DNA of 61,153 nucleotides, the filler included. It is 5 parts of 5 records of this genome, joined end to end, with 100 filler letters (N's around TTAATTAATTAA, not from the genome) between each part and the next. Parts side by side here need not be neighbours in the genome. Positions count along the whole stretch, not along the records: positions 21,542 to 30,276 come from SRR31156797_10414; 4 more parts are not named here. One strand, given 5' to 3'. Every line of letters begins with the position of its first letter. Position 1 is the first letter of the stretch. The translations under genes and the position numbers were made by a program. Below are positions 1-61,153 of the stretch, in pieces. Under the pieces are notes generated by a model. The model was not told where the DNA came from and made no database searches. It worked only from the letters and a program-made list of their open reading frames with translations.

Positions 1-127
1 AATTAAGAGTTTTTAATAGATTAGACTAAATTTATCCCTAAATAATTAAGACAAAATCACTCCTAAACTTTAAACCAAGCTAAATTATAAAATCCACATT
101 ACAAGATTTATCTTTTTTATAAAGCCT

Positions 128-144
128 TTGGAATACCATTTGCA
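128..144 (+). promoter_or_regulatory. sigma54 (-24/-12) promoter
   Basis: TTGGAATACCATTTGCA: GG (130-131) and GC (142-143) exactly 12 bp apart, ~25-40 bp before the start codons at 169/181. Confidence 0.7.
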
Positions 145-168
145 TAGAGTTAACTATAAATAAATATA

Positions 169-1002
169 ATGGATAACTACATGGAAAACATAAAAGAAAA
201 ACTAATCGAAGGAAGCCTTGTACCTTTTATCGGTATGGGTGTGTTTAAACATACAAAAGCAAAAGACGGATCAACTTTACCATTTGACAGTGACTCTATG
301 GTACTAGCTTTAAATAATGGTCGAGCGATGTCTGATAGACTTATGTATGAATATACACGTGCCGCGATGAGTTTAGAGCAAAGAAAAGGTAGAGAGTTTA
401 TTGTACAGATGACAAACCATATATATGCGTCAAAAGAGTACGATATGCCATTTACTTATGAGTTTTTAAAAGAGATTCAACCAAAATATATGGTTGACAC
501 AAACGTAGATGACAGCGGTTGTAAAGTATACGAAGATGTAGAACACTTTATGATAGTTGGTACTTCACGTGTGATGGGTGGATATGATAGATTTATCGTA
601 TATAAATTTGATCTTGCTTCAAAAGAGTATAAAACAATAGAAAAAGATGAACTCAATGATTCAATGCCAATTTTATTTAAACCTATGGGATGTATGATTC
701 CTGAATTGAATTTCATTGTATCTGATGCGGACTTTGTAGATTGGTTAACTGAAGCAATGGGTGGATATGCTCTTCCTCCATTTTTAAAAGGTTATAAACA
801 AGATAAGAGCTATCTATTCTTAGGAGTAGACTTTAGTAGAGATACATATAGAATGGTAGCCAATGAAATTACTCTTGGTCTTGAAACTGGTTTAGTAGTA
901 GATGACAAAGAGGAGCTTTCTAAAAAAGAGAATAAATTTATTACAACTCATAACTTAACTTTAGAATCAAAAGATGTGGATGAGTTTTTAAAAGGACTGT
1001 AA
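169..1002 (+). CDS. SIR2-like (SIR2_2) domain protein, nif-accessory type
   Basis: N-terminal LVPFIGMGV, DTNVD, LFKPMGC...F(I)VSDADFVDWL and C-terminal LFLGVDF segments match the SIR2_2 layout; start may be ATG 181. Confidence 0.7.
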   Translation: MDNYMENIKEKLIEGSLVPFIGMGVFKHTKAKDGSTLPFDSDSMVLALNNGRAMSDRLMYEYTRAAMSLEQRKGREFIVQMTNHIYASKEYDMPFTYEFLKEIQPKYMVDTNVDDSGCKVYEDVEHFMIVGTSRVMGGYDRFIVYKFDLASKEYKTIEKDELNDSMPILFKPMGCMIPELNFIVSDADFVDWLTEAMGGYALPPFLKGYKQDKSYLFLGVDFSRDTYRMVANEITLGLETGLVVDDKEELSKKENKFITTHNLTLESKDVDEFLKGL

Positions 1003-2240
1003 TGGCAAATGATGAACTAATATGTGATTTTTGTGGAAAAGGCGTAAAAGAAGTAAATAAGATGTTTAGTGCAGAAAATGCACACATCTGTGATGAGTGT
1101 ATCGAGACTTGTTCTATGGTGATGCACAAGAGTGAATTAAAAAAAGCAAAGGAAGAGTTTCAAAAAGGACTCTCTGTTCCTACAAAGATCAATGAGCATT
1201 TAGATAACTATGTAATTGGTCAGCAGGATGCAAAAAAAGTGCTTTCAGTTGCTTTATATTCACACTATAAAAGAATCGATAAGCCTATTTTTAGAGATGT
1301 GGAGATTGAAAAATCAAATATCATGCTAGTAGGTCCAACAGGAAGTGGTAAAACACTTTTAGCAAAATCTCTTGCTAGAATCATGGATGTACCATTTGCT
1401 GTAGCTGATGCAACTGCACTTACTGAGGCTGGATATGTTGGTGAAGATGTGGAGTCTATACTCTCTCGTCTTCTTGCAGCTGCTGATTTTGATGTGGAGC
1501 GAGCACAAAAAGGGATCGTATATATTGATGAGATCGATAAGGTTGCCAATAAAAGTGAGAGTGCTACAAGTGGTAGAGATGTAAGTGGTGAGGGGGTTCA
1601 GCAAGGACTTCTAAAGATACTTGAAGGTGGTGAGATCTATGTACCTGTAAAAGGGAGTAGAAAAAACTCTACTGCTGAGACAGTTCTTTTTGATACGACA
1701 CACGTTCTATTTATCTGTGGTGGTGCTTTTGTTGGTCTTGTTGGAGATGCTGAGCAAAAGAAAAAGCATAAGAAAAAAGTGATGGGATTTATGAAAGAAG
1801 AGGGGAAAGCAAATGAAGATGTGATCGAATCAAAAGATCTTATCTCTTATGGTTTAATCCCAGAGTTTATAGGTCGTATCCCTGTTATTGCAACGCTTAA
1901 TGAGCTTACACAAGAGGATCTTATTAAGGTACTTAAAGAGCCTAAAAATGCTATTATTAAACAATACCAAGCACTGTTTGAACTTGATGGTATGGATCTA
2001 GAGTTTACGGATGAAGCGCTTCATGAGATTGCTAGAATGGCAGAAGAAAAAGGTGTAGGTGCTAGAGGTCTTAGAGGGATCATTGAAAATATCATGTTAC
2101 CACTTCAGTATGAATTACCTGCAAAAAATGATATTGAAAAATGTATTATTACAAAAGAGTTTATTGAAGGAAAAGAGGATGTAACTCTTGAACTTATCAA
2201 AAAAACTCCACTAAAAAAGGCTGATAAAGAGAATGGATGA
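1002..2240 (+). CDS. clpX: ATP-dependent Clp protease ATP-binding subunit ClpX (divergent paralog)
   Basis: C4 Zn finger CDFC..CDEC, Walker A GPTGSGKT, GYVGEDVE, Walker B IVYIDEIDK, RDVSGEGVQQ, GARGLR. Confidence 0.93.
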   Translation: MANDELICDFCGKGVKEVNKMFSAENAHICDECIETCSMVMHKSELKKAKEEFQKGLSVPTKINEHLDNYVIGQQDAKKVLSVALYSHYKRIDKPIFRDVEIEKSNIMLVGPTGSGKTLLAKSLARIMDVPFAVADATALTEAGYVGEDVESILSRLLAAADFDVERAQKGIVYIDEIDKVANKSESATSGRDVSGEGVQQGLLKILEGGEIYVPVKGSRKNSTAETVLFDTTHVLFICGGAFVGLVGDAEQKKKHKKKVMGFMKEEGKANEDVIESKDLISYGLIPEFIGRIPVIATLNELTQEDLIKVLKEPKNAIIKQYQALFELDGMDLEFTDEALHEIARMAEEKGVGARGLRGIIENIMLPLQYELPAKNDIEKCIITKEFIEGKEDVTLELIKKTPLKKADKENG

Positions 2241-2583
2241 TCTCTCTACAGTCTATGAGTGGGCAAAAACCTATGAGTTTGATGAGGTAGATTTACACTA
2301 TTGTACCTTACTTGCTTTAAAAATCCTTGATGATGAGTGTAAGATGGATTATGATAACTATAATCTTTTTATGTCAGTTTATGATGGGGTTTGTGATAAA
2401 GTCAATACCCCTTTTGATAAAAAGGTTCATCAAATCATAGCCTTAGCTAGGACAGATGATCCAATCAAGCCTAAAAAAGAGTATAAAGAAGCAATCGGAG
2501 CTTTAAGAGTTGCTATGATGAAAGATATGGATCGACCATCTATGAAAGCTTTTAAACAATTAGTTTGGGACAATCAAGACTAA
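2233..2583 (+). CDS. small helical hypothetical protein
   Basis: 116-aa ORF whose start overlaps the clpX end; codon usage like its neighbours. Confidence 0.7.
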   Translation: MDDLSTVYEWAKTYEFDEVDLHYCTLLALKILDDECKMDYDNYNLFMSVYDGVCDKVNTPFDKKVHQIIALARTDDPIKPKKEYKEAIGALRVAMMKDMDRPSMKAFKQLVWDNQD

Positions 2584-2585
2584 GT

Positions 2586-3182
2586 CTAGTATCCCAACTC
2601 TTCATTTACAATAATAATTGAGATTCTATCTTTATCATCTCCATTTATATAAGTAAATTTATTTGCTATGGTATCAAGATTATGTTTAGGCTCTTTTCCC
2701 ATTTCAATAGCTTTATTATTCATCCTATCTATATTTTTAATGGCAGAAACTTCCATAACTCTTTTAAACCCGTCCTCTAAAGTATCTACAATTTTATTGA
2801 TCCCTACGACCACTAAAACTTTATTTGGTCCAAAAATAAGTGCAGCGACTCTATTGCCACTACCATCCACATTAATCAGTTCACCATTTTTTGTAATAGC
2901 ATTGGTTCCTGTAATATAGAGATCACTTAAGATCCCTTGCTTTCTTCTTTTGATATTTTCATCCATAGAGATACCAGCTTCATATTGATTATATAGAGTA
3001 ATATTTTGATTATTAAGAAGCTCATCCATTAGACCAATCTCTCCAACTGTAACTGAACCACCTAATCCAATACGCATTTCATCTTTAATAAAAGTTTTTG
3101 CTAAGTCTAAGGCTTCTTGTTTTGTTTGGACAAAGTGGGGATCATAGCCACAAGATGTTAGAGTTTCAAGTAGTTGCTTCAT
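2586..3182 (-). CDS. LUD-domain (lactate utilisation LutC-like) protein
   Basis: GLGGSVT, TGTNAITKNGELINVDGSGNRVAALIFGP, GINKIV, EELGY motifs. Confidence 0.85.
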   Translation of the reverse strand: MKQLLETLTSCGYDPHFVQTKQEALDLAKTFIKDEMRIGLGGSVTVGEIGLMDELLNNQNITLYNQYEAGISMDENIKRRKQGILSDLYITGTNAITKNGELINVDGSGNRVAALIFGPNKVLVVVGINKIVDTLEDGFKRVMEVSAIKNIDRMNNKAIEMGKEPKHNLDTIANKFTYINGDDKDRISIIIVNEELGY

Positions 3183-3266
3183 TTGGGATTCCTTGTTGTT
3201 TTTTAGATGATATTTTATGATAAGCCATTATAAAGATAAATAAAATAAGTTATGTAAAATGTTCAT

Positions 3267-3923
3267 TTAACTTTTTGCATAACCATGACTTGGGATATTT
3301 TTTATAAAATCTTTAGGCAATTTTTTTCGAAGGTTTTTGATAAAAAGCCGTAAAGCATTTTGGCTCATCTCTTTCCCATCCCAAATATCAAGCTCTATCT
3401 CTTCATAACTTATGATCCTATTTTGATTGATAAGTTTATCTAAAAAAAGATTCTCTTTTAGGCTAAGGGTATATGAGATATTATCAACTATCGTTTCACT
3501 TTTCTCTTTATCGTAAGTAAATGATTTTGGAGTTTGTAGCTCTAAAAACTCTTCAAATATCTTTATTAGTTTCTCTTCATTTAAAGGTTTTACAATGTAT
3601 TGCATAAGATGTAAAGGGACACTTTGAAGTAAAAGTTCAGTTTCTGTATGGGCTGAGATGATCACTACTGGGATATCTTTGTCTAAAGTTCTTATTTTTT
3701 TAACGAGCTCTATCCCATCTAGTTTTGGCATCTTTATATCAGTGATAATAAGATCAGGTTTATTTGTCTTACATTGGCTTAGTCCATCTTCTCCATCAAC
3801 TGCGATATAGACTTTTTGAAAGAGTAATTCAAAGAACTCTTTAAAATTCTCTCGTATCCCTTTTTCATTTTCAACAAAAAGTAAAGTATAATGTTTTAAA
3901 CTGTTTAATAGACTATTATCCAA
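3267..3923 (-). CDS. OmpR-type response regulator
   Basis: Receiver DLIITDIKMP..ISAH..KP plus wHTH (IKNLRKKL, HGY); TTG start at 3923 has RBS GAGGTG (ORF track starts at 3932). Confidence 0.9.
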   Translation of the reverse strand: MDNSLLNSLKHYTLLFVENEKGIRENFKEFFELLFQKVYIAVDGEDGLSQCKTNKPDLIITDIKMPKLDGIELVKKIRTLDKDIPVVIISAHTETELLLQSVPLHLMQYIVKPLNEEKLIKIFEEFLELQTPKSFTYDKEKSETIVDNISYTLSLKENLFLDKLINQNRIISYEEIELDIWDGKEMSQNALRLFIKNLRKKLPKDFIKNIPSHGYAKS

Positions 3924-3936
3924 AAGGAACACCTCT

Positions 3937-5478
3937 ATGAAAATAATGGGTTATAAAAATATTGCAAGATCAATTATGATCAGTACTATTTTATTAATTT
4001 TATTCAATACTTTATTAATATCTCTTTTTTATTATCAAAATCAGCTCAAAGAATATGAAGAAAATGTGACTGCGTTACGATACGAGCATCTCAATCAGCA
4101 AAAAATATTATTAAAAAAAGATCTCTCTCAACTTATAGATATGATCACTTACAAATATGGAAAAGATATTCAAAAAAATAAAGAGAATATTAAAGGGTTT
4201 TTACAAAGTATCAAGTTTCATAAAAATCAAGGGGATTATGTATTTGTGTATGAACTATTGAAAAAAGAGGGTGGAGATGGTTTTGCTTTAATGGTAGTCA
4301 ACCCAAATCGACCTGATCTTCAAGGACAACTTCTTTCAACCCATTATAAAGATAGCAAAGGGTTTGCTTTTCGTCAAGCTTTTTTAGATGGGATCAATAA
4401 AGATGGAGAGGCTTTTGTACAATATGATTATAAAAAAACCAATGGAACCATAGGGAAAAAGATATCTTACTTTTACTATTTTGAACCACTTCAATGGGTA
4501 GTAGCAAAAGGGATCTATATCGATGATATAAAAAAGCAGATCGAGCTTAAAAGAAAAGATCTTGAACATAGGCTTAATTTTCAGATAAAACAAAATATTT
4601 TTTTCTTTATCTTTTTTTCAATTATAGCGATTATTATCGCGTATATTATAGGGAAAAAGACCCAGCAAGTGATTTTACAAAAAGATAAAAAAGTAAAGCA
4701 GACCACAAAGGCGCTTACGAATCTCAATCGTGAACTTGATAGTAGAGTAAAAAAAGCAGTTGAAAAAAATAAAGAGCAGCAAAAGATCCTTATGCAAAAA
4801 TCAAAATTTATCGCCCTTGGAGAGATGATAAGCCTGATCGCTCATCAATGGAGACAACCAATAAGTGAACTAAACGCGATCATCTTAAATATAAAACTCC
4901 ATCATCGCCTTAGAAAACTTGATGATACTATCATGGAGAATAAAACCAAAGAGATGGAGCATTTATTAGAATATATGTCTACCACTATAGATGACTTTCG
5001 AACCTTTTTTAAACCCAATAAAACCAAAGAGAAGTTTTATTTTTATGAGTCGATCCAAAGGATATATGAGATCATAAAAACAGTTTTTAAAGAGCATCAT
5101 ATAGTGTTAGAGAAAAACATAGATACATCCCTTTATATTATCAGCTATCAAAATGAGTTTGAACAAGTGATTTTAAATCTTTTAAATAATGCAAAAGATG
5201 CACTGATCGCCGATAATATAGAAAAGCCAAAAGTAAAGATAGAAGTACAAAAACACCATGAACATATAGTGATAAAGATCAGTGATAATGCCAATGGGAT
5301 CGATAAAAGTATCGTAGAAAAGATCTTTGATCCATACTTTACAACAAAAGAGGAGAGTGATGGTACTGGAATAGGGCTTTATATGTCTAAGATGATTATT
5401 GAAGAGAATATGGATGGGGTACTTGATGTGCAAAGTTCATCTAGTGGGACTTGTTTTTCTATAACTTTTAAGAGATAA
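3937..5478 (+). CDS. Cache-domain sensor histidine kinase
   Basis: 2 TM flanking a Cache domain (YVFVY..YDYKK..KISY..WVVAKGIY), H-box IAHQWRQP, NNAKDA, DNANG, FTTK, GTGIGL. Confidence 0.92.
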   Translation: MKIMGYKNIARSIMISTILLILFNTLLISLFYYQNQLKEYEENVTALRYEHLNQQKILLKKDLSQLIDMITYKYGKDIQKNKENIKGFLQSIKFHKNQGDYVFVYELLKKEGGDGFALMVVNPNRPDLQGQLLSTHYKDSKGFAFRQAFLDGINKDGEAFVQYDYKKTNGTIGKKISYFYYFEPLQWVVAKGIYIDDIKKQIELKRKDLEHRLNFQIKQNIFFFIFFSIIAIIIAYIIGKKTQQVILQKDKKVKQTTKALTNLNRELDSRVKKAVEKNKEQQKILMQKSKFIALGEMISLIAHQWRQPISELNAIILNIKLHHRLRKLDDTIMENKTKEMEHLLEYMSTTIDDFRTFFKPNKTKEKFYFYESIQRIYEIIKTVFKEHHIVLEKNIDTSLYIISYQNEFEQVILNLLNNAKDALIADNIEKPKVKIEVQKHHEHIVIKISDNANGIDKSIVEKIFDPYFTTKEESDGTGIGLYMSKMIIEENMDGVLDVQSSSSGTCFSITFKR

Positions 5479-6382
5479 ACTGTAAAAATAAACTAATAGT
5501 AAAAAGAGAAAATATGGTTTGAAAAGAGATAATAGAGGAGATCAGTTTTATATCTCCACCTAGCTCTTTTGCTAAAATATATGCTGAGGTTGCAGTGGGG
5601 ATTGAGCCAAAGATCACTAGGATAGAGAGATAGAGATCTTGAAGTCCAAAAAGTTTTCCAAAGGCAAAGAGTATCACTGGTAAAAGGAGTAGTTTTGCAA
5701 AAGAAGAGAGAAAGATCTCTTTTCTCATCTCATAGAGATTTGCAAAATGTAGACCAACTCCTACACTTAAAAGTCCAAGAGGAAGTGCTGCTTGGCTTAA
5801 TATTCCTAGAGAGTTTGTAAGAATAGTTGGAAGGGTGATATCAAAAAAGTTTAACATTCCACCTACTATACATGCAAGTATTAAAGGGTTTCTAAAAATT
5901 GATCGTAAAAAAGAGACTACGGTAACTTTTGAGTCACTAATATAATAAGCAAAGACACTAATACAAAGAAAATTTAAAAGTGGGATGATAAAGGTGATCA
6001 AGATTGCTACAATTATTAAGCCTGTATCTCCGTATAGTGCATCTATTAAAGCTAAAAGTACATAGGTATTAAAGCGGATTCCCCCTTGGAAGATAGAGGT
6101 GAAGCTATCGTTTTTTGCCGGAAAAAATTTATTATAGATGATAAGTAAGACTGAAAGAAAGAGTATGGCTATAGTTGTGACGATAATAAAATCAATGTTT
6201 TCAAGTGAGTCAAATTTGGCACTGGAGAGTTTATAGATCAAAAGTGCTGGAAAAAGTATAAAGTAGTTGACTTTATCAAGTGATTTCCAAAACTCAACAT
6301 TTGGAAAACTTATCCTTTTAAGAATATATCCTAAAAGGATAATTAAAAAGATGGGGATAAGAGTTTCTAATAATATTATCAT
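5468..6382 (-). CDS. AEC (auxin efflux carrier/malate permease) family transporter
   Basis: Hydrophobic; YFILFPALL, IRFNTY, FRNPLILAC, PTATSAYILAKELGGD. Confidence 0.88.
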   Translation of the reverse strand: MIILLETLIPIFLIILLGYILKRISFPNVEFWKSLDKVNYFILFPALLIYKLSSAKFDSLENIDFIIVTTIAILFLSVLLIIYNKFFPAKNDSFTSIFQGGIRFNTYVLLALIDALYGDTGLIIVAILITFIIPLLNFLCISVFAYYISDSKVTVVSFLRSIFRNPLILACIVGGMLNFFDITLPTILTNSLGILSQAALPLGLLSVGVGLHFANLYEMRKEIFLSSFAKLLLLPVILFAFGKLFGLQDLYLSILVIFGSIPTATSAYILAKELGGDIKLISSIISFQTIFSLFTISLFLQFIS

Positions 6383-6407
6383 ATACTCTTATCTCCTTAA
6401 AAATTTT

Positions 6408-7691
6408 TTAGCCCCCATACATAAGATTTGGAAGCCATAGACTTATTTCTGGTATATAAGTGACGAGCAAAAGTCCCACTAAAATAGTCATAGACCATGG
6501 AAGTGCATAGATCACCACATCTTTTAGGCTCTCTCCTGTAATACCACTAGTTACAAAGAGATTGAGCCCGACGGGTGGGGTGATCATCCCAAGCTCCATA
6601 TTTACTACAATGATGATCCCAAAATGTATTGGATCGATTCCAAGAGCAACCGCTACAGGTAAAAGTAGAGGCACCATAATCATAATAATAGCACTTGGTT
6701 CCATAAAGTCCCCTGCAAAAAATAGCAAGATATTTACAAGGATCAAGAACATAATAGCATTTACATTCCATTCAAGCAGTGTATTTGTGATCATTTGAGG
6801 AACATTTTCTATGGTTAGAAAGTGAGCAAAAAGCATAGCATTGGCGATGATAAACATGATCATTGCAGAGGTTTTTGCTGATTCTAAAAAGAGAGTAAAA
6901 AGATTGCTCCATTTAATATCTCTATAGATAAACATAGATACAAAAAATGCCCACACTGCTGCAACTGCTGCTGCTTCAGTTGGAGTAAAGATCCCTCCAT
7001 AGATACCACCGATTACTATTACAATTGTCATCAAGGCCCAAGAAGCATTTCCCATCTTTTTAAGACGAACTTTAAAACTTTCAGGTTCAGTCTTTTCAAA
7101 CCCTAATCGTTTTGCCCCCACATAGGTCACAACCATCATCATAAGACCGATCATAATCCCTGGAACAATTCCAGCCATAAAGAGCTTTCCAATACTTACT
7201 TCTGCTGTTACTCCATATACGATCATAACGATTGAAGGTGGGATCAAGATCCCAAGACTTCCTGCAGTTGCAATAGTCCCAATAGCATATTTTTTAGGGT
7301 ATCCTGCTTCTTGGATCGCTCCAAACATAATAGACCCGATTGCAACAACTGTAGCAGGTGAGCTTCCTGAAACTGCTGCAAAGATGATACTTGCAAAAAT
7401 TGCTGCCATAGGAAGTCCACCAGGGAGGTGTCCTACAATAGATTTTGCAAACTCAATAATACGATGAGCCGAGCTTCCTTTACTTAAAAGCTGTCCAGCT
7501 AAGATAAACATAGGGATCGCCATAAGTGAGTAATGCTCGATCTTTTCAAACATCATGGCACTTACTTCAATTGGATTGATATCTGTAAAGAAAAAAAGTG
7601 TTGCAAAGGTTGAAGCTCCAAGGGCTATAGCGATTGGGGCACCGATAATCAGTAAAAAGAAAAAGAGAAAAAACAATATTCCTACACTCAT
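6408..7691 (-). CDS. dctM: TRAP transporter large permease DctM
   Basis: AIPMFILAG, FAAVSGSSPAT, LGILIPPSI, FTPTEAAAVA, GMITPPVGLNLF. Confidence 0.95.
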   Translation of the reverse strand: MSVGILFFLFFFLLIIGAPIAIALGASTFATLFFFTDINPIEVSAMMFEKIEHYSLMAIPMFILAGQLLSKGSSAHRIIEFAKSIVGHLPGGLPMAAIFASIIFAAVSGSSPATVVAIGSIMFGAIQEAGYPKKYAIGTIATAGSLGILIPPSIVMIVYGVTAEVSIGKLFMAGIVPGIMIGLMMMVVTYVGAKRLGFEKTEPESFKVRLKKMGNASWALMTIVIVIGGIYGGIFTPTEAAAVAAVWAFFVSMFIYRDIKWSNLFTLFLESAKTSAMIMFIIANAMLFAHFLTIENVPQMITNTLLEWNVNAIMFLILVNILLFFAGDFMEPSAIIMIMVPLLLPVAVALGIDPIHFGIIIVVNMELGMITPPVGLNLFVTSGITGESLKDVVIYALPWSMTILVGLLLVTYIPEISLWLPNLMYGG

Positions 7692-8278
7692 AATAAGCCT
7701 CCTGTTTTTCTCTCAACCTCTTTTACAAGCTTTTCATTTTCACCCTCAGCCATCTGTTGAACTATCATCTCTGCTTCACTTTGTTTGACCACATCACAAG
7801 CAGGAGTTTTGATCACTTCATAGATCTTTTCACCCACTCTATAACTTGCAAATAAAAATGATAGAGGGATCACAAGATAGATGATCCACATTGGCATCTC
7901 TAAATCCACTGACATCTCTTCAAGTTCATGAACAAATAAAACATATTGAAGTCCATAATATGCAACAGCAAAGAGAAAAATAAGCGTAATAATATGAGAG
8001 GCAAGCATTAGAGTTTTAGCAGTAATTGGGCTTACTTTTTCTAAAAGAATATTGATACTAATATGGGCATCTTGTTTGAAGCAATAGGCAGCTCCAAAAA
8101 AGATACTCCATAAAAAAAGATATATGGTAAGTTCAGCTGCCCATGTTAAAGAGCTATCAAACACATATCTCGCTACAACATTCCCAAAGGCTAAAGCAAC
8201 ACCAGCACTAATCCCTATAGCTGCAATAGAGCGATTGATAAAGCTAATGGTTTTATCTAGTATTTTAAAAATAATCAT
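7688..8278 (-). CDS. dctQ: TRAP transporter small permease DctQ
   Basis: 4 TM, NVVARY, WAAELTIY, HISIN; overlaps the dctM start. Confidence 0.92.
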   Translation of the reverse strand: MIIFKILDKTISFINRSIAAIGISAGVALAFGNVVARYVFDSSLTWAAELTIYLFLWSIFFGAAYCFKQDAHISINILLEKVSPITAKTLMLASHIITLIFLFAVAYYGLQYVLFVHELEEMSVDLEMPMWIIYLVIPLSFLFASYRVGEKIYEVIKTPACDVVKQSEAEMIVQQMAEGENEKLVKEVERKTGGLL

Positions 8279-8295
8279 AACTTTCCTTTGTTTTT

Positions 8296-8328
8296 TGTAT
8301 AGCTGATCTTTAAAAGATCAGCTATACA
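8296..8328. other. intercistronic hairpin between dctP and dctQ
   Basis: Inverted repeat TGTATAGCTGATCTT-TAA-AAGATCAGCTATACA; no U-tract on the coding strand. Confidence 0.7.
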
Positions 8329-8344
8329 CAACCTAGCATTTATA

Positions 8345-8642
8345 CTATTTTGTATTTAATGCACCCTCGATAAGATCTTTCCCTATCTTCTTTTTATCAT
8401 AAAATTTTGAATAGATTGGACTTACTGCTTTTTTCCATGCTTCAGTTTGCTCTGGGCTCATTGGATGGATCTGTAGTTTTCCAGTTTTTTTAGCATACTC
8501 TTCTATTAACCCTAATTGTTCTTTATCAAGCTCAGCTGCAAGCTCTCTTTCTTTTTCTGTAGCTTCTTTCATCGCTTGTTGTACATTTGCTTGTAAGTCT
8601 TTTGGTAAAGAGTTCCAGAATTTTTTAGACATAACAACTAAG
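8345..8642 (-). CDS. dctP: TRAP substrate-binding protein DctP, 3' part (contig edge)
   Basis: LVVMSKKFWNSLPKDLQ..AMKEA C-terminal DctP signature, upstream of dctQM. Confidence 0.88.
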
Positions 8643-8742
8643 NNNNNNNNNNNNNNNNNNNNNNNNNNNNNNNNNNNNNNNNNNNNTTAATTAATTAANN
8701 NNNNNNNNNNNNNNNNNNNNNNNNNNNNNNNNNNNNNNNNNN
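8643..8742. other. artificial contig spacer
   Basis: N-run + TTAATTAATTAA (stops in all six frames) + N-run. Confidence 0.99.
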
Positions 8743-8985
8743 GTTGAAGCTGAAATTACTTGTAATAAAAATGGAATTCCATTTGATAAAGAAAAACCAT
8801 TTGTAACTAGTGGAATCAGATTAGGAACACCAGCTGTAACTACTAGAGGAATGAAGGAAACTGAAATGGTTATGATTGCTGATCTTATTGTAAGAGTTTT
8901 AGATAATATGGACAATGCAGAAGAGATTGCAAAAGTAAAAGAGGAAGTTCACAAATTAGCTGAAAAATTCCCTCTTTATAAATAA
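8743..8985 (+). CDS. glyA: serine hydroxymethyltransferase, 3' end (contig edge)
   Basis: Translates [35 protein letters not shown]...FPLYK*. Confidence 0.95.
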
Positions 8986-9008
8986 TTTAAACTAAAAGTT
9001 TTTTCTTT

Positions 9009-9037
9009 AAGACTCTCAATTATTTGGGAGTCTTTTT
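9009..9037 (+). terminator. intrinsic terminator after glyA
   Basis: AAGACTCTCAA-ttat-TTGGGAGTCTT + T-run. Confidence 0.8.
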
Positions 9038-9174
9038 ATATTACTATTTTAGTCGGAAATATTACTAAATTTAGTTAACAAATATACACTTAACTTTACT
9101 TGAGACCATTGATTTATTTCATATTGAGTGATATACTTGTATTGGACTGATATTTTCAGCTAATAGATTAGATT

Positions 9175-10287
9175 ATGAAAGAAGTGATCACCGTGGCAGA
9201 AAAACTTGCAGAAATTAGAAAAATTTATGAGAAAAAGCGAGATTCATTTGTAAAGTATTCAGAGTATATTAGAGAGCGGGTAAATTATTTACTTATGATT
9301 AATAATATTATGCCTGCCAAGCTTGAGATTAGGGTAAAAGAGGTTCAAAGTTTTATTAACAAAATTGAAAAAAAGAATAATAAGTACAAAGACCCAATTA
9401 ATGAAATGACAGATATTATTGGAATTAGGATAGTAACATATTATAATACTGAAATTGACGAAGTGATTAAATTACTTAAAGAGAATTTTCGTATAGATTA
9501 TGAAAACTCAGCGGATAAAGAAAACGGACTTGATTATGATAGAATGGGTTATTTGTCTGTTCATTATGTATGTCAGTTAAAAGATCAAATGCATATTCAT
9601 GAGAATATAAAGATGGAGATACAGGTTAGAAGTTTACTACAGCATACTTGGGCAGCTATAGACCATAAACTACGGTATAAAACTTTAGTAGAGATTCCTA
9701 AAGATATAAAGAGAAAGCTTTTTAGGCTAAGTGCACTCTTAGAAGTGGCAGACAGTGAGTTTGCTCATATTAAGCATGAAATTGAAATGATGGAGAAATT
9801 TTATGTTAATAAATTTGAAGAGAAAAAATATAATGTAAGAATTGAACTCTCAGCACTAAATTATTATCTAAAATATAATGATGATAGAATTTTTGAAATA
9901 GCAAAAAAATATGATATAGCTAATTTTAAACCATTTGATGTTGCAAAAGAGGAAAAACTTGAGAAAAAACTATTTCACTTTCTCTTAAAGGTAAATAAAC
10001 ATTATATAAGCGATCTTGATACAATGATAAATTTTGTTGATGAAAAAAGTGAAGAAATAATAGCTGAATTGGGAGACGAGATACTTAAAAAATTGAGTTT
10101 CGTAATAAATTCAAGTTGTACTTTTATTATGGCGTTTCTTATTCTTGGATATCTAGATATAGGGAGAGCTAAAAAAATCTATAATTTAGACGATGCAAAT
10201 TTAATCAAAGTACTTCAATTACGTGAAAATATATGGGGAAAAAAAGAGATTAGAGATTTAGTTCCAACTAAAAAAAAGAAAAAGTAG
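9175..10287 (+). CDS. RelA/SpoT synthetase-domain protein (small alarmone synthetase-like) with C-terminal extension
   Basis: RVKEVQSFINK, DIIGIRIV, GYLSVHY, EIQVRSLLQHTWAAIDHKLRYK; no HD/TGS/ACT domains seen. Confidence 0.88.
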   Translation: MKEVITVAEKLAEIRKIYEKKRDSFVKYSEYIRERVNYLLMINNIMPAKLEIRVKEVQSFINKIEKKNNKYKDPINEMTDIIGIRIVTYYNTEIDEVIKLLKENFRIDYENSADKENGLDYDRMGYLSVHYVCQLKDQMHIHENIKMEIQVRSLLQHTWAAIDHKLRYKTLVEIPKDIKRKLFRLSALLEVADSEFAHIKHEIEMMEKFYVNKFEEKKYNVRIELSALNYYLKYNDDRIFEIAKKYDIANFKPFDVAKEEKLEKKLFHFLLKVNKHYISDLDTMINFVDEKSEEIIAELGDEILKKLSFVINSSCTFIMAFLILGYLDIGRAKKIYNLDDANLIKVLQLRENIWGKKEIRDLVPTKKKKK

Positions 10288-10295
10288 ATTATTTG

Positions 10296-10328
10296 AAACA
10301 GGCTAATGAACTCCATTAGCCTGTTTTT
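10296..10328 (+). terminator. intrinsic terminator
   Basis: AAACAGGCTAATG-aactc-CATTAGCCTGTTTTT. Confidence 0.85.
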
Positions 10329-10484
10329 ATGTTACAGAGAAAAATTTCATATCTAAAAGTTTCGACTTAAATAATCTAAATATGATATAATTAAAGTTAG
10401 AGTTGAATGAAAAAAGATTGGTTATGATTTTTTATGATCGCTTTATTCTTTTTGACTAACAAAAATCCGTGAGAGGGGAAAGTT

Positions 10485-11519
10485 ATGAGAACAAAAGGTT
10501 TTTTAACTAGATTTTTATTTATCATATCATTAGCGATGTCTACAATGTTTTTGGACTATTTTTACAATGATCTAAAAATGGATCTGTTTTTTATAGGTTT
10601 ATCAATGTTATTTCCTTTATCGATGCATCTTGATAGAATTGAGGATGTAAAAATGAGGGAGACACTGCTACCGATAGCCGGACAAGTAGTATTTCTATAT
10701 ATTTATTTACTTTATACACTGCCTGTAATGTTTGTATTGAGTAAAATTATGCCTATAAATATTAACTATATTTGGGGAGTTTATTTGCTAATAGCGATAT
10801 ATTCACATTTGAATTATAGAAATTTTCAGATTAAAAAATATGAAATAAAAAGTAATAAAATTAACGGGAAGAAAAAAATTGTATTTTTCTCAGATGTTCA
10901 TTTAAATGAATTTTCCAGAATATCAAGAATTGAATCTTTAGTTGATGAAATAAACTCACTAGAAGCCGATATCGTAATTAATGGCGGGGATTTAATTGAT
11001 TCATATTCACACTTAGTTTCAAAAGAAGTGAAAGATATTCTAAAAAAAATAAAGTGTAAGAAAAAGTTTATCGGAGTGATGGGGAATCATGAACATCATG
11101 GAAATGCAGGTGAAAATAGAAAGTTTTTTAAAGAGATTGGGATGCATTTGTTAGAAGAGAAGCATTATAAAGAAAATGGAATCGTAATAGTAGGTAGGGC
11201 ACTATATAAAGAAGAAAGAGAAAGTATAGAAAATCTAAAGTTAGATAATGAGAAATTTATGATCAATATCGATCATGTACCAGCCAAGTTCGATCAAAGT
11301 ATAAATGCCGGAGTTGATTTGAATTTATCGGGGCATACTCATGCCGGGCAGTTTTTTCCTATAAATTTTCTATATAAATTACTTTATCCTATGTTATATG
11401 GATATAAAAAACTTCAGGGTATGCATATAATAGTAACGAGCGGTTTTGGTTCTTCATTTATTCCGTTTAGAAATTTAAATAGACCTGAAATAGTGTATCT
11501 TGAGTTATCGAGTGAATAG
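10485..11519 (+). CDS. membrane-anchored calcineurin-like metallophosphoesterase
   Basis: N-terminal TMs; SDVH, GGDLID, GNHE, DH, SGHTHAGQ. Confidence 0.9.
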   Translation: MRTKGFLTRFLFIISLAMSTMFLDYFYNDLKMDLFFIGLSMLFPLSMHLDRIEDVKMRETLLPIAGQVVFLYIYLLYTLPVMFVLSKIMPININYIWGVYLLIAIYSHLNYRNFQIKKYEIKSNKINGKKKIVFFSDVHLNEFSRISRIESLVDEINSLEADIVINGGDLIDSYSHLVSKEVKDILKKIKCKKKFIGVMGNHEHHGNAGENRKFFKEIGMHLLEEKHYKENGIVIVGRALYKEERESIENLKLDNEKFMINIDHVPAKFDQSINAGVDLNLSGHTHAGQFFPINFLYKLLYPMLYGYKKLQGMHIIVTSGFGSSFIPFRNLNRPEIVYLELSSE

Positions 11520-11530
11520 ATAACCGCATA

Positions 11531-11727
11531 AGATTGGAAATGACTGAAAATGATCGATCTGTCGAATAAAATGTTTCGAAAGTGATTGTTTTGGAAAGAA
11601 ACGGTATTTTTTAATAAAAAAACTAGGGCTAAAACACCAGTAAAATGGTCGATTTTGATTGAAAAAGAAAAAAGTGATGTTTTTTTGGTCAAAAATGGTT
11701 GATTTTGACTGAAAAAAGTTGTATAAT
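11531..11727 (+). promoter_or_regulatory. fru operon promoter with 10-bp phased DeoR/FruR-type repeats
   Basis: TTGATT(11699)-17bp-TATAAT(11722); TGAYTG/TGGTYG units at 11541, 11551, 11646, 11656, 11686, 11696, 11706. Confidence 0.7.
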
Positions 11728-11746
11728 AAAGTTGAGGTGGAGAAAG

Positions 11747-12487
11747 ATGTTAATTAACAAACGACATGAAAGAATATTGGAAGAAGTAAAAGAACATGAA
11801 ATAATCTCTGTAAAAGAATTGGTAGATGTAACAAACACCTCTGAATCTACAATTAGAAGAGATTTGATGGAACTTGAAAACAAAGATCTTTTAATTAGAG
11901 TTCATGGTGGAGCTCAAAGAATAGATAATAATTTTGAAGCAAGTATTGAAAGCAAAACTACTATTCATTCAGATGAAAAAGAGCATATTGCAAAATACGC
12001 AGCAAGCTTAATAGTGGATGGTGATTATGTATTTTTAGATGCTGGAAGTACAACATTTAGAATAATTAAATATCTTGAGAAAAAAAGAGTTACAGTTGTT
12101 ACAAACGGAATAACTCATTTGCCGGAACTTATAAAATATAAGATCACTACTTATATTATAGGTGGACTAGTTAAAGACAGAACAAGTGCACTGGTAGGAA
12201 AAAGTGCTCATGAATCACTTAGAGAATATCACTTTACGAAAGCATTTATAGGTGTAAATTCATTAAGTATAAAAAGTGGGTATATGACACCAGATCCGGA
12301 AGAAGCGATGATCAAAGAGCTTGCTATTAAAAACTCAGATAGAGTATTTATTTTAGCTGATAGTTCAAAATTTGATAAAAACTCGTTTTGTAAATTTGGA
12401 GAGTTAGATCAGGCAATAATAATTACCGATAAATTATTGAACAAAGAGTATTTAGAAAAAACAGAAGTAAGGGAGTTGGTAGAATGA
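11747..12487 (+). CDS. fruR: DeoR/GlpR-family fructose operon regulator
   Basis: HTH SESTIRRDL, RVHGGA, FLDAGSTT, ADSSKF; ATG 11747 with RBS GAGGTGG. Confidence 0.9.
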   Translation: MLINKRHERILEEVKEHEIISVKELVDVTNTSESTIRRDLMELENKDLLIRVHGGAQRIDNNFEASIESKTTIHSDEKEHIAKYAASLIVDGDYVFLDAGSTTFRIIKYLEKKRVTVVTNGITHLPELIKYKITTYIIGGLVKDRTSALVGKSAHESLREYHFTKAFIGVNSLSIKSGYMTPDPEEAMIKELAIKNSDRVFILADSSKFDKNSFCKFGELDQAIIITDKLLNKEYLEKTEVRELVE

Positions 12488-13398
12488 TTTATACACTGAC
12501 ACTAAATCCTTCTCTTGATTATGTTGTAAAAGTTGAGGAGTTTATAGAAGGGAAGCTTAATTTAACAAAAGAGGAATATAAGCTTGCTGGAGGAAAAGGG
12601 ATTAATGTAAGTCAAGTGCTTAAAAATTTAGGGCATGAATCAAAGGCATTAGGTTATATAGGTGGCTTTACAGGGAAGTTTATAGAGGACTCTCTGAAAG
12701 AAAAAGAGATTCAAACTGATTTTATTCAGGTTGAAGGAGATACTAGAATTAATATTAAAATGAAAAATGGTAAACATGAAACAGAAGTTAATGGTAATTC
12801 ACCTCAGATTAGCAAGGAACATCAATTAGAGCTGTTTGAGAGATTACAACATTTGAATGAGAATGATACTTTAGTTTTGGCAGGAAGTATCCCCAAAACA
12901 TTAGCACAGGATATCTATATTGAGATAATTAAAAATACTCATGATGGCGTTAAAGTCGTTGTAGATACAAGAAACGAAATATTGAAATCTATTTCAAAAT
13001 TAAAACCTTTTCTGGTTAAACCAAATCATCATGAGTTGGAAGAGATATTTGGAGTAGAGCTTAATGGAATAGATGAAATAATAGAGTATGGAAAAAAATT
13101 AAAAGAGTTAGGGCCTGAAAATGTAGTGGTTTCGATGGCTGGCGACGGAGCAATTTTAATTAATGAAAAAGGTGTGTATGTGTCAAATGTACCAAAAGGG
13201 ACTGTGAAAAATTCAGTTGGAGCTGGCGATTCATTGGTAGCAGGTTTTGTTGGAGCGATAGAGGATAATAAAGATGTAGTTGAAGCTTTTATGCAAGGGA
13301 TCGCGTCGGGAAGTGCAACAGCATTTTCAGAAGGACTTTGTACGAAAGAGTTCGTGGAGAGTTTGTTAGAAGAGATAGAAATAAAAGAAGTAAAATAG
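12484..13398 (+). CDS. fruK: 1-phosphofructokinase (PfkB family)
   Basis: MIYTLTLNPSLDY, GGKGINVS, KPNHHEL, NSVGAGDS. Confidence 0.93.
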   Translation: MIYTLTLNPSLDYVVKVEEFIEGKLNLTKEEYKLAGGKGINVSQVLKNLGHESKALGYIGGFTGKFIEDSLKEKEIQTDFIQVEGDTRINIKMKNGKHETEVNGNSPQISKEHQLELFERLQHLNENDTLVLAGSIPKTLAQDIYIEIIKNTHDGVKVVVDTRNEILKSISKLKPFLVKPNHHELEEIFGVELNGIDEIIEYGKKLKELGPENVVVSMAGDGAILINEKGVYVSNVPKGTVKNSVGAGDSLVAGFVGAIEDNKDVVEAFMQGIASGSATAFSEGLCTKEFVESLLEEIEIKEVK

Positions 13399-13554
13399 AA
13401 TACGGAAATTTCAGATGGCAATAAGGAAGTGCATAATAATTTAAATTAAATCATTTTAGTTAAATAATAATGCTTTTAAGTTGCCTAATCTTTTAGGTGT
13501 ATAGTTTGATAATTAAATTATTTGATATTAAAATTAAGAAGAGGTGATAGTTAA

Positions 13555-15441
13555 ATGAGAATAACAGATTTATTGAGTATTGAGACTATGAATTTAGATT
13601 TGAATGCAAGCTCAAAAAAAGAAGTTATTGATGAAATGGTCGATTTGCTAGACAAAGCTGGAAGATTAAATAACAAAGCAGAGTATAAGAAGCAAATTTG
13701 GGCAAGAGAGAATCAATCATCAACTGGTCTTGAAGAGGGAATAGCAATACCGCATGCAAAAACTGCAGCAGTTAAAATTCCTTCGCTGGCATTTGGTTTA
13801 TCAAAATCCGGAGTTGATTTTGATGCTTTAGATGAAGAAGATTCTACAATTTTCTTTATGATTGCAGCATCAGCGGATGCAACTGACTCACATATTGAAA
13901 CTTTATCAAGATTAACAACTTACTTATTGGATGATGATTTTAGAGAAGAATTATTGAAAGTTAAAACTAAACAACAAGTTTTAGATTTGATTAATAAAAA
14001 AGAAAGTGGTGATGAAGAAGTGGCAGGAGGTAGTTCAATGAAAAATGAATTTATAGTTGCTGTAACAGCGTGTCCTACAGGAATAGCTCATACTTATATG
14101 GCTGCAAACTCTCTGAAAGAAAAGGGAGAAAAATTAGGAGTAGAGATTAAAGTTGAAACTAATGGATCAGTTGGTGTTAAAAACGCTCTTACAAAAGAAG
14201 ATATTAAAAGAGCAACAGCAGTTATTGTAGCAGCTGACAAAAAAGTTGAAATGACAAGATTTGACGGAAAACATGTAATTGAAGTTCCTGTAGTTGAAGG
14301 AATAAAAAACGGAGAAGCTTTAATTAAGAGAGCTTTGGATCAAGATGCACCTGTGTATAAAGCAGGAGAGTATGCAAAAGCTGAAGCTGAAGAGGAAAAT
14401 GTTCATCCTGTTAAAAAGTATTTTTATAAACCATTAATGAATGGTGTATCGAATATGTTACCGTTTGTTGTTGGTGGAGGAATATTAATTGCGATTTCAT
14501 TTATGTTTGGAATAAAAGCATTTGATGCAAGTGATCCATCTTTCCATCCATTTGCAAAATTTTTAATGGATATCGGTGGAGGAGGAGCATTTAGTTTAAT
14601 GATTCCTATCTTGGCTGGATTTATCGGAATGGCAATAGCTGACAGACCTGCATTTATGCCTGCGATGGTTGCTGGTTTAATGGCTAAAAACTCTGGCGGA
14701 GGATTCTTAGGTGGATTGATTGCTGGTTTCCTAGCTGGTTATGTAATTATTGGACTTAAAAAAGCTTTGGTAGGATTACCTGATGCACTTGAAGGATTAA
14801 AACCTGTACTTATCTTCCCATTACTTGGATTATTTATTACCGGTGGATTAATGACGTTATTATTAGGGCCTGTAGCTGGAATCAATAATGCTATGGCAGA
14901 TTTCTTAAATAATATGGGAACTGGAAACATGTTATTATTAGGTGTTGTTCTTGGTGGAATGATGGCTGTAGATATGGGAGGACCTGTAAATAAGGCAGCA
15001 TTTACATTTGGAATAGCTATGATTGATGCAGGAAATTTTGCACCACATGCAGCTGTAATGGCTGGAGGAATGGTACCACCATTAGCAATTGCATTAGCAA
15101 CAACAATCTTTAAGAATAAATTTACTGTAGCTGAGAAAGAGAGTGGACTAACTAACTATGTAATGGGAGCTTCATTTATTACAGAGGGTGCAATACCATT
15201 TGCAGCAGCAGATCCAGTAAGAGTAATACCGGCTTGTATCCTTGGTTCAGGAGTAGCTGGAGGATTAGCAATGATGTTTGGATGTACGCTACCTGCTCCA
15301 CATGGAGGATTATTCGTACTACCTGTAATTGGAAATTGGCCGATGTACCTAGTTGCTGTAATAGCAGGATCAGTATTAACGGCGGTTATTATCGGTGTGA
15401 CAAAACCAACTGTTGATGAAGCAAAAGCAGTAAGAGCTTAA
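13555..15441 (+). CDS. fruA: PTS fructose-specific EIIABC
   Basis: EIIA IAIPHAK, EIIB TACPTGIAHTYMAA, EIIC DMGGPVNKAA/ITEGAIPFAA. Confidence 0.95.
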   Translation: MRITDLLSIETMNLDLNASSKKEVIDEMVDLLDKAGRLNNKAEYKKQIWARENQSSTGLEEGIAIPHAKTAAVKIPSLAFGLSKSGVDFDALDEEDSTIFFMIAASADATDSHIETLSRLTTYLLDDDFREELLKVKTKQQVLDLINKKESGDEEVAGGSSMKNEFIVAVTACPTGIAHTYMAANSLKEKGEKLGVEIKVETNGSVGVKNALTKEDIKRATAVIVAADKKVEMTRFDGKHVIEVPVVEGIKNGEALIKRALDQDAPVYKAGEYAKAEAEEENVHPVKKYFYKPLMNGVSNMLPFVVGGGILIAISFMFGIKAFDASDPSFHPFAKFLMDIGGGGAFSLMIPILAGFIGMAIADRPAFMPAMVAGLMAKNSGGGFLGGLIAGFLAGYVIIGLKKALVGLPDALEGLKPVLIFPLLGLFITGGLMTLLLGPVAGINNAMADFLNNMGTGNMLLLGVVLGGMMAVDMGGPVNKAAFTFGIAMIDAGNFAPHAAVMAGGMVPPLAIALATTIFKNKFTVAEKESGLTNYVMGASFITEGAIPFAAADPVRVIPACILGSGVAGGLAMMFGCTLPAPHGGLFVLPVIGNWPMYLVAVIAGSVLTAVIIGVTKPTVDEAKAVRA

Positions 15442-15491
15442 TTTAAATAAAAACAAAATAAATAACAAGTTTGCCAAGTCTTGTTAGATTT

Positions 15492-15519
15492 AAAAGCGGA
15501 GAGAAATCTCCGCTTTTTT
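15492..15519 (+). terminator. intrinsic terminator after fruA
   Basis: AAAAGCGGAGA-gaaa-TCTCCGCTTTTTT. Confidence 0.85.
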
Positions 15520-15598
15520 AAATTGCTATAATTAATAAAAACAAGTATAATTAAGTGGTGTGAGTAAATAGAATTAAATAAAAAATAAGGGTGAAGAA

Positions 15599-15892
15599 AT
15601 GAATAATATAAGTTTAAAAGAGCTTCAAGAGTATATTAAAAATAAAGACTATAAACCTGAGCTTAAACATGCTTATTTTCTGAAATTAATCGAAGAGACA
15701 GGTGAGTTGTCTGAAGTTATTAGAAAAGATAAACGAATGGGAAAAAGTAAAAATATAAAAGGAACGATAGAGGAAGAACTCTATGATGTACTTTATTATA
15801 CATTGGCGCTTGCAAATGTATATGATGTTGATCTAACGGAAGCATTTGAATTAAAAGAGCAAATAAATAAAGAAAAATATTCAGATAAATAG
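15599..15892 (+). CDS. MazG-like nucleotide pyrophosphohydrolase
   Basis: KLIEETGELSEVIRK...EEELYDVLYY..ALAN. Confidence 0.88.
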   Translation: MNNISLKELQEYIKNKDYKPELKHAYFLKLIEETGELSEVIRKDKRMGKSKNIKGTIEEELYDVLYYTLALANVYDVDLTEAFELKEQINKEKYSDK

Positions 15893-15897
15893 GAGTT

Positions 15898-16518
15898 ATG
15901 ATGATAGAATTTAAGAATATAAATTTAAAATTTAGTGATAAAATAATTTTTGAGAATTTTAATTTAAAAATAGAAAAAAACGAAAAAGCAATATTTAATT
16001 CTCCGTCAGGAAGAGGAAAATCCTTGCTTTTAAAAATGTTATTAGGATTTATTAAACCAGACAGCGGAGAAATAAATATTGACGGAAAAAAACTGGATAA
16101 ACATAGTATAAAAGAATTTAGAAAAAGAATTGCGTATGTAAGTCAGGGAGTTGAATTGAGAAAGATACCGGTAAAACAATTTTTTGATGAAATATTTGAA
16201 CTCAAAAATAATAGACATCGTTCAATTGAAACTAATGAAATTGAATCGATTTTAACTGAATTGAACTTAGAAAGAGGAATACTTCATGAAAATATAAAAG
16301 CAATTTCCGGAGGAGAGAGACAGAGAGTTGCAATAACTGCAATGTTACTTCTTAATAAAGAGATACTTATTTTAGATGAAGTTACTTCTGCACTTGAAAA
16401 AGATTTAAAGAAAAAAGTTGTTAATTATATTTTGAGTTTAGATAAAACAGTACTTGCTATCTCACATGATGAAGAATGGACAAGTAACGAGCAAAAAGTA
16501 AAGGTTGTGAGTTGGTAA
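15898..16518 (+). CDS. ABC ATP-binding protein (FetA/YbbL-like)
   Basis: SPSGRGKS, ISGGERQR, ILDEVTSAL, ISHD; next to a FetB-like permease. Confidence 0.85.
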   Translation: MMIEFKNINLKFSDKIIFENFNLKIEKNEKAIFNSPSGRGKSLLLKMLLGFIKPDSGEINIDGKKLDKHSIKEFRKRIAYVSQGVELRKIPVKQFFDEIFELKNNRHRSIETNEIESILTELNLERGILHENIKAISGGERQRVAITAMLLLNKEILILDEVTSALEKDLKKKVVNYILSLDKTVLAISHDEEWTSNEQKVKVVSW

Positions 16519-16519
16519 A

Positions 16520-17305
16520 ATGACAGTTGATATTTCAATATTTTCACTTTTAATGTTTCTTTTAATGCTTATACCGGTTATACTATTTGATAAATATTAT
16601 AAATTTGGTTTTACAAATAACTTGTTTATTTCTGTAGCCAGAATGTTTATTCAACTTTTTGCTGTTGGACTTTATCTTCAATATATTTTTAAGTTAAATA
16701 ATGCTTTGGTAAATCTTCTCTATATACTTATTATGATTATGATTGCCTCGACAGCGGTAATTAATTCAAATAAACTTGTGCTAAAAAAGTTTATTGTTCC
16801 AATTTTTTTCTCAATATTGCTTCCACAGTTTTTAGTATTAATGTTCTTTAATTTCTTTGTTGTAAGGCTTGATAACTTGTTTGAAGCAAAATATATGATA
16901 ACCGTTGGCGGGATGTTATTAGGGAATTGCTTAAGTGGAAATATAATAAGTTTAAATACTTTTTACCATGGCTTAAAAGATGATGAGGCCACATATTTAT
17001 ATACAATAGCTTTAGGAGCAACTAAAAAAGAAGCTCTGAAAACCTACTTGATAAAAGCTGTGAATGCTTCTACTATTCCATCGATAGCAGGAATGGCAAC
17101 AATTGGACTTGTTTCACTTCCCGGAATGATGACAGGGCAAATATTAGGAGGTTCACTTCCTATTACAGCTATAAAATATCAAATAGCCATTATGATCGCT
17201 ATTTTTCTTGCAAAATTTTATAGTGTATTACTTTCAATTTATTTTACCAGTATAACTGCATTTGATGATTACGATGTACTAAAAAAAGATCTGTTTAAAA
17301 AATAA
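16520..17305 (+). CDS. fetB: ABC permease, FetB/YbbM (UPF0014) family
   Basis: RMFIQL, GMLLGN, GLVSLPGMMTGQILGGSLPITAIKYQIAIM. Confidence 0.88.
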   Translation: MTVDISIFSLLMFLLMLIPVILFDKYYKFGFTNNLFISVARMFIQLFAVGLYLQYIFKLNNALVNLLYILIMIMIASTAVINSNKLVLKKFIVPIFFSILLPQFLVLMFFNFFVVRLDNLFEAKYMITVGGMLLGNCLSGNIISLNTFYHGLKDDEATYLYTIALGATKKEALKTYLIKAVNASTIPSIAGMATIGLVSLPGMMTGQILGGSLPITAIKYQIAIMIAIFLAKFYSVLLSIYFTSITAFDDYDVLKKDLFKK

Positions 17306-17320
17306 AAATATTAATATAAG

Positions 17321-17350
17321 AAAATACCGCAAAATTAATTGCGGTATTTT
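17321..17350. terminator. bidirectional terminator between convergent genes
   Basis: AAAATACCGCAA-aattaa-TTGCGGTATTTT. Confidence 0.75.
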
Positions 17351-17444
17351 CATTTCCAAATTTGTGTTCACTCAAATTGGAAAATTATTTTAAAAGACTA
17401 AAAGCGTTATTTATTAGTTCACGGGATATAAAAATTAGAGTTAA

Positions 17445-18356
17445 TTATTTAACTTTAAATCCGATCTTAACTTCCATCTCGTTACCTGTTCTTGTAGTTG
17501 ATGGATCAGAATCTTTTGAATCACTATAAATATAATTTACAGCTTCGTATGAAACAGCTGCATGCCAAGAGAAGTTATCGTTTACAGTTTTGTTATATTT
17601 AACTACTGGTTCGATATGGGCATCAACTGAAACAGCTTCAGTATCTGGAGTATAGTACGCTTCTACGAAGTTTTCAACTGCAAATGTAACACCTTCAGAA
17701 AGTGGTAATGAATAAGTTAAAGTTGCATCTGTTCCAGCTTGATAATCATATTCATCCTCTCCGCTATCATAGTAGTTGAAGTTATATACAGATAAATCTA
17801 AGCTTAAGTTATCAGTTAAAGAAGTACTTGCATAGAAGTTTGCTTCAACTCCACTGATGTCTTTCATATCGCCATCGATTGCGTCTCCACCAGCTTGTGC
17901 CCATAATTCAGCGGTTAAGCTAACATCTTTTCCAGCAACTTCTACACTTTTACTGAAATTAGGTGCGAAAATATATTGAACTGTTTCGCTTGATCTTTCT
18001 GCTGAATCTACATCCCAACTTGCATCATATCTTAATAAGTAGTAGTTAGTTAGATCCCATCCTGCAAAACCTTCTGCTGATTGAGAGAAACCAAATTGAG
18101 TATCCCATCCTTCAGTTTCAGAACCACTTGATGTTGTAAAATCTTTATCTATATCAAATAAGAATTTGAAAGAATCGTTAATTTTATATGAACCTTTTGC
18201 AACTGTCCATTCAGTTTTTTCAGTTCCACCATCATAATCGTTAAGTACTACTTCGTTAGTTAAAGAACCTAATTCTCCAGCAAATACACTTGTTCCTACT
18301 ATTGATAAACCAGCTATTAATACAGCTAGGTTTTTGTTAAAATATCTTTTCATCAT
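17445..18356 (-). CDS. outer-membrane beta-barrel/porin-like protein (OmpG/KdgM-like)
   Basis: Signal peptide ending VFA, alternating amphipathic strands, acidic loops, C-terminal IGFKVK. Confidence 0.65.
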   Translation of the reverse strand: MMKRYFNKNLAVLIAGLSIVGTSVFAGELGSLTNEVVLNDYDGGTEKTEWTVAKGSYKINDSFKFLFDIDKDFTTSSGSETEGWDTQFGFSQSAEGFAGWDLTNYYLLRYDASWDVDSAERSSETVQYIFAPNFSKSVEVAGKDVSLTAELWAQAGGDAIDGDMKDISGVEANFYASTSLTDNLSLDLSVYNFNYYDSGEDEYDYQAGTDATLTYSLPLSEGVTFAVENFVEAYYTPDTEAVSVDAHIEPVVKYNKTVNDNFSWHAAVSYEAVNYIYSDSKDSDPSTTRTGNEMEVKIGFKVK

Positions 18357-19080
18357 AAATCTCCTTTTTTTCTCATCTATATTTTTTTAAATTAACTCAA
18401 AATCGATTTTGAAAGTCGTTACTCATGACTGACAAGAGAAATTGTAGTTTTATAATCTTAAAATTTCCTTAGAAAATTCGAAAATGGTACTATTGGAGCA
18501 GGACTAGAGTTGATAAAAAGTTCGAATTTAAAACATAAAATCAGAAGATTGTATATTCAGAATATGATAATGTCTGGAAAGATAAAAAATATCATGAGGC
18601 TAAAAGTTATATAAAAAAATCTTAATAAAATAAAAGTCGCTGATATAAAATGACATAAAGAACAAAAACGTATTCATAAAACATATAAGAAAGATATAAT
18701 ATTTAAATGTTTTGATTCTGTAAAAGTAATAACATTATTAAATTCTCATATGATTGTTTACAGAGATGAAGTATGTAAAATGATAGATAAATAAAAAACA
18801 TATGTTTTGAAACGGGAAAATAAAATTAAAGTTGAGTCGAAAAATATTAAAAAGTAATTAAAATTAGAAAAAACTTAAAATTGGATGTTTTACACTTTTC
18901 AAGTGTACTAATAAAGAAAATGTGCTAAAAAGAGAGTTTTTTTAATAAAAATACATTTGTTTATATCTGTAATAGACAAGGAAGAAGGAAGTATCGGTGG
19001 TATAATACAAATAGGTCGGTTTAGTTGCGCTTGCGAACATATATTTTAATTTGATTATATTATAAGAGGAGGATTGAATT

Positions 19081-19827
19081 ATGAAAAAATCACTATTATT
19101 TTTAATTTTTTTGTTTATTGTGACAACATCATTTTCAAATGTAAATAATTTAATTATGCGAACTGAAGAATATCCGCCATACAATTATACTGAAAGTGAA
19201 GAAATAAAAGGAATATTTCCAGATATTCTTGAATATTTATTAAAAGAAGTAGGTTCTGATCTAGGAAAAGAAAATATGAAAGTTTTACCCTGGGCAAGAG
19301 CGTATAACTTAACTCTACAAAATAAAAATTCAATGCTTTTTTCCATAACTTATACTGAGCAAAGAAAACCTTTATTTAAATGGGTTGGTCCTATTATTGG
19401 AGCAAGAGTAGTTCTTTTTGCAAAAAAAAATAGAAAAATTAAAATAAAAGATGTTTCTGAACTTGAATACTATAAAATCGGAGTTATAACTGAAGATGTA
19501 GGGGAGCAACTTTTAAAAGATGCCGGAATAGATCCTTTGATACTTGAACATACACCCAAAGCGATGAGTAATGTCATGAAGCTTAAGCATGGAAGAATTG
19601 ATATGTGGGCTTATGGAGAAAATGTAGGTAAATGGTTTCTAAAACAATACTCAGGAGATGTTTCGGATTACGAAGTGGTTTATACTTTGAAAGAAGGACA
19701 TATGTATATAGCTTTTAATACGAACACTCCAGATGAAGTAATTAATAAATTTCAAAAAGCAGTTGAAAAACTAAAAACAGAAGATATACATATCTATAAT
19801 AAGATTATTAATAAATACCTTAATTAA
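19081..19827 (+). CDS. periplasmic substrate-binding protein (family 3-like)
   Basis: Signal peptide, TEEYPPYNY, LPWARAY, TEQRKPLFKWVGPI, GRIDMW. Confidence 0.85.
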   Translation: MKKSLLFLIFLFIVTTSFSNVNNLIMRTEEYPPYNYTESEEIKGIFPDILEYLLKEVGSDLGKENMKVLPWARAYNLTLQNKNSMLFSITYTEQRKPLFKWVGPIIGARVVLFAKKNRKIKIKDVSELEYYKIGVITEDVGEQLLKDAGIDPLILEHTPKAMSNVMKLKHGRIDMWAYGENVGKWFLKQYSGDVSDYEVVYTLKEGHMYIAFNTNTPDEVINKFQKAVEKLKTEDIHIYNKIINKYLN

Positions 19828-19991
19828 AATATTAATTTTGAATAAAAACTAGCAATGAGTTGAGTCCTGAAAACGAGGGCTCAATTTTTATATAACTCAG
19901 AATAGATTAGTAAAATTATATTTATTATTAAAATAAATATAATTTATGACGATAAATAAGTATAAAGGATAAATAAAACTTACAAACTGAA

Positions 19992-21086
19992 ATGGAGGGA
20001 AAGATCGTGAAGAGAATATTGACGCTTTTTATGCTTTTATCTTTAATTGTACTTGGAGCAGAAGAGTTTAAAATAGAAGAAACCTTGAGGAAAAAGAAAC
20101 CGTTTGGAATCATAATAAAAAATCCAAAGGGGATAACTATTAAAGAGTTTAGGTATCAGGAATTTGATGAGGATAAAAATCCAACTAAAATGGATGTAAT
20201 AGTTAGAGGTAATAGAGCAAAAAAAGTTGGAGATATAACTTATGTTTACAATAAAGGTCAAAGACTTTTTTCAGTTGAAAAAGACCTTGAAGGAAAAGTT
20301 GTTGAGATCGCTTATTATTTTGAAAAAGATGGTGACTTAATAGAAGAAGTTAGAGATGGTAGCGGAAATTTTATAAAGTTCTTAAAACATGGCGAAAATA
20401 AACTAACAGATGTAACGAGTGACTTAATAGAAGAGAGATGGATAAATAAGATGGTTATTAATGAAGATCAACTTCTTCAAGTTATAAAACCTCTTGATAG
20501 TTTACAGCTGATTCTTGAAAGAGATCAAAGAATGGTTCTTAGTAATGCTCTAATCAATTTTAGTACAGCTAAAACAACTGTAAAAGATACTTTGATTGCA
20601 CAGTTAATAACAGATGCGGTTAGAGAGTATATTGATAGTGATGTAGTAATATATAATGGAGGTAACCTTGACGGTAAAATCAAGATAGGACCTGTTAGAT
20701 ATGAAAATTTAAAGAATATAATAAAGGATGAAAAACTCTATTTATTTAGAGTGTGGGGAGAAACACTTCAAGAGATATTCCAAAATGCTGCGGAGCTTCC
20801 AACTGCACATAGAGAGTTTCCTAATACGGCAGGTTTGACTTGGGATACTACAATGGATAAGGTTTATCTTGAAATTGCAGAAAATGGTATAGATAAGTTT
20901 AAAAAATATAGTGTGGTAGTTAATCAGTATATTAAAGAAGGAAATGGTATATATTATCCATTTAAAGATTTAAAAGCTTTTGAAGTAAGATATCCGACTT
21001 CGATAATAACGGCAGAATATCTTAGAAATATTGATATAATAGATAAATCCTACTTAGTAGAGGAAAGATATATTTCCAGAAAATAA
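19992..21086 (+). CDS. exported protein with C-terminal 5'-nucleotidase substrate-binding domain
   Basis: Signal peptide; IAQLITDAVR..DVVIYNGG..IKIGPV..YSVVVNQYI resembles 5_nucleotid_C; likely start GTG 20007. Confidence 0.6.
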   Translation: MEGKIVKRILTLFMLLSLIVLGAEEFKIEETLRKKKPFGIIIKNPKGITIKEFRYQEFDEDKNPTKMDVIVRGNRAKKVGDITYVYNKGQRLFSVEKDLEGKVVEIAYYFEKDGDLIEEVRDGSGNFIKFLKHGENKLTDVTSDLIEERWINKMVINEDQLLQVIKPLDSLQLILERDQRMVLSNALINFSTAKTTVKDTLIAQLITDAVREYIDSDVVIYNGGNLDGKIKIGPVRYENLKNIIKDEKLYLFRVWGETLQEIFQNAAELPTAHREFPNTAGLTWDTTMDKVYLEIAENGIDKFKKYSVVVNQYIKEGNGIYYPFKDLKAFEVRYPTSIITAEYLRNIDIIDKSYLVEERYISRK

Positions 21087-21375
21087 AATATTGAAATAAA
21101 AAAATCTGCAATTAATTTTAATTAGTTAATTACAGATTTTTTTTACTCTAGAAAAGTATTAAATTCCTAAATATACTATTGAAAAAACGAGTGTTATATT
21201 ATATTTTAGGAACTTTGAGCCTTTAATCACGATTAAGTTTAATTTTTCGTTCTCTTGAGTTGGGGTGGTTGATTTTCCTTGCTTGAAAAAATATAGTATT
21301 TATGATAGTATTTAGTGTAAAAAAATGGAAATAGATATAATAATATTAATTACAATTAGGAGGCATAAATAGATT

Positions 21376-21441
21376 ATGATAGGAATCGGAATTGTTGGAC
21401 TTCCAAATGTTGGAAAGTCGACACTTTTTAATGCAATAACA
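21376..21441 (+). CDS. ychF: Obg-family ATPase YchF, 5' end (contig edge)
   Basis: MIGIGIVGLPNVGKSTLFNAIT with RBS AGGAGG. Confidence 0.92.
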
Positions 21442-21541
21442 NNNNNNNNNNNNNNNNNNNNNNNNNNNNNNNNNNNNNNNNNNNNTTAATTAATTAANNN
21501 NNNNNNNNNNNNNNNNNNNNNNNNNNNNNNNNNNNNNNNNN
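21442..21541. other. artificial contig spacer
   Basis: N-run + TTAATTAATTAA + N-run. Confidence 0.99.
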
Positions 21542-21843
21542 AAAATTTTAGTTAGGTAGCTTACTATATGCTGCCTTATTATTTTTTTCAACCCTTATTT
21601 TCCAAGGCGGCAGCACGAGCGGTCATTTGGACACCGAAGGTATCTTAACGGGCTATATAGGTTTATATGGTCACACAGATTCCTTTCGAATCCAGGCTAC
21701 AATGCCTGGCAATTCAAGGGGCTGCAGCCCGGGAATTTCCCCAAGGATTGTCTGTATCCGGAAGGATAATGGGGGCCAGAAGGGGCTGTTTCTTTGATTT
21801 TCATACTTTTGGACGATTATCTGTCAAGCATGTTGGCAGACAA

Positions 21844-22905
21844 TCAAAAGTGTTGTCGTTTGAGCAAGTCTTTGCCCGCAAGCTCAACGATCCTGTTTAA
21901 CGTTTCGTGGAAACCCGTACTAATTTGTTTCTTGCCGTCAAAAACAGCATCAAAAACTTTCAGTCCGAACTCATCATCTTTTCCAACGGTTAATCTCACC
22001 GATCCCTTTGCAAAACAGCCGTTTTTCAGGACCACGTCTTCGTCTCCGTCCACGATTCCGATGACCGGAATCCCGAATCTTGACAGGATATCGGCCGCCA
22101 CAACGGTGGTATCATCCCCAACTGTGACCACCCCTTCGGCATGGTTCATCAAATCATAAACATGCATGCCGGCATGGTCCAAAAAAACCATCCCCTGTCC
22201 CTTGGTCTCAATGATCCGGGGGGGACGGTAGGTGCGCCGGATTGAGGGGGTAGAGGCCAGTTTGGCGACTGGCAGGTCAACCCCTCCCAACCGGTCGAGT
22301 TTCTCTATCCCATGCTCTTTTACAACGACGCCACCGATCTTACAGATATGACCGTTCTTGCAGGTAATCACTATATCTTCACCCGTTGCCCGGCCGACCA
22401 TAATGCCGTCCACAAGAACAAAATCCCCAGCCTCGGCAGTGGTCATGCGGCGGTGAATCTTTCCGCCCTCTTTCCAAACCGAGGGACTGATCTGTATTTT
22501 TTCTTTTTGGGACAGGCCCATTTGAGCCAGGGTATTGATGAGGGGGCCATGACAGCCTTTGATCCATTCCACCCAGAAAGGACCGCTGCATTCCACCTGT
22601 ATCACAGGAATATCTACCCCGGACCGCTGGACCACCACTCCCCCGAAAACCAGCCCCGCCTCAACGGATTTGCCAAAGTTGACGATCAGCACCGTTTCCG
22701 ACCGGAAGGAGAGTTCCTTAAGGCAGGCCCCGGGCATTTTATCCCAGAATTCAATGGTATTCAGGCCACTGTCCAATACCGCGGTTCGTCCCATGGTGCC
22801 GGCCAGGACACAGAGAACAGAATCAATGGATTCAACCGCGGTGATGACTTTTTGAGCCCATCCTGTATCAAATACTTCCGGGCCGTGGAAGAGCAGGCCG
22901 ATCAC
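21844..22905 (-). CDS. DUF2117-like protein (family known mainly from methanogenic archaea)
   Basis: IGLLFHGPEVFDTGWA, GTMGRTAVLDSGL, VKEHGIEKL, FLDHA, VTVGDDTT..DILSRFGIPVIGIVDGDED recognised from memory; GTG start at 22905 overlaps the upstream TGA. Confidence 0.75.
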   Translation of the reverse strand: MIGLLFHGPEVFDTGWAQKVITAVESIDSVLCVLAGTMGRTAVLDSGLNTIEFWDKMPGACLKELSFRSETVLIVNFGKSVEAGLVFGGVVVQRSGVDIPVIQVECSGPFWVEWIKGCHGPLINTLAQMGLSQKEKIQISPSVWKEGGKIHRRMTTAEAGDFVLVDGIMVGRATGEDIVITCKNGHICKIGGVVVKEHGIEKLDRLGGVDLPVAKLASTPSIRRTYRPPRIIETKGQGMVFLDHAGMHVYDLMNHAEGVVTVGDDTTVVAADILSRFGIPVIGIVDGDEDVVLKNGCFAKGSVRLTVGKDDEFGLKVFDAVFDGKKQISTGFHETLNRIVELAGKDLLKRQHF

Positions 22906-23468
22906 TGGTTCACCCCGAACAGCTTCTTGTAAAGGCTGATATGCTTCCGGCTCCATACCGCATCATGATCATGGCCCTGTTCTTCCCAGTGGCCTATGTT
23001 TTTCTCCCAATGCTCCACCGGAGCCCTGTAATCGCTCAGGTTTCTTCCGCAAAGAGCCATCAGTTCCGCTGCGTGTTCAAAGGCGTCTGCCGCCTGGAAA
23101 TGGGCACCTCTGTCCGCGCAAAAGACCCCAAGCCGTTCACAGACCAAGATCCCGGCATCCCAGTCTTTTTCCTTTTCAAATATCTGGGCCAGCCGGTATG
23201 CCGTGATAACGGCCAAATCCGTGTTTCCTGACCGCATGGCGGCGGAAAAACCGTTTTCCAAAGCCGCTGCTGCCTGCCCGGGTTCCTCCCGGGCCTCATA
23301 CAGACCTGCGGCATTCATGTATCCGTGAACGCCTAAGGTGTAACTGCCCTTCCGGGTTTTCAGGTCTGCGTATTCCTTCCATTTTTCCGGATCTAAGGTC
23401 TTTCTGGCCTCATGTTCCAGTTTCCGGCCAAGGTAATAGGTGTCGTTCCCGACAAGATCCCAGTCCAT
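22902..23468 (-). CDS. alpha-helical repeat (TPR/SNAP-like) hypothetical protein
   Basis: Repeated AAGLYE / AADAFEHAAE helices, C-terminal GHDHD; RBS AAGGAGA. Confidence 0.7.
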   Translation of the reverse strand: MDWDLVGNDTYYLGRKLEHEARKTLDPEKWKEYADLKTRKGSYTLGVHGYMNAAGLYEAREEPGQAAAALENGFSAAMRSGNTDLAVITAYRLAQIFEKEKDWDAGILVCERLGVFCADRGAHFQAADAFEHAAELMALCGRNLSDYRAPVEHWEKNIGHWEEQGHDHDAVWSRKHISLYKKLFGVNQ

Positions 23469-23560
23469 ATCCGTTCTCCTTTTCTGAAAGACTCCCGGCC
23501 AGGTGCCGGAATGTCATTTTTTTTTGTATGCAGATTCCGGATCAGTGTCCGGCCCTGCCC

Positions 23561-24517
23561 CTATACCCAACATGTAAACAATAGCCAGATCAATCCGGTC
23601 ATGATCACCATCCTCAATCCGGTGGAGACGATGAGAACCCGTAATCCCATGCCCGGACCGAAAATTCCGAAATAGTAAGGAACCAGGTAGCGCAGATTGA
23701 TCCCGCTGGCCAGCAGATTCCCCATCAGCAGGGAGAGGACCACCTCCCGGCCGGTAATCTGTCCTGCGAAAAGCAGGTTGCCGGCCACCGTGAATGCGCC
23801 CACATTGCTTCCCAGCCGCGTCACCACGATGGAAAGGGCACTTGGGGATATTGGTATAAACGTTGTCAGACCTGCCAGCCCAATGCGTAAACAATCAAAT
23901 GTCCCCGCGTGAATAAACAAAAACATCACCATTGTAACCGGGACAGTGGTCTTGATAACGCCCAGGATAATCTTCCTGCTCTTTTTCACACTCTCAATAA
24001 AAAGTGCCCATGACGGAGAAATCACGCCCTTGTCTGTGGGGAATGCTCCGGATGCGGCACAGTTTTTAGGGTCAAGGAAAATCCTGCCCAATAAAAGGGC
24101 CGTAACGGTTTTGATGAGCCCCACAAGCACGAGGAACCCATAGTAGGCAAGGGCGGATGAGCCGATGAGCGGGAGTGCTATGGGAAGCATGGTCCGCCAA
24201 TGCATCACAATCCCGGGAAAGGTATTGACAATGGCTGAAATCAGAACTTCCCTCTGGTCAATGCGGCCTGCTTTCTGGTGGTGGACCAGCATGGCATTGC
24301 CCGCGGCAGGGGACAAGAAAGCGGTTAAAAAGCTGGCACCGCATTCCGGTTTCAGATTCCCCAGAAAGGTCAGCGGACGGGTCACCCAGGAGATCCTGTT
24401 CACCCAGCCCAGGCTGACAATGAACTCTGCCGCCACAACCCCGGCTGTGAAAACAGGAATCATGGCCCCAAGAAATTTCAGCGTCGAAATCATCGCCGAT
24501 CCGAGAATGACGGACAT
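23561..24517 (-). CDS. nucleoside-recognition (Gate) domain membrane protein
   Basis: Hydrophobic two-lobed protein; SFLTAFLSPAAGNAML, REVLIS / REVVLSLL repeated halves. Confidence 0.75.
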   Translation of the reverse strand: MSVILGSAMISTLKFLGAMIPVFTAGVVAAEFIVSLGWVNRISWVTRPLTFLGNLKPECGASFLTAFLSPAAGNAMLVHHQKAGRIDQREVLISAIVNTFPGIVMHWRTMLPIALPLIGSSALAYYGFLVLVGLIKTVTALLLGRIFLDPKNCAASGAFPTDKGVISPSWALFIESVKKSRKIILGVIKTTVPVTMVMFLFIHAGTFDCLRIGLAGLTTFIPISPSALSIVVTRLGSNVGAFTVAGNLLFAGQITGREVVLSLLMGNLLASGINLRYLVPYYFGIFGPGMGLRVLIVSTGLRMVIMTGLIWLLFTCWV

Positions 24518-24519
24518 GA

Positions 24520-25287
24520 TTACCCCGCTGTCCCGGTGGGCAGGATATAGGGGTATCCGTTATTTTCACGGATGGTTGCCTTCACACCGTAGACAGAGCG
24601 TATGTTATCGGCTTTCATGACCTGCCGGGGAGTACCACAGCAACAGATCTGTCCCTCCTTAAGCATGATCACCCTGTGGGAAAACCGGGATGCCAGGTTT
24701 AAATCATGCATGGCCATCATGGCGGCAACACGGTTTTCTTTCACCAGGCTGGAAAGCATTTCCAGGACCTCCAGCTGATGTTTTAAATCAAGGTTGCTGG
24801 TGGGTTCGTCCAGAAGCAGATACTCCGTATCCTGGGCAACGGCCCTGGCCAGCAGAACCTTTTGCTTCTGCCCGCCGCTCAATTGGTCGAAATTCCGCAG
24901 GGCAATATCCGTTAAATCCATGGTGTCTATGACATGGGCGGTTTTCTCAAAATCGGTTTTTGCAGGTTTCCAGGTAATATAGGGCCTCCGGCCCATCAGC
25001 ACCGCGTCAAATACCGTGATGGGGAATTTGGACGGGATACTCTGGGGCACGTACCCCACACATCTTGCATGGTCTTTGCGGTCCATGGCCGATGCATCCC
25101 GGCCGTTTATCATAATGGATCCCCGGTCCGGTCTGTGGATGCCCGTGATGCATTTGAGCAGGGATGTCTTTCCGGTTCCGTTGGGCCCCACAATACTCAG
25201 GATTTCTCCCTGGTGAAGTTCCAGTGTGATATCTTTGAGGATGGATCTTTTTTTGTATCCGAAGAACAAGCCGTCAACACTCAGCAT
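24520..25287 (-). CDS. iron-complex/cobalamin ABC ATP-binding protein (FecE/BtuD-like)
   Basis: GPNGTGKT, LSGGQKQK, LLDEPTSNLD, MHDLNLA. Confidence 0.92.
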   Translation of the reverse strand: MLSVDGLFFGYKKRSILKDITLELHQGEILSIVGPNGTGKTSLLKCITGIHRPDRGSIMINGRDASAMDRKDHARCVGYVPQSIPSKFPITVFDAVLMGRRPYITWKPAKTDFEKTAHVIDTMDLTDIALRNFDQLSGGQKQKVLLARAVAQDTEYLLLDEPTSNLDLKHQLEVLEMLSSLVKENRVAAMMAMHDLNLASRFSHRVIMLKEGQICCCGTPRQVMKADNIRSVYGVKATIRENNGYPYILPTGTAG

Positions 25288-26321
25288 TACCAGTACACTC
25301 TCTTTTTTTTCATTAACAGGTAAAAGAAAAAAGGCACCCCGATAAAAGAAGTGACTATGCCTAAAGGGATGACCTGGGGTGCCCAGCAGGTTCTTCCCAG
25401 GGTGTCTGCGGCCAGAACGAGAATGGCACCGATCAGGGCGGAGGAGGGAAGATGGAACCAGTGATCGTTTCCCACGATCATCCGGGCAATGTGCGGCGCC
25501 ACAAGGCCGATAAACCCGATTACCCCGGTAAAACAGATACTTGCCGCCGTAACCATGGAGGCAAAAATCACCCCGCCGGTTCTGATTCCGGTAACGTTCA
25601 CTCCCAGGGCCTTTGCCGACTCATCCCCGGCCGCCAGAAGATTAAAATCAAAGGACCATTTTAAGAGAAGGGGAACCGGAAGAAGGATCATCACGGCGGC
25701 CAGGATGATTTCCTGCCACCCCACCTTGGAGAGGCTCCCGAAAAACCAGAATACGATCTCGTGAACCTGTTCCACCGTTCCCATATACTGCAGAAAAGAG
25801 GAGAGGGAAGAAAAAAGGAACATGATGGCGATTCCCGCCAGTATCATTACCTCCGGCGTGGTGCTTTTAATCCTGGCAATTCCCAGAATAAGAAAAGAGG
25901 CCAGAAGCGAAAAAAAGAATGCACTGCCGGCAACCAGATACCGGCAGTAAAAGGCACCCCCGAAAATGATGGCCGCCACAGCACCGAACCCGGCGCTGGA
26001 GGCAATACCCAGAGTATACGGTGAGGCCAAGGGATTTTTGAGTATGGCCTGGAAGACACTCCCGGACAGGCCGAGACCTGATCCCACCAAAACGGCCATG
26101 ACAATACGCGGTAGCCTGAGCTGCCAGACAATGGCACTGGATAGTCCGGCCCGGGTAAAAACCGCCTTTAAAGAATCTGAAAATCCAACGGAGGAAGCCC
26201 CCAGTGAAAGGGCCGTCAAGGCCATCAACATCAAAACCATGACAAGGAAGATGATAAATAGACCTTTTTTTGTGCTGAGCCTTTTGTGCTTTTCTTGTAT
26301 ATTCTGCATTTCAAATATCAA
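25287..26321 (-). CDS. FecCD/BtuC-family ABC permease
   Basis: LRLPRI, NPLASPYTLGI, GDESAKALGV, GVIGFIGLVAPHIAR. Confidence 0.93.
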   Translation of the reverse strand: MIFEMQNIQEKHKRLSTKKGLFIIFLVMVLMLMALTALSLGASSVGFSDSLKAVFTRAGLSSAIVWQLRLPRIVMAVLVGSGLGLSGSVFQAILKNPLASPYTLGIASSAGFGAVAAIIFGGAFYCRYLVAGSAFFFSLLASFLILGIARIKSTTPEVMILAGIAIMFLFSSLSSFLQYMGTVEQVHEIVFWFFGSLSKVGWQEIILAAVMILLPVPLLLKWSFDFNLLAAGDESAKALGVNVTGIRTGGVIFASMVTAASICFTGVIGFIGLVAPHIARMIVGNDHWFHLPSSALIGAILVLAADTLGRTCWAPQVIPLGIVTSFIGVPFFFYLLMKKKRVYW

Positions 26322-26327
26322 AATTCC

Positions 26328-27374
26328 TTACTTATCCGGGTATATATATACGCCCTGATAGGGAACACCCTGAAATTCCTCAAGGTATTGTCTGTGAAGG
26401 GCTTTCGGGGGAAGCGTTACCGCTGCATCTGGAAAAAACCATTGGACCATGTAATACATCCCTATAACGGCCCTGGGGCCGGTCCAGATATCATTTGCAA
26501 TCACATGGACCCTGCCTTTTTTCACCGCATTGGTATGGGCCCAGGCCGGCCGGGTAATGACACGGTTTCTTATCTTTTCAAGGTTCCTGGCATCGGTCAT
26601 GTTATAACATGACCCGCAGGCACTTCTTGTTGTCACTTTTACAATCACATCAGGATTGCAGGTTAAAATCCACTCCGAGGTGACTTCGGGGTAGGGTATG
26701 GACAATGTAGCGGCAATATTGCTACCGCCGGCCAAAACACACATATCATTCCCCCCGGATCCGGGACCTGCTGTATGGTAATTGGAATCCCCTTCGATAT
26801 ATACCTTTGGGCGAACCCGTCCGGTCAGTATATCCCGCACATGGGTCAAATGGTCACGGTACCATTCGGCGAGTTCGGCGGCCTCTTTTTCTTTTCCCAG
26901 AATCCGACCCAGGAATTTTACCTCTTTTTCAAGGATACCCGGTTTAAAAAAATCAAGACGTATGACCTGGATACCAAAGGGCAGAAGCTTTCTTTCCATA
27001 TCCCGTCCGGGACGCGCTCTATAACAGAGCACGGCATCAGGCTTGAGCTCAACAAGCCGTTCATAATTGACCTCTTTCCAGGTTCCGACCTTGGGCCTGT
27101 CTCTTAATCCGGGCCAAAACCTGGCATTTTTTGTAATATCGGAGTACACCCCGACCACCAGTTGAGAAGCACCCAGGGACCGGATGACTTCCAGGGCGTC
27201 CGAGGTTAAGACCACCAGTTTTTTGACCGGCAGTCTCACCTCACCCTCTACCCCGGCGGCATCTTCCATGGAAACAATTCTTTCTGCCGGAAAAGAGCCG
27301 GCAAAAACGTCCCCGGCAATCGGCCGGCAGAAAAAAAAGACAATCATGGACAGGATGAGAATTCGTTTTTTCAT
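26328..27374 (-). CDS. class III (FecB/BtuF-like) substrate-binding protein
   Basis: Signal peptide, NYERLVELKPD, LAGGSNIA, EWILTCNPDVI, NAVKKGRVH. Confidence 0.9.
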   Translation of the reverse strand: MKKRILILSMIVFFFCRPIAGDVFAGSFPAERIVSMEDAAGVEGEVRLPVKKLVVLTSDALEVIRSLGASQLVVGVYSDITKNARFWPGLRDRPKVGTWKEVNYERLVELKPDAVLCYRARPGRDMERKLLPFGIQVIRLDFFKPGILEKEVKFLGRILGKEKEAAELAEWYRDHLTHVRDILTGRVRPKVYIEGDSNYHTAGPGSGGNDMCVLAGGSNIAATLSIPYPEVTSEWILTCNPDVIVKVTTRSACGSCYNMTDARNLEKIRNRVITRPAWAHTNAVKKGRVHVIANDIWTGPRAVIGMYYMVQWFFPDAAVTLPPKALHRQYLEEFQGVPYQGVYIYPDK

Positions 27375-27392
27375 TAAAGGTCAGTTGTCCGT

Positions 27393-29537
27393 TTAAAATT
27401 CATATGAGACCCCGGCTTCTATATAACGACCGTTAAGTGGATAATACAAATGGGCCGGAGTGCCGTCAGAATTCCTTTTACCGGTTTCATTAAAGATATT
27501 TTCTTTTTCACGATTAAAAAGATTATTGCACAAAAACCATACCTTAAAATTCTTACCGGTATAGGTCAATCTGGCATCTGTGGTGATATAATCCTTCATC
27601 TCATACCGGTTCAGGACATCTATATATTGGCTGCTGTAATAGTTCAGGTCGGTGCTGAACTTCCAATTATCCAAGAAATAAAAATCCAACCCGAAAGTAG
27701 ATGTAAATTCAGGCACATGAGGGACTTTCTGTCCGGAAATATCAACATTCTGCCGGGTATCGCCGGCAGGGGTCTCTCCCCAGACATATGCCCTGAAGGT
27801 TCCGCTGTCCCACTCGGCATCCTGGTATGCGCCCATAAGGCGATACCCCAAAAATGGGCAGATGTGGCCCGAGGCTTCAAGTTCAAGGCCCTGATGCTCA
27901 GACTCTCCGACATTCTGGTATCCCTTCCAGGTGGAGTTATCGTATAGCGACAAAAATTTATCTTTTATTTTCATGTAATATGCCGTAAATGCCAGACTGA
28001 GCCTTGGATTGACGTATTGCTTATAACCCAATTCCAGGGTCTGGTATTCTTCAGGCTTCAAATCCTCGGCCCTGTTATCGTTATCCCCGTATTCCATTGC
28101 GTATTTGTAATACTGCAGTACCGGATACCAGAAGGACTGTGAAAGAGAGGCATAAAGGGTGGCATCCGGGAGGGGATGAAGGGCCGGTGTAATATCCCAG
28201 GAAAAATCCGTATGCCTGTTGGAAACCTGTTTCGGCACCTTGCTTTTAACCTCATAATTTACCTGATCAAGGCGGCCGCTGAAATTAAGTTCCCACTGCT
28301 CGTTGAAGTCCAGTTCATTGCTCAGAAAAACACCGTACCGCTCTCTTTCTGTATCCAAAGATCCTTTGGCAACAGCGGTTTGCTGCGAAGAGGAAAGGGG
28401 TGTCGGAGACCAGGGGTATGCCTTGGTTTGATCATATTTAATATTTTCATAATCCACACCAAGTGCGGGCGTAAATTTAATGCTATCAAATTCAAAGTGC
28501 CAGCCGCCTGAAACTTTTGTCAGATACCGGTCCTGCTCACTGTCTTCCTGGTAGTCATAATAGGAGCTGGTTTTACTATAGGCGGGATTGAGTCTTTTGG
28601 GCAGATATCTGTACACATGGTCTGTTGTATCATAAGAGACCAGTCCGCTGACAAAGGATTGGTCTCCTTTTGTATTAAATTCAAGGCTCATGGCAGTATT
28701 TTCATCCTCATTCTCCCGGTTGTGCACCAGGGTGGAATCTGTTGCCGATGTGGGAAAGATCCTGTCCCGCCGGTGGTTGGTCACCTGCCATTCCGACTTT
28801 CCATAGATGGTATCGTAATCCACCTTCTGCCAGCTCAGATTGACCCCTAGACGGGTGTCCTCTGAAAAGTTATGTCCAACACTCAAACGGGCCGTCCCCC
28901 TTTGCTTGTTGTCGTCCTCATACCCCTCCGTATCAAGAGCGGACCCCCCAAAAGCATAATCCCAGTCACCTGTCCGGCCATTGATATTGGCCGAGGCCTT
29001 GCGGGTATCCCAAGACCCGTAAGATACACTGGTCTTGACGGCCGGAGCTCCCTTTTTCCCCTTTTTGGTGATAATGTTGATGACCCCCCTGGATGCATCC
29101 GGCCCGAATGCGATACTTCCTGAGGATCGAAGTACTTCAATGCGGTCAATATCGCAAACCGAGATGGCATCATATTCTGTATAGCCTGAAATACCGCCAT
29201 TGGCAGGGACCCCGTTTATCAATACCATAACCCCGGCTGACTGGGGGCTGCGATTTCCCCTGAATGTCAAACGATCCCGGCTGTCACTGTCTTTAACCAC
29301 TCCTGGAATATTCTGAACAATGTCGACGATGTTTGTCGCTCCCATTTCCTCGATTTCCTCAGCTGTAATCATAGTGAGGCTTGCGGGTGTTTCCACCAGT
29401 GTTCTATCGGTTCGAGGTGCACTGACGATAATTTCCTGAAGACCAATTGTCTCATCGCCCCCTTTTGTCCATGCTGAATGGGGTAAAACAATTCCTACAA
29501 CCACAACCGCAAGAAGAGCCAGCCTTAACCTTCTCAT
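27393..29537 (-). CDS. TonB-dependent outer-membrane receptor
   Basis: Signal peptide, TonB box EIIVSA, plug IDRIEVLRS..GVINIITKKG, C-terminal GVSYEF; ATG 29537 with RBS AAGGGAGG. Confidence 0.93.
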   Translation of the reverse strand: MRRLRLALLAVVVVGIVLPHSAWTKGGDETIGLQEIIVSAPRTDRTLVETPASLTMITAEEIEEMGATNIVDIVQNIPGVVKDSDSRDRLTFRGNRSPQSAGVMVLINGVPANGGISGYTEYDAISVCDIDRIEVLRSSGSIAFGPDASRGVINIITKKGKKGAPAVKTSVSYGSWDTRKASANINGRTGDWDYAFGGSALDTEGYEDDNKQRGTARLSVGHNFSEDTRLGVNLSWQKVDYDTIYGKSEWQVTNHRRDRIFPTSATDSTLVHNRENEDENTAMSLEFNTKGDQSFVSGLVSYDTTDHVYRYLPKRLNPAYSKTSSYYDYQEDSEQDRYLTKVSGGWHFEFDSIKFTPALGVDYENIKYDQTKAYPWSPTPLSSSQQTAVAKGSLDTERERYGVFLSNELDFNEQWELNFSGRLDQVNYEVKSKVPKQVSNRHTDFSWDITPALHPLPDATLYASLSQSFWYPVLQYYKYAMEYGDNDNRAEDLKPEEYQTLELGYKQYVNPRLSLAFTAYYMKIKDKFLSLYDNSTWKGYQNVGESEHQGLELEASGHICPFLGYRLMGAYQDAEWDSGTFRAYVWGETPAGDTRQNVDISGQKVPHVPEFTSTFGLDFYFLDNWKFSTDLNYYSSQYIDVLNRYEMKDYITTDARLTYTGKNFKVWFLCNNLFNREKENIFNETGKRNSDGTPAHLYYPLNGRYIEAGVSYEF

Positions 29538-29665
29538 TCGACCTCCCTTTTCCAAATTCCGCTGTATACTTAAAATCATTCCGGTACTGACAATTCACAT
29601 TTCAAACCCGCTCAAGAACATTTTTTATGTCGAATGGTTAGAAGAATTGATCTCTATCCTGATCT

Positions 29666-29820
29666 AAAAACAAAAAAAGCCAAGAACGCAGAACCGGACT
29701 CATGTCCAATCGGGCCTTCTTGGCTTAATTGCAAATAACCGTCATGGGCTGACTGGGTGTTTCATCCCAACCCGCCATAACAAATTAAAAAAAGAGTCTG
29801 CTGATTTTACTGCAGATTCT
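29666..29820 (-). promoter_or_regulatory. structured 5' leader with terminator-like hairpins
   Basis: Minus strand: AGAATCTGC..GCAGACTCT+T-run; GC-rich stem 29744-29778; AAGCCAAGAA..TTCTTGGCTT+T-run. Confidence 0.55.
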
Positions 29821-30276
29821 TATAATATTCAAATCAGTTGATCTTATAAAATGTGCAAATTCCTTTTGCACGCTGGATTGTGTTTAAACGCATTCTTGAT
29901 TTTTGTCAACATATAACCCTCGTACACCTTTTGCTTTTTATGTGTTTTCTTCGACTTTTTGTATAGCTCAATATAAATGAATTCTCGCTTAATACCTGCC
30001 TAAGATTTTGAACCTTATAGTCAAAATTATGGGGGATTATCTTGATTGCTACCAAAAACTACAAGAGGAAAAAAATTATTGACCAAGCTAATTTTTGAGA
30101 TTTCTCCGCCCTTTGACTTTATCTGTTTAAGCGTAAATTTTTAATCAGAGATCAACCGCCATATCCCGTGGCAGCCGCTTTCCGTTGAAAAGGAAGGAGT
30201 ATATACTCTATCCCGGGTTTCCATGATACCAATAGAGTGACAGAAACAAGATAAGAATAGGAATTGTTTAATGGGC

Positions 30277-30376
30277 NNNNNNNNNNNNNNNNNNNNNNNN
30301 NNNNNNNNNNNNNNNNNNNNTTAATTAATTAANNNNNNNNNNNNNNNNNNNNNNNNNNNNNNNNNNNNNNNNNNNN
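30277..30376. other. artificial contig spacer
   Basis: N-run + TTAATTAATTAA + N-run. Confidence 0.99.
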
Positions 30377-30541
30377 TTATCGACGAAAAAACAGTCTGTA
30401 TTTTTATCGCCACCGTATTTTTGTTAAATTTTAAGCAGTTGAGTTAAAAATAGCTCATGGGAAGTTCGGGCTTGCGGCAGCAGTTCCCAATATACGACGT
30501 TCTGATCATGCAGAAACCTAAAAGGGCCTTGTTACCGCTAA

Positions 30542-31990
30542 CTAGCGAGAGGGTTTGAACCGGGTGGACACTATCTGGTATCGTCGCATCAGACGCTGCA
30601 GAGCCTGCCGCTCCATTCCGCTGGCAGCGGCGGCATTGGTGACATTGCCTTGGTGCTCGGTGAGTTTATTGGTTATGTAACCAATGGAAAAATGACCGAC
30701 CAGCTCAGCTTTTGCATCGTTATAGGGTGTATGATAATAGGCTCGCAGGTCAGACTCTCCACCTGGGGCCTTTGTTGTCGAGTTGTCGGGGAGAAGAGGT
30801 AACAGATCGTCCATAACGACGTCTCCTTCTGCCGCCAGGAGTACAATTCGTTTAATAGCGTTACGTAGTTCCCTGATATTGCCCTGCCACTCCAACTTAT
30901 AGAGGTGCTGAAGTGCCTCGGCCGGTAAGGACAATTTTTCTCTATCGTACTGCTGTTTGAACTGTGACAGGAAATGGTGGACCAGGAGTGGAATATCCTC
31001 TTTCATCTCTCTTAGGCTTGGCATAACAACGGTTACCACATTCAGTCGGTAAAAGAGATCTTCACGAAATTCGCCAGCCTTAATTTTTGCTTCCAGATCC
31101 TGGTTGGTCGATGCTACTACTCTTACGTTGACTTTTATGGTCTTGTTTTGTCCAAGAGGCTGTATTTCTTTTTGCTGCAACACTCTCAGCAGCTTGGTCT
31201 GAATGGAGACAGGGATGTCCGCGATTTCATCCAAGACAATGGTGGAGTCTTCAGCCTCCAGAAAGAGCCCTTTTTTATTATGCTCAGCCCCGGTAAAAGC
31301 TCCCTTGCAGTAACCAAATAACTCACTTTCCAGGACGTTTTCAGGCAAGGCAGGACAGTTAACCGTAATCAACTTTCGATTTTTACGGCTGCTTAAATCA
31401 TGGAGGGCATGAGCAGCCAGTTCCTTTCCTGTGCCGCTTTCCCCTCTGATAAGCACTGTTGCATCAGTATCAGCCACTCGACACAAAAGATCCAGTGCAC
31501 CTTTGAGCGCAGGGCTTTGACCTATAAATCCTTGAGGAAGGCTGAGGTTTCTCAGGCGTTCTTGGAGCTGTATATTGGTACGGAGCAGTGAGGTGCGTTC
31601 AATGCAGTTAGTCACAACCCTGACAACGTGATCTTTTTCAAACGGCTTTTGCAAAAAATCATAAGCCCCATCCTTCAAGGCCTGAACTGCCATGTCAATG
31701 GTTCCATATCCTGTCATAATTACAACAGAAATGGTTGGGTCGTGCAATCGTACTTTTTTGAGCAGCTCAAGCCCGTCCAAATCAGGCATCTTTATGTCGG
31801 AAACTATCACATCCGGTGAACTTTCAGCCAGCAGTGATAGCGCTATCGTCCCTGAGGAGGCGGTAATTACGTCACACCTGCATTTTTTTTGCAATACCAG
31901 GCGCAACATGGAGACCATGTCGGGTTCGTCATCAACGATCATCACCAACTTACGGTCGTTGTCTTTTGGTGCAGTTTTATTCTCTGTCAT
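30542..31990 (-). CDS. sigma54-dependent response regulator (NtrC family)
   Basis: Receiver SDIKMP, GESGTGKE, GAFTGA, FREDLFYRLNV, C-terminal HTH. Confidence 0.95.
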   Translation of the reverse strand: MTENKTAPKDNDRKLVMIVDDEPDMVSMLRLVLQKKCRCDVITASSGTIALSLLAESSPDVIVSDIKMPDLDGLELLKKVRLHDPTISVVIMTGYGTIDMAVQALKDGAYDFLQKPFEKDHVVRVVTNCIERTSLLRTNIQLQERLRNLSLPQGFIGQSPALKGALDLLCRVADTDATVLIRGESGTGKELAAHALHDLSSRKNRKLITVNCPALPENVLESELFGYCKGAFTGAEHNKKGLFLEAEDSTIVLDEIADIPVSIQTKLLRVLQQKEIQPLGQNKTIKVNVRVVASTNQDLEAKIKAGEFREDLFYRLNVVTVVMPSLREMKEDIPLLVHHFLSQFKQQYDREKLSLPAEALQHLYKLEWQGNIRELRNAIKRIVLLAAEGDVVMDDLLPLLPDNSTTKAPGGESDLRAYYHTPYNDAKAELVGHFSIGYITNKLTEHQGNVTNAAAASGMERQALQRLMRRYQIVSTRFKPSR

Positions 31991-33036
31991 TGCTTGTTCT
32001 TTTGAGAAACAAGGTATTGAAAATAGCGTTGAATGAATTTGCCGGAAATTGTCTCCTGGTTGCTTACTTCTGGGAGGACTAAATTGTTCTGAGGATCTGA
32101 TTCGAAAAGGGCGGAAAATACCTCTTCGGATAATGCGGTCAGTTCATTCTTAATAGCTTCCAGTTCCAACTCGGTTTCACCGCAGTTGGTGCGGCAATGA
32201 AGGGGCCGGAACTGGTGGAGCAGGCATCTATCGCCTTCCCGTAATGGACAGCTTTTTTCGGCGGCAGATCCGGGAGCTCCAGGATTGTCTGGGATGCGAA
32301 TGAGCCCTCCTCCAGCTTCGTCTGCAGTTGTGATGTTTGCTGCAGCCTTTTCGATGACCAGGTTTCTTTGTTCAGAGGAAAGAGCGATATTGACCTTATG
32401 ATTGAGGTAAAGGGCTTCCATGAGCGACAGGTTAAATAATTGAGCGCATTCATTGCTGTCCTTATTGCAGCACTCCTGCCCTTTGCCGCTGAGTTGGGCA
32501 TCGACTCTTTCCAGGAGTTGTTCGTAGCGGGCATAAAAGCTAGTGAGATCTGCACCGGGCCGATTGTCAGCAGAGGGCTCAGCCATTTTGAGTTGGCCTT
32601 CTTTTTTACCGAATTTTCTTAATAACCACCACTGGGAGTAGTTAGTTGGATTAGCCCTGGTTTTTTTGAGCAATTTGCCGGCCTTTTTAAGATTGAAGCC
32701 TCGGCGGAGCATGTAGGCGGTGACAAACGTACCGGTACGGCCAACTCCGAGCTTGCAATGGACAAGGACTTTTTTCCCAAGGTAGACGGCCTCATCCAGC
32801 CATTCTAATCCCTTTTCCATCTGTTCCATCTTGGGCGCAGTTTCATCGGGAATGGGCAGGTAGAAAACCTCAAAACCAGCACCTTCTTCAAGTTCATGGA
32901 GATCGGAGAATTCGCCGCAGAGGTTTACTATGCCGCTGATCCCCTGCTCTTTGATACTGTCGAGATCAGCATAGGACATAGGGGCATGGCCCACTGCCAG
33001 ATAATCAGTTATCCATGTGAGCTTATATGTAGACAT
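31987..33036 (-). CDS. dual-specificity (Cys) phosphatase fused to a YkgJ-like cysteine-cluster domain
   Basis: VHCKLGVGRTG (CX5R); C-terminal ECC..EC..SCPL..RCLLHQFRPLHCR. Confidence 0.85.
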   Translation of the reverse strand: MSTYKLTWITDYLAVGHAPMSYADLDSIKEQGISGIVNLCGEFSDLHELEEGAGFEVFYLPIPDETAPKMEQMEKGLEWLDEAVYLGKKVLVHCKLGVGRTGTFVTAYMLRRGFNLKKAGKLLKKTRANPTNYSQWWLLRKFGKKEGQLKMAEPSADNRPGADLTSFYARYEQLLERVDAQLSGKGQECCNKDSNECAQLFNLSLMEALYLNHKVNIALSSEQRNLVIEKAAANITTADEAGGGLIRIPDNPGAPGSAAEKSCPLREGDRCLLHQFRPLHCRTNCGETELELEAIKNELTALSEEVFSALFESDPQNNLVLPEVSNQETISGKFIQRYFQYLVSQKNKQ

Positions 33037-33105
33037 TACCTTATCCTGTAAAAAACGGTTTGCTGTAATCCAACCGTGTGAAGCTGCAGCAACACTATGT
33101 CGAAC

Positions 33106-35568
33106 TTACCCTTCTTGGGAAAAAGAATATCTTCCGTTATAAAAGTCCTGAACGTATTCGGCAACCATTTGCTGGTCCACTAGTACCATATCCATCAATT
33201 TTGTGGCACCGAGTAAACGGCCAGTCATGTCCAGCTTATCTTTCATGATACTGGCGGGCAGAGGCGGGAGTTTGGCTTCCAGGAGATCGGCTTTTTTGTC
33301 TACGGTAAACTCAAGGCCTTCAAGTACTCCAGCGATAAAATCAATCCGCAGCAGTCTCTGTTCATAGTCACCGCCGCCTCCCGCAAAGCGCAGCATGCAA
33401 TGATTTTCGGCTTTGTGTTCGCCGCACATGACATCAAGCACGGTAAAGTGATAACCAAAGCGGATGTTAAAATGAAGATAATCGGTGCCGATGACTGCAT
33501 AACTGGCAAACGCGAAACTGTCTTTTTTGGGGGGAACACCACCAGCCAATTCAATTTTATCGTATGCTTCCCAGTCAAAGGGTTTTTGTTTCCATTGTAC
33601 GCCCGGATGACTCAACCCTTTCCATACTGCCTGAAAAGGAACCGAGGCGACTTCTTTAAGGGGGATTGATTGCTGTTTTTCGATTTCAGCGGTAAACCCT
33701 CCGCCCACATCAAATAAAAAGACATCCAATGGAACATCTGCTACCAGGCGCAATGCACCTCTGCCCGTTCCAGGTCTGCCTGTGGTAAACATGGATAATA
33801 GTGCTTTTTCATGGCAGAACCTGATGATGTCATGCATGGAGCGGCAGCCTTCAGGGGTGAAGTTTTCCCCTGCTGCATCAACCAATTCCAGCGGAGTAAT
33901 GAATTTCAAGGCTTGTTTGAGAATCAAGGGGTACTGGCCCTGTGAGGCTGCTTTCCTGCTGTCGCTAACCAGGGACTCAATCAATCCTTCATAAACAGCT
34001 CCTTTTCCTGCATCAACGGTCACGGTTATCCCAGCGGGAAAACGATCGCATACATCTGGGATACCTGTAAGGTAAGGCACTCCAAATTCTCGAGCAACAG
34101 TGGCGAAATGGCTGGCGCGGCTGCCTCGCTCTGCCAGAACTGCTGCCAGCTTGTTGATGACCTGCACGTATTCTGGCGGACAGTCACGGGTAACAAGTAC
34201 GGACCCCTCCGGAATATCTTCCAGCAGGTGAGTGCTGTCCAGCTGATATATAGATCCTGCGGAAATTCCGGGTGAAGCCTGTTGGCAGCCATCGAGTAAA
34301 AGTAGGTGATTGTGCTGACTAGATTCTGCAGACTTACTGGAGTCGCTGGAAAGATGTAATGGGCGTGCCTGGAGAATAAAAACCCTGTTTGTGGAATCTA
34401 TAGCCCATTCAATATCCTGGGGGCTGGCAAAAAAGTTTTCGATCTGCAGCCCGAACTGTGAAATTTCTACCGCCTGTTTTTCTGATAAGACCGGGTCTGT
34501 GGGTAATGCGGAAATCAATTGCGGGGGAAGGTCTTTGGTCAACGTATAGGTATCCGGAATTTCCAATCCACTGACCAACTTCTCTCCCAAGCCCCGGACA
34601 GCATGCAGGTGGAGTGTGCTATTCGATTCTTCTTCGTTTATTCCACTGGTGTATAGAACTCCGCTGCACTGGGCTGGAACCATTTCCTGAATGAGTACAG
34701 ACATTGCGGTCTCTTCATCTCCGAGACCGTGACAGATACGATAAAAGAGCGCTTGGCTGGAATATTTTGAGGCAATGACCTTCCTGTAGGCATGGGCCAT
34801 GTCCAGCCGACTTGTATTAAGTATGGTTGTATACTGTCCTGCAAAAGAAAAGTACCCATCCTCGCTGATGGCACTGGAGCGGACCGCCACTTTAATCTGG
34901 TTTTTACCTTCACTGGGCCAGCAGTCATAGGTACTTAACATTGCCCCCTCAATCACCGGTGGTACTTCAGCGCAAAGGATTAGATCCTGTAACCGACGAG
35001 ATGATTCTCTTAGGGATTGCGGGTGATGAATGTCTACTTCGGCCAATAGTTCGTCAAGTGACTGGCGGAGATCGTTGAATTCGATGAAGTAGTGAAAGGC
35101 ACTGGAGGTAATGGCAAAACCATTTGGAACAGGAATATCAAGTTCGTTGTGTAGCATGGCAAGGTTTTTTGCCTTGTTACCAACCTGGTTGTTGTCAGCA
35201 GCAATCTCGTGGAAGGACAGTACAAAGGGAGGGGCAAAGTCTATCTTGGGTGGTGCGAGCAGGAAACGGGTATAAAAATCAAATTTCTTATGATAGCTCT
35301 TGAGGGAAACATAACTGCCAGGACCCATGGTTTCCAGTGCTTCAACCATGCCGAATACCTGGCGGGAAAAGTTGGAAAACCGTTTTCGAATTGCTGCCAG
35401 GTCTTGGGGAGAGCCTCCATGGAGCATATCTTGAAATTCAGCCATTTGTTCGTGGCAGGCAATATCAAAATTTAAGAGCTGCTTGAGGGCTTCATACTTT
35501 TCGCGAAGCATGGTTCCGGGAGCAAATATACGGTAGCTCCAATGCTTAAAAAGTGAATTGAGCAGCAT
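33106..35568 (-). CDS. PEP/pyruvate-binding (PEP-synthase-like) ATP-grasp + phospho-His swivel protein
   Basis: VGNKAKNL, AVRSSA.SED..SFAGQY, QDIEWA, ILQARPL, GSRASHFATVAREFGVP; C-terminus lacks the pyruvate-binding barrel. Confidence 0.88.
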   Translation of the reverse strand: MLLNSLFKHWSYRIFAPGTMLREKYEALKQLLNFDIACHEQMAEFQDMLHGGSPQDLAAIRKRFSNFSRQVFGMVEALETMGPGSYVSLKSYHKKFDFYTRFLLAPPKIDFAPPFVLSFHEIAADNNQVGNKAKNLAMLHNELDIPVPNGFAITSSAFHYFIEFNDLRQSLDELLAEVDIHHPQSLRESSRRLQDLILCAEVPPVIEGAMLSTYDCWPSEGKNQIKVAVRSSAISEDGYFSFAGQYTTILNTSRLDMAHAYRKVIASKYSSQALFYRICHGLGDEETAMSVLIQEMVPAQCSGVLYTSGINEEESNSTLHLHAVRGLGEKLVSGLEIPDTYTLTKDLPPQLISALPTDPVLSEKQAVEISQFGLQIENFFASPQDIEWAIDSTNRVFILQARPLHLSSDSSKSAESSQHNHLLLLDGCQQASPGISAGSIYQLDSTHLLEDIPEGSVLVTRDCPPEYVQVINKLAAVLAERGSRASHFATVAREFGVPYLTGIPDVCDRFPAGITVTVDAGKGAVYEGLIESLVSDSRKAASQGQYPLILKQALKFITPLELVDAAGENFTPEGCRSMHDIIRFCHEKALLSMFTTGRPGTGRGALRLVADVPLDVFLFDVGGGFTAEIEKQQSIPLKEVASVPFQAVWKGLSHPGVQWKQKPFDWEAYDKIELAGGVPPKKDSFAFASYAVIGTDYLHFNIRFGYHFTVLDVMCGEHKAENHCMLRFAGGGGDYEQRLLRIDFIAGVLEGLEFTVDKKADLLEAKLPPLPASIMKDKLDMTGRLLGATKLMDMVLVDQQMVAEYVQDFYNGRYSFSQEG

Positions 35569-35607
35569 AGTTCCTCCTGGAAAAAGGGCAGGTGGCAGAA
35601 ATCTGTG

Positions 35608-36225
35608 TTAGGCGTTTATCTCCTCAACCATGCCTATCATCGGTGATGTTTTTTGAGTTTTAAATTTTTTTAGTAGCGCGGCTGTAATACTCCATAACAG
35701 ATATCCCGTGAGCAGCGAGATGAAGTACCAGAAGACCGCACCGATAAGAATTGGTTCGCCGCTGGTGGAACTGATTTGCATTACATATTCCCTGCCAAAG
35801 AGTCCCTGCATTTTTTCCGGTCTATAATACTCGTTAATAAAAGCGAATACGAAAAATATAGGGAGTACTTTGCGTGCAATACCAAGGAGCAATCCCTCAA
35901 AAAAATAATCGTAATAGGCTTTGTTGAGCTCTGCTTTATCTATGTTGCGTGCCATTCTGCTGCCTTTTACGGTGTCTTCACAACGCATAGCTTCCTGTCG
36001 CAGTTCCAGCCAATGGTTGTAGGTCTTTTCCAGTTCAATATAACGTTTGGTTATAATAAAGCGGTTAAGCAGTTTTGTAATGCCAACTGTGCACACAGCA
36101 AGCAGGGAAATGATTAAAACAGGTCCGAGGAAATGGAGCGGCTGCAGAATAGAGGATAGTGTGTCGCTAATCAGGATGAAACCGATTACCAGGTATTCCC
36201 AAATTGTGTCAAGAACGGCATCCAT
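35608..36225 (-). CDS. membrane protein, DUF106/EMC3/TMCO1-like
   Basis: TM - soluble coiled region - TM (LPIFFVFAFI) - loop - TM with FWYF. Confidence 0.55.
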   Translation of the reverse strand: MDAVLDTIWEYLVIGFILISDTLSSILQPLHFLGPVLIISLLAVCTVGITKLLNRFIITKRYIELEKTYNHWLELRQEAMRCEDTVKGSRMARNIDKAELNKAYYDYFFEGLLLGIARKVLPIFFVFAFINEYYRPEKMQGLFGREYVMQISSTSGEPILIGAVFWYFISLLTGYLLWSITAALLKKFKTQKTSPMIGMVEEINA

Positions 36226-36282
36226 TGAAATACTCTCTTTAATATTTATATGCGGGGCTTGTAAAAGGTTACATAATTAACC

Positions 36283-36350
36283 AGTGTCTGTCCAAAAATG
36301 AGTTTTTGGACAGACACTAACTACTGCCAGGGGAAAGATATCCCCTGGCA
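36283..36350. other. two tandem hairpins downstream of the TauE gene
   Basis: AGTGTCTGTCCAAAAA-tgag-TTTTTGGACAGACACT and TGCCAGGGGA-aagata-TCCCCTGGCA. Confidence 0.75.
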
Positions 36351-36375
36351 GATTGTATCTTCTTGAACTCTTTTC

Positions 36376-38085
36376 CTAGATCCAGATTTCGATCTTGAAA
36401 AAACGGAAAAAGAGGAAGAACAGTGTGATTGCTAAAACAACTTTGAGCTGCATCTCACTGAACATTTTTTGTGCACGACTACCAAGCATACCACCGGCAA
36501 AACCACCGATAATGATAGCGCCTGCAAGAACCCAGTCCGGCCAGTAACCGATCATAACATAGCCCAGGAAAGACCCGATACTGGAAAAGCAGGTTCCAAT
36601 CAGAGAAATAGGCACTGCTACATACATGGGCAATGCACCAAGAGTGGTCATTGCAGGTACCAAAAGGAAGCCGCCGCCAATACCAAAGGAGCGGGAAACG
36701 ATACCGATGAGTACGCCCAGAAATGCAAACAGCAGTGGGTTGATTTTAAATTCTTCACCCCAAAATTTGAAACGGTAATCGGTTAATCCTGTTTTCACCG
36801 GTTCAATGGAACCCATTTCCATGGCTCCGCCGGTTTCTTTGGCTGTTTTAACCGCGGCGTTAAATTTTTGGGTCATGGCCTTGATGTTTTTACGCTTGTT
36901 CATGGCCTTTGGGGTCATTTCCATCAGGGTTTTAACGCCCATGATGACAACCAGAACTGCAAGCCATTCTTTGTATGCCGCCATTGGCAGCATTGCGGAA
37001 ACATATTTACCAAGCCAGATGGAGCCGATGAAGATACCGATACCAAAAGAAATACCAACCGGCCATGCAACACGTTTTTCAACAACCGCAAAGCGGTAAA
37101 AAGAACCGAGCGGGGAGAAAAGGGTCAACGCCATGTTGGAAGGTTTGAGCACGTTAGCAGCATTCACACCAACCGGACCCATGGTGTTGACAACCAGTAC
37201 CTGGAAGGCTGCCATGAGCATACCGCCTGCTGCCCCGATCATGGAAAAGTAGGTACCAACAGCAATAGCACCAATTACGATCCAAAGAGGGTTCATGTAG
37301 CGAAAACCTTTAGACAGCCAGAAGCCTTTGCCTTCCAAGGAAAAAGAACTCGATTGTGCACCGTTGACATACACATCAAAAGCGGTATCAGGAGGGGTAT
37401 GACGGAAGGTCTTGAAGGAGGCCGTAAATTTACCCGTGGCCTTGTCCAAATTGATTTTGGTGCCTTCATCCCAGTAGTTACCGCTGGAATCATCCTGGAG
37501 AACGGTTCTGGAGAAAATAACAATCTTCCCAACTCGGTTTCCTTCTTTAACAATGGTGTTGATACCGTACTTGGATTCGTTGGCCCATTTCAGGAATTTC
37601 CACTGGTCTTCTGTCTTGATAGGACCAAGGCCTTTCTTTGCTGTAGCATCAATGGCATTAAAGTCTTTTTCAAGCAGATAGCTGTAAGTAGAGTAGAGAC
37701 CCTTTGTGCGCCCCTTGCCTAAGAGTACGGAAGGACCACCAAACTTGGTATCATCAACACGCTTACCAAAGGCGGTGGGGTTAGTGGTAAGGACATAGTA
37801 AAGAGGAGGAATGGAAGCATCCATGCCAAAACCTCTTTTCTTGGTTTCCTTGGCAAAGCGTTTTTTCTCATGAGGCATTGTTGCGTCAGCAGGCTTGAAC
37901 TCTTCCTTTTGAGCAATAGCCAGGTATAATTCTTGTCCTGGTTCGATCGCGCCTTCAATGGTGACGGTATCGCCAACTTTACCATCAACAGTTACTTTTG
38001 TTTCGGCAAGTGCCAAGTTGAAGCTCGCCAAAAGAAAGGCGGCGAGACTCATCGCCGTAAGAAACGGGATGCGCATGGTTTTCAT
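36376..38085 (-). CDS. TauE/SafE (TSUP) family transporter with large N-terminal periplasmic domain
   Basis: Signal peptide ending ALA, ~240-aa soluble region, then TSUP motifs IGAAGG and FGIGGGFLLVP; ATG 38085 with RBS AAGGAGA. Confidence 0.88.
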   Translation of the reverse strand: MKTMRIPFLTAMSLAAFLLASFNLALAETKVTVDGKVGDTVTIEGAIEPGQELYLAIAQKEEFKPADATMPHEKKRFAKETKKRGFGMDASIPPLYYVLTTNPTAFGKRVDDTKFGGPSVLLGKGRTKGLYSTYSYLLEKDFNAIDATAKKGLGPIKTEDQWKFLKWANESKYGINTIVKEGNRVGKIVIFSRTVLQDDSSGNYWDEGTKINLDKATGKFTASFKTFRHTPPDTAFDVYVNGAQSSSFSLEGKGFWLSKGFRYMNPLWIVIGAIAVGTYFSMIGAAGGMLMAAFQVLVVNTMGPVGVNAANVLKPSNMALTLFSPLGSFYRFAVVEKRVAWPVGISFGIGIFIGSIWLGKYVSAMLPMAAYKEWLAVLVVIMGVKTLMEMTPKAMNKRKNIKAMTQKFNAAVKTAKETGGAMEMGSIEPVKTGLTDYRFKFWGEEFKINPLLFAFLGVLIGIVSRSFGIGGGFLLVPAMTTLGALPMYVAVPISLIGTCFSSIGSFLGYVMIGYWPDWVLAGAIIIGGFAGGMLGSRAQKMFSEMQLKVVLAITLFFLFFRFFKIEIWI

Positions 38086-38189
38086 ACTGTTATCTCCTTG
38101 TTTTTGTTTGGTGTTTGGTTGCGCATAGGTGTCAGTAGTATTCTTGTGCTTGGCACCTCCTCTACTAAAATTGATGTACATTTATTTAT

Positions 38190-38681
38190 TTAACCTTGTT
38201 TTTTATTTGCTAGCCATGCACCGAAAAAGGTGCCGGAAAGGGCGAACAGTGCGGCCAGTAGGGAGCGGAGGCCGTCTATCAGTGGTTCCCATGGTTGAAG
38301 CACTGCAATGAGTGCACAACCTGTGATAGCCAGTAGAAGAGCTATGCTTGTCAGAGCCATTACTGGACGAGGAAAGCTGCTGCATTTATCACGCAGCCCG
38401 TAACCAGCTGCTGCCCCATTGAAGGCTATTATGCAGGGCAGCAGGATCAGCAGAGCAACGGGGGAGAGCACCATGGAAAAAAATAGCAGTAGAATAACGA
38501 TGCCAACTGCGCCCGTTATAATGCTGTAAAGGTATATGCCTAAAGGGGATAGAAGAAATTGTTTCCATCTCTCCACAGCCACCCTTGCTCCATCAATACA
38601 TATGTCAATCACTGTAACCTCCTGTGTTATCAGTTCAACAGCCAGGCGCAGGTTGAGATGTCGCCTGGGTTGCTTGTTCAT
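38190..38681 (-). CDS. small 4-TM hypothetical membrane protein
   Basis: Four hydrophobic segments; start overlaps the upstream stop. Confidence 0.65.
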   Translation of the reverse strand: MNKQPRRHLNLRLAVELITQEVTVIDICIDGARVAVERWKQFLLSPLGIYLYSIITGAVGIVILLLFFSMVLSPVALLILLPCIIAFNGAAAGYGLRDKCSSFPRPVMALTSIALLLAITGCALIAVLQPWEPLIDGLRSLLAALFALSGTFFGAWLANKKQG

Positions 38682-40351
38682 TTATCGTCTGGTGTCAGGT
38701 CCACAATTCGGGTCGCCCCAACATATTCGCTGCTCGAATATCCGGTGACATCAATCATTTCCCGGGTTAGGTCACCCATTTTTTTCATGTTGGAGATCAC
38801 TAAGTCCATTTCTTCAATCATTTCTGGAGTATGGAGGTCATCTCGTAGCAACTGGGCAGTGCCGAGTGCCGCAAACAGCGGGGTGTTCAGTTGGTGGGCT
38901 GCGGTGCCTGCCATTTCAATAACACCCTGGAGCTTCATCCGCTGCGAATGCTCTTGTTCCAGCAGCACCTGATCTGTGATATCGTTGACAGCCTCAACCA
39001 CAAAATCAACCTGACCATCACCATTAAGGATGGGGGTCAATTGGCGCTCATACCATTTATTCTGCTCATGGTGTTGCTTGACCACGGTGATAGGCTTGCC
39101 TGATGTCAAAACTTGTTCCAATGGGCAATGTTGGGCATTTTCCGCCCGAGGTGGAGAAACAGACCGGTAGGGACGGCCAAGGACATCTTCTTCTGTCTGT
39201 CCGTGTCTCGTAAGAAAATGTTTGTTAGCCATTATGACGCGTTTGTCGGGATCGACTACCAGCAGTTCAACCCAGAGCGAATCGAGGATGGTCTGCAGAA
39301 AACGTTCATGCTCCTCTATTTGGTTGAAAAGCAGGGTGATTTTACGGTAGAGCCTGGCCTTTTCGATGGCATTGCCGCCTTCTTCAGCCACGGTTACTGC
39401 AAAGTGAATATCACTTGCTGAAAAAGAGCGATGGCTGTTGGTGAGCAGCCGGAGTACGCCGATAATTTCCTGGTCGTTTTTAATGGGAACGGCAAGGATG
39501 GATTTTATACCTTCTTCCCTTATCTTGTCGTGATAGTTGACTCTTGGGTCATTGGGTGCGTCATAGATGGCAACCGGGCTTCCTTTGAGTACTTTGAATA
39601 TAGAGTCTTCCCGGTTTATGCTGCCTCTGGTGAGGTACTTTTGAGAAACCCCTGATGCTGCCACTAGTTCCAGTCGATTGGTGGCGGGCTGCAGCAAGCG
39701 GATGGTGCATCCCATGACTCCCATTATTCCAGGGAGTTTTTTCACGATCGCGCCAAGTATTTGGTCCAGATTAAGGGTTGAGTTGACCAGTTGGGAAATT
39801 TCACGCTGGGCTTTAAAAAAAATGACCTGGTTGTTCATTTCCTGGAACATATGACAATTTGAAATCGCTATGCCCACCTGCTCAGCAAGGGACATGGCAA
39901 AATTGATCTCAGGTTGGGAAAATTCACGCAGGTCTTTGGTCAGAAGACGCAGCAATCCAGTTATCTGCCCTTGGAAAATAATGGGCAGGGACATGGCGCT
40001 TTTGACGCCTTCATTGGATATAAACGCGCAGCTGTCATGGTCACAGGTCACGTCAATGTGTTTGCGGGCCGTTGGGCGTCCCTCCATGAGTGCATCCATC
40101 ACCTCTTTGGTATCAATGGTGGAGCGGGAGAGATATTCATCAGATACACCCCAGGCAGCACCCAGGACAAAAATATTGGTCCCGGTATCAAACAGTCTGA
40201 TGGTGGCGGCATCAACGTCGAGCAGGGCAGGGAGGCGTCTGACCACCAGGTCCATAACCTCTTGCGAGGTATGGACCGTGCTGATAAGGCGGGTCACTTC
40301 CTGAAAGACAGTGAGGTAGTCACTTTCTATGTAGGGCCTGGTTGAACTCAT
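38678..40351 (-). CDS. GAF-GAF-PAS protein ending in a HisKA-like helix pair, no ATPase domain
   Basis: Two GAF repeats (KSAMSLPI / KSILAVPI..GVLRLLT), PAS, then AAHQLNTPL and stop. Confidence 0.85.
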   Translation of the reverse strand: MSSTRPYIESDYLTVFQEVTRLISTVHTSQEVMDLVVRRLPALLDVDAATIRLFDTGTNIFVLGAAWGVSDEYLSRSTIDTKEVMDALMEGRPTARKHIDVTCDHDSCAFISNEGVKSAMSLPIIFQGQITGLLRLLTKDLREFSQPEINFAMSLAEQVGIAISNCHMFQEMNNQVIFFKAQREISQLVNSTLNLDQILGAIVKKLPGIMGVMGCTIRLLQPATNRLELVAASGVSQKYLTRGSINREDSIFKVLKGSPVAIYDAPNDPRVNYHDKIREEGIKSILAVPIKNDQEIIGVLRLLTNSHRSFSASDIHFAVTVAEEGGNAIEKARLYRKITLLFNQIEEHERFLQTILDSLWVELLVVDPDKRVIMANKHFLTRHGQTEEDVLGRPYRSVSPPRAENAQHCPLEQVLTSGKPITVVKQHHEQNKWYERQLTPILNGDGQVDFVVEAVNDITDQVLLEQEHSQRMKLQGVIEMAGTAAHQLNTPLFAALGTAQLLRDDLHTPEMIEEMDLVISNMKKMGDLTREMIDVTGYSSSEYVGATRIVDLTPDDK

Positions 40352-40424
40352 TATTATCTCTGTACCGGCAGCATGGATTGCCAATACTGCCGGTATGTTG
40401 AACGGCTTGCGCTAAGAGGGGGCA

Positions 40425-40877
40425 TCATGCACTCTGCAGAGTTACCAGCTGCAGCGCATGGGTTGTACACTTGGCTACACATGCAGGTTTGAGACCTGCA
40501 TCCAAGCGGTCCATGCACAAGTCGCATTTAACGGCTTTGCCTGTATCCGGATTCATGACTGGAACCTCCCACGGGCATGCCTTTTGGCAGGCCATACAGC
40601 CTATGCATTTATCTTGGTCGATATAAACAATACCGTCCTCGCGCTGGATCATGGCATCTTTTGGACAGACCGGAACGCAGAGTGGATCTTCACAGTGCTT
40701 GCAGGCAGAAAATGTGATCTCTGTTTTCGGAATCCCCCCCACCTTTTTTAAAGGAGTGCAGCTGATATCGCAGAGGATTGGGCCTACCGGCAGATTCTTG
40801 TTCACTTTGCAGTGCACCGTACACCCGTGGCAGGCAATACATCTGCGGCTGTTAAGATGAAGCATATATTTTTTCAC
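40425..40877 (-). CDS. 4Fe-4S dicluster subunit (PhsB/DmsB-like)
   Basis: CIACHGC, CKHCEDPLCVPVCP, CIGCMACQKACP, KCDLC..CVAKC. Confidence 0.93.
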   Translation of the reverse strand: MKKYMLHLNSRRCIACHGCTVHCKVNKNLPVGPILCDISCTPLKKVGGIPKTEITFSACKHCEDPLCVPVCPKDAMIQREDGIVYIDQDKCIGCMACQKACPWEVPVMNPDTGKAVKCDLCMDRLDAGLKPACVAKCTTHALQLVTLQSA

Positions 40878-42988
40878 AGTTCCACTCTCCTCTTGGTGTT
40901 GCGGATACTCTTTTTTACATGGACAAAGGCGTCACATAAGTTGACTCCGCCTCCAGCCTGATCCCATTCATCGAGTTTGCCGACCATCAGCTTCTGGTCA
41001 CTGATGCCTGCCATGAAACTTCTGCTCTGGCGTGGGATTTCCTTGCCAAATCCATGGACGGTAAACACCGCTTCTGGATGCACATTATCGGTTACATGTG
41101 CTGCCGCTGTGGCATTGTAAGATTTATCAGCAGAGGAAAGTTCCACTAGGTCCCCTGTCTGAATGTCCATCTTTTTAGCCTGTATGGTATTGATCCAGAC
41201 TGTATTTGTCGGCATCAGCTCAGATAACAACGGGTTGTTGGTGGTGTGTCCCTGGGTATGAACGGCTACTTTGCCGTAAATCAGGCGGAACATGCCTTTC
41301 TCTGGCGATTGCGGAGCTTCGAATGGCTTTAAAGAGGGGAGTCCAGCTTTATCCAGTTTTTCACTGACAAGTTCAATTTTGCCGCTGGGAGTCTTGAATT
41401 GGCCGCTTAGGTTATCGCGATCAAAGAAAACAGGCTCTTCACTTAATTCGACAAACCCTTTTTCGTCAAAGTCGGCAATGGTATACCCGGTGGGCTCAAG
41501 CTGCCAGGCCCAGAGATCATCTATGGTCTTGAAAGGAAAAGTCTCTTCCAGGCCAAGGCGAGAGGCCAGGCCGGTAAAGATTTCATAGGAAGATATGGTG
41601 TCCCATTTAGGTTCTACAGCCTTGCGACGAACTGCCAACCGGGGTTTAAGTCCTTTTTGCTGGACAATGGGAGTATCTCTTTCAAGATAGGTCGATTCCG
41701 GGAGGATAACGTCACTGTACCAGCCGAATTCACTGTAGTTGACATCAATGGAGACCAAGAGGTCGCATTTATCCAGAGCTCGTTTTTGTTGTTCAGGATC
41801 AGGCATGCCGCTGAATAGATCATGCCGCATGGCGATCCAGGCTTTGATCGGGTAGGGTTCTTCTTTGAGCATATTATTGAAAAAAAGGTGTGCCAGCCCA
41901 GGCCCCTTATCAAAATGGTTATACTGCCAGCCAATGCCGTCACCGCGCTTGATGTCTGGTTTGACACAGTCGATGGATCGGATACCCTTTTTGCCGCAAT
42001 CGCCAGCCCCCTTGGGAATGAACAAACCGCCTTTCATCTCAATGTTGCCCATCAGCACATTAAGAATGTGCATGGCGCGGCTTGCGTAAAAAGAGTCTTT
42101 ATAACGGGCCAGATTCCAGCCAGGATGAAAAATCACGCTGGGACGGTCTTCGCCAATCTCCTCCACAAACGCGAGCAGGTCCTTTTCCTTGATATTGCAT
42201 TCCTTGGCTGCCCAGGCTGGTGTGTACGGCTCAATGAAACTGCACAGTTCGTCAAATCCTGTGACATAGTTGCTAATAAACTCTTTGTCGTAATAGCCTT
42301 GCTTGATCACCTGATGGATAACACCGAGTGCTAGTGCATAGTCAGTACCAGGCCGGACCTGGAAAAAACGGGTAGCTTTGGCACCGGTCATGGTCTGGCG
42401 AACATCGACGTAGGTCATGCGACCGCCATTGTCAAGCATATCCAATGTCTGGTGGTTTTCAGCAATACGCAGTGCGGAAAACATGTCGCGCCCGAAAAGC
42501 ACCAAGTGTTTGGCATTCTTTATGTCATAGGCAAAGCCTTTACGACCAACTCCATTAATAGAGAGACTTGCGTGGTGGGTATTTCGGCCGCAGGTGCAGT
42601 CGTGATTGGTGTAGTTGGGAGAACCAAAGGCATGGATAAAGGCTTTGTACATTCCTTGCCAGGGACCGCCGCGGCTGGAAAGCACCACCGATTCCGGACC
42701 ATGCTCATCCTTGATGGCTTGCAGTTTTTCTGCCACATAGTCCAGAGCCTCTTCCCAGCTTGCCTTACGCCAACGTCCGGCACCGCGAGCACCAACGCGA
42801 ATAAGCGGGTGCTGAGGGCGCTGAGTATCGTTAAGCAGGGCTACACCGGCAGAACCTTTGGCGCACAGGGCACCCCCAAGCTGATGCGGGTTACCCTCTA
42901 TCCATGTTACCTGGTTGTCTTCAGACTCCACCCGGATGGGACAGCGAACTGTGCACATCCCACATATGGAGTAAACTGATTGTTTCAT
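40874..42988 (-). CDS. molybdopterin oxidoreductase catalytic subunit (PhsA/PsrA-like)
   Basis: CGMCTVRC..LCAKG Fe-S, HDCTCG Cys ligand region, PGTDYAL, DVILPESTYLER; no Tat signal. Confidence 0.9.
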   Translation of the reverse strand: MKQSVYSICGMCTVRCPIRVESEDNQVTWIEGNPHQLGGALCAKGSAGVALLNDTQRPQHPLIRVGARGAGRWRKASWEEALDYVAEKLQAIKDEHGPESVVLSSRGGPWQGMYKAFIHAFGSPNYTNHDCTCGRNTHHASLSINGVGRKGFAYDIKNAKHLVLFGRDMFSALRIAENHQTLDMLDNGGRMTYVDVRQTMTGAKATRFFQVRPGTDYALALGVIHQVIKQGYYDKEFISNYVTGFDELCSFIEPYTPAWAAKECNIKEKDLLAFVEEIGEDRPSVIFHPGWNLARYKDSFYASRAMHILNVLMGNIEMKGGLFIPKGAGDCGKKGIRSIDCVKPDIKRGDGIGWQYNHFDKGPGLAHLFFNNMLKEEPYPIKAWIAMRHDLFSGMPDPEQQKRALDKCDLLVSIDVNYSEFGWYSDVILPESTYLERDTPIVQQKGLKPRLAVRRKAVEPKWDTISSYEIFTGLASRLGLEETFPFKTIDDLWAWQLEPTGYTIADFDEKGFVELSEEPVFFDRDNLSGQFKTPSGKIELVSEKLDKAGLPSLKPFEAPQSPEKGMFRLIYGKVAVHTQGHTTNNPLLSELMPTNTVWINTIQAKKMDIQTGDLVELSSADKSYNATAAAHVTDNVHPEAVFTVHGFGKEIPRQSRSFMAGISDQKLMVGKLDEWDQAGGGVNLCDAFVHVKKSIRNTKRRVEL

Positions 42989-43036
42989 ACAACTCTCCTC
43001 GTTTTCATTTTCGAATGTGAAAATTGCCGATGACTT

Positions 43037-43396
43037 TTAGCCGGCCAGAACGTCTGTAACTTTTTCCTTGAGTTCACTTATATCAATCGGTTTTACACAG
43101 TATTCACCAGCACCTAGCTCAATCGCGGTTCGCGCTGTTTCAAGGGTAGGGTAGCCGGTCAACATTATTGCTTTTAACTCAGGTTTAAGCTTTTTCATTT
43201 CTTCAAGAACCTGAATACCACTCATTTTTTTCAGCTTAATATCTAGAATGGCAAGGTCGACCTGGTTTTTACCCACGTGGTCGATTGCTTCTTGTTCCTC
43301 TGTGAATGTTTGTACGTTATGGCCTTGTCGGGTAAGTACTTTTTTCACCAGAACCACTGCATCCAGTACATCATCTAGTACGACTATTTCAGCCAT
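43037..43396 (-). CDS. single-domain response regulator
   Basis: VLDD, ILDIKL, LTGY, VKP; no output domain. Confidence 0.9.
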   Translation of the reverse strand: MAEIVVLDDVLDAVVLVKKVLTRQGHNVQTFTEEQEAIDHVGKNQVDLAILDIKLKKMSGIQVLEEMKKLKPELKAIMLTGYPTLETARTAIELGAGEYCVKPIDISELKEKVTDVLAG

Positions 43397-44957
43397 TGTT
43401 ACCTTTCCCCCTGTTGGTGCTGCACTCAGCGAGCGGCAGACGAATATGAAATGCTGTTCCGTTTGTTTCTTTGTGTGTTTCAGGATCGATTATCGGACTT
43501 TCCACTGTAATAGAGCCGCCATGCTCCTGAATAATGCCATAGATGACGGACAGGCCGAGGCCTGTACCTTTACCGACAGCCTTGGTGGTGAAAAACGGAT
43601 CAAATATTTTGTTTTTAATTTCGTCAGGGATACCTGTGCCAGTATCCATGACCGTGATTTCTACAGAGTCTTTGTTTTTATGGGTGGAGATAACTATGCG
43701 GCCGCCACCTCCTTCATCCAGGGCAAAATGGGCATTGTTAAAGAGATTGATAATGACTTGACGAAGTTTTTCTGCATCACCTGTAACCTCTGGCAGCTCA
43801 GGATGAAAGTCGCGTACAACGTGAATTTGCTGGATGTTGAGGGAATGTTCGGTTACGGCTAGCACTTCCTCAATGAGAGCGTTGACATCAAGTGCTGTTT
43901 TGACACTTTCAGCCTGGCGAGAAAATTTGAGCAGGTCGGCAACGATTCTGCGGCATGCTTTAGTCTGCCGCTCCATCACTTCCAGGTTGCTGTGAGCTTC
44001 ACTTCCTTGGTCGTAATCATCCATCATCAATTGAGTGTAGCCAAGGATGATACCCAATGGGGTGTTGATTTCGTGGGCCACTCCAGCTGCCATCTCACCA
44101 ACAGAAGCCATCTTTTCACGATTAATGAGTTGATTGGTAATGGTCTTCAGCCTTGTCATATCCTTGCCGATCCCTTCGCAGCCAACCATGTTCCCACTTT
44201 CATCGTATACAGTATTAGAGGTGAACAGAATGTTACGAGTTGAACCGTCCCGGCCTTTACACTCGATTTCAAGGTCACGGACAAAGCCGTTCTGCTTAAG
44301 CTCATTCACGTACCGCTTACGGTCTTTTTCATTTACAAAAAGATCGAAAAAACTCACTTTTTCCAGGGACTCGTCTATGGCCAGCAGTCGTCTTCCGCTG
44401 CTGTTAACGCTGGATAGATATCCAGATTCATCGCAAAAATATATGATATCATTAGAGTTTTCAAAAAAATTACGGAGCTTTTTCTCTGACTTGGAAAGGT
44501 TGCGGGTTCGTTCTTCTACTATTTCTTCCAAGTTGGTGTTGAGTTTTTTGAGCTGAGTTGCACTGGCAAAAAGCCTGGTGTTGGCATCAGAGAGTTTTTT
44601 GGCTTCCGATCTGATCGCCTTATAAGCATCAAGGCCTTTATGGTAGTAAATGGTTACTGCTGCGGTGGAGATAATTAGCATGGTGTTGAATCCCCCTGAA
44701 TAAGGGGATAGTTGTTTCCAGACGGTGCCATGACCACTGAAGACAAGCAGGATGCGAGCGATGTGGCCAACGCCGCGGGACAGCGAAAAGGCGGCCATTG
44801 CGACGCAGAAGTAAAAGAGAAAGCCCCATATGAAGTTATTGGGCTCTGCTTTTACCAAGACTCTAGAATAACGCAGAGCTAAGAAGGAAAGAAAAATCGC
44901 CAGTCCTGAACCACATATGTCGACTATATTAGCAGGCAAGAGAGGGAGGGTGTTCAT
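43389..44957 (-). CDS. membrane PAS sensor histidine kinase
   Basis: N-terminal TMs, [32 protein letters not shown]. Confidence 0.92.
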
Positions 44958-45421
44958 CTTTCATCCTCCCCTGTTGCATCTTTGCTTAAGGTCCGCAACC
45001 CAATGACCAGAGCCAGCATGGCCGGAACATAGAGGAGATGATCCATTTTGGTGATGTAGTACAACATCTTGATAGGGGTGATAGGCCCTGCTATCCGTTC
45101 GTTCCAACTGGCTTTATCTATGAAATCAGCGGTACTTAGGAATTTGATAGCTTCATGGCCTACCAGTGCCAGTATGTTCCACCCTGCAAATAGGATGCAG
45201 AAGATCTGCAGGTAGTGCCACCCCTTGTTGCTCAGTTCTGGAGTGCGGCGGGTATGCCAGTAGAGATAGATTAATGCTCCAGTGAACAATAGGTGGGACA
45301 TCTGGTGCACATATAGTCCCTCTGGGGCACTATGCGGTTGCAAGGCCCAGGCATGAACAGGGACGAGCAGGAGGGCAACGATCAATAACCCGATATGTTG
45401 GAGGTGTGATAGCATTTTCAT
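44954..45421 (-). CDS. small His-containing membrane protein
   Basis: Signal-like N-terminus ending AWA, TMs with HQMSH, GHE, MDH; start reassigned to ATG 45421 because the longer ORF overlaps the sigma54 promoter. Confidence 0.7.
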   Translation of the reverse strand: MKMLSHLQHIGLLIVALLLVPVHAWALQPHSAPEGLYVHQMSHLLFTGALIYLYWHTRRTPELSNKGWHYLQIFCILFAGWNILALVGHEAIKFLSTADFIDKASWNERIAGPITPIKMLYYITKMDHLLYVPAMLALVIGLRTLSKDATGEDER

Positions 45422-45445
45422 AGGAGTCTCATTGGTTGTAGTTAA

Positions 45446-45462
45446 AGCATTATTTATGCCAG
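45446..45462 (-). promoter_or_regulatory. sigma54 (-24/-12) promoter of the 15-kb cluster
   Basis: Minus strand CTGGCATAAATAATGCT; GG-GC spacing 12 bp. Confidence 0.75.
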
Positions 45463-45580
45463 GCATCGAGTTTGGGTCGCGCGTTCTGTATTTTAAACGA
45501 AAAATCTGGTGGTTACATGAAATTATTATTAAGAGGCCGGTTGTTGTTGTTCTGAACCTGTTGGTGCGGTCACGGAAGTG

Positions 45581-45790
45581 TGCAACCTAAATGTTGCGGT
45601 TTGGGTCGGCTTGCAAGGGATAATTTGGATATATCCTTCGTAAACTGGCGAATGACTCCTGTTTATGAAGCAAAAAAGGGGGAAAAAGGAGTGCAACTTT
45701 TTAGATGCACTTTTTTTTAAGTGTAATCCTAGGCGATTACTTCACATTTTTTACTTGGATGACCACGATGAGTGCAACTAACTTGTTGCA
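45581..45790. promoter_or_regulatory. three TGCAAC-N6-GTTGCA palindromes (candidate enhancer sites)
   Basis: TGCAACctaaatGTTGCG 45581-45598; TGCAACtttttaGATGCA 45692-45709; TGCAACtaacttGTTGCA 45773-45790. Confidence 0.75.
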
Positions 45791-45957
45791 GTGTGGTGCA
45801 GCTAAAACGTTATGTAGCAATGGAAGGTTGATGAAGAGTCGTATTATCAAAACAGGAAAACTAACCAGAAATCAGGGCTGGGGTGTATTGGCGAGATGTT
45901 TTTGGAAAACATGTTAAAGTAACAATAAAATAACAATTTTCCTTTAAGTGCTGTCTT

Positions 45958-46890
45958 ATGAATGAGTCCACCAAAGTATTTGTAACATCTATCCTGATAA
46001 CGGGTTGAGTTGCTTTTTTTAACAACTGCCGGGGCAATTCTTTCTCTTTATCATACAGCCGTGGAGGAGCAGAAACAGCGCTTGTCTGAATTTGTAAAGA
46101 ATCAGGCGCAATTTATAGCATTGACCAACGAAGTAACTCTGGAGCATGAAAGCTTGCAACAGGATGGAGACGTGGAAAAAAATCCCCATTCAAAATGTAA
46201 CCATAACCTGTCGAGTATTTTTGCAAAGTTTACCAGGTTGTTGGGTGAGTAAAAAAAATATTCTCCGGGAAAGGCCCCTGTCCTGAGCTTTTATGTTGCA
46301 GAAAAACAAGGAGAAAATGTCAAGTTTTATACGGGGATGCCGAAACTACTCAAGGGGGTAGTTCCTTATGAGAAGCTAAGCGGGTAAGCCATGGGGATGG
46401 CATTTGAAGGCGGCACCGATGTGCTGCAGACTAAAGATAATATGGGTAATTCCGATTCTTTGCGCATTTACCCATGTAGAGTCTATAAGCCTGGGGATTG
46501 TTGGAAAAATTTATCTTGCGGATCTGCGTAGTCCTTTTATTAAAATTGCCTTTATTACGCTCACTGTTGCTTTTGTACTTGTCGTGTGCAGTGGATTTAT
46601 CATAAAAAAAACCGTTTCGTCTCTCGTCACAACGGAGGCAGCTTGAAGCTAAAAGTGTTTTTTTTTCAAGCAGGCAATCACCGATAGCCTCACTCAATTA
46701 TACAATCGCCAGCATCTTAACGAATACCTGGAGCACGGAGTAACTCGTGCTGATCGTTATGACAATTCATTGTCATTGATAATGCTAGACATCGATCACT
46801 TCAAGGAGATTAATGATACTTTCGGTCACTTAGCTGGTGATAGTGTACTCAAGGAAATATCAGCATTAATTACTACCGATATACGTTACT
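45958..46890 (+). pseudogene. degenerate membrane diguanylate cyclase
   Basis: Fragments in several frames with stops; AITDSLTQLYNR..IMLDIDHFKEINDTFGHLAGDSVLK then loss of similarity before a GGDEF motif. Confidence 0.8.
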
Positions 46891-46969
46891 CTGCTTTGCC
46901 TGTGATGTTATGCCATGGGAGTTATTGTACCACCGCCCTTCTCATGGAAAAAAAGGCGATGGTGGCGAA

Positions 46970-47920
46970 TCAGTTATCGGAAAATTTATTTTTAGCTTGA
47001 TAGAAAAGGCCTCTGTCTTGCCGAACAGCTTCAATTTTTCCTTCCTCTTCAAGTGATCCGAGATATTTATTAATCTCGTTGACATGGGACCCCAGTATGC
47101 TAGCTAGATCGTCGAGCGTGCAGGGCCTCCGCATGACTGTTTCGACAATGGCAGATTCCATATCGTTTCGATACGAACTGACACCTTTTCGCTGGGGAGC
47201 TGCTGCAATAATCTCAACTTTACTAGGTTTGAAAAAATCAGCGATGCGCTGCATCGTTTCCTGGCCTGCAGCATGAATACCTGAAATTACTCCTGGACGA
47301 TCAAGGGTGTTAAGCTGTATCAGGTCTGGATTGATTTTTTGCACTGCGGCTTTTAAGAGTGCAAGTTCCTGGGGGGTGTCATTGGATCCTGGCAGTACGA
47401 AAATTTCCAGGTTGAAAATTCCTGTAAATTCATTGCGGAAGGATGCAAGGCCTTCAATATAGTCCTCGGGAGTAATTGATGCATGGGGTCGATTAATGGT
47501 CTGCAGTGCTGAGATTGATGCTGCGTCTAGCGATGGCATAACAAGATCTGCATGAAGCAGAGCTTTTCTCACCTCTTTTTGACCCAGAAGAGTACCGTTA
47601 GTGAGGACGGCGATGGACACATTGGGTTTTTTGTTACGGATAAAGGTAAGAACTTCTCCTATCCGTGAGTTGAGTGTAGGCTCTCCAGCTCCTGAAAATG
47701 TTATGTAGTCTGGATCAGGGTTGTTTTGAAAATAATCTTCAAGTTCTTTGAGAACCTCATCTACAGGAATATAATCCTTGCGTTCCATGGTGAGGTTGGT
47801 TGTTTCTCCGCACTCACAATAGATACAATCAAGGGTGCATGTCTTGTGAGGAACAAGATCTACGCCCAGGGAAATACCGAGTCGCCGTGAGGGCACAGGC
47901 CCAAATAAATAATTATACAT
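46970..47920 (-). CDS. radical SAM protein with C-terminal HTH-like region
   Basis: FGPVPSRRLGISLGVD, CTLDCIYC, FSGAGEPTL, VLTNG; ATG 47920. Confidence 0.88.
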   Translation of the reverse strand: MYNYLFGPVPSRRLGISLGVDLVPHKTCTLDCIYCECGETTNLTMERKDYIPVDEVLKELEDYFQNNPDPDYITFSGAGEPTLNSRIGEVLTFIRNKKPNVSIAVLTNGTLLGQKEVRKALLHADLVMPSLDAASISALQTINRPHASITPEDYIEGLASFRNEFTGIFNLEIFVLPGSNDTPQELALLKAAVQKINPDLIQLNTLDRPGVISGIHAAGQETMQRIADFFKPSKVEIIAAAPQRKGVSSYRNDMESAIVETVMRRPCTLDDLASILGSHVNEINKYLGSLEEEGKIEAVRQDRGLFYQAKNKFSDN

Positions 47921-48499
47921 CTTAATACCTTGCAATCGGGTTATAGGGTTTCCCCTGATGGCAGTGATTCTTGTAGTTGTATTTTTGTAAAATACCACTT
48001 TGATTTTTGGCGACAATAAATATTGCAGGTTTTTATCTCTAACCGGAAAAGGATCTCCAGGAAGTGATAATAATGCAGCATTTGGAAAACTCAATCATGG
48101 GTGCAGGTAAATATCGGGACGAAAAATAGATTTTAATAGATATTGAACAGATTCTTGGCGATGAATACTCAGAAAGTGGCTGTCGTTGTTTTGAAAGAAA
48201 CAACAGGCTATGAATGAACAGATCTTCCCGGGTAACCTGCTCATGAGATTTAGTCGGCAGGTTCATCTGGACTTGGGGGGCTGTAGGATGTTCGGAGATT
48301 TGCGACATCAATTGTAAGGGTGAGTGAAGTGCCAGATTCCTGCACGTGTATTAACTGGTTGCTGTCTGAGGTAAGCCCTGTGCCGCACCGTGATATTGGT
48401 GAAATCTTACACAAGAGAGATTATGTTCAATAAGTTAAAGGAGGAGCGTTTGAGTGGGGTAGGTCAGAGTTGCTAATGCAGCAATAGTAAATGAACCCT

Positions 48500-49896
48500 T
48501 TAACGGTAAGAATCGATATCGACACCAAGCCTTTTGGTGAGTTTTTGAATAGCCACCCTAGATAACCCACTAATTCTAGCGGCTTCAGAAACATTCCCTC
48601 TTGTACCATGCAGCAACTGTTCTATATATTGTTTTGAAAATCGATCTGTCACGACAGCTTTCATTTCTTTGTAGGCTCCAATTTGCCTGGCTTCGCGGCG
48701 TATAAAATCATCGCCCTGCATCTCTGCAAGCTGAATGGTATTTAAAGATATATCACCTTGACCACTAAATACAACAAGTCGGCGGACGAAATTTTGCAAT
48801 TCCCGGACATTACCTGGCCAGCTTCTAGTGGTCAGATAGGTTAGGGCACCTGGTTTTATTTTCTTTTCCTCACTACGCATTTCCTTGCTTGTTTTCTTTA
48901 AGAAAAAATGTACTAACAGCGGTATATCTTCGGCTCTTTCATCAAGGGGGGGAATGGATACAGCAATAACGTTCAAACGATAATATAAATCTGCCCGAAA
49001 TTCCCCATTTTCAACTTTTTGCTCAAGATCCTGATTCGTTGAGGCAATAACTCTAACATTGGTTTTTATATTCTTCGATGCACCAAGCGGTCTTACCTCA
49101 CCATCTTCAAGAAAACGTAAGATTTTGGTCTGCATTGCCGAGCTGATATCACCAATTTCATCAAGATGCAGGGTGCCGCCATCAGCAGATAGAAAGAGAC
49201 CGCCTTTATCTCTATCAGCACCTGTAAAAGCCCCTTTTGTATGCCCAAACAGCTCACTCTCTAGCAATGTGTCTGGTATTGCTGGGCAGTTTACAGCCAC
49301 AAATGGTTTCTTTGCTCTCTGTGAATTATTATGTATACGTTGAGAGACCAATTCCTTACCGGTCCCAGATTCACCGCGAACCAGGACCGGGTAATCTGAT
49401 GAAGCAACCGCATCAAGTGTACTCTTAAGATTGATAATTGCAGAACTTTCACCTATGAGGTTTTCACCATTCCTTAGCTCAAGGAGTTTTTTTAAGGCTT
49501 TGTTTTCCTGAACAAGATGTACAAAATCAAGAGCTTTACCTACAACTCTAAAGAGGTGCTCGGAAGTTACCGGTTTGGTAATAAAATCAAATGCACCCTG
49601 CTGCACAGCTTCAACAGCTTTTTCAATTGTTCCATAGCCGGTGAGCACGATTACTTTTAAGTCTGGATTTTTTTTAATGCCCCTGCCATTAATTCCATCC
49701 CATCCATAACAGGCATTTTATAATCTGTTATCATCAGGCAAATGTCATGTTTGTCGAGTAGGCTGAGAGCCTCTGCGCCGCTCCTAGCTGTAAGCAGTTT
49801 GAGCTCATGAAACTCCGAAAGAATATGTCGGGAAAGCCCCCCCACAAAATCTTTTTCATCGTCTACCAGCAAAATTATGTCATGCTGATTTTTCAT
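48500..49896 (-). pseudogene. sigma54-dependent response regulator split by a 1-bp frameshift in a poly-A tract
   Basis: Receiver N-half 49657-49896 and remainder 48500-49648 (GESGTGKE, GAFTGA); A8 tract at 49668-49675, one more A restores ALKKNPDLKVIVLTGYG. Confidence 0.85.
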
Positions 49897-52316
49897 ATAT
49901 CTCCTTCTTTGACAGGCTGTACAGGAAACGTCACCTCAAACACTGTCCCCTTGTTCCGGGAACTGAAGGCTTCGATTTCCCCTCCCAGTTCATCTATATA
50001 ACCATAGACTATTGCCAGCCCTAAACCTGTCCCTTCGTTTATCTCTTTGGTTGTAAAAAATGGATCAAAAATTAATGGCAGGTTTTGCGGTTCAATTCCA
50101 CCGCCATTATCAATAACTTTCATAATGACAGAATGTTTAAGGGCATCGTACTGAACCTGAACGGTAATCTGGCCATCCGTTGTATTGATGGCATCGAGTG
50201 CGTTAATTAATAAATTTAAAACAATATGCTCAACAACCTGCGGTTCTACTTGCACTGGAGGGGTATCTTGTTCGCCTGAAAAATTCAACTGCACCCCTTT
50301 CTTGGCCGCCTGAACTTGAAAAACAGCTGTGACGCTTTCAACAACCTCGCTAATATTGGTTTTTCTGTGAGTTGCAACTTTTGGTCTGGCAAAATTGAGT
50401 AAGTCAAGCAAAACAGCTTGGGCCTGTTTGGTGTGTTTGATAACCACATCAACATCGTTTTGCTGCTGCGGTTCCTGAATAGTTTTTTTCAGTAACTCTG
50501 CATAGCAGAGAATTACACCCATGGGATTATTAAGCTCGTGGGCAAGTCCGGCTGCAAGTTTCCCGACTGTGGCCATTTTTTCAGAACGCACAACTTGCTC
50601 TACCATCTTCTTCTTTTCTGTTGACTCGTTAATGGCAACAATGGCCTTTTCAGCGCCAAACTCTTTACCTGATAAAGGAAAGGAGGTTATGGTAAAGCTA
50701 CGGCCGTTATCGAGCAAAATATCAAGGCTATGTGATTGATCACAGAGGGCTCGTAGTGAAATGTTGCTGTTTTTATCCACATTATAATCAAACAGGTAAG
50801 GGAGAAGGTTATCTGTTTGATTACACTGAACTTCAGAGGCAAGAATTGATGCTGCTTTATTAGCAAGTATCATATTTTTCTGACGGTCAATTAAAAAGAG
50901 CGGATCTTTTATCCCATCAACAATTGTTTGCAAATCCCTGCTTTGCCTTAAAATGGAGTCCAAAGCTGCAAGATATTCTACCGAAATGCCAAGCTGTCTT
51001 CCCACAGCCATTAGCATCTCCTTTTTGCTGTCAGGGAAATAATCACCCGTCTGTCGCTCAAGATAAAGAATGCCCTCAATATTATCAGTTGTGCTGCCAA
51101 CAGGAATATACGCACTCCTGCCTTCAATTCTGACTTTTGGCTCTGTCAGCATATCTATATAATCTGCAGGGAGTTGATGTTGGGTATCTTCATTAGGCCA
51201 GGAAAAGGTTCGGTTGGAAGAAAAGGTGCAAATATATGATGCCGAAACAAGATTAAAACGTCGTGCAAGAAGTGGCAGAACCGCAGACCATAACTGAGGA
51301 CCTTTTTGAGAATGACGAAGAGTGCTGAGGATGTTCAAGAATAAATCTAGATCCTGTTTATGATTACGGCTCTCCTGGCGAAGCTCATCGGTACGGATGG
51401 TGACCTCGTTTTCCAGGTCAGCATTGTATTGTTTAAGCTGTTTTTCCGTTTCATAGAGATGTTGACTCAATCCTTGCATCCCTTCAATCATCTCTTCAAT
51501 TTCATCGCCATGTTCAACTTTGCGTAAAAGTTCTTCTCCTTTCTGATCACTAAAATTTTTACGGAAATGGGTTGTAAGGGTTTTGAAATTTACAATGACA
51601 ACCTGTCGAAAGGTTAAATATGTAAGAATGAGAACAAGAGCAGATACCGCTAGATAGGAAAAGATATAAAAAAACATGCGATCACCACTCTGGGTAACAT
51701 ATGGTTTGGTAGGGATGCCAACCAAATCAATCCCATCTATACCATTTAGAGTGTGGTGGAAACCTCGGTTTCCATATTTTTCAATTAATTCTTTTGGGGC
51801 ATCAGATGGGTTACCGTGACAGGTCATGCATCCGGCACTAAATTGTACAGGTCGTGCCATGATAAATACCTGTTTGTCTCCTATTTTTCTATAGCCTTTC
51901 CATAAATTTTCATCTGTATGTGCTCTAAAGTATGCGAGTAGTTCTGTTTCTGTCTCATTTGCTTCAAACTTGGCGTTTCGCGCATTCACAGCAACCCGCC
52001 GAAAAAAATATTCTGTCTCTTGTTCACTATTTCCTTCCATAATCGCCCGCGAAATATAGGAAGAGGACATCGCTTCCACCACAAAGGTGTCGGGTAAAAT
52101 GGCATACATCTTAGGGCGCAGGTTTTGACGTACATAGCTTTGAATAGCATCGACCTGCTGAAGGATAATCTCAGCCGTCGTATTGATCTCATCATCCAGT
52201 GCGTTCTTCATGAAATAGTAGAGCAGTGTAATGATAAGAGCACTGACAAGAAGGACAGAGCCTATCAGGCCAAGGATAAATTTTGACTGAAGAGAGTATG
52301 GGCGGGGGATTTTCAT
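49893..52316 (-). CDS. sensor histidine kinase with periplasmic c-type heme (DUF3365/Tll0287-like) domain
   Basis: TM, NARN..ARPV..CMTCHG (CxxCH), TM, HAMP-like, PAS-like, [19 protein letters not shown]. Confidence 0.88.
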
Positions 52317-52472
52317 GTATCACCCATAAAAAGAAGGTTAGAAAGTTTCAACCTGCCGGTTGTATAAACAGAATTGACAGATTGAAACATACACAAAGAA
52401 GGGCCATCAGGCTAGCCACTACCCTTCTTTAGTCTAAAAATCCTGACCAGGAGTCAGGATAGAATAGGACAA

Positions 52473-52721
52473 CTATTTTCCGGAAAAATATTCAATGGTA
52501 CTTCTGGCACCAATATCTGCGTGAGTAACTATTTCCACGTCAGTGTAATAAAATTGGCCGGTGTCAATGCCACTTTCATCAATAAAGTCAGCAAGAATCT
52601 GAAAGCTGTGAAATGATCTGGTTATTGCCGGCAAAACAACAAATGTCATTGACCAGATGATAATAATTGAACCGACCAAACCAGCCCAGCCCTTTATCCG
52701 TGTTTTTTCACTTTCACTCAT
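52473..52721 (-). CDS. small single-TM hypothetical protein downstream of YeiH
   Basis: One TM, then IDESGIDTGQFYYTDVE; ATG 52721. Confidence 0.65.
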   Translation of the reverse strand: MSESEKTRIKGWAGLVGSIIIIWSMTFVVLPAITRSFHSFQILADFIDESGIDTGQFYYTDVEIVTHADIGARSTIEYFSGK

Positions 52722-52738
52722 AGCCTTTTCCCCCGAAG

Positions 52739-52782
52739 TATATTTTACCTGTGCGAGGCTCACCCCGCACAGGTAAAATATA
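52739..52782. other. hairpin after the YeiH gene
   Basis: TATATTTTACCTGTGCG-N10-CGCACAGGTAAAATATA. Confidence 0.75.
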
Positions 52783-52784
52783 TA

Positions 52785-54539
52785 TTAGATGTTGGCTGTA
52801 ATGTCTGGGAACACTAAGTAGAACATAATGTAAGCCATTGTAAGGGTCAAAATCAGATTAAAAGACTGACCGCATGCATACAGAATTAACGGTTTACCAC
52901 CTTTGAAGTAATGAGCAAGCTCACGAAAGTTGGTAGCAAGACCAATTGCCGCAAAGGAAAAACAGAAGAACCAGCCACGACAGGTTTTTGTAAATCCACG
53001 GAGAACACCATTGTCAATCATTGTGAAACCTACATCTGGACCAAGTTTGGTGTAAATCAGTGAGAAAATAATTGATGCGGCCAAGAAGCCGAGAACAAAC
53101 TTTGGAAAACGATGCCAAATTTCCATCCAACCAACTTTTTGGCCCGGTACGTTATCAACACGTGCTGCCCAGTAGACAGCAATACCAAATGCTGTCATAC
53201 CGATTAGTACATTCTGGATCATCTTAATGGTTGCAGCAACATAGAGTGCTTTTTCTGAAAGAAATGCTCCCGCAGCGGCAACAGCGCCGGTTGCATCAAT
53301 GGTTCCACCCATCCAGGCACCACCAAGAATGTACGGCATGCCTGTTGCCTTAATAATAGCAGGCATGACGATCATCATGATGGAGGTGAAAATGAGTGAA
53401 AGGCCAATTGCAAGGGTCAACTCTTCTTTTTTCGCACGACATGCTGCGGCTGCGGCAATAGCAGCGGAAGTTCCACAGACTGACATATCAGATGAGATAA
53501 CCATGTTCAGCGTTTTTGAAGGTATTTTGAGAACTTTTTGACCAAAAATGAATGTAGTAATCAAAACAACCGGGGTAACAAACCAAGCAACAAAAATTCC
53601 AGGAACACCGATGGCGACGATCTTATTAAAAAGGACCTCTGCGCCGAGCAGGACAAGGCCAGTTTTAATAAAAAATTCTACCTGGAGAGCGGGCTTGATC
53701 CACTTTGGGGTTCCAACGGTATTGGCGATGATCATACCTATGGCAATAGCCCAGGCAGCATACCCAATGCCATAGTGCTTCATTGTTGCCTGACCAGCCA
53801 TAACATAAGAAATAACACTTACTGCAAAAACGGCGATAAAACCGAGGAGAAACTTAGGTACAGATTCACCCATGAATTTGATACCTATCGAGAAAAAGAG
53901 GCCCATCAAAACCATCAATCCTAAAAGAGATGGAATATGGTTGTACGGTTTTTGGCTAGCTTTCTTTTTGGCAGAAGCTTTTTTAGCGTTGGCTTTCCGC
54001 CAGTCATCAATTTTCTTGGATGTTAACTCATTTAGTTCCTGGTTTTGAAAGTTGGCAGCCTGAGCTTTGGCCTCTGCTGCAACAGCTGCAGCTTTCGCTT
54101 TGGCTGCTAAATTTTCAGCTTCTTCATATTTAGGTTTATTTTTTGCGTTAATAGCATCAGCTGTTTCCTGATTTATGATAAATGCATCCATTGGATTATC
54201 TTTCCACTTGGATGGCTTAGACATAAATGAGGCAATTTTCTTTGCAAAGCTCTGGTTTCTTGCCTTAACTTTTTCTTTGGCATCCTGAGCATCAATAAAT
54301 GCCACCGTTTTAAATGGTGCGCGCTCAGATTCTGCCTGCATGATTGCATTTGACTTGGTAAAAACTTCCTCCATTCCTTCCGGCTTATTGGGCATAAACA
54401 TTACAAACCCAACGAGCAGAAGGAAGAAACCAAGCCATATCGCCCAATAATCTTCTTTCTTCCACAGGTCGCTTAACTTACTTTGTCCCTCGTCAACAAC
54501 AATATTTTCTGTTGTTGCCTTTTTGTTCGCTTCAGCCAT
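52785..54539 (-). CDS. YeiH / putative sulfate exporter (PSE) family transporter with long periplasmic insertion
   Basis: [48 protein letters not shown]; Ala/Lys-rich insertion; RBS AAGGAGG. Confidence 0.88.
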
Positions 54540-54633
54540 TTATATATCCTCCTTGGGAATTTATATAAGCTGCTTTACATTTGATCTCTTGCACGCGGCT
54601 TGCACAGAGCAATTTTAAAAACTCCTCCTTTTA

Positions 54634-54650
54634 AGCACATTGTGTGCCAA
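54634..54650 (-). promoter_or_regulatory. sigma54 (-24/-12) promoter upstream of YeiH
   Basis: Minus strand TTGGCACACAATGTGCT; GG-GC spacing 12 bp. Confidence 0.8.
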
Positions 54651-55093
54651 TAGGTAATGTGTTGAAATTATAACATGTTTTCTAAAGTAAGTTTTTTGAA
54701 GAAAGCAAATGTGGTAACTTGTGTTTGCGTATATGAAAGGCGAGTTATCAGAAAGATGTCCCCTGAATATTGCTAATTATTCGTATAAAGATTACTGGAT
54801 GCTCATCAGGTTACCCCGCATTCACTGGAGCGTGAGTACTGCCACTAAGGGGGGCGGGTTCTATTAGGGCTAAAGCAGTGTTGCTCTATTTTGATTTGGT
54901 GTACTACGAAGAGGCAACTCAGGATTGAGACATATTGCTCAAAGAAATGAAGATAGGTTTTTTTAAAAGGGCTTCACGCTGGGTGGTACCCACACGTACA
55001 TGTGTCAGAAAAGTTAAGTGGATGGTGTAGAGGGCTGAAAGTGATCTTTTAGTGGTGTGCTTTACCCCTTCTTCGGTGATGCACTTGGCGTAT

Positions 55094-55120
55094 TGCGTAT
55101 TCCACTGAATCCGGCCACCC
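55094..55120. mobile_element. probable IS21-family terminal inverted repeat at the contig end
   Basis: TGCGTATTCCACTGAATCCGGCCACCC resembles IS21-family ends; the assembly breaks here. Confidence 0.55.
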
Positions 55121-55220
55121 NNNNNNNNNNNNNNNNNNNNNNNNNNNNNNNNNNNNNNNNNNNNTTAATTAATTAANNNNNNNNNNNNNNNNNNNNNNNN
55201 NNNNNNNNNNNNNNNNNNNN
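55121..55220. other. artificial contig spacer
   Basis: N-run + TTAATTAATTAA + N-run. Confidence 0.99.
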
Positions 55221-55390
55221 ACAATCTCCTATAAATAAACTAAATAAGCCAAGTAATATACACAAATACCAAGGCAAAAGGCAAAAGATAATTCGGTAAA
55301 CTGTAGACGGAGAACAGTGAACAGTAAACAGGAATTCTTAGCATGTAAAATAAAGAGAATTGGATGTGAGCTAAGGTTACAATTATCCCC

Positions 55391-55417
55391 AAAAAAAGGC
55401 CCCGAAATTTCGGGGCC
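55391..55417 (-). terminator. intrinsic terminator after rubrerythrin
   Basis: Minus strand GGCCCCGAAATTTCGGGGCC + TTTTTTT. Confidence 0.85.
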
Positions 55418-55450
55418 ATGTTTTACGTCTTTCGATAAACGCTTTACGTT

Positions 55451-56035
55451 TTAATAATTTTCAACCCACAGTTCAAAGTATTTCTGTCCATGTGCGCAAA
55501 CCGGGCAAATTTCGGGTGCTTCGATATCTTCGACAATGTGTCCGCAATTCTTGCAGATCCAAAGGACCTTACCATCTTTCTTGAAAACTTCGTGATCTTT
55601 GATGTTTTTCATAAGTTTGCGATAGCGGGCTTCATGACGAGCTTCAACTTCGGCGACACCGCGCCAAACGTTTGCGATCTCGGGGTAACCTTCTTCATCT
55701 GCAATGTCGGCAAACATAGGATAAAGTTCTTCCCATTCTTCCTGTTCACCATTTGCGGCATATTCAAGGTTTTTCATCGTGTCGTCTTGACCGACAGGGT
55801 AGCCGGCATTGATCTCAACAACCGATCCGTCCATTCCATTGGCTAACAATTGTTTGTAGAACAGCTTGGCGTGTTCTTTTTCATTATCGGCCGTTTCGAT
55901 AAAAATCTCAGCTATTTGAAGGTAACCTTCTTTTTTAGCTGCTGAAGCATAGTAGGTATAGCGCATTCTTGCCTGACTTTCGCCCGCGAAGGATTTCATC
56001 AGGTTTTCACATGTTTTACTGTCTTTAAATTCCAT
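55451..56035 (-). CDS. rbr: rubrerythrin
   Basis: FAGESQAR, NEKEHA, EARHE, rubredoxin CKNCG..CPVCAH; ATG 56035 with RBS AAGGAG. Confidence 0.95.
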   Translation of the reverse strand: MEFKDSKTCENLMKSFAGESQARMRYTYYASAAKKEGYLQIAEIFIETADNEKEHAKLFYKQLLANGMDGSVVEINAGYPVGQDDTMKNLEYAANGEQEEWEELYPMFADIADEEGYPEIANVWRGVAEVEARHEARYRKLMKNIKDHEVFKKDGKVLWICKNCGHIVEDIEAPEICPVCAHGQKYFELWVENY

Positions 56036-56045
56036 ATTATTCTCC

Positions 56046-56426
56046 TTAAGATTCCCAAAGTCCGTGTAAATTACACCATTCACGCGCTTTGATCACATCA
56101 GCTTTTTTAATCGGGAAGAATGCTTCAGGAGCATCACCGGGTTTTAATTCAGCCTTGAGGACCATGGTTTCTGTGTGAACCTCAATGAATTTGATCAAAT
56201 GATCTTCATTCATAGGATGAGCCTGGTTTTGGCCAACCTTAACCAAAACACCGCCTTCAACTTCTTCTACGTAAGGAACGTGTTTTTCAAGAGTTGAATC
56301 TTCACTTTTGGCTTCAAGTTTTTGCATTTTTTGATTACAACAAACAAGGGCAGAAGCGCCTTCGTTGTTGACTTCGATCACATTGCCGCAAATAGGGCAA
56401 TAATAGATCTCGCGTAATTTAGTCAT
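56046..56426 (-). CDS. dfx: desulfoferrodoxin (2Fe superoxide reductase)
   Basis: CPICGN..VCC, EKHVP, HPM..H, WCNLHGLW. Confidence 0.95.
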   Translation of the reverse strand: MTKLREIYYCPICGNVIEVNNEGASALVCCNQKMQKLEAKSEDSTLEKHVPYVEEVEGGVLVKVGQNQAHPMNEDHLIKFIEVHTETMVLKAELKPGDAPEAFFPIKKADVIKAREWCNLHGLWES

Positions 56427-56444
56427 AGTGACCTCCCTGTTGTG

Positions 56445-56951
56445 TTATTCAGCCGGCGGGGTGAAAACCCGGGCGGACAATTCTTTATCGAGCATCAGCA
56501 TACCTTGGCCTTTGCCGTCGATAAGCTTTAATTGATCGATTATTGTATTGAAACTATCTTCTTCTTCAACTTGTTCGTCAACATACCAGTTCAAAAAGCT
56601 TTTTGCTGCATGATCACTTACTTCAATGGCAACGTCCATTAATTTATTGATCAGTGATGTGACAAGCATTTCGTGTGCCAGGCTTTCTTCAAAAACCGCC
56701 ATGGGTGAATCAAATTCAATTGGTGGTTGCTCAATGGCATCAAGAACCACGCGTCCACCACGCTCATTCAAATAATTAAAGAATTTTAATGCGTGATAAT
56801 GTTCTTCTTCTGCCTGAACTTTCATAAAATGCGCCATACCGGGCAAGCCCTGGTCATCAAGATAAGCAGACATTGAGAGATACAGATATTCAGAATACAA
56901 TTCGCGGTTTATCTGGTAGTTGATCTGCTTTTCCAGTTTTTTGTTTATCAT
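56445..56951 (-). CDS. ftnA: non-heme ferritin
   Basis: NRELYSEYLYLSM, QAEEEHYHA, WYVDEQVEEE. Confidence 0.93.
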   Translation of the reverse strand: MINKKLEKQINYQINRELYSEYLYLSMSAYLDDQGLPGMAHFMKVQAEEEHYHALKFFNYLNERGGRVVLDAIEQPPIEFDSPMAVFEESLAHEMLVTSLINKLMDVAIEVSDHAAKSFLNWYVDEQVEEEDSFNTIIDQLKLIDGKGQGMLMLDKELSARVFTPPAE

Positions 56952-57241
56952 AATTACCTCCGTTTATTTTTGTAAATATACAATAATTATTGATATATCC
57001 AAAATTTCGCTGGAAGAAATTTGAATAAGCTTTCTGAACCGCATAAGCGTATCATAATCAAAGTCTTGACAATGAATACAAAACACAGTATAATTCAATT
57101 CACTTAATAAATAGCCCTTTGGAACAATATCTGCGATCAAGATATTATTATTCTTAGTAGCGCAGATATTAAATCATAAGCCTTTCGTTGGTTTAAAGGT
57201 ATGACCAACCAAACTATTTCATACAAAAGAAAGGATGAAAT

Positions 57242-57487
57242 ATGGAAAAAGCTGAATTGATTTCAAGAGTGAAGAAAGTGATTGCACAGGTACTTGAAGT
57301 GAGCGAATCGGATATAACTGATGACGCAAATTTCATTTTTGATCTGGGTGCGGATTCGATGCAGAGCTTGCAACTGGTAGCGGCTTTTGAAGAAGAATTT
57401 GATATAGAGATGGAGGAAGATGAAGCGCTCGGGGTGCAAAGTGTATCCGGAGCAGTGGAGTACATTGGCAGTCTTGTGAATGCGTAG
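57242..57487 (+). CDS. acpP: acyl carrier protein
   Basis: Acidic 81 aa, DLGADSM phosphopantetheine motif, FEEEFDIE. Confidence 0.88.
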   Translation: MEKAELISRVKKVIAQVLEVSESDITDDANFIFDLGADSMQSLQLVAAFEEEFDIEMEEDEALGVQSVSGAVEYIGSLVNA

Positions 57488-57496
57488 GAGGTGTTC

Positions 57497-59644
57497 ATGG
57501 GAAAAATCAACAAAACCCGGGAACAGATACACGCCATTTTTTATCCCGAATCTGTGGCGGTTATTGGTGCCAATAATGTAAAGGGAAGCGTTCCCTTTGA
57601 TATATTCAATAATATTCTCAAGGACGATTTCAAGGGAACCCTATTCCCCGTAAGTCCACGCGAGAAATCGATCTGTTCAGTTAAAACGTATAAATATCTA
57701 ACCGACATTCCCGATGATGTGGATATGGGCGTTCTTGTATTTCCCTCTTCGGTCGCACATCTTGCTTTAGAGCAATGCGGGCAGAAGGGCATCAAGTCCA
57801 TGATCATTATTTCTGCAGGATTCCGGGAGGTCGGCGGCAAAGGTATTGAACGGGAAAAAATGGTTAAGGATATTGCAGACAAATACGGCATATCCTATAT
57901 AGGGCCAAATTGTCTGGGTGTGATCAACACAGACCCGACATGTCATTTCAATGCATCCTTTGCAAGAAAAATGCCCAAACAAGGACACATCGCATTTTTA
58001 AGTCAAAGCGGCGCTTTATGTACAGCTGTGCTGGATTATGCTGAAGCCAGGAATATCGGGTTTTCAAAATTCGTGTCCTTTGGAAATAAAGGCGATGTTG
58101 ATGAGGTTGACCTGATCAACTATCTGAAAGATGATCCTTTAACGAAAGTTATTCTGGTATATCTTGAAGAAGTGACAGACGGTCCCGCCCTAATGGAAGC
58201 GGCCAGCAATGTGATAAAGGAAACAGGCAAGGCCGTATTGATCTTGAAAAGCGGACGTACCGAAGAGGGTGCTTCGGCAGCTTCTTCTCATACGGGCTCC
58301 CTTGCCGGATCTGACGATATTTGTGATGCGGCTTTCGAACAGGCAGGTATTATACGCTGTGATGATATTGAACAAATGTTCAATTATGCAACGGCCTTAG
58401 CCTGGAGAGAGGCTCCCAAAGGTCGACGAACCGCTATCATTACCAACGCCGGTGGACCCGGTGTTCTTGCAACTGATATGGCGATCACGCAAGGGTTGAC
58501 ACTTGCAAAATTCTCTGATGAAACGACAGCTGTATTGAAAAAAGCCCTGCCGGCTACCGCAAATATCAAGAATCCCGTGGATGTCATCGGTGACGCCCGG
58601 GCAGACAGGTATGACGCCGCGATCAATGCGATCATGGCGGATGAAAATGTTGACAGTGTGGGGGTTATTCTAACACCGCAATCAATGACCGATATCGACG
58701 ATATTGCCGATGGGATCATCAATGATGCCGAACATTTTGATAAAACACTCTATACTTCTTTCATGGGTGAAGCTGATGTTCGCAGCGGTATTCAGAAGTT
58801 TCTAAACCACAAGATCCCGCATTACACATTACCAGAGGATATGTGTAGAAGTTTGGCTGTTGCAACGAAATTCAATGAAACCAGACACCGTCTTGAACAT
58901 GCAGTTCCTCCTCCGTCGCTGAAAACAAGTGAAGAATGCAAAGCGGCATTCAAAGCAGTCGCCGATGAAGGAAGGACCGGGTTGACGGAAATCGAAGCCA
59001 TTGATATTCTGGAGAACAGCGGGCTATCTTTGCCGCAGCATAAGCTAGTTGCCGACAAGAAAGATTTGAAATCAGCCTTGATTGGTTTTGAATTTCCCAT
59101 TGTAATGAAGATCATGAGTCATGATATTCAACACAAAACAGATTGCGGTGGTGTCAAGCTGGGCATCGAAGATGCAGTAGAAGCGGAAAAGGCATGGAAT
59201 AAGATCATGAAGTCCGTGAGACAAGTACATCCCGGAGCTGAAATTGACGGTATACTTGTAGAGGAAATGGTCGATGCCGGAACCGAAGTTATCATCGGAG
59301 TTAAACGTGATCCCTCATTCGGACCTGTGATCATGTTCGGAATGGGCGGTATTTATGTTGAACTCTACAAAGATGTGATCTTCCGTGTTGCGCCTTTGAG
59401 CGAAGCGGATTGCGATGATATGATAAACGGTATCAAAGCATCAAAACTACTGAAAGGATACAGAGGCTCGAAACCGGTGGATCTGGAGGCATTGAAGAAG
59501 ACCATGCTTGCAGTTTCCGATCTGGCGATCTCCGTGCCGGAGATCAGCGAGCTGGACATCAATCCGCTGATATTGTATCCCGAAGGCAAGGGCTGCTATG
59601 TCGCGGACATTAACATTCAATTAAAAAGAAAGGTTAAAAAATGA
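57497..59644 (+). CDS. ADP-forming acetate/acyl-CoA ligase, fused alpha-beta
   Basis: [28 protein letters not shown] (phospho-His), [22 protein letters not shown]; no GNAT domain. Confidence 0.9.
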
Positions 59645-60453
59645 GATTAGTCATTCATAACGATTATGAAATAATGAGCAAATGGACAGCTCACTATATA
59701 GCAAAAAAAATCAAAGAATATAACCCAACACCTGATGATCCTTATGTCATTGGACTTCCTACGGGTTCATCGCCCATCGGAACATACAATGAGTTGATCA
59801 AGCTTTATAAAGAAGGTAAAATATCATTCAAGAACGTTGTTACTTTCAATATGGATGAGTATGTGGGTATTTCCGAGGATCATCCGGAAAGCTATCATTA
59901 TTTTATGCATCACTATTTGTTTGATCATATTGATATTCCCAAAGAAAATATCAACATATTGAATGGGAATGCCGCAGATCTGGAAGCAGAATGCCAACGC
60001 TATGAAGACAAAATTGCCGAGTACGGCCCGATCCGTTTGTTTTTGGGCGGCATCGGTCCCGACGGCCACATTGCTTTCAATGAGCCCGGCTCTTCGCTTG
60101 TTTCAAAGACCCGTATCAAGACCTTAACACACGATACGATCCTGGCAAATGCACGTTTCTTTGACAACAATATTGATCTTGTGCCAAAAACCGCTTTAAC
60201 CGTAGGTGTTGGCACCGTACTTGGTTCAGAGGAAGTGATCATTCTGATCAATGGATATAAAAAAGCCCGTGCTTTACATATGGTCGTTGAAGAAGGCGTC
60301 AATCACATGTGGACGGTCTCGGCACTTCAACTGCACAATAAGGCCATGATCGTTTGTGACGACGAAGCCACCTACGATTTGAAAGTTGGCACAGCCAGAT
60401 ATTTCAAAGATATTGAAAAAGACGCCATAAAAAACCTGCCTAAGTTCGGGTAA
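59641..60453 (+). CDS. nagB: glucosamine-6-phosphate deaminase
   Basis: [35 protein letters not shown]. Confidence 0.96.
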
Positions 60454-60514
60454 GAAATATAAGTAAAACAGGATAAACATTCCTTTGTAACCACATAATA
60501 ATGGTGAGGAAATT

Positions 60515-61153
60515 ATGACATCCAGAAAACTTACTGTAAGCGAAATTGAAATATTAGAAAAACAAAATTGTCATGCGAAGAACTGGGATCTCGTAAAAGT
60601 GGATCCCGGTTTTGATCCGACTCTTATCAACAGTTGTCTTTTCAGCGGTGGTATCGAGATCGGGGATCAATGCGAACTATATGCAAGCAAGATCCACAAT
60701 TGCCGTATCGGGAATAAAGTGCGTATCTCAAATGTTACCTGGTTGGCAGATTACAAGATCGGAAACTCGGTCATTCTGGAAGCTATCGGCGAGATCAGCA
60801 TGAGCGGTGAAAGTAAATTCGGTAACGGCTGTGTGCTGGATATTCTGAACGAAGGCGGCGGCAGGGAACTGACACTATTTAATGATCTGAATGCCCAGAT
60901 CGCCTATCTTCAGGTTTTATATAAGCACCATCCGAAATTTTCAGAAAAACTACAGGTCCTTATTGATAAGGAAGTAGCAGGTAAAACATCCAAAACCGGA
61001 ACGATTGCCAATAATGTTAAAATACGTCATTGTTCCTCTATTCAAGATGTTAACGTTTGCTCTTATGCCAATATCCGTGGAGCTAAGCGTTTAAAGAATG
61101 GAAGTATTCTCAGTTCAGAGAACGCACCTGTTTTTATTGGCGAAGGTGTTATT
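60515..61153 (+). CDS. DUF4954-like protein, 5' part (runs off window)
   Basis: Open frame MTSRKLTVSEIEILEKQNCHAKNW..FGNG..LNEGGGRE..NAQIAY with beta-helix-like repeats; RBS GAGG; absent from the ORF track. Confidence 0.75.
   Translation, partial: MTSRKLTVSEIEILEKQNCHAKNWDLVKVDPGFDPTLINSCLFSGGIEIGDQCELYASKIHNCRIGNKVRISNVTWLADYKIGNSVILEAIGEISMSGESKFGNGCVLDILNEGGGRELTLFNDLNAQIAYLQVLYKHHPKFSEKLQVLIDKEVAGKTSKTGTIANNVKIRHCSSIQDVNVCSYANIRGAKRLKNGSILSSENAPVFIGEGVI

Follow-up and report, generated by a model that had tools for sequence, protein, structure and literature searches.

The window, the whole 61,153-nt stretch of DNA that we analysed, consists of five contigs joined by four N44-TTAATTAATTAA-N44 linkers, with G+C contents, in order, of 0.33, 0.30, 0.49, 0.45, and 0.42. 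The operon lies alone on its own 8.7-kb contig, 21542-30276. Because it fills that contig, genes beyond it in the window are not true operon neighbours. The host is a bacterium of sulfate-reducer type. A seven-gene operon had been proposed at 21844-29537 from the letters alone, and we recovered all seven genes, all on the minus strand and tightly spaced, in the order TonB receptor, class-III binding protein, FecCD permease, ABC ATPase, Gate-like protein, HEL, and DUF2117 (Table 1). The ATPase start overlaps the permease stop, and the HEL stop and DUF2117 start overlap as GTGA.

Table 1. Genes and leader features of the operon (positions along the window)
Feature	Position	Strand	Size and evidence
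Putative sigma-70-type promoter	29881-29909	-	TTGACA, 17 nt, TAAACA; read by eye, unlisted in consensus scan
5' leader hairpin	29853-29871	-	GTGCAAA-AGGAA-TTTGCAC, conserved ANGAA loop; covariation
First terminator-like hairpin	29786-29816	-	CTGC..GCAG, then T run; read in sequence
Bipartite terminator-like hairpin	29672-29727	-	13-bp outer stem AGCCAAGAAGGC.., inner 6-bp hairpin, T run
TonB-dependent outer-membrane receptor	27393-29537	-	714 aa; Pfam Plug 1e-19, barrel 1.9e-39
Peripla_BP_2 (class-III) periplasmic substrate-binding protein	26328-27374	-	348 aa; 3.9e-25
FecCD-family ABC permease	25287-26321	-	344 aa; 4.8e-90, 302 bits
ABC ATPase	24520-25287	-	255 aa; 4.5e-33
Gate-domain-like integral membrane protein	23561-24517	-	318 aa; weak Pfam Gate match
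HEL, cytoplasmic helical (TPR/SNAP-like) protein	22902-23468	-	188 aa
DUF2117 (PF09890) protein	21844-22905	-	353 aa from GTG; three predicted domains; E 1.5e-95

The receptor likely starts at the ATG at 29537, which lies behind GGGAGG and is followed by a hydrophobic, signal-peptide-like segment. Matches to Plug (71.5 bits) and TonB_dep_Rec_b-barrel (137.2 bits) place it among the TonB-dependent receptors. The receptor, binding protein, permease, and ATPase all score far under the NCBIfam equivalog cut-offs for Btu and for siderophore or haem systems. The receptor scored 100.9 and 75.9 against the BtuB equivalogs (cut-offs 599.7 and 836), 143.2 against the siderophore model TIGR01783 (cut-off 223.5), and 119.2 against TIGR01785 (cut-off 316.85). 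The binding protein scored 64.7 against BtuF (cut-off 234), the permease 235.1 and 220.7 against BtuC (cut-offs 461 and 334), and the ATPase 140.5 against BtuD (cut-off 281). The best solved relative of the binding protein is 4mo9 (1.3e-15), with solved BtuF chains at about 1e-12. The permease has about nine hydrophobic segments and the Gate-like protein about six. The latter lacks a G domain and matches Pfam Gate at 21.8 bits, under the 29.6 cut-off; PF07670 is precomputed on 27 of its 38 homologues, and its Atlas look-alikes are Gate clusters with a feature score of 0.98.

Profile searches with HEL returned just a weak, sub-threshold SNAP/TPR-like match. The HEL family comprises 104 proteins of about 184-215 aa, across which the GHDHD motif singled out earlier is not conserved; one Asp alone is invariant. 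In 26 of the 27 bacterial loci HEL comes just before DUF2117, and for the bacterial clade of that family it is the obligate partner gene.

The assignment of the last gene to DUF2117 is secure, at 320.3 bits against a cut-off of 25 and covering model positions 2-324 of 325, and the Atlas neighbours of the protein are all DUF2117 clusters. The gene most likely begins with the GTG at 22905, which gives the same length as in nearly all homologues. The motifs HGPE, DHA, GDDTT, and DGDxD, proposed earlier as signs of a metal-dependent enzyme, proved to be invariant, or almost, across both the bacterial and the archaeal members. The invariant residues are those of K-x-H-G-x-E-K-x-x-R and of acidic loops (DH, GDDTT, DGDxD, and DD) where parallel strands end, and they resemble an enzyme site for a divalent cation and perhaps also for a phosphorylated or nucleotide substrate. 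They do not resemble those of a His/Cys-rich storage protein, and DUF2117 carries no His/Cys-rich nickel motif. In fold, the N-terminal domain of the DUF2117 model is nearest to 3eeq_B, a CbiG homologue, at Z 10.4 (107 residues, rmsd 2.5); the second-best structure match reaches Z 7.5. The likeness to CbiG (cobalt-precorrin-5A hydrolase) is limited to this fold match, since profile comparison with hhalign gave a probability of 0.2 and no sequence-profile similarity. No solved structure accounts for the C-terminal two thirds. A literature search by family name and PF09890 returned one unrelated mention and no functional study of DUF2117.

In the sampled genomes DUF2117 is, as stated in the sequence-only reading, mainly archaeal. 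It occurs in 162 of 301 genomes sampled from the methanogen-rich phylum of a Methanoregulaceae MAG, and around a Desulfobacter carrier it is rare (one of the 301 genomes sampled from its phylum and six of the 401 from its order, Desulfobacterales). Archaeal DUF2117 genes lie in unrelated contexts, beside Nre, an MBL-fold protein, or a MarR-like protein. We surveyed 27 bacterial DUF2117 loci from five phyla. The linkage to TonB receptors and importers is kept in other bacteria, with a receptor in 23 loci and a Gate gene in 22, and the full seven-gene order recurs in loci L001, L002, L004, L007 (a decayed copy), L009, and L063. The idea that this organism had itself coupled an archaeal module to an outer-membrane receptor did not hold up, as the cassette is common to Desulfobacterales and the core occurs in at least five bacterial phyla. 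Between loci the inner-membrane transporter varies while HEL-DUF2117 stays. Desulfobacterales and Brachymonas have a FecCD ABC importer, Elusimicrobiota and most Acidobacteriota loci have Gate alone, and one Latescibacterota locus has an ECF-type set (double ABC ATPase, CbiQ, and ECF S component). The HEL-DUF2117 pair is also found on a contig that is probably archaeal (Methanofastidiosia-like), and one Methanofastidiosia-like member joins the bacterial clade in a distinct subfamily paired with HEL. We take the operon to be a new version of TonB/ABC metal uptake.

In other phyla, the way in which the core is controlled points to a metal. The NikR box published for delta-proteobacteria is GTGTTAC-N13/14-GTAACAC, with orientation variants (PMC545781). 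Among 12 Acidobacteriota/Elusimicrobiota loci, nikR directly adjoins the core in eight, and boxes with at most 2 mismatches of 14 lie at the operon promoter in 11; the nikR gene of locus L024 matches Pfam NikR_C at 2.4e-31. We therefore read the core as linked to nickel. [NiFe] hydrogenase large subunits are encoded in all four carrier genomes tested, and neither CbiM nor NicO was found in the Elusimicrobiota MAG. Each of genomes G001 and G002 also holds a CbiM/NikM-type gene, which counts against a nickel reading, as do the unrelated contexts of the archaeal DUF2117 genes and the lack, in DUF2117, of a His/Cys-rich nickel motif and of a solved structure that would account for its C-terminal two thirds. 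No NikR homologue was found in the window, and NikR_C matched in none of six DUF2117-bearing Desulfobacterales genomes. The operon contig has no NikR box at up to 2 mismatches; a single 3-mismatch site is not conserved in L001. The link to nickel would thus reach the window indirectly, by orthology of just three genes. The window receptor matches those of the NikR-controlled loci at 24-32% identity, for the most part in the plug, and is no close relative of them, so its substrate specificity may differ.

The Desulfobacterales loci have instead a conserved leader. A TTGACA box at similar spacing lies upstream of the receptor gene in L001, L002, L004, L063, and L071. Across seven loci, each of the seven stem pairs of the ANGAA hairpin varies at both of its positions, pairing holds in 98% of cells, and the A, G, A, and A of the loop never vary; this covariation, for hairpins chosen by eye, was reached by 0 of 500 shuffles. 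An equivalent of the first terminator-like hairpin is present in L001 and absent from L002 and L004. The bipartite terminator, about 130 nt upstream of the receptor start, is a motif unique in the window, and alignment of ten loci with RNAalifold gave 19 pairs, nine with compensatory changes. The operon contig has no Rfam match, cobalamin riboswitch included, at E up to 1, and eight related loci contain no cobalamin or other Rfam element at gathering score. In one carrier genome, a leader of this type also lies upstream of another FecCD importer, unrelated to the first, raising the possibility that its signal could be a general one, e.g., iron or a cofactor. Expression in Desulfobacterales is probably set by attenuation or antitermination at this leader, not by NikR.

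Taken together, our results lead us to propose, with a confidence that falls just short of even, that these genes form a self-contained cassette for the high-affinity uptake of some scarce metal complex, with a nickel chelate as the likeliest cargo. The receptor, assigned to its family above, would carry the complex across the outer membrane, and the class-III binding protein and FecCD/ATPase importer, perhaps with the Gate-type permease, would carry it across the inner membrane. The translationally coupled HEL-DUF2117 would then act on the import in the cytoplasm, freeing the metal from its ligand or handing it on. The gene content, the conservation of the core, and NikR control of the core in other phyla are observed; what the cassette imports in this organism and what HEL-DUF2117 does there are inferred. 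A broader proposal, which we regard as rather unlikely, makes HEL-DUF2117 an enzyme pair, so far unrecognised, that processes nickel in the cytoplasm and supplies the missing step in which the metal is freed or passed on from an imported chelate. Methanogens, which almost universally carry DUF2117 and have an extreme nickel demand, would share the pair with bacteria that captured it into TonB-dependent uptake operons. The Desulfobacterales operon would be under a new leader RNA, made up of the ANGAA-loop hairpin and the bipartite terminator, and other FecCD importers would be under its control too.

Other cargoes have to be weighed against a nickel chelate. In corrinoid or tetrapyrrole salvage, the receptor and a BtuFCD-like importer would bring in a macrocycle (cobamide or cobinamide) that DUF2117 remodels in the cytoplasm. 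The permease's best NCBIfam matches are indeed BtuC models, the binding protein matches BtuF at 7e-18 as well as the solved BtuF chains, and the fold nearest to the DUF2117 N-terminal domain is that of a CbiG homologue. However, all Btu equivalog scores are far too low, the contig and eight related loci have no cobalamin riboswitch, the CbiG profile probability is 0.2, and it is NikR, not B12, that controls the core in two phyla. We find this explanation quite unlikely. The substrate guess of the sequence-only reading, which spanned tetrapyrroles and nickel or cobalt chelates, survives in part: nickel is favoured by the nikR genes and NikR boxes that flank Gate-HEL-DUF2117 in two other phyla, and the tetrapyrrole is disfavoured by the missing riboswitch and CbiG profile similarity. 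That the cargo is a complex of some other divalent metal (cobalt or zinc) or a broad-spectrum metallophore, with different lineages re-using the core for different metals, seems distinctly unlikely, as nothing positive points to any particular one and NikR is the sole regulator identified. It would be consistent with receptors and inner-membrane transporters that differ by lineage, Gate-HEL-DUF2117 alone being in common, with the CbiQ/ECF context in L008, and with the DUF364/DUF4213 'heavy-metal chelation' genes beside the L015 cluster.

Ordinary acquisition of iron, as ferric siderophore or haem, would make HEL-DUF2117 an iron-release or ligand-recycling unit. The receptor's best subfamily model is a TonB siderophore receptor and the ATPase's a haem ABC ATPase, yet every curated cut-off is missed (143 against 223.5 for the siderophore receptor model). 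Candidate Fur-box-like AT-rich repeats, seen by eye upstream in L009, L011, and L016, and the second FecCD importer with the same leader also speak for iron. NikR control of the core in other phyla does not, and we hold iron to be very unlikely. The pair might also have nothing to do with the imported substrate and be a housekeeping or nucleic-acid enzyme riding in transport operons. In Methanoregulaceae loci the DUF2117 gene overlaps an Nre gene and has a DNA ligase gene nearby, a Thermoprotei locus has DUF2117 near RNase HII, and, in our reading, the acidic motifs at the strand ends could belong to a site of nuclease or Toprim type. However, adjacency to Nre was seen in two of the 20 archaeal loci examined, and no Toprim or nuclease structure is among the best 50 structure matches. 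Because 26 of the 27 bacterial loci put the pair in transporter clusters, of three transporter types, chance hitch-hiking is hard to credit, and we judge this explanation highly improbable.

DUF2117 is an orphan family, yet over half of the genomes sampled from one methanogen-rich archaeal phylum carry it. The presence of DUF2117 and its obligate helical partner in NikR-controlled outer-membrane uptake clusters of bacteria yields a concrete and cheap hypothesis, that DUF2117 handles nickel, which lends itself to testing both in sulfate reducers in culture and in methanogens with workable genetics. Uptake of nickel through a TonB-dependent receptor raises the question of how the metal comes off its ligand, and one review asks whether there are any nickelophores (PMC3856676). 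Independently of this, the conserved leader offers a second lead, possibly a new regulatory RNA for metal-chelate importers.

Several known systems resemble the operon in part. In Helicobacter mustelae, as described in that review, the TonB receptor NikH works with the FecCD-type importer FecDE/CeuE for nickel (PMC3856676). Both that system and the window combine a TonB receptor, a FecCD-type importer, and a class-III binding protein, and a nickel-ligand complex is the presumed substrate in H. mustelae. In that description the H. mustelae system comprises no Gate, HEL, or DUF2117, and the window, unlike it, lacks NikR control. FrpB4 and FecA3 of Helicobacter pylori are described there as NikR-repressed TonB-dependent nickel receptors (PMC3856676), and the published delta-proteobacterial NikR regulons hold importers of the NikMNQO/NikABCDE type, not Gate, HEL, or DUF2117 (PMC545781). 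Like these systems, the TonB receptor-Gate-HEL-DUF2117 clusters of Acidobacteriota and Elusimicrobiota have nikR and promoter boxes, whereas the window and its Desulfobacterales relatives have neither. BtuB-BtuFCD has the same three-layer architecture, and Btu models are among the best matches of the permease and binding protein; the window differs in its sub-threshold scores, in lacking a cobalamin riboswitch, and in three extra genes. The Gate-domain membrane part of FeoB resembles the 318-aa membrane protein, although the latter has no G or GDI domain and falls under the Pfam gathering cut-off; we speculate that other proteins might take the role of FeoB's cytoplasmic part. Finally, archaeal DUF2117 proteins are 32-36% identical to that of the window, and most have neither a HEL partner nor a transporter context, but those of methanogens share with it the same full-length domain and the same invariant residues.

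The window joins five contigs through four N44-TTAATTAATTAA-N44 linkers, and the operon is confined to the third, which it fills. It follows that no gene on the other contigs is a true neighbour of the operon, and the host organism must be inferred from the third contig itself. Because G+C content is 0.30-0.33 in the first two contigs against 0.42-0.49 in the others, the bin may contain more than one organism. The end of the second contig, at 21441, truncates a GTPase-like gene. The sequence-only reading had described seven co-oriented, tightly packed genes, and this holds: all are on the minus strand, with intergenic gaps from receptor to DUF2117 of 18, 6, -1, 2, 92 and -4 nt, the last being a GTGA overlap between the stop of HEL, our label for the helical protein, and the GTG start of DUF2117. 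An HMM search confirmed the final product as a member of PF09890, a family that we take to be COG4029. The third contig ends about 300 nt past this gene.

Contigs, genes and leader elements in the window, with leader counterparts at related loci (L numbers)
Feature	Position	Strand	Remarks
Contig 1	1-8642		G+C 0.33
Contig 2	8743-21441		G+C 0.30
Contig 3	21542-30276		G+C 0.49; 8735 bp
Contig 4	30377-55120		G+C 0.45
Contig 5	55221-61153		G+C 0.42
Linkers	8643-8742, 21442-21541, 30277-30376, 55121-55220
DUF2117	21844-22905	minus	PF09890, 320 bits
HEL	22902-23468	minus	helical, 188 aa
Gate-like membrane protein	23561-24517	minus
ABC ATPase	24520-25287	minus
FecCD permease	25287-26321	minus
Peripla_BP_2 binding protein	26328-27374	minus
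TonB-dependent receptor	27393-29537	minus
Leader, upstream of receptor gene	29665-29910	minus	no Rfam match
TTGACA-type promoter			first leader element, upstream of receptor gene
ANGAA-loop hairpin	29871-29853	minus	second leader element
Terminator-like hairpin 1	about 29816-29786	minus
Terminator-like hairpin 2	about 29727-29672	minus	bipartite
Leader counterpart, L001	3159-3397
Leader counterpart, L002	3194-3350
Leader counterpart, L063	5239-5558
Leader counterparts, L071 and L069/L076

At an E-value threshold of 1e-3, DUF2117 has 590 homologues. PF09890 is found on all of the best 120, and every source-named protein among these 120 is from a bacterium (Desulfobacter, Desulfosarcina, Desulfonema, Desulfobacula, Acidobacteria, Latescibacterota, Elusimicrobiales and Brachymonas); Desulfonema ishimotonii and Desulfosarcina ovata are among the named carriers. 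The family as a whole had been taken to be mainly archaeal, and genome sampling bears this out: in the phylum to which a Methanoregulaceae MAG belongs, PF09890 occurs in 162 of 301 sampled genomes, versus 1 of 301 in the phylum and 6 of 401 in the order of a Desulfobacter carrier. COG4029 appears among methanogen-specific proteins in a 2007 survey (PMC1852104).

To compare neighbourhoods, species-representative genomes were scanned, yielding 33 loci (27 bacterial, 6 archaeal), and gene content was determined by tblastn and clustering; in all, 27 bacterial and about 20 archaeal neighbourhoods were covered, mostly on MAG contigs and with gene calls from a simple ORF picker. The sequence-only reading had proposed such a survey, and it links DUF2117 to a TonB receptor in 23 of 27 bacterial loci and to a Gate gene in 22 of 27, with a transporter type that varies. 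In 26 of the 27, HEL is the gene immediately before DUF2117; the sole exception, L006, has just 262 nt of upstream DNA, with no HEL remnant in it. The window's seven-gene order recurs in L001, L002, L004, L007 (an apparently decayed copy), L009 and L063, and Gate is missing from L010, L011 and L016. Elusimicrobiota have nikR-receptor-Gate-HEL-DUF2117 without the ABC importer, and Acidobacteriota have Gate-HEL-DUF2117 with one or two receptors alongside. In Brachymonas, HEL-DUF2117 is divergent from receptor-binding protein-permease-ATPase-Gate, while one Latescibacterota locus places the pair within an ECF-type set (double ABC ATPase, CbiQ, ECF S component). Given these lineage-varying arrangements, the constant part is HEL-DUF2117, usually with Gate, and the outer receptor and inner-membrane transporter are exchangeable around this core. 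The window receptor is 55-75% identical to receptors of the Desulfobacterales loci. With receptors from other phyla it shares only 24-32% identity, and the match there lies mostly in the plug.

Genes 3' of DUF2117 are not conserved among the Desulfobacterales loci. A small ORF of 91-98 residues without a Pfam match directly follows DUF2117 in one Latescibacterota and two Elusimicrobiota loci (L008 7955-8227, L018 9258-9551, L020 11065-11340); none was seen in the roughly 300 nt available in the window. In L007 (4334-8482), a scaffold of the cultured strain Desulfobacter curvatus DSM 3379, the receptor matches from residue 224 on only and the ATPase gene is missing residues 32-141; with both incomplete, this copy of the operon appears decayed. 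The same strain carries a near-identical second DUF2117 copy, that of L006, without HEL on a 5.2-kb scaffold. In a complete Desulfobacter genome (L003 3624-9476), Gate and HEL-DUF2117 lie about 5.9 kb apart, and the seven ORFs of this stretch interrupt the operon.

A maximum-likelihood tree of 46 DUF2117 sequences, rooted at the midpoint only and with a narrow archaeal sample, places all 27 bacterial sequences on the same side of one branch (support 89/91), with a single long-branched Thermoprotei sequence as their neighbour. Brachymonas nests among the Elusimicrobiota, Latescibacterota stand beside Desulfobacterales, and the window sequence falls inside the Desulfobacter group, nearest L001 (77% identity). 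The HEL family is small, at 104 proteins, and its taxa are the bacterial ones of DUF2117 plus three proteins named Candidatus Methanofastidiosia. A metagenome contig, L053 (155-1769), 90% identical to one of these three, encodes HEL and then an overlapping DUF2117, which matches that of the window at 36% identity (E 2e-73) and joins the bacterial clade in a quick tree (SH-aLRT 91). The overlapping pair and its placement indicate that HEL-paired DUF2117 is a distinct subfamily and not a purely bacterial one. On this contig, which is short upstream, a GAF histidine kinase gene follows the pair.

None of the approximately 20 mainstream archaeal loci examined has HEL, Gate or an importer nearby. 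Their neighbours vary and include MarR-like and SAMP2-like genes, an MBL-fold protein (14 of 20 loci) and Nre. A role in DNA repair with Nre was considered and rejected, Nre being adjacent in just 2 of 20. The MBL-fold (Lactamase_B_2) protein has 230-262 residues (L039-L052, L030, L032, L033); its gene is often divergently transcribed, and the MarR-like and SAMP2-like genes lie downstream.

The connection to nickel comes from the Acidobacteriota and Elusimicrobiota loci. The small gene adjoining the cluster at L024 encodes NikR (NikR_C 2.4e-31, plus RHH), and a nikR homologue lies directly upstream in 8 of 12 such loci (Elusimicrobiota 6/6, Acidobacteriota 2/6). The delta-proteobacterial NikR box is given as GTGTTAC-N13/14-GTAACAC, with reversed variants (PMC545781). 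Searching with this consensus, with any half-site orientation and up to 2 mismatches of 14, we found boxes at the cluster promoter in 11 of the 12 loci; the box of L027 required 3 mismatches. More boxes lie upstream of nikR and of divergent receptors. Since shuffled sequences give about 2.1 sites per 100 kb, the total count is unremarkable, and it is the placement that stands out. Neither nikR nor a box at this threshold was found in the window, the Desulfobacterales loci or the Brachymonas loci, and NikR_C is absent from all six DUF2117-bearing Desulfobacterales genomes searched. [NiFe] hydrogenase genes are present in 4 of 4 carrier genomes tested. The carrier genomes G001 and G002 have one CbiM/NikM-type gene each; an Elusimicrobiota MAG searched for CbiM and NicO has neither. 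In one Acidobacteriota locus, a DUF364/DUF4213 ('putative heavy-metal chelation') gene (L015 5976-6764) has a FecCD importer on one side and, on the other, the Gate-HEL-DUF2117 cluster under NikR-box control.

Taken together, we put at just short of an even chance that the operon is a cassette that takes up a nickel complex through TonB- and ABC-dependent transport, in which HEL and DUF2117 would process or hand over the imported complex in the cytoplasm. Because the nickel link runs through three orthologous genes in other phyla, iron uptake, import of another metal, an unrelated enzyme activity and salvage of a corrinoid or tetrapyrrole each keep a lower probability. The last of these gains from the AlphaFold model of DUF2117 (pLDDT 86), in which a small beta-barrel lies between two alpha/beta domains, one at each terminus. 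The best match of the N-terminal one is 3eeq_B, a CbiG homologue (Z 10.4, with an rmsd of 2.5 across 107 residues), the next match being at Z 7.5. Profile comparison with CbiG, however, gave no similarity (probability 0.2), and an Rfam search of the third contig at E up to 1 matched no family, cobalamin and NiCo riboswitches included; nor did eight related loci at the gathering score.

The barrel and C-terminal domains of DUF2117 have no convincing structural match. The whole model gave only scattered multi-domain matches in Foldseek against the PDB (TM about 0.2). Modelled alone (pLDDT 84.8), the C-terminal two thirds reached at best Z 4.9 in VIA-align (FakB/DegV, thiamin pyrophosphokinase, receiver domains) and E 0.05 in Foldseek, with weak rows for FNR-like siderophore-interacting proteins at probability 0.15 or less. 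Among solved structures, a sequence search gave no match for Gate, HEL or DUF2117 (best E 0.089 for the last). Invariant in bacteria and archaea, in full-length numbering, are R169, K213-x-H215-G-x-E218-K219-x-x-R222, D260-H261, G280-D-D-T-T284, D303-x-D305-x-D307, S319 and D327-D328, from which we infer an enzyme-like, divalent-cation-binding site; to read the acidic motifs as Toprim, HAD or PIN-like is speculation. HEL is all-helical, with D9, Y11, R15, E18, W30, K37, K40-G-S42, D128, E131-H132, E135 and W172-S173 invariant. The GHDHD motif singled out earlier in this protein is lineage-specific.

Other loci have counterparts of the leader that precedes the receptor gene. Across seven loci, the loop of the first hairpin stays A-N-G-A-A and each of the seven stem pairs varies on both sides; pairing holds in 98% of cells, which 0 of 500 shuffles match, in hairpins picked by eye, a choice that favours structure. 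In ten aligned loci, the last hairpin has a 13-bp outer stem whose sequence (AGCCAnGAAGGC) is strongly conserved, a 6-bp hairpin inside it and a U run, with compensatory change in 9 of 19 pairs. With the first hairpin as a covariance model (21 positions, with poor E-values of 0.1 to 10), two further sites were located: one in the operon leader of the complete Desulfobacter genome and one in a Desulfonema-like genome upstream of another FecCD-ATPase-binding-protein operon, where the promoter-hairpin-terminator layout is the same as in the window. Matches at L066, L068 and L072, near transposases or an unknown protein, may be chance. A pattern search for the hairpin as a DNA operator gave 6-7 sites in two carrier genomes versus 3 in a control and no regulon; with stems varying while the loop is fixed, that reading was dropped. 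The leader resembles one that would control FecCD-type importers by attenuation or antitermination.

Compared with known systems, the transport proteins score far below every NCBIfam equivalog cut-off: BtuB 100.9 against 599.7, BtuF 64.7 against 234, BtuC 235 against 461, BtuD 140.5 against 281, and a siderophore receptor subfamily model 143 against 223.5. The best solved relative of the binding protein is 4mo9 (1.3e-15), with BtuF at about 1e-12, and the receptor matches plug domains only. By these scores the operon is not an ordinary Btu or siderophore system; a receptor and binding protein that grouped with such systems would have spoken against the sequence-only reading. The closest described system pairs NikH with FecDE/CeuE in Helicobacter mustelae, and the NikR-repressed receptors of H. 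pylori are likewise close (PMC3856676). Both differ from the window's operon in lacking Gate, HEL and DUF2117, all three of which it has.

Follow-up and report, generated by a model that had tools for sequence, protein, structure and literature searches.

The locus described here raises two questions: whether 12 neighbouring genes around a molybdoenzyme form a genuine unit, and what such a unit would do. The initial annotation had read them as a self-regulated module for sensing, importing and converting a sulfur oxyanion, an interpretation that our analysis supports in part. The window, that is, the whole stretch of DNA analysed (61,153 nucleotides), consists of five contigs joined by N-linkers, and the contig carrying the cluster occupies positions 30377-55120. 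Twelve ORFs, all on the minus strand, span 30542-45466, where they had been annotated, and domain profile matches confirmed the domains listed for them. The contig stops 165 nt past the last gene, g12.

44954-45421, minus strand: g01, small membrane protein with a signal peptide; no Pfam family
43389..44957, minus strand: g02, membrane sensor histidine kinase (TM region, PAS, HisKA, HATPase_c); its start overlaps the end of g01
43037..43396, minus strand: g03, single-domain response regulator (REC); D8, D9, D52, T80 and K102 invariant
40874..42988, minus strand: g04, Tat-less PhsA/PsrA-like molybdopterin catalytic subunit (MoA), 704 aa
40425..40877, minus strand: g05, FeS electron-transfer subunit (FeSB), 150 aa, four Cys groups, no signal peptide; its start overlaps the end of g04
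38678..40384, minus strand: g06, GAF-GAF-PAS-HisKA protein without an ATPase domain; present in 29/44 full-flank loci
38190..38681, minus strand: g07, membrane protein, 163 aa, no family match; present in 12/44 full-flank loci
36376..38181, minus strand: g08, TauE/TSUP permease with a fused periplasmic Ig-like domain, 601 aa
36283..36351, minus strand: two strong stem-loops in the g08-g09 spacer; MFE -54.2 kcal/mol, z -7.2
35608..36225, minus strand: g09, membrane protein, 205 aa, always after g08; weak EMC3/TMCO1 likeness
33106..35568, minus strand: g10, dikinase-like protein; PPDK_N ATP-grasp and PEP-utilizers swivel-His domain set between N-terminal sequence and a C-terminal domain of 286 aa
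31987..33036, minus strand: g11, Cys-based dual-specificity phosphatase with a four-Cys CxxCxxCC-like C-terminal domain; H93-C94-x5-R100, D64
30542..31990, minus strand: g12, NtrC-type sigma-54 activator (REC, AAA+ with GAFTGA, HTH_8)
30277..30376, no strand: contig-join linker (44 N, TTAATTAATTAA, 44 N), marking the end of the cluster's contig

The cluster is genuine and conserved in one order of sulfur-cycling bacteria, the Desulfobulbales, where its genes stay together in three or more gene orders. Among 44 full-flank loci, g05 adjoins g04 in all 44, and co-occurrence reached 40 for g03, 38 for both g08 and g12, 37 for g02, 34 for g01 and 32 for both g10 and g11. The synteny survey proposed with the initial annotation bore out that the molybdoenzyme is conserved jointly with a TauE-type transporter and with regulators, namely a sensor kinase, a REC protein and an NtrC-type activator; the sigma-54 promoter ahead of these genes is conserved too. 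The cluster was also found in records named Desulfogranum, Desulfopila and Desulforhopalus, which are sulfate reducers. One Dissulfuribacterales genome carries TauE, Alph_Pro_TM, g10-like, REC, HK and EBP genes in a row, and the enzyme of the Dissulfuribacterales locus L067 is 63% identical to g04. The explanation we favour is a Desulfobulbales sigma-54/NtrC-type operon whose core is a soluble, cytoplasm-facing PhsAB-type enzyme, g04-g05, with a dedicated TSUP/TauE permease, g08, accompanied by g09; taken whole, including a thiosulfate-type substrate, we consider it moderately probable. The working set out below is our inference as regards the signal, the path of the phosphate, the substrate, the transport direction and the target phosphorylated by g10.

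A sigma-54 element and three dyads lie at the head of the cluster:

45447..45461, minus strand: sigma-54 -24/-12 element, CTGGCATAAATAATGCT / TGGCATAAATAATGC (GG-N10-GC spacing), inside the longest ORF of g01
45581..45598, no strand: upstream activator dyad 3, 1 mismatch to TGCAAC-N6-GTTGCA
45692..45709, no strand: upstream activator dyad 2, 1 mismatch to TGCAAC-N6-GTTGCA
45773..45790, no strand: upstream activator dyad 1, TGCAACTAACTTGTTGCA, 0 mismatches to TGCAAC-N6-GTTGCA

The real start of g01 is probably the MKML codon at 45421, downstream of the promoter element. Matches to the sigma-54 consensus are no rarer than chance over the window (54 found versus 47 expected). Among 50 related loci, a matching element stands no more than 250 nt upstream of g01 in 46, compared with 1 in the opposite-strand control. 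Dyads with at most one mismatch occur only three times in the window, all upstream of g01; they precede g01 in 37/50 related loci, and in 1.37 Mb of such loci 63 of 87 dyads fall within the 500 nt upstream of g01, which make up 1.8% of the sequence. Promoter and dyads are part of the conserved cluster. The claim that one sigma-54 promoter serves all 12 genes fared less well: a strong hairpin in the g08-g09 spacer is conserved (30/30 loci examined), and g10-g12 are placed apart in other genera. Desulfocapsa-type loci have g10-g11-g12 upstream of the sigma-54 promoter and without a promoter of their own. The element stands before g03 in loci lacking g01-g02, and in Desulfurivibrionaceae-type loci it is shifted to before TauE-REC-MoA-FeSB (7/8 matches before g08).

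How this promoter might be controlled is suggested by the regulatory genes. Always directly before kinase g02, g01 has five invariant His (H30, H39, H43, H89 and H128) besides E34 and D127; we read these residues as probably facing the periplasm, and g01 is a probable co-sensor. A signal at the membrane would be sensed by g02 together with this His-rich partner, and phosphate would pass to the REC protein g03 and to the REC domain of g12. HisKA was matched in g06 and HATPase_c was not (Pfam), so g06 does not classify as a classical histidine kinase; the protein ends after HisKA, the next gene overlaps it and its orthologues are equal in length. Its sequence points to a His-phosphotransfer or phosphatase module, which may act as a gated relay or as a phosphatase. 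By its domains g12 is a sigma-54-dependent NtrC-type activator, with GAFTGA read in the sequence (REC 104, Sigma54_activat 224 and HTH_8 19.6 bits, the last below its 22-bit cut-off). Once phosphorylated, it would bind the three dyads and open the -24/-12 promoter.

Permease g08 probably starts at the MKTMRIPF codon near 38085. Its TauE domain (PF01925, residues 302-592) scored 99.1 bits against a gathering score of 32.6 and follows a periplasmic N-terminal domain of roughly 290 aa. That domain has no direct Pfam match; hhalign aligned it with Alph_Pro_TM (PF09608) at 75.5% probability and E 2.4e-5, over only 58 columns. Related cassettes have a separate Alph_Pro_TM gene beside TauE, and the periplasmic part of g08 may be a diverged form of this partner, fused to the TauE N-terminus. 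The permease would carry substrate in, or a sulfite or sulfur product out; export of product rather than import would fit because TauE-type proteins are named as exporters (Pfam TauE). Of the description of g09 as DUF106-like, what stands is a sub-threshold match to EMC3/TMCO1 (DUF106, PF01956) over residues 30-172 of 205 (E 0.071; 13.3 bits, cut-off 27.1).

The enzyme itself belongs near PhsA and PsrA. In g04, Molybdopterin, Molydop_binding and N-terminal Fe4S4 domains scored 145.7, 47.6 and 41.6 bits, each above its Pfam cut-off. The best NCBIfam model is PhsA (544.1 bits; next model 209), although its equivalog cut-off of 694 bits was missed by g04 and reached by no protein in five genomes. 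Among solved structures the best relative is Thermus PsrA (345 bits, 6e-102), compared with 175 bits for acetylene hydratase. The alignment begins at residue 38 of the Thermus PsrA chain, past the leader, and the FeS motif of g04, which starts at residue 9, leaves no space for a Tat leader. No family match to a membrane anchor subunit (NrfD-type PsrC or cytochrome-b-type PhsC) was found among the 12 cluster proteins; lacking both leader and anchor, g04-g05 is soluble and cytoplasmic, the latter as the initial annotation had proposed. The likeness to Phs/Psr was upheld as regards nearest relatives, but the PhsA cut-off was missed, the C subunit is absent and two active-site columns are changed. 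Cys133 of g04, in the column of Thermus PsrA Cys173, which we take to be the Cys ligand to Mo, is conserved in 17/17 cluster enzymes. Arg106 and Trp291 are likewise Arg and Trp in 17/17, whereas the same columns hold His and Arg in Thermus PsrA (His145 and Arg332, presumably active-site residues) and in 5/5 Tat-bearing paralogues encoded elsewhere in the same genomes; a literature search found no paper on the roles of His145 and Arg332. The substrate of g04 may therefore differ.

Within our favoured explanation, the most likely reaction of g04-g05 is intracellular cleavage or reduction of thiosulfate or of a closely related S-S compound. The link to disproportionation drawn in the initial annotation has a published basis in a related order: in excerpts of PMC13490349, proteomics of Dissulfuribacter thermophilus S69T ties thiosulfate disproportionation to a PhsAB-like enzyme of the cytoplasm, a TauE pair and a 'PEP synthase' encoded alongside. 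Log2 fold changes given there are +2.45 and +3.51 for the PhsAB-like proteins, +1.79 for the TauE-associated TM protein, +1.56 for TauE and +3.40 for the 'PEP synthase' DITHS69_1988, for whose accession the paper gives two different locus tags. DITHS69_2028 and DITHS69_1988 are putative counterparts of g04 and g10. Linking a cytoplasmic enzyme to disproportionation has precedents in PMC9751629, PMC13047784 and PMC13490349. According to a passage of PMC9751629, PhsAB had yet to be analysed functionally, and our literature search found no biochemical assay of any member of the g04 clade. Against the favoured explanation, the cluster encodes no partner as electron donor or acceptor.

The same architecture might serve another substrate, such as polysulfide or persulfide sulfur, trithionate or tetrathionate arising in the cell as side products of sulfite reduction, or an oxyanion of selenium or arsenic, with the permease as a detoxifying exporter. 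The two changed columns, the sub-threshold PhsA score and the family name of the permease would all suit this alternative, as would the tree, in which g04 enzymes form their own clade on a long separate branch nearest PhsA/PsrA. It also draws on published excerpts: in Desulfolithobacter two PhsA-like proteins were scarce and changed little between thiosulfate disproportionation and sulfate reduction, which counts against the favoured explanation, and passages of PMC13047784 and PMC12998232 state that Psr/Phs substrates are indistinguishable from sequence. However, the increase of the PhsAB-like enzyme in Dissulfuribacter was specific to thiosulfate disproportionation when compared with H2/sulfite (excerpts of PMC13490349), and nothing in the cluster hints at arsenic or selenium handling (Pfam, NCBIfam). 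We regard another substrate as rather unlikely.

Downstream, g10 and g11 form a kinase/phosphatase pair, as first annotated, that is real and conserved. PPDK_N (234 bits) and the PEP-utilizers swivel domain (60.7 bits) were matched in g10 (Pfam), and H487 of the swivel domain is invariant (28/28). In g11, DSPc scored 50.6 bits against 33.5, and H93, C94, R100, T101 and D64 are invariant in 43/43. Four Cys in the g11 C-terminus are conserved in 36-37 of 37; this part does not itself match the CxxCxxCC zinc/iron-chelating family PF03692, which a paralogue in L134 (24.8 bits versus 23) and, at E 0.0083, one in L151 do approach or reach. The two genes are adjacent in all 31 loci having both (33 list g10, 38 list g11), and they are a true pair because a natural fusion exists (L131:7013-10789, 1259 aa). 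They would act as an opposed phosphorylation pair tied to the REC protein, with g11 bringing in a putative domain of metal/FeS type.

These genes also bear on a second alternative, in which the primary unit is a signalling cassette (TauE-like and Alph_Pro_TM-like proteins, dikinase-like protein, Cys phosphatase, REC, kinase and sigma-54 activator) that is widespread without the molybdoenzyme; phsAB-like genes would have been acquired as one target in Desulfobulbales, and the TauE-like protein would be a sensor or regulated channel instead of carrying substrate for the enzyme. A cassette without MoA does occur in L140, L145, L132, L146 and L151, and in distant lineages MoA-FeSB stands alone among housekeeping genes. 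The conserved 286-aa C-domain of g10, which has no Pfam match and no clear match among solved structures, defines a family that turned up in 153 of the 401 genomes sampled from the phylum, at up to 6 or more matches in a single genome. Of 20 paralogue regions, hand-picked rather than sampled at random, 15 have REC, kinase or activator genes no farther than about 3 kb away. Sequence comparison places g10 in a large, unnamed, multi-copy family found mostly beside two-component genes. Yet TauE is kept beside MoA-FeSB where g10 and g11 are absent (L072-L079), and the sigma-54 promoter there precedes TauE-REC-MoA-FeSB, an arrangement more easily reconciled with a transporter-enzyme pair than with a pure sensor. 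We think this second alternative improbable.

A third alternative, very hard to credit, takes g10 for an ordinary gluconeogenic PEP synthase that, like an unrelated phosphatase g11, came to lie in the cluster by chance: solved PEP synthases match the first two g10 domains, its best NCBIfam models are PEP synthase and its probable relative is read as such in excerpts of PMC13490349, but the score of 280.5 bits is far under the cut-off of 598, the C-terminal PEP/pyruvate-binding domain is absent (Pfam) with the 286-aa domain in its place, a short form of 392 aa exists with the N and C parts alone and no kinase module, and both the multi-copy family and the constant adjacency and fusion with g11 argue against it.

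Returning to the sigma-54 operon with a PhsAB-type core, g10 and its paralogues could, as a tentative and on balance doubtful extension, represent an unrecognised Desulfobacterota class of signal-transduction enzymes: an ATP-grasp plus swivel-His dikinase module set into a novel N+C domain would work with a stand-alone receiver, a Cys phosphatase bearing a metal/FeS-type domain would counteract it, and in this cluster the system would gate a sulfur-anion carrier of TauE type and the cytoplasmic enzyme that resembles thiosulfate reductase. If so, phosphorylation by g10-type dikinases would form a second currency alongside His-Asp relays.

Compared with PhsABC of Salmonella and PsrABC of Thermus thermophilus (PDB 2vpw), g04 falls in the same molybdopterin oxidoreductase branch, as its best NCBIfam and PDB matches indicate, and shares the N-terminal FeS Cys motif, the conserved Cys in the Mo-ligand column and a partner with four Cys groups. 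Unlike them, g04-g05 has no Tat leader or anchor subunit, carries Arg106/Trp291 instead of the His/Arg of Thermus PsrA, and has a g05 of merely 150 aa. With NtrB-NtrC, AtoS-AtoC and ZraS-ZraR the cluster shares a kinase, a REC-AAA+-HTH activator with GAFTGA and a GG-N10-GC promoter with upstream dyads, but it adds the stand-alone REC g03, the ATPase-less g06 and the small His-rich kinase partner g01; by analogy, this layout may resemble a Spo0F/Spo0B-type relay. Whereas its TauE domain is well above threshold for TauE/SafE (TSUP), g08 differs from the arrangement with an Alph_Pro_TM partner in that the periplasmic partner is apparently fused to its N-terminus and diverged.

PEP synthase, pyruvate phosphate dikinase and rifampicin phosphotransferase share with g10 the PPDK_N ATP-grasp and a mobile domain with a conserved His; g10 differs in lacking the PEP/pyruvate TIM-barrel, in its new N- and C-terminal parts and in being multi-copy beside REC genes. 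In plants, glucan water dikinase, a swivel-His enzyme, is opposed by Cys-based dual-specificity phosphatases of the SEX4/laforin type. The g10-g11 pair may be viewed as analogous, but no carbohydrate-binding module was detected in it, its context is two-component signalling and sulfur metabolism, and a glucan substrate is unsupported.

Also close are the cytoplasmic PhsAB-like proteins of Dissulfuribacter thermophilus S69T, Desulfolithobacter dissulfuricans and 'closely related Desulfobulbaceae' (excerpts of PMC13490349, PMC9751629 and PMC13047784), putative counterparts of g04-g05. They too have two subunits and about 700 aa and lack both a Tat leader and PhsC; cytoplasmic thiosulfate cleavage is proposed for them. 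In the orders concerned, housekeeping genes are the only company of the pair, whereas g04-g05 lies within a conserved sigma-54/two-component/TauE/dikinase cluster, to which the excerpts make no reference. The enzyme is already a published disproportionation candidate; the proposed regulatory wiring around it is the new part.

Twelve open reading frames, all on the minus strand, were read at 30542-45466 of the window; they overlap or leave short gaps throughout, except for the 150 nt separating g08 and g09 (g01 to g12 denote the genes in transcription order). Pfam and NCBIfam scans confirmed almost item by item the twelve-gene domain list of the initial annotation.

Genes of the cluster, with strand, product and presence among 44 relatives' loci with full 10-kb flanks (domains of g02-g04, g06, g08 and g10-g12 from Pfam/NCBIfam, for g12 also from sequence reading)
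g01, minus, small membrane protein; 34/44
g02, minus, PAS-HisKA-HATPase kinase; 37/44
g03, minus, one REC domain alone; 40/44
g04, minus, molybdopterin subunit, 704 aa; the search query
g05, minus, subunit of 150 aa with four Cys groups; 44/44
g06, minus, GAF-GAF-PAS-HisKA protein without ATPase domain; 29/44
g07, minus, membrane protein, 163 aa; 12/44
g08, minus, 601 aa, TauE forming the final 290 residues; 38/44
g09, minus, membrane protein, 205 aa; 20/44
g10, minus, PPDK_N and PEP-utilizers (dikinase-like); 32/44
g11, minus, dual-specificity phosphatase (DSP); 32/44
g12, minus, REC-AAA+-HTH activator with GAFTGA; 38/44

The window comprises five contigs, joined by 44N-TTAATTAATTAA-44N linkers at 8643-8742, 21442-21541, 30277-30376 and 55121-55220. 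The contig carrying the cluster (30377-55120) ends 165 nt past the g12 stop, so genes at lower window coordinates are not neighbours of the cluster. Since G+C is ∼27-37% in the first two pieces (1-21441) and ∼39-54% elsewhere, the record may mix contigs from different organisms. The start of the third piece encodes a 370-aa protein (21844-22956, minus strand) matching DUF2117, an 'uncharacterized protein conserved in archaea', with 320 bits. Just upstream of the cluster, on the same contig, lies a second sigma-54 system (46970-54649) containing a radical SAM protein, an activator with a mere REC remnant, a Tll0287-like sensor kinase and a YeiH-type (Cons_hypoth698) membrane protein of 584 aa; a -24/-12 match with one mismatch (54635-54649) stands ∼96 nt ahead of its last gene. 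Only the radical SAM gene of this system also adjoins the cluster in Desulfogranum marinum.

A search with g04, in which each species was represented by one genome, yielded 99 relatives, and 80 were retained; all come from Desulfobulbales, Dissulfuribacterales, one Thermodesulfatator MAG and unclassified deltaproteobacterial MAGs. Among named isolates, Desulfogranum marinum DSM 2058 is the closest, with an enzyme 95% identical and the same gene order. The synteny survey that the initial annotation had called for found the genes co-conserved, g05 being universal in the full-flank loci and g08 and g12 among the most frequent companions. Four blocks recur in at least three orders (g01-g02-g03, g04-g05, g08-g09 and g10-g11-g12); the Desulfocapsa-type order, for example, runs g10, g11, g12, promoter, and then g01, g02, g03, g08, g09, g04, g05. 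That the blocks are shuffled yet retained argues for a functional linkage of the cluster genes. The g04-g05 pair stands alone amid housekeeping genes in the loci most remote from this one (Dissulfuribacterales, Thermodesulfatator), a pattern which suggests that the enzyme pair is the older unit, to which the regulatory and transport genes were probably added in Desulfobulbales. In Hydrosulfovibrio ferrireducens (L079:7632-9473), the cluster TauE gene is broken into two ORFs of 477 aa (periplasmic domain plus first half) and 129 aa (second half).

The sigma-54 promoter proposed for the cluster was borne out by comparison. The element CTGGCATAAATAATGCT (45447-45461) has the sigma-54 spacing GG-N10-GC and precedes the probable true start of g01 by ∼25 nt. 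Because consensus matches across the window are at chance level (54 found, 47 expected), the case for this promoter rests on conservation: of 50 related loci, 46 have a matching element no more than 250 nt ahead of g01, versus 1 of 50 in the opposite-strand control. In Desulfurivibrionaceae-type loci, where g01-g02 is divergent, the element precedes TauE-REC-MoA-FeSB (g08, g03, g04 and g05), and in loci missing g01-g02 it precedes g03; it is essentially absent in related loci before g10 (1/32), g11 (0/39) and g12 (0/51). Three TGCAAC-N6-GTTGCA dyads lie 120-330 nt upstream of 45447-45461, and the whole window contains no others with up to one mismatch. Related loci totalling 1.37 Mb contain 87 such dyads, and 63 of these are in the combined 25 kb of sequence upstream of g01, at conserved distances; at least one is present upstream of g01 in 37 of 50 loci and at least two in 20. 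Element and dyads together have the anatomy of an activator-dependent sigma-54 promoter. The promoter lies upstream of g12 here, so that g12 would regulate its own expression, provided that the transcript from g01 extends that far. Simple sigma-70 and terminator scans gave no enrichment over shuffles. Downstream of g08, each of the 30 loci examined has a strong hairpin, which may give the genes on its two sides unequal expression levels. This stem-loop in the g08-g09 spacer (36283-36351 in the window) has 11-20 bp and keeps its position in 30/30 loci while differing in sequence; it may serve as a stabiliser or attenuator between cistrons.

The enzyme had been described as cytoplasmic, and the sequence of g04 agrees: its FeS motif starts at residue 9, the ORF cannot extend further, and alignment to Thermus PsrA opens at chain residue 38, beyond the PsrA leader. 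Its assignment to the Phs/Psr group stood in part. PhsA is the top NCBIfam model (544 bits, the next reaching 209), but the score is below the curated cut-off of 694 bits, and the cluster enzymes form a clade of their own. In the tree, 17 of them constitute this single clade with support 100, sister to Tat-bearing PsrA/PhsA-like paralogues, which are also present in each of five related genomes; the join has support 91, involves long branches and was flagged by a tool warning. The Cys in the column of the Thermus Mo ligand is conserved in the cluster enzymes. At the columns of Thermus PsrA His145 and Arg332, which we take to be active-site residues, all 17 cluster enzymes have Arg and Trp, and the Tat-bearing paralogues have His and Arg in 5/5. 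Family scans found no anchor subunit among the 12 cluster proteins. Of 401 genomes sampled from the phylum, 99 hold Tat-less relatives (41-95% identity), and in 16 the identity is at least 61%. Our best guess at the substrate is a sulfur oxyanion, most likely thiosulfate. The initial observation is confirmed and its interpretation supported in part: the case for enzyme, transporter and activator as a core controlled by sigma-54 is solid, the sulfur compound being a best guess.

The transporter g08 joins a periplasmic domain of ∼290 aa to TauE. This domain lacks Cys, and the fold predicted for it (pLDDT 77.3) is a generic Ig-like sandwich plus helices; Foldseek gave no match at E ≤ 0.001 and structure comparison a best Z of 5.3. 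A likeness to SoxYZ was rejected, its Z of 4.7 being merely tied with many Ig folds. In related cassettes a separate Alph_Pro_TM protein adjoins a plain TauE, and the g08 domain matches the Alph_Pro_TM profile with a probability of 75.5% over 58 columns, giving moderate support to its being a fused, diverged form of that protein. A cassette of TauE (∼310-360 aa), Alph_Pro_TM, dikinase-like protein, REC, kinase and sigma-54 activator recurs without any molybdoenzyme in five loci (L140, L145, L132, L146 and L151). A calcineurin-like phosphoesterase is found near the TauE cassette in L139, L151 and L152. Small unassigned proteins beside TauE in other cassettes showed no similarity to g01, g07 or g09.

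As for the sensor, g01 invariably lies ahead of the kinase gene g02 in related loci and overlaps it. Five His, one Glu and one Asp are invariant in 50/50 g01 sequences. As these residues read as periplasm-facing, they suggest a metal-type site that might sense the signal for g02, a kinase that itself has no large periplasmic domain. The alternative of g01 as a di-haem cytochrome-b anchor was set aside, since g01 always accompanies the kinase, not the enzyme.

At the level of genes, the 'extra phosphorylation layer' of the initial annotation is real. Wherever a locus has both g10 and g11 (31 loci; 33 list g10 and 38 list g11), the two are adjacent, and in L131:7013-10789 (plus strand) a dikinase-like protein and a DSP phosphatase form a natural fusion of 1,259 aa. 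Ahead of this fusion lie genes for a HAMP-PAS kinase and for a REC protein with 62% identity to g03. A CheX-type phosphatase gene follows it, on the opposite strand.

The g10 protein retains the ATP-grasp and swivel domains, with His487 invariant in 28/28 sequences, and has no PEP/pyruvate-binding domain; instead it carries a conserved N-terminal stretch of 115 residues and a C-terminal domain of 286 aa with the invariant signature RFGYHF...RFxGGG. This C-terminal domain has no Pfam match. Its predicted fold (pLDDT 73.8) gave no Foldseek match at E ≤ 0.001 and a best VIA-align Z of 5.9, with no clear structural relative, and a protein atlas query returned matches of the protein's own kind only. 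In Dissulfuribacterales, a 392-aa protein consisting of the N and C parts alone adjoins a g11-like gene; because these parts exist alone, the kinase module is an insert in an independent unit. The short form, lacking ATP-grasp and swivel and adjoining a g11-like phosphatase, is found at L151:16344-17519 (plus strand) and also in L138 and two sampled genomes (G407, G144). Other shorter proteins with the C-terminal domain are mainly fragments at contig ends; one of 427 aa (P0079), in which the domain is joined to a Fis-type HTH, may be an assembly artefact. In g11, the HCx5R loop and Asp64 are invariant (43/43), and the C-terminal domain has four conserved Cys; it reaches the Pfam CxxCxxCC threshold in one paralogue but not in the window copy.

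Of 401 genomes sampled across the phylum, 153 have members of the g10 C-terminal domain family, and multiple copies are frequent. Among 20 chosen (non-random) regions, 15 have REC, kinase or activator genes within ∼3 kb, usually with a single-domain REC directly adjacent, and five have none. We infer an enzymatic role for g10-type proteins, in which they are coupled to receiver proteins; the receiver could either control them or take phosphate from them. A single predicted complex of g10 with g03 (score 0.16, mark 0.32) speaks neither for nor against this. The g10/g11 layer turns out to be the most novel part of the cluster, belonging to a large family that is linked to two-component signalling and has no earlier description in the open-access literature searched. 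If the dikinase family is a signalling device, it would be a new component of bacterial two-component signalling across the whole phylum.

Marker enzymes for sediment sulfur disproportionation and thiosulfate turnover are not yet agreed. Recent papers, in their accessible parts, pick out a soluble PhsAB-like enzyme, yet as an isolated gene pair. Desulfolithobacter PhsAB is reported without subunit C, with low abundance and weak regulation, and as having had no functional analysis (PMC9751629); Desulfobulbaceae closely related to cable bacteria carry Phs/PsrAB only (PMC13047784). The accessible parts of these two papers and of PMC13490349 are silent on sigma-54 promoters, on any dikinase/phosphatase pair and on a TauE-phsAB link. 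No earlier description of the extended cluster or of the dikinase/DSP/REC family was found in the open-access literature searched, nor anything relevant to either in the accessible part of the D. vulgaris sigma-54 regulome paper. The cluster provides a context that can be tested in culture, in the relative Desulfogranum marinum DSM 2058, with a defined promoter and activator sites, dedicated sensor, dedicated permease and accessory kinase/phosphatase pair.

A published comparison comes from Dissulfuribacter thermophilus, in which, according to the available text of PMC13490349, a cytoplasmic PhsAB-like pair increased during thiosulfate disproportionation (log2 +2.45 and +3.51), as did a 'Phosphoenolpyruvate synthase' (DITHS69_1988, +3.40), a 'transmembrane protein co-occurring with TauE' (DITHS69_1989, +1.79) and TauE (DITHS69_1990, +1.56). 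Its authors took DITHS69_1988 as gluconeogenic. One 'PEP synthase' UniProt accession is given there as DITHS69_1988 in Table 2 and as DITHS69_1161 in section 3.2.1. Because one Dissulfuribacterales genome has TauE, Alph_Pro_TM, a g10-like gene, REC, kinase and sigma-54 activator in succession, we think that DITHS69_1988 is a g10-type protein. The 'PEP synthase' of published proteomics may then be a TauE-linked regulatory dikinase, which would change the interpretation of those data.
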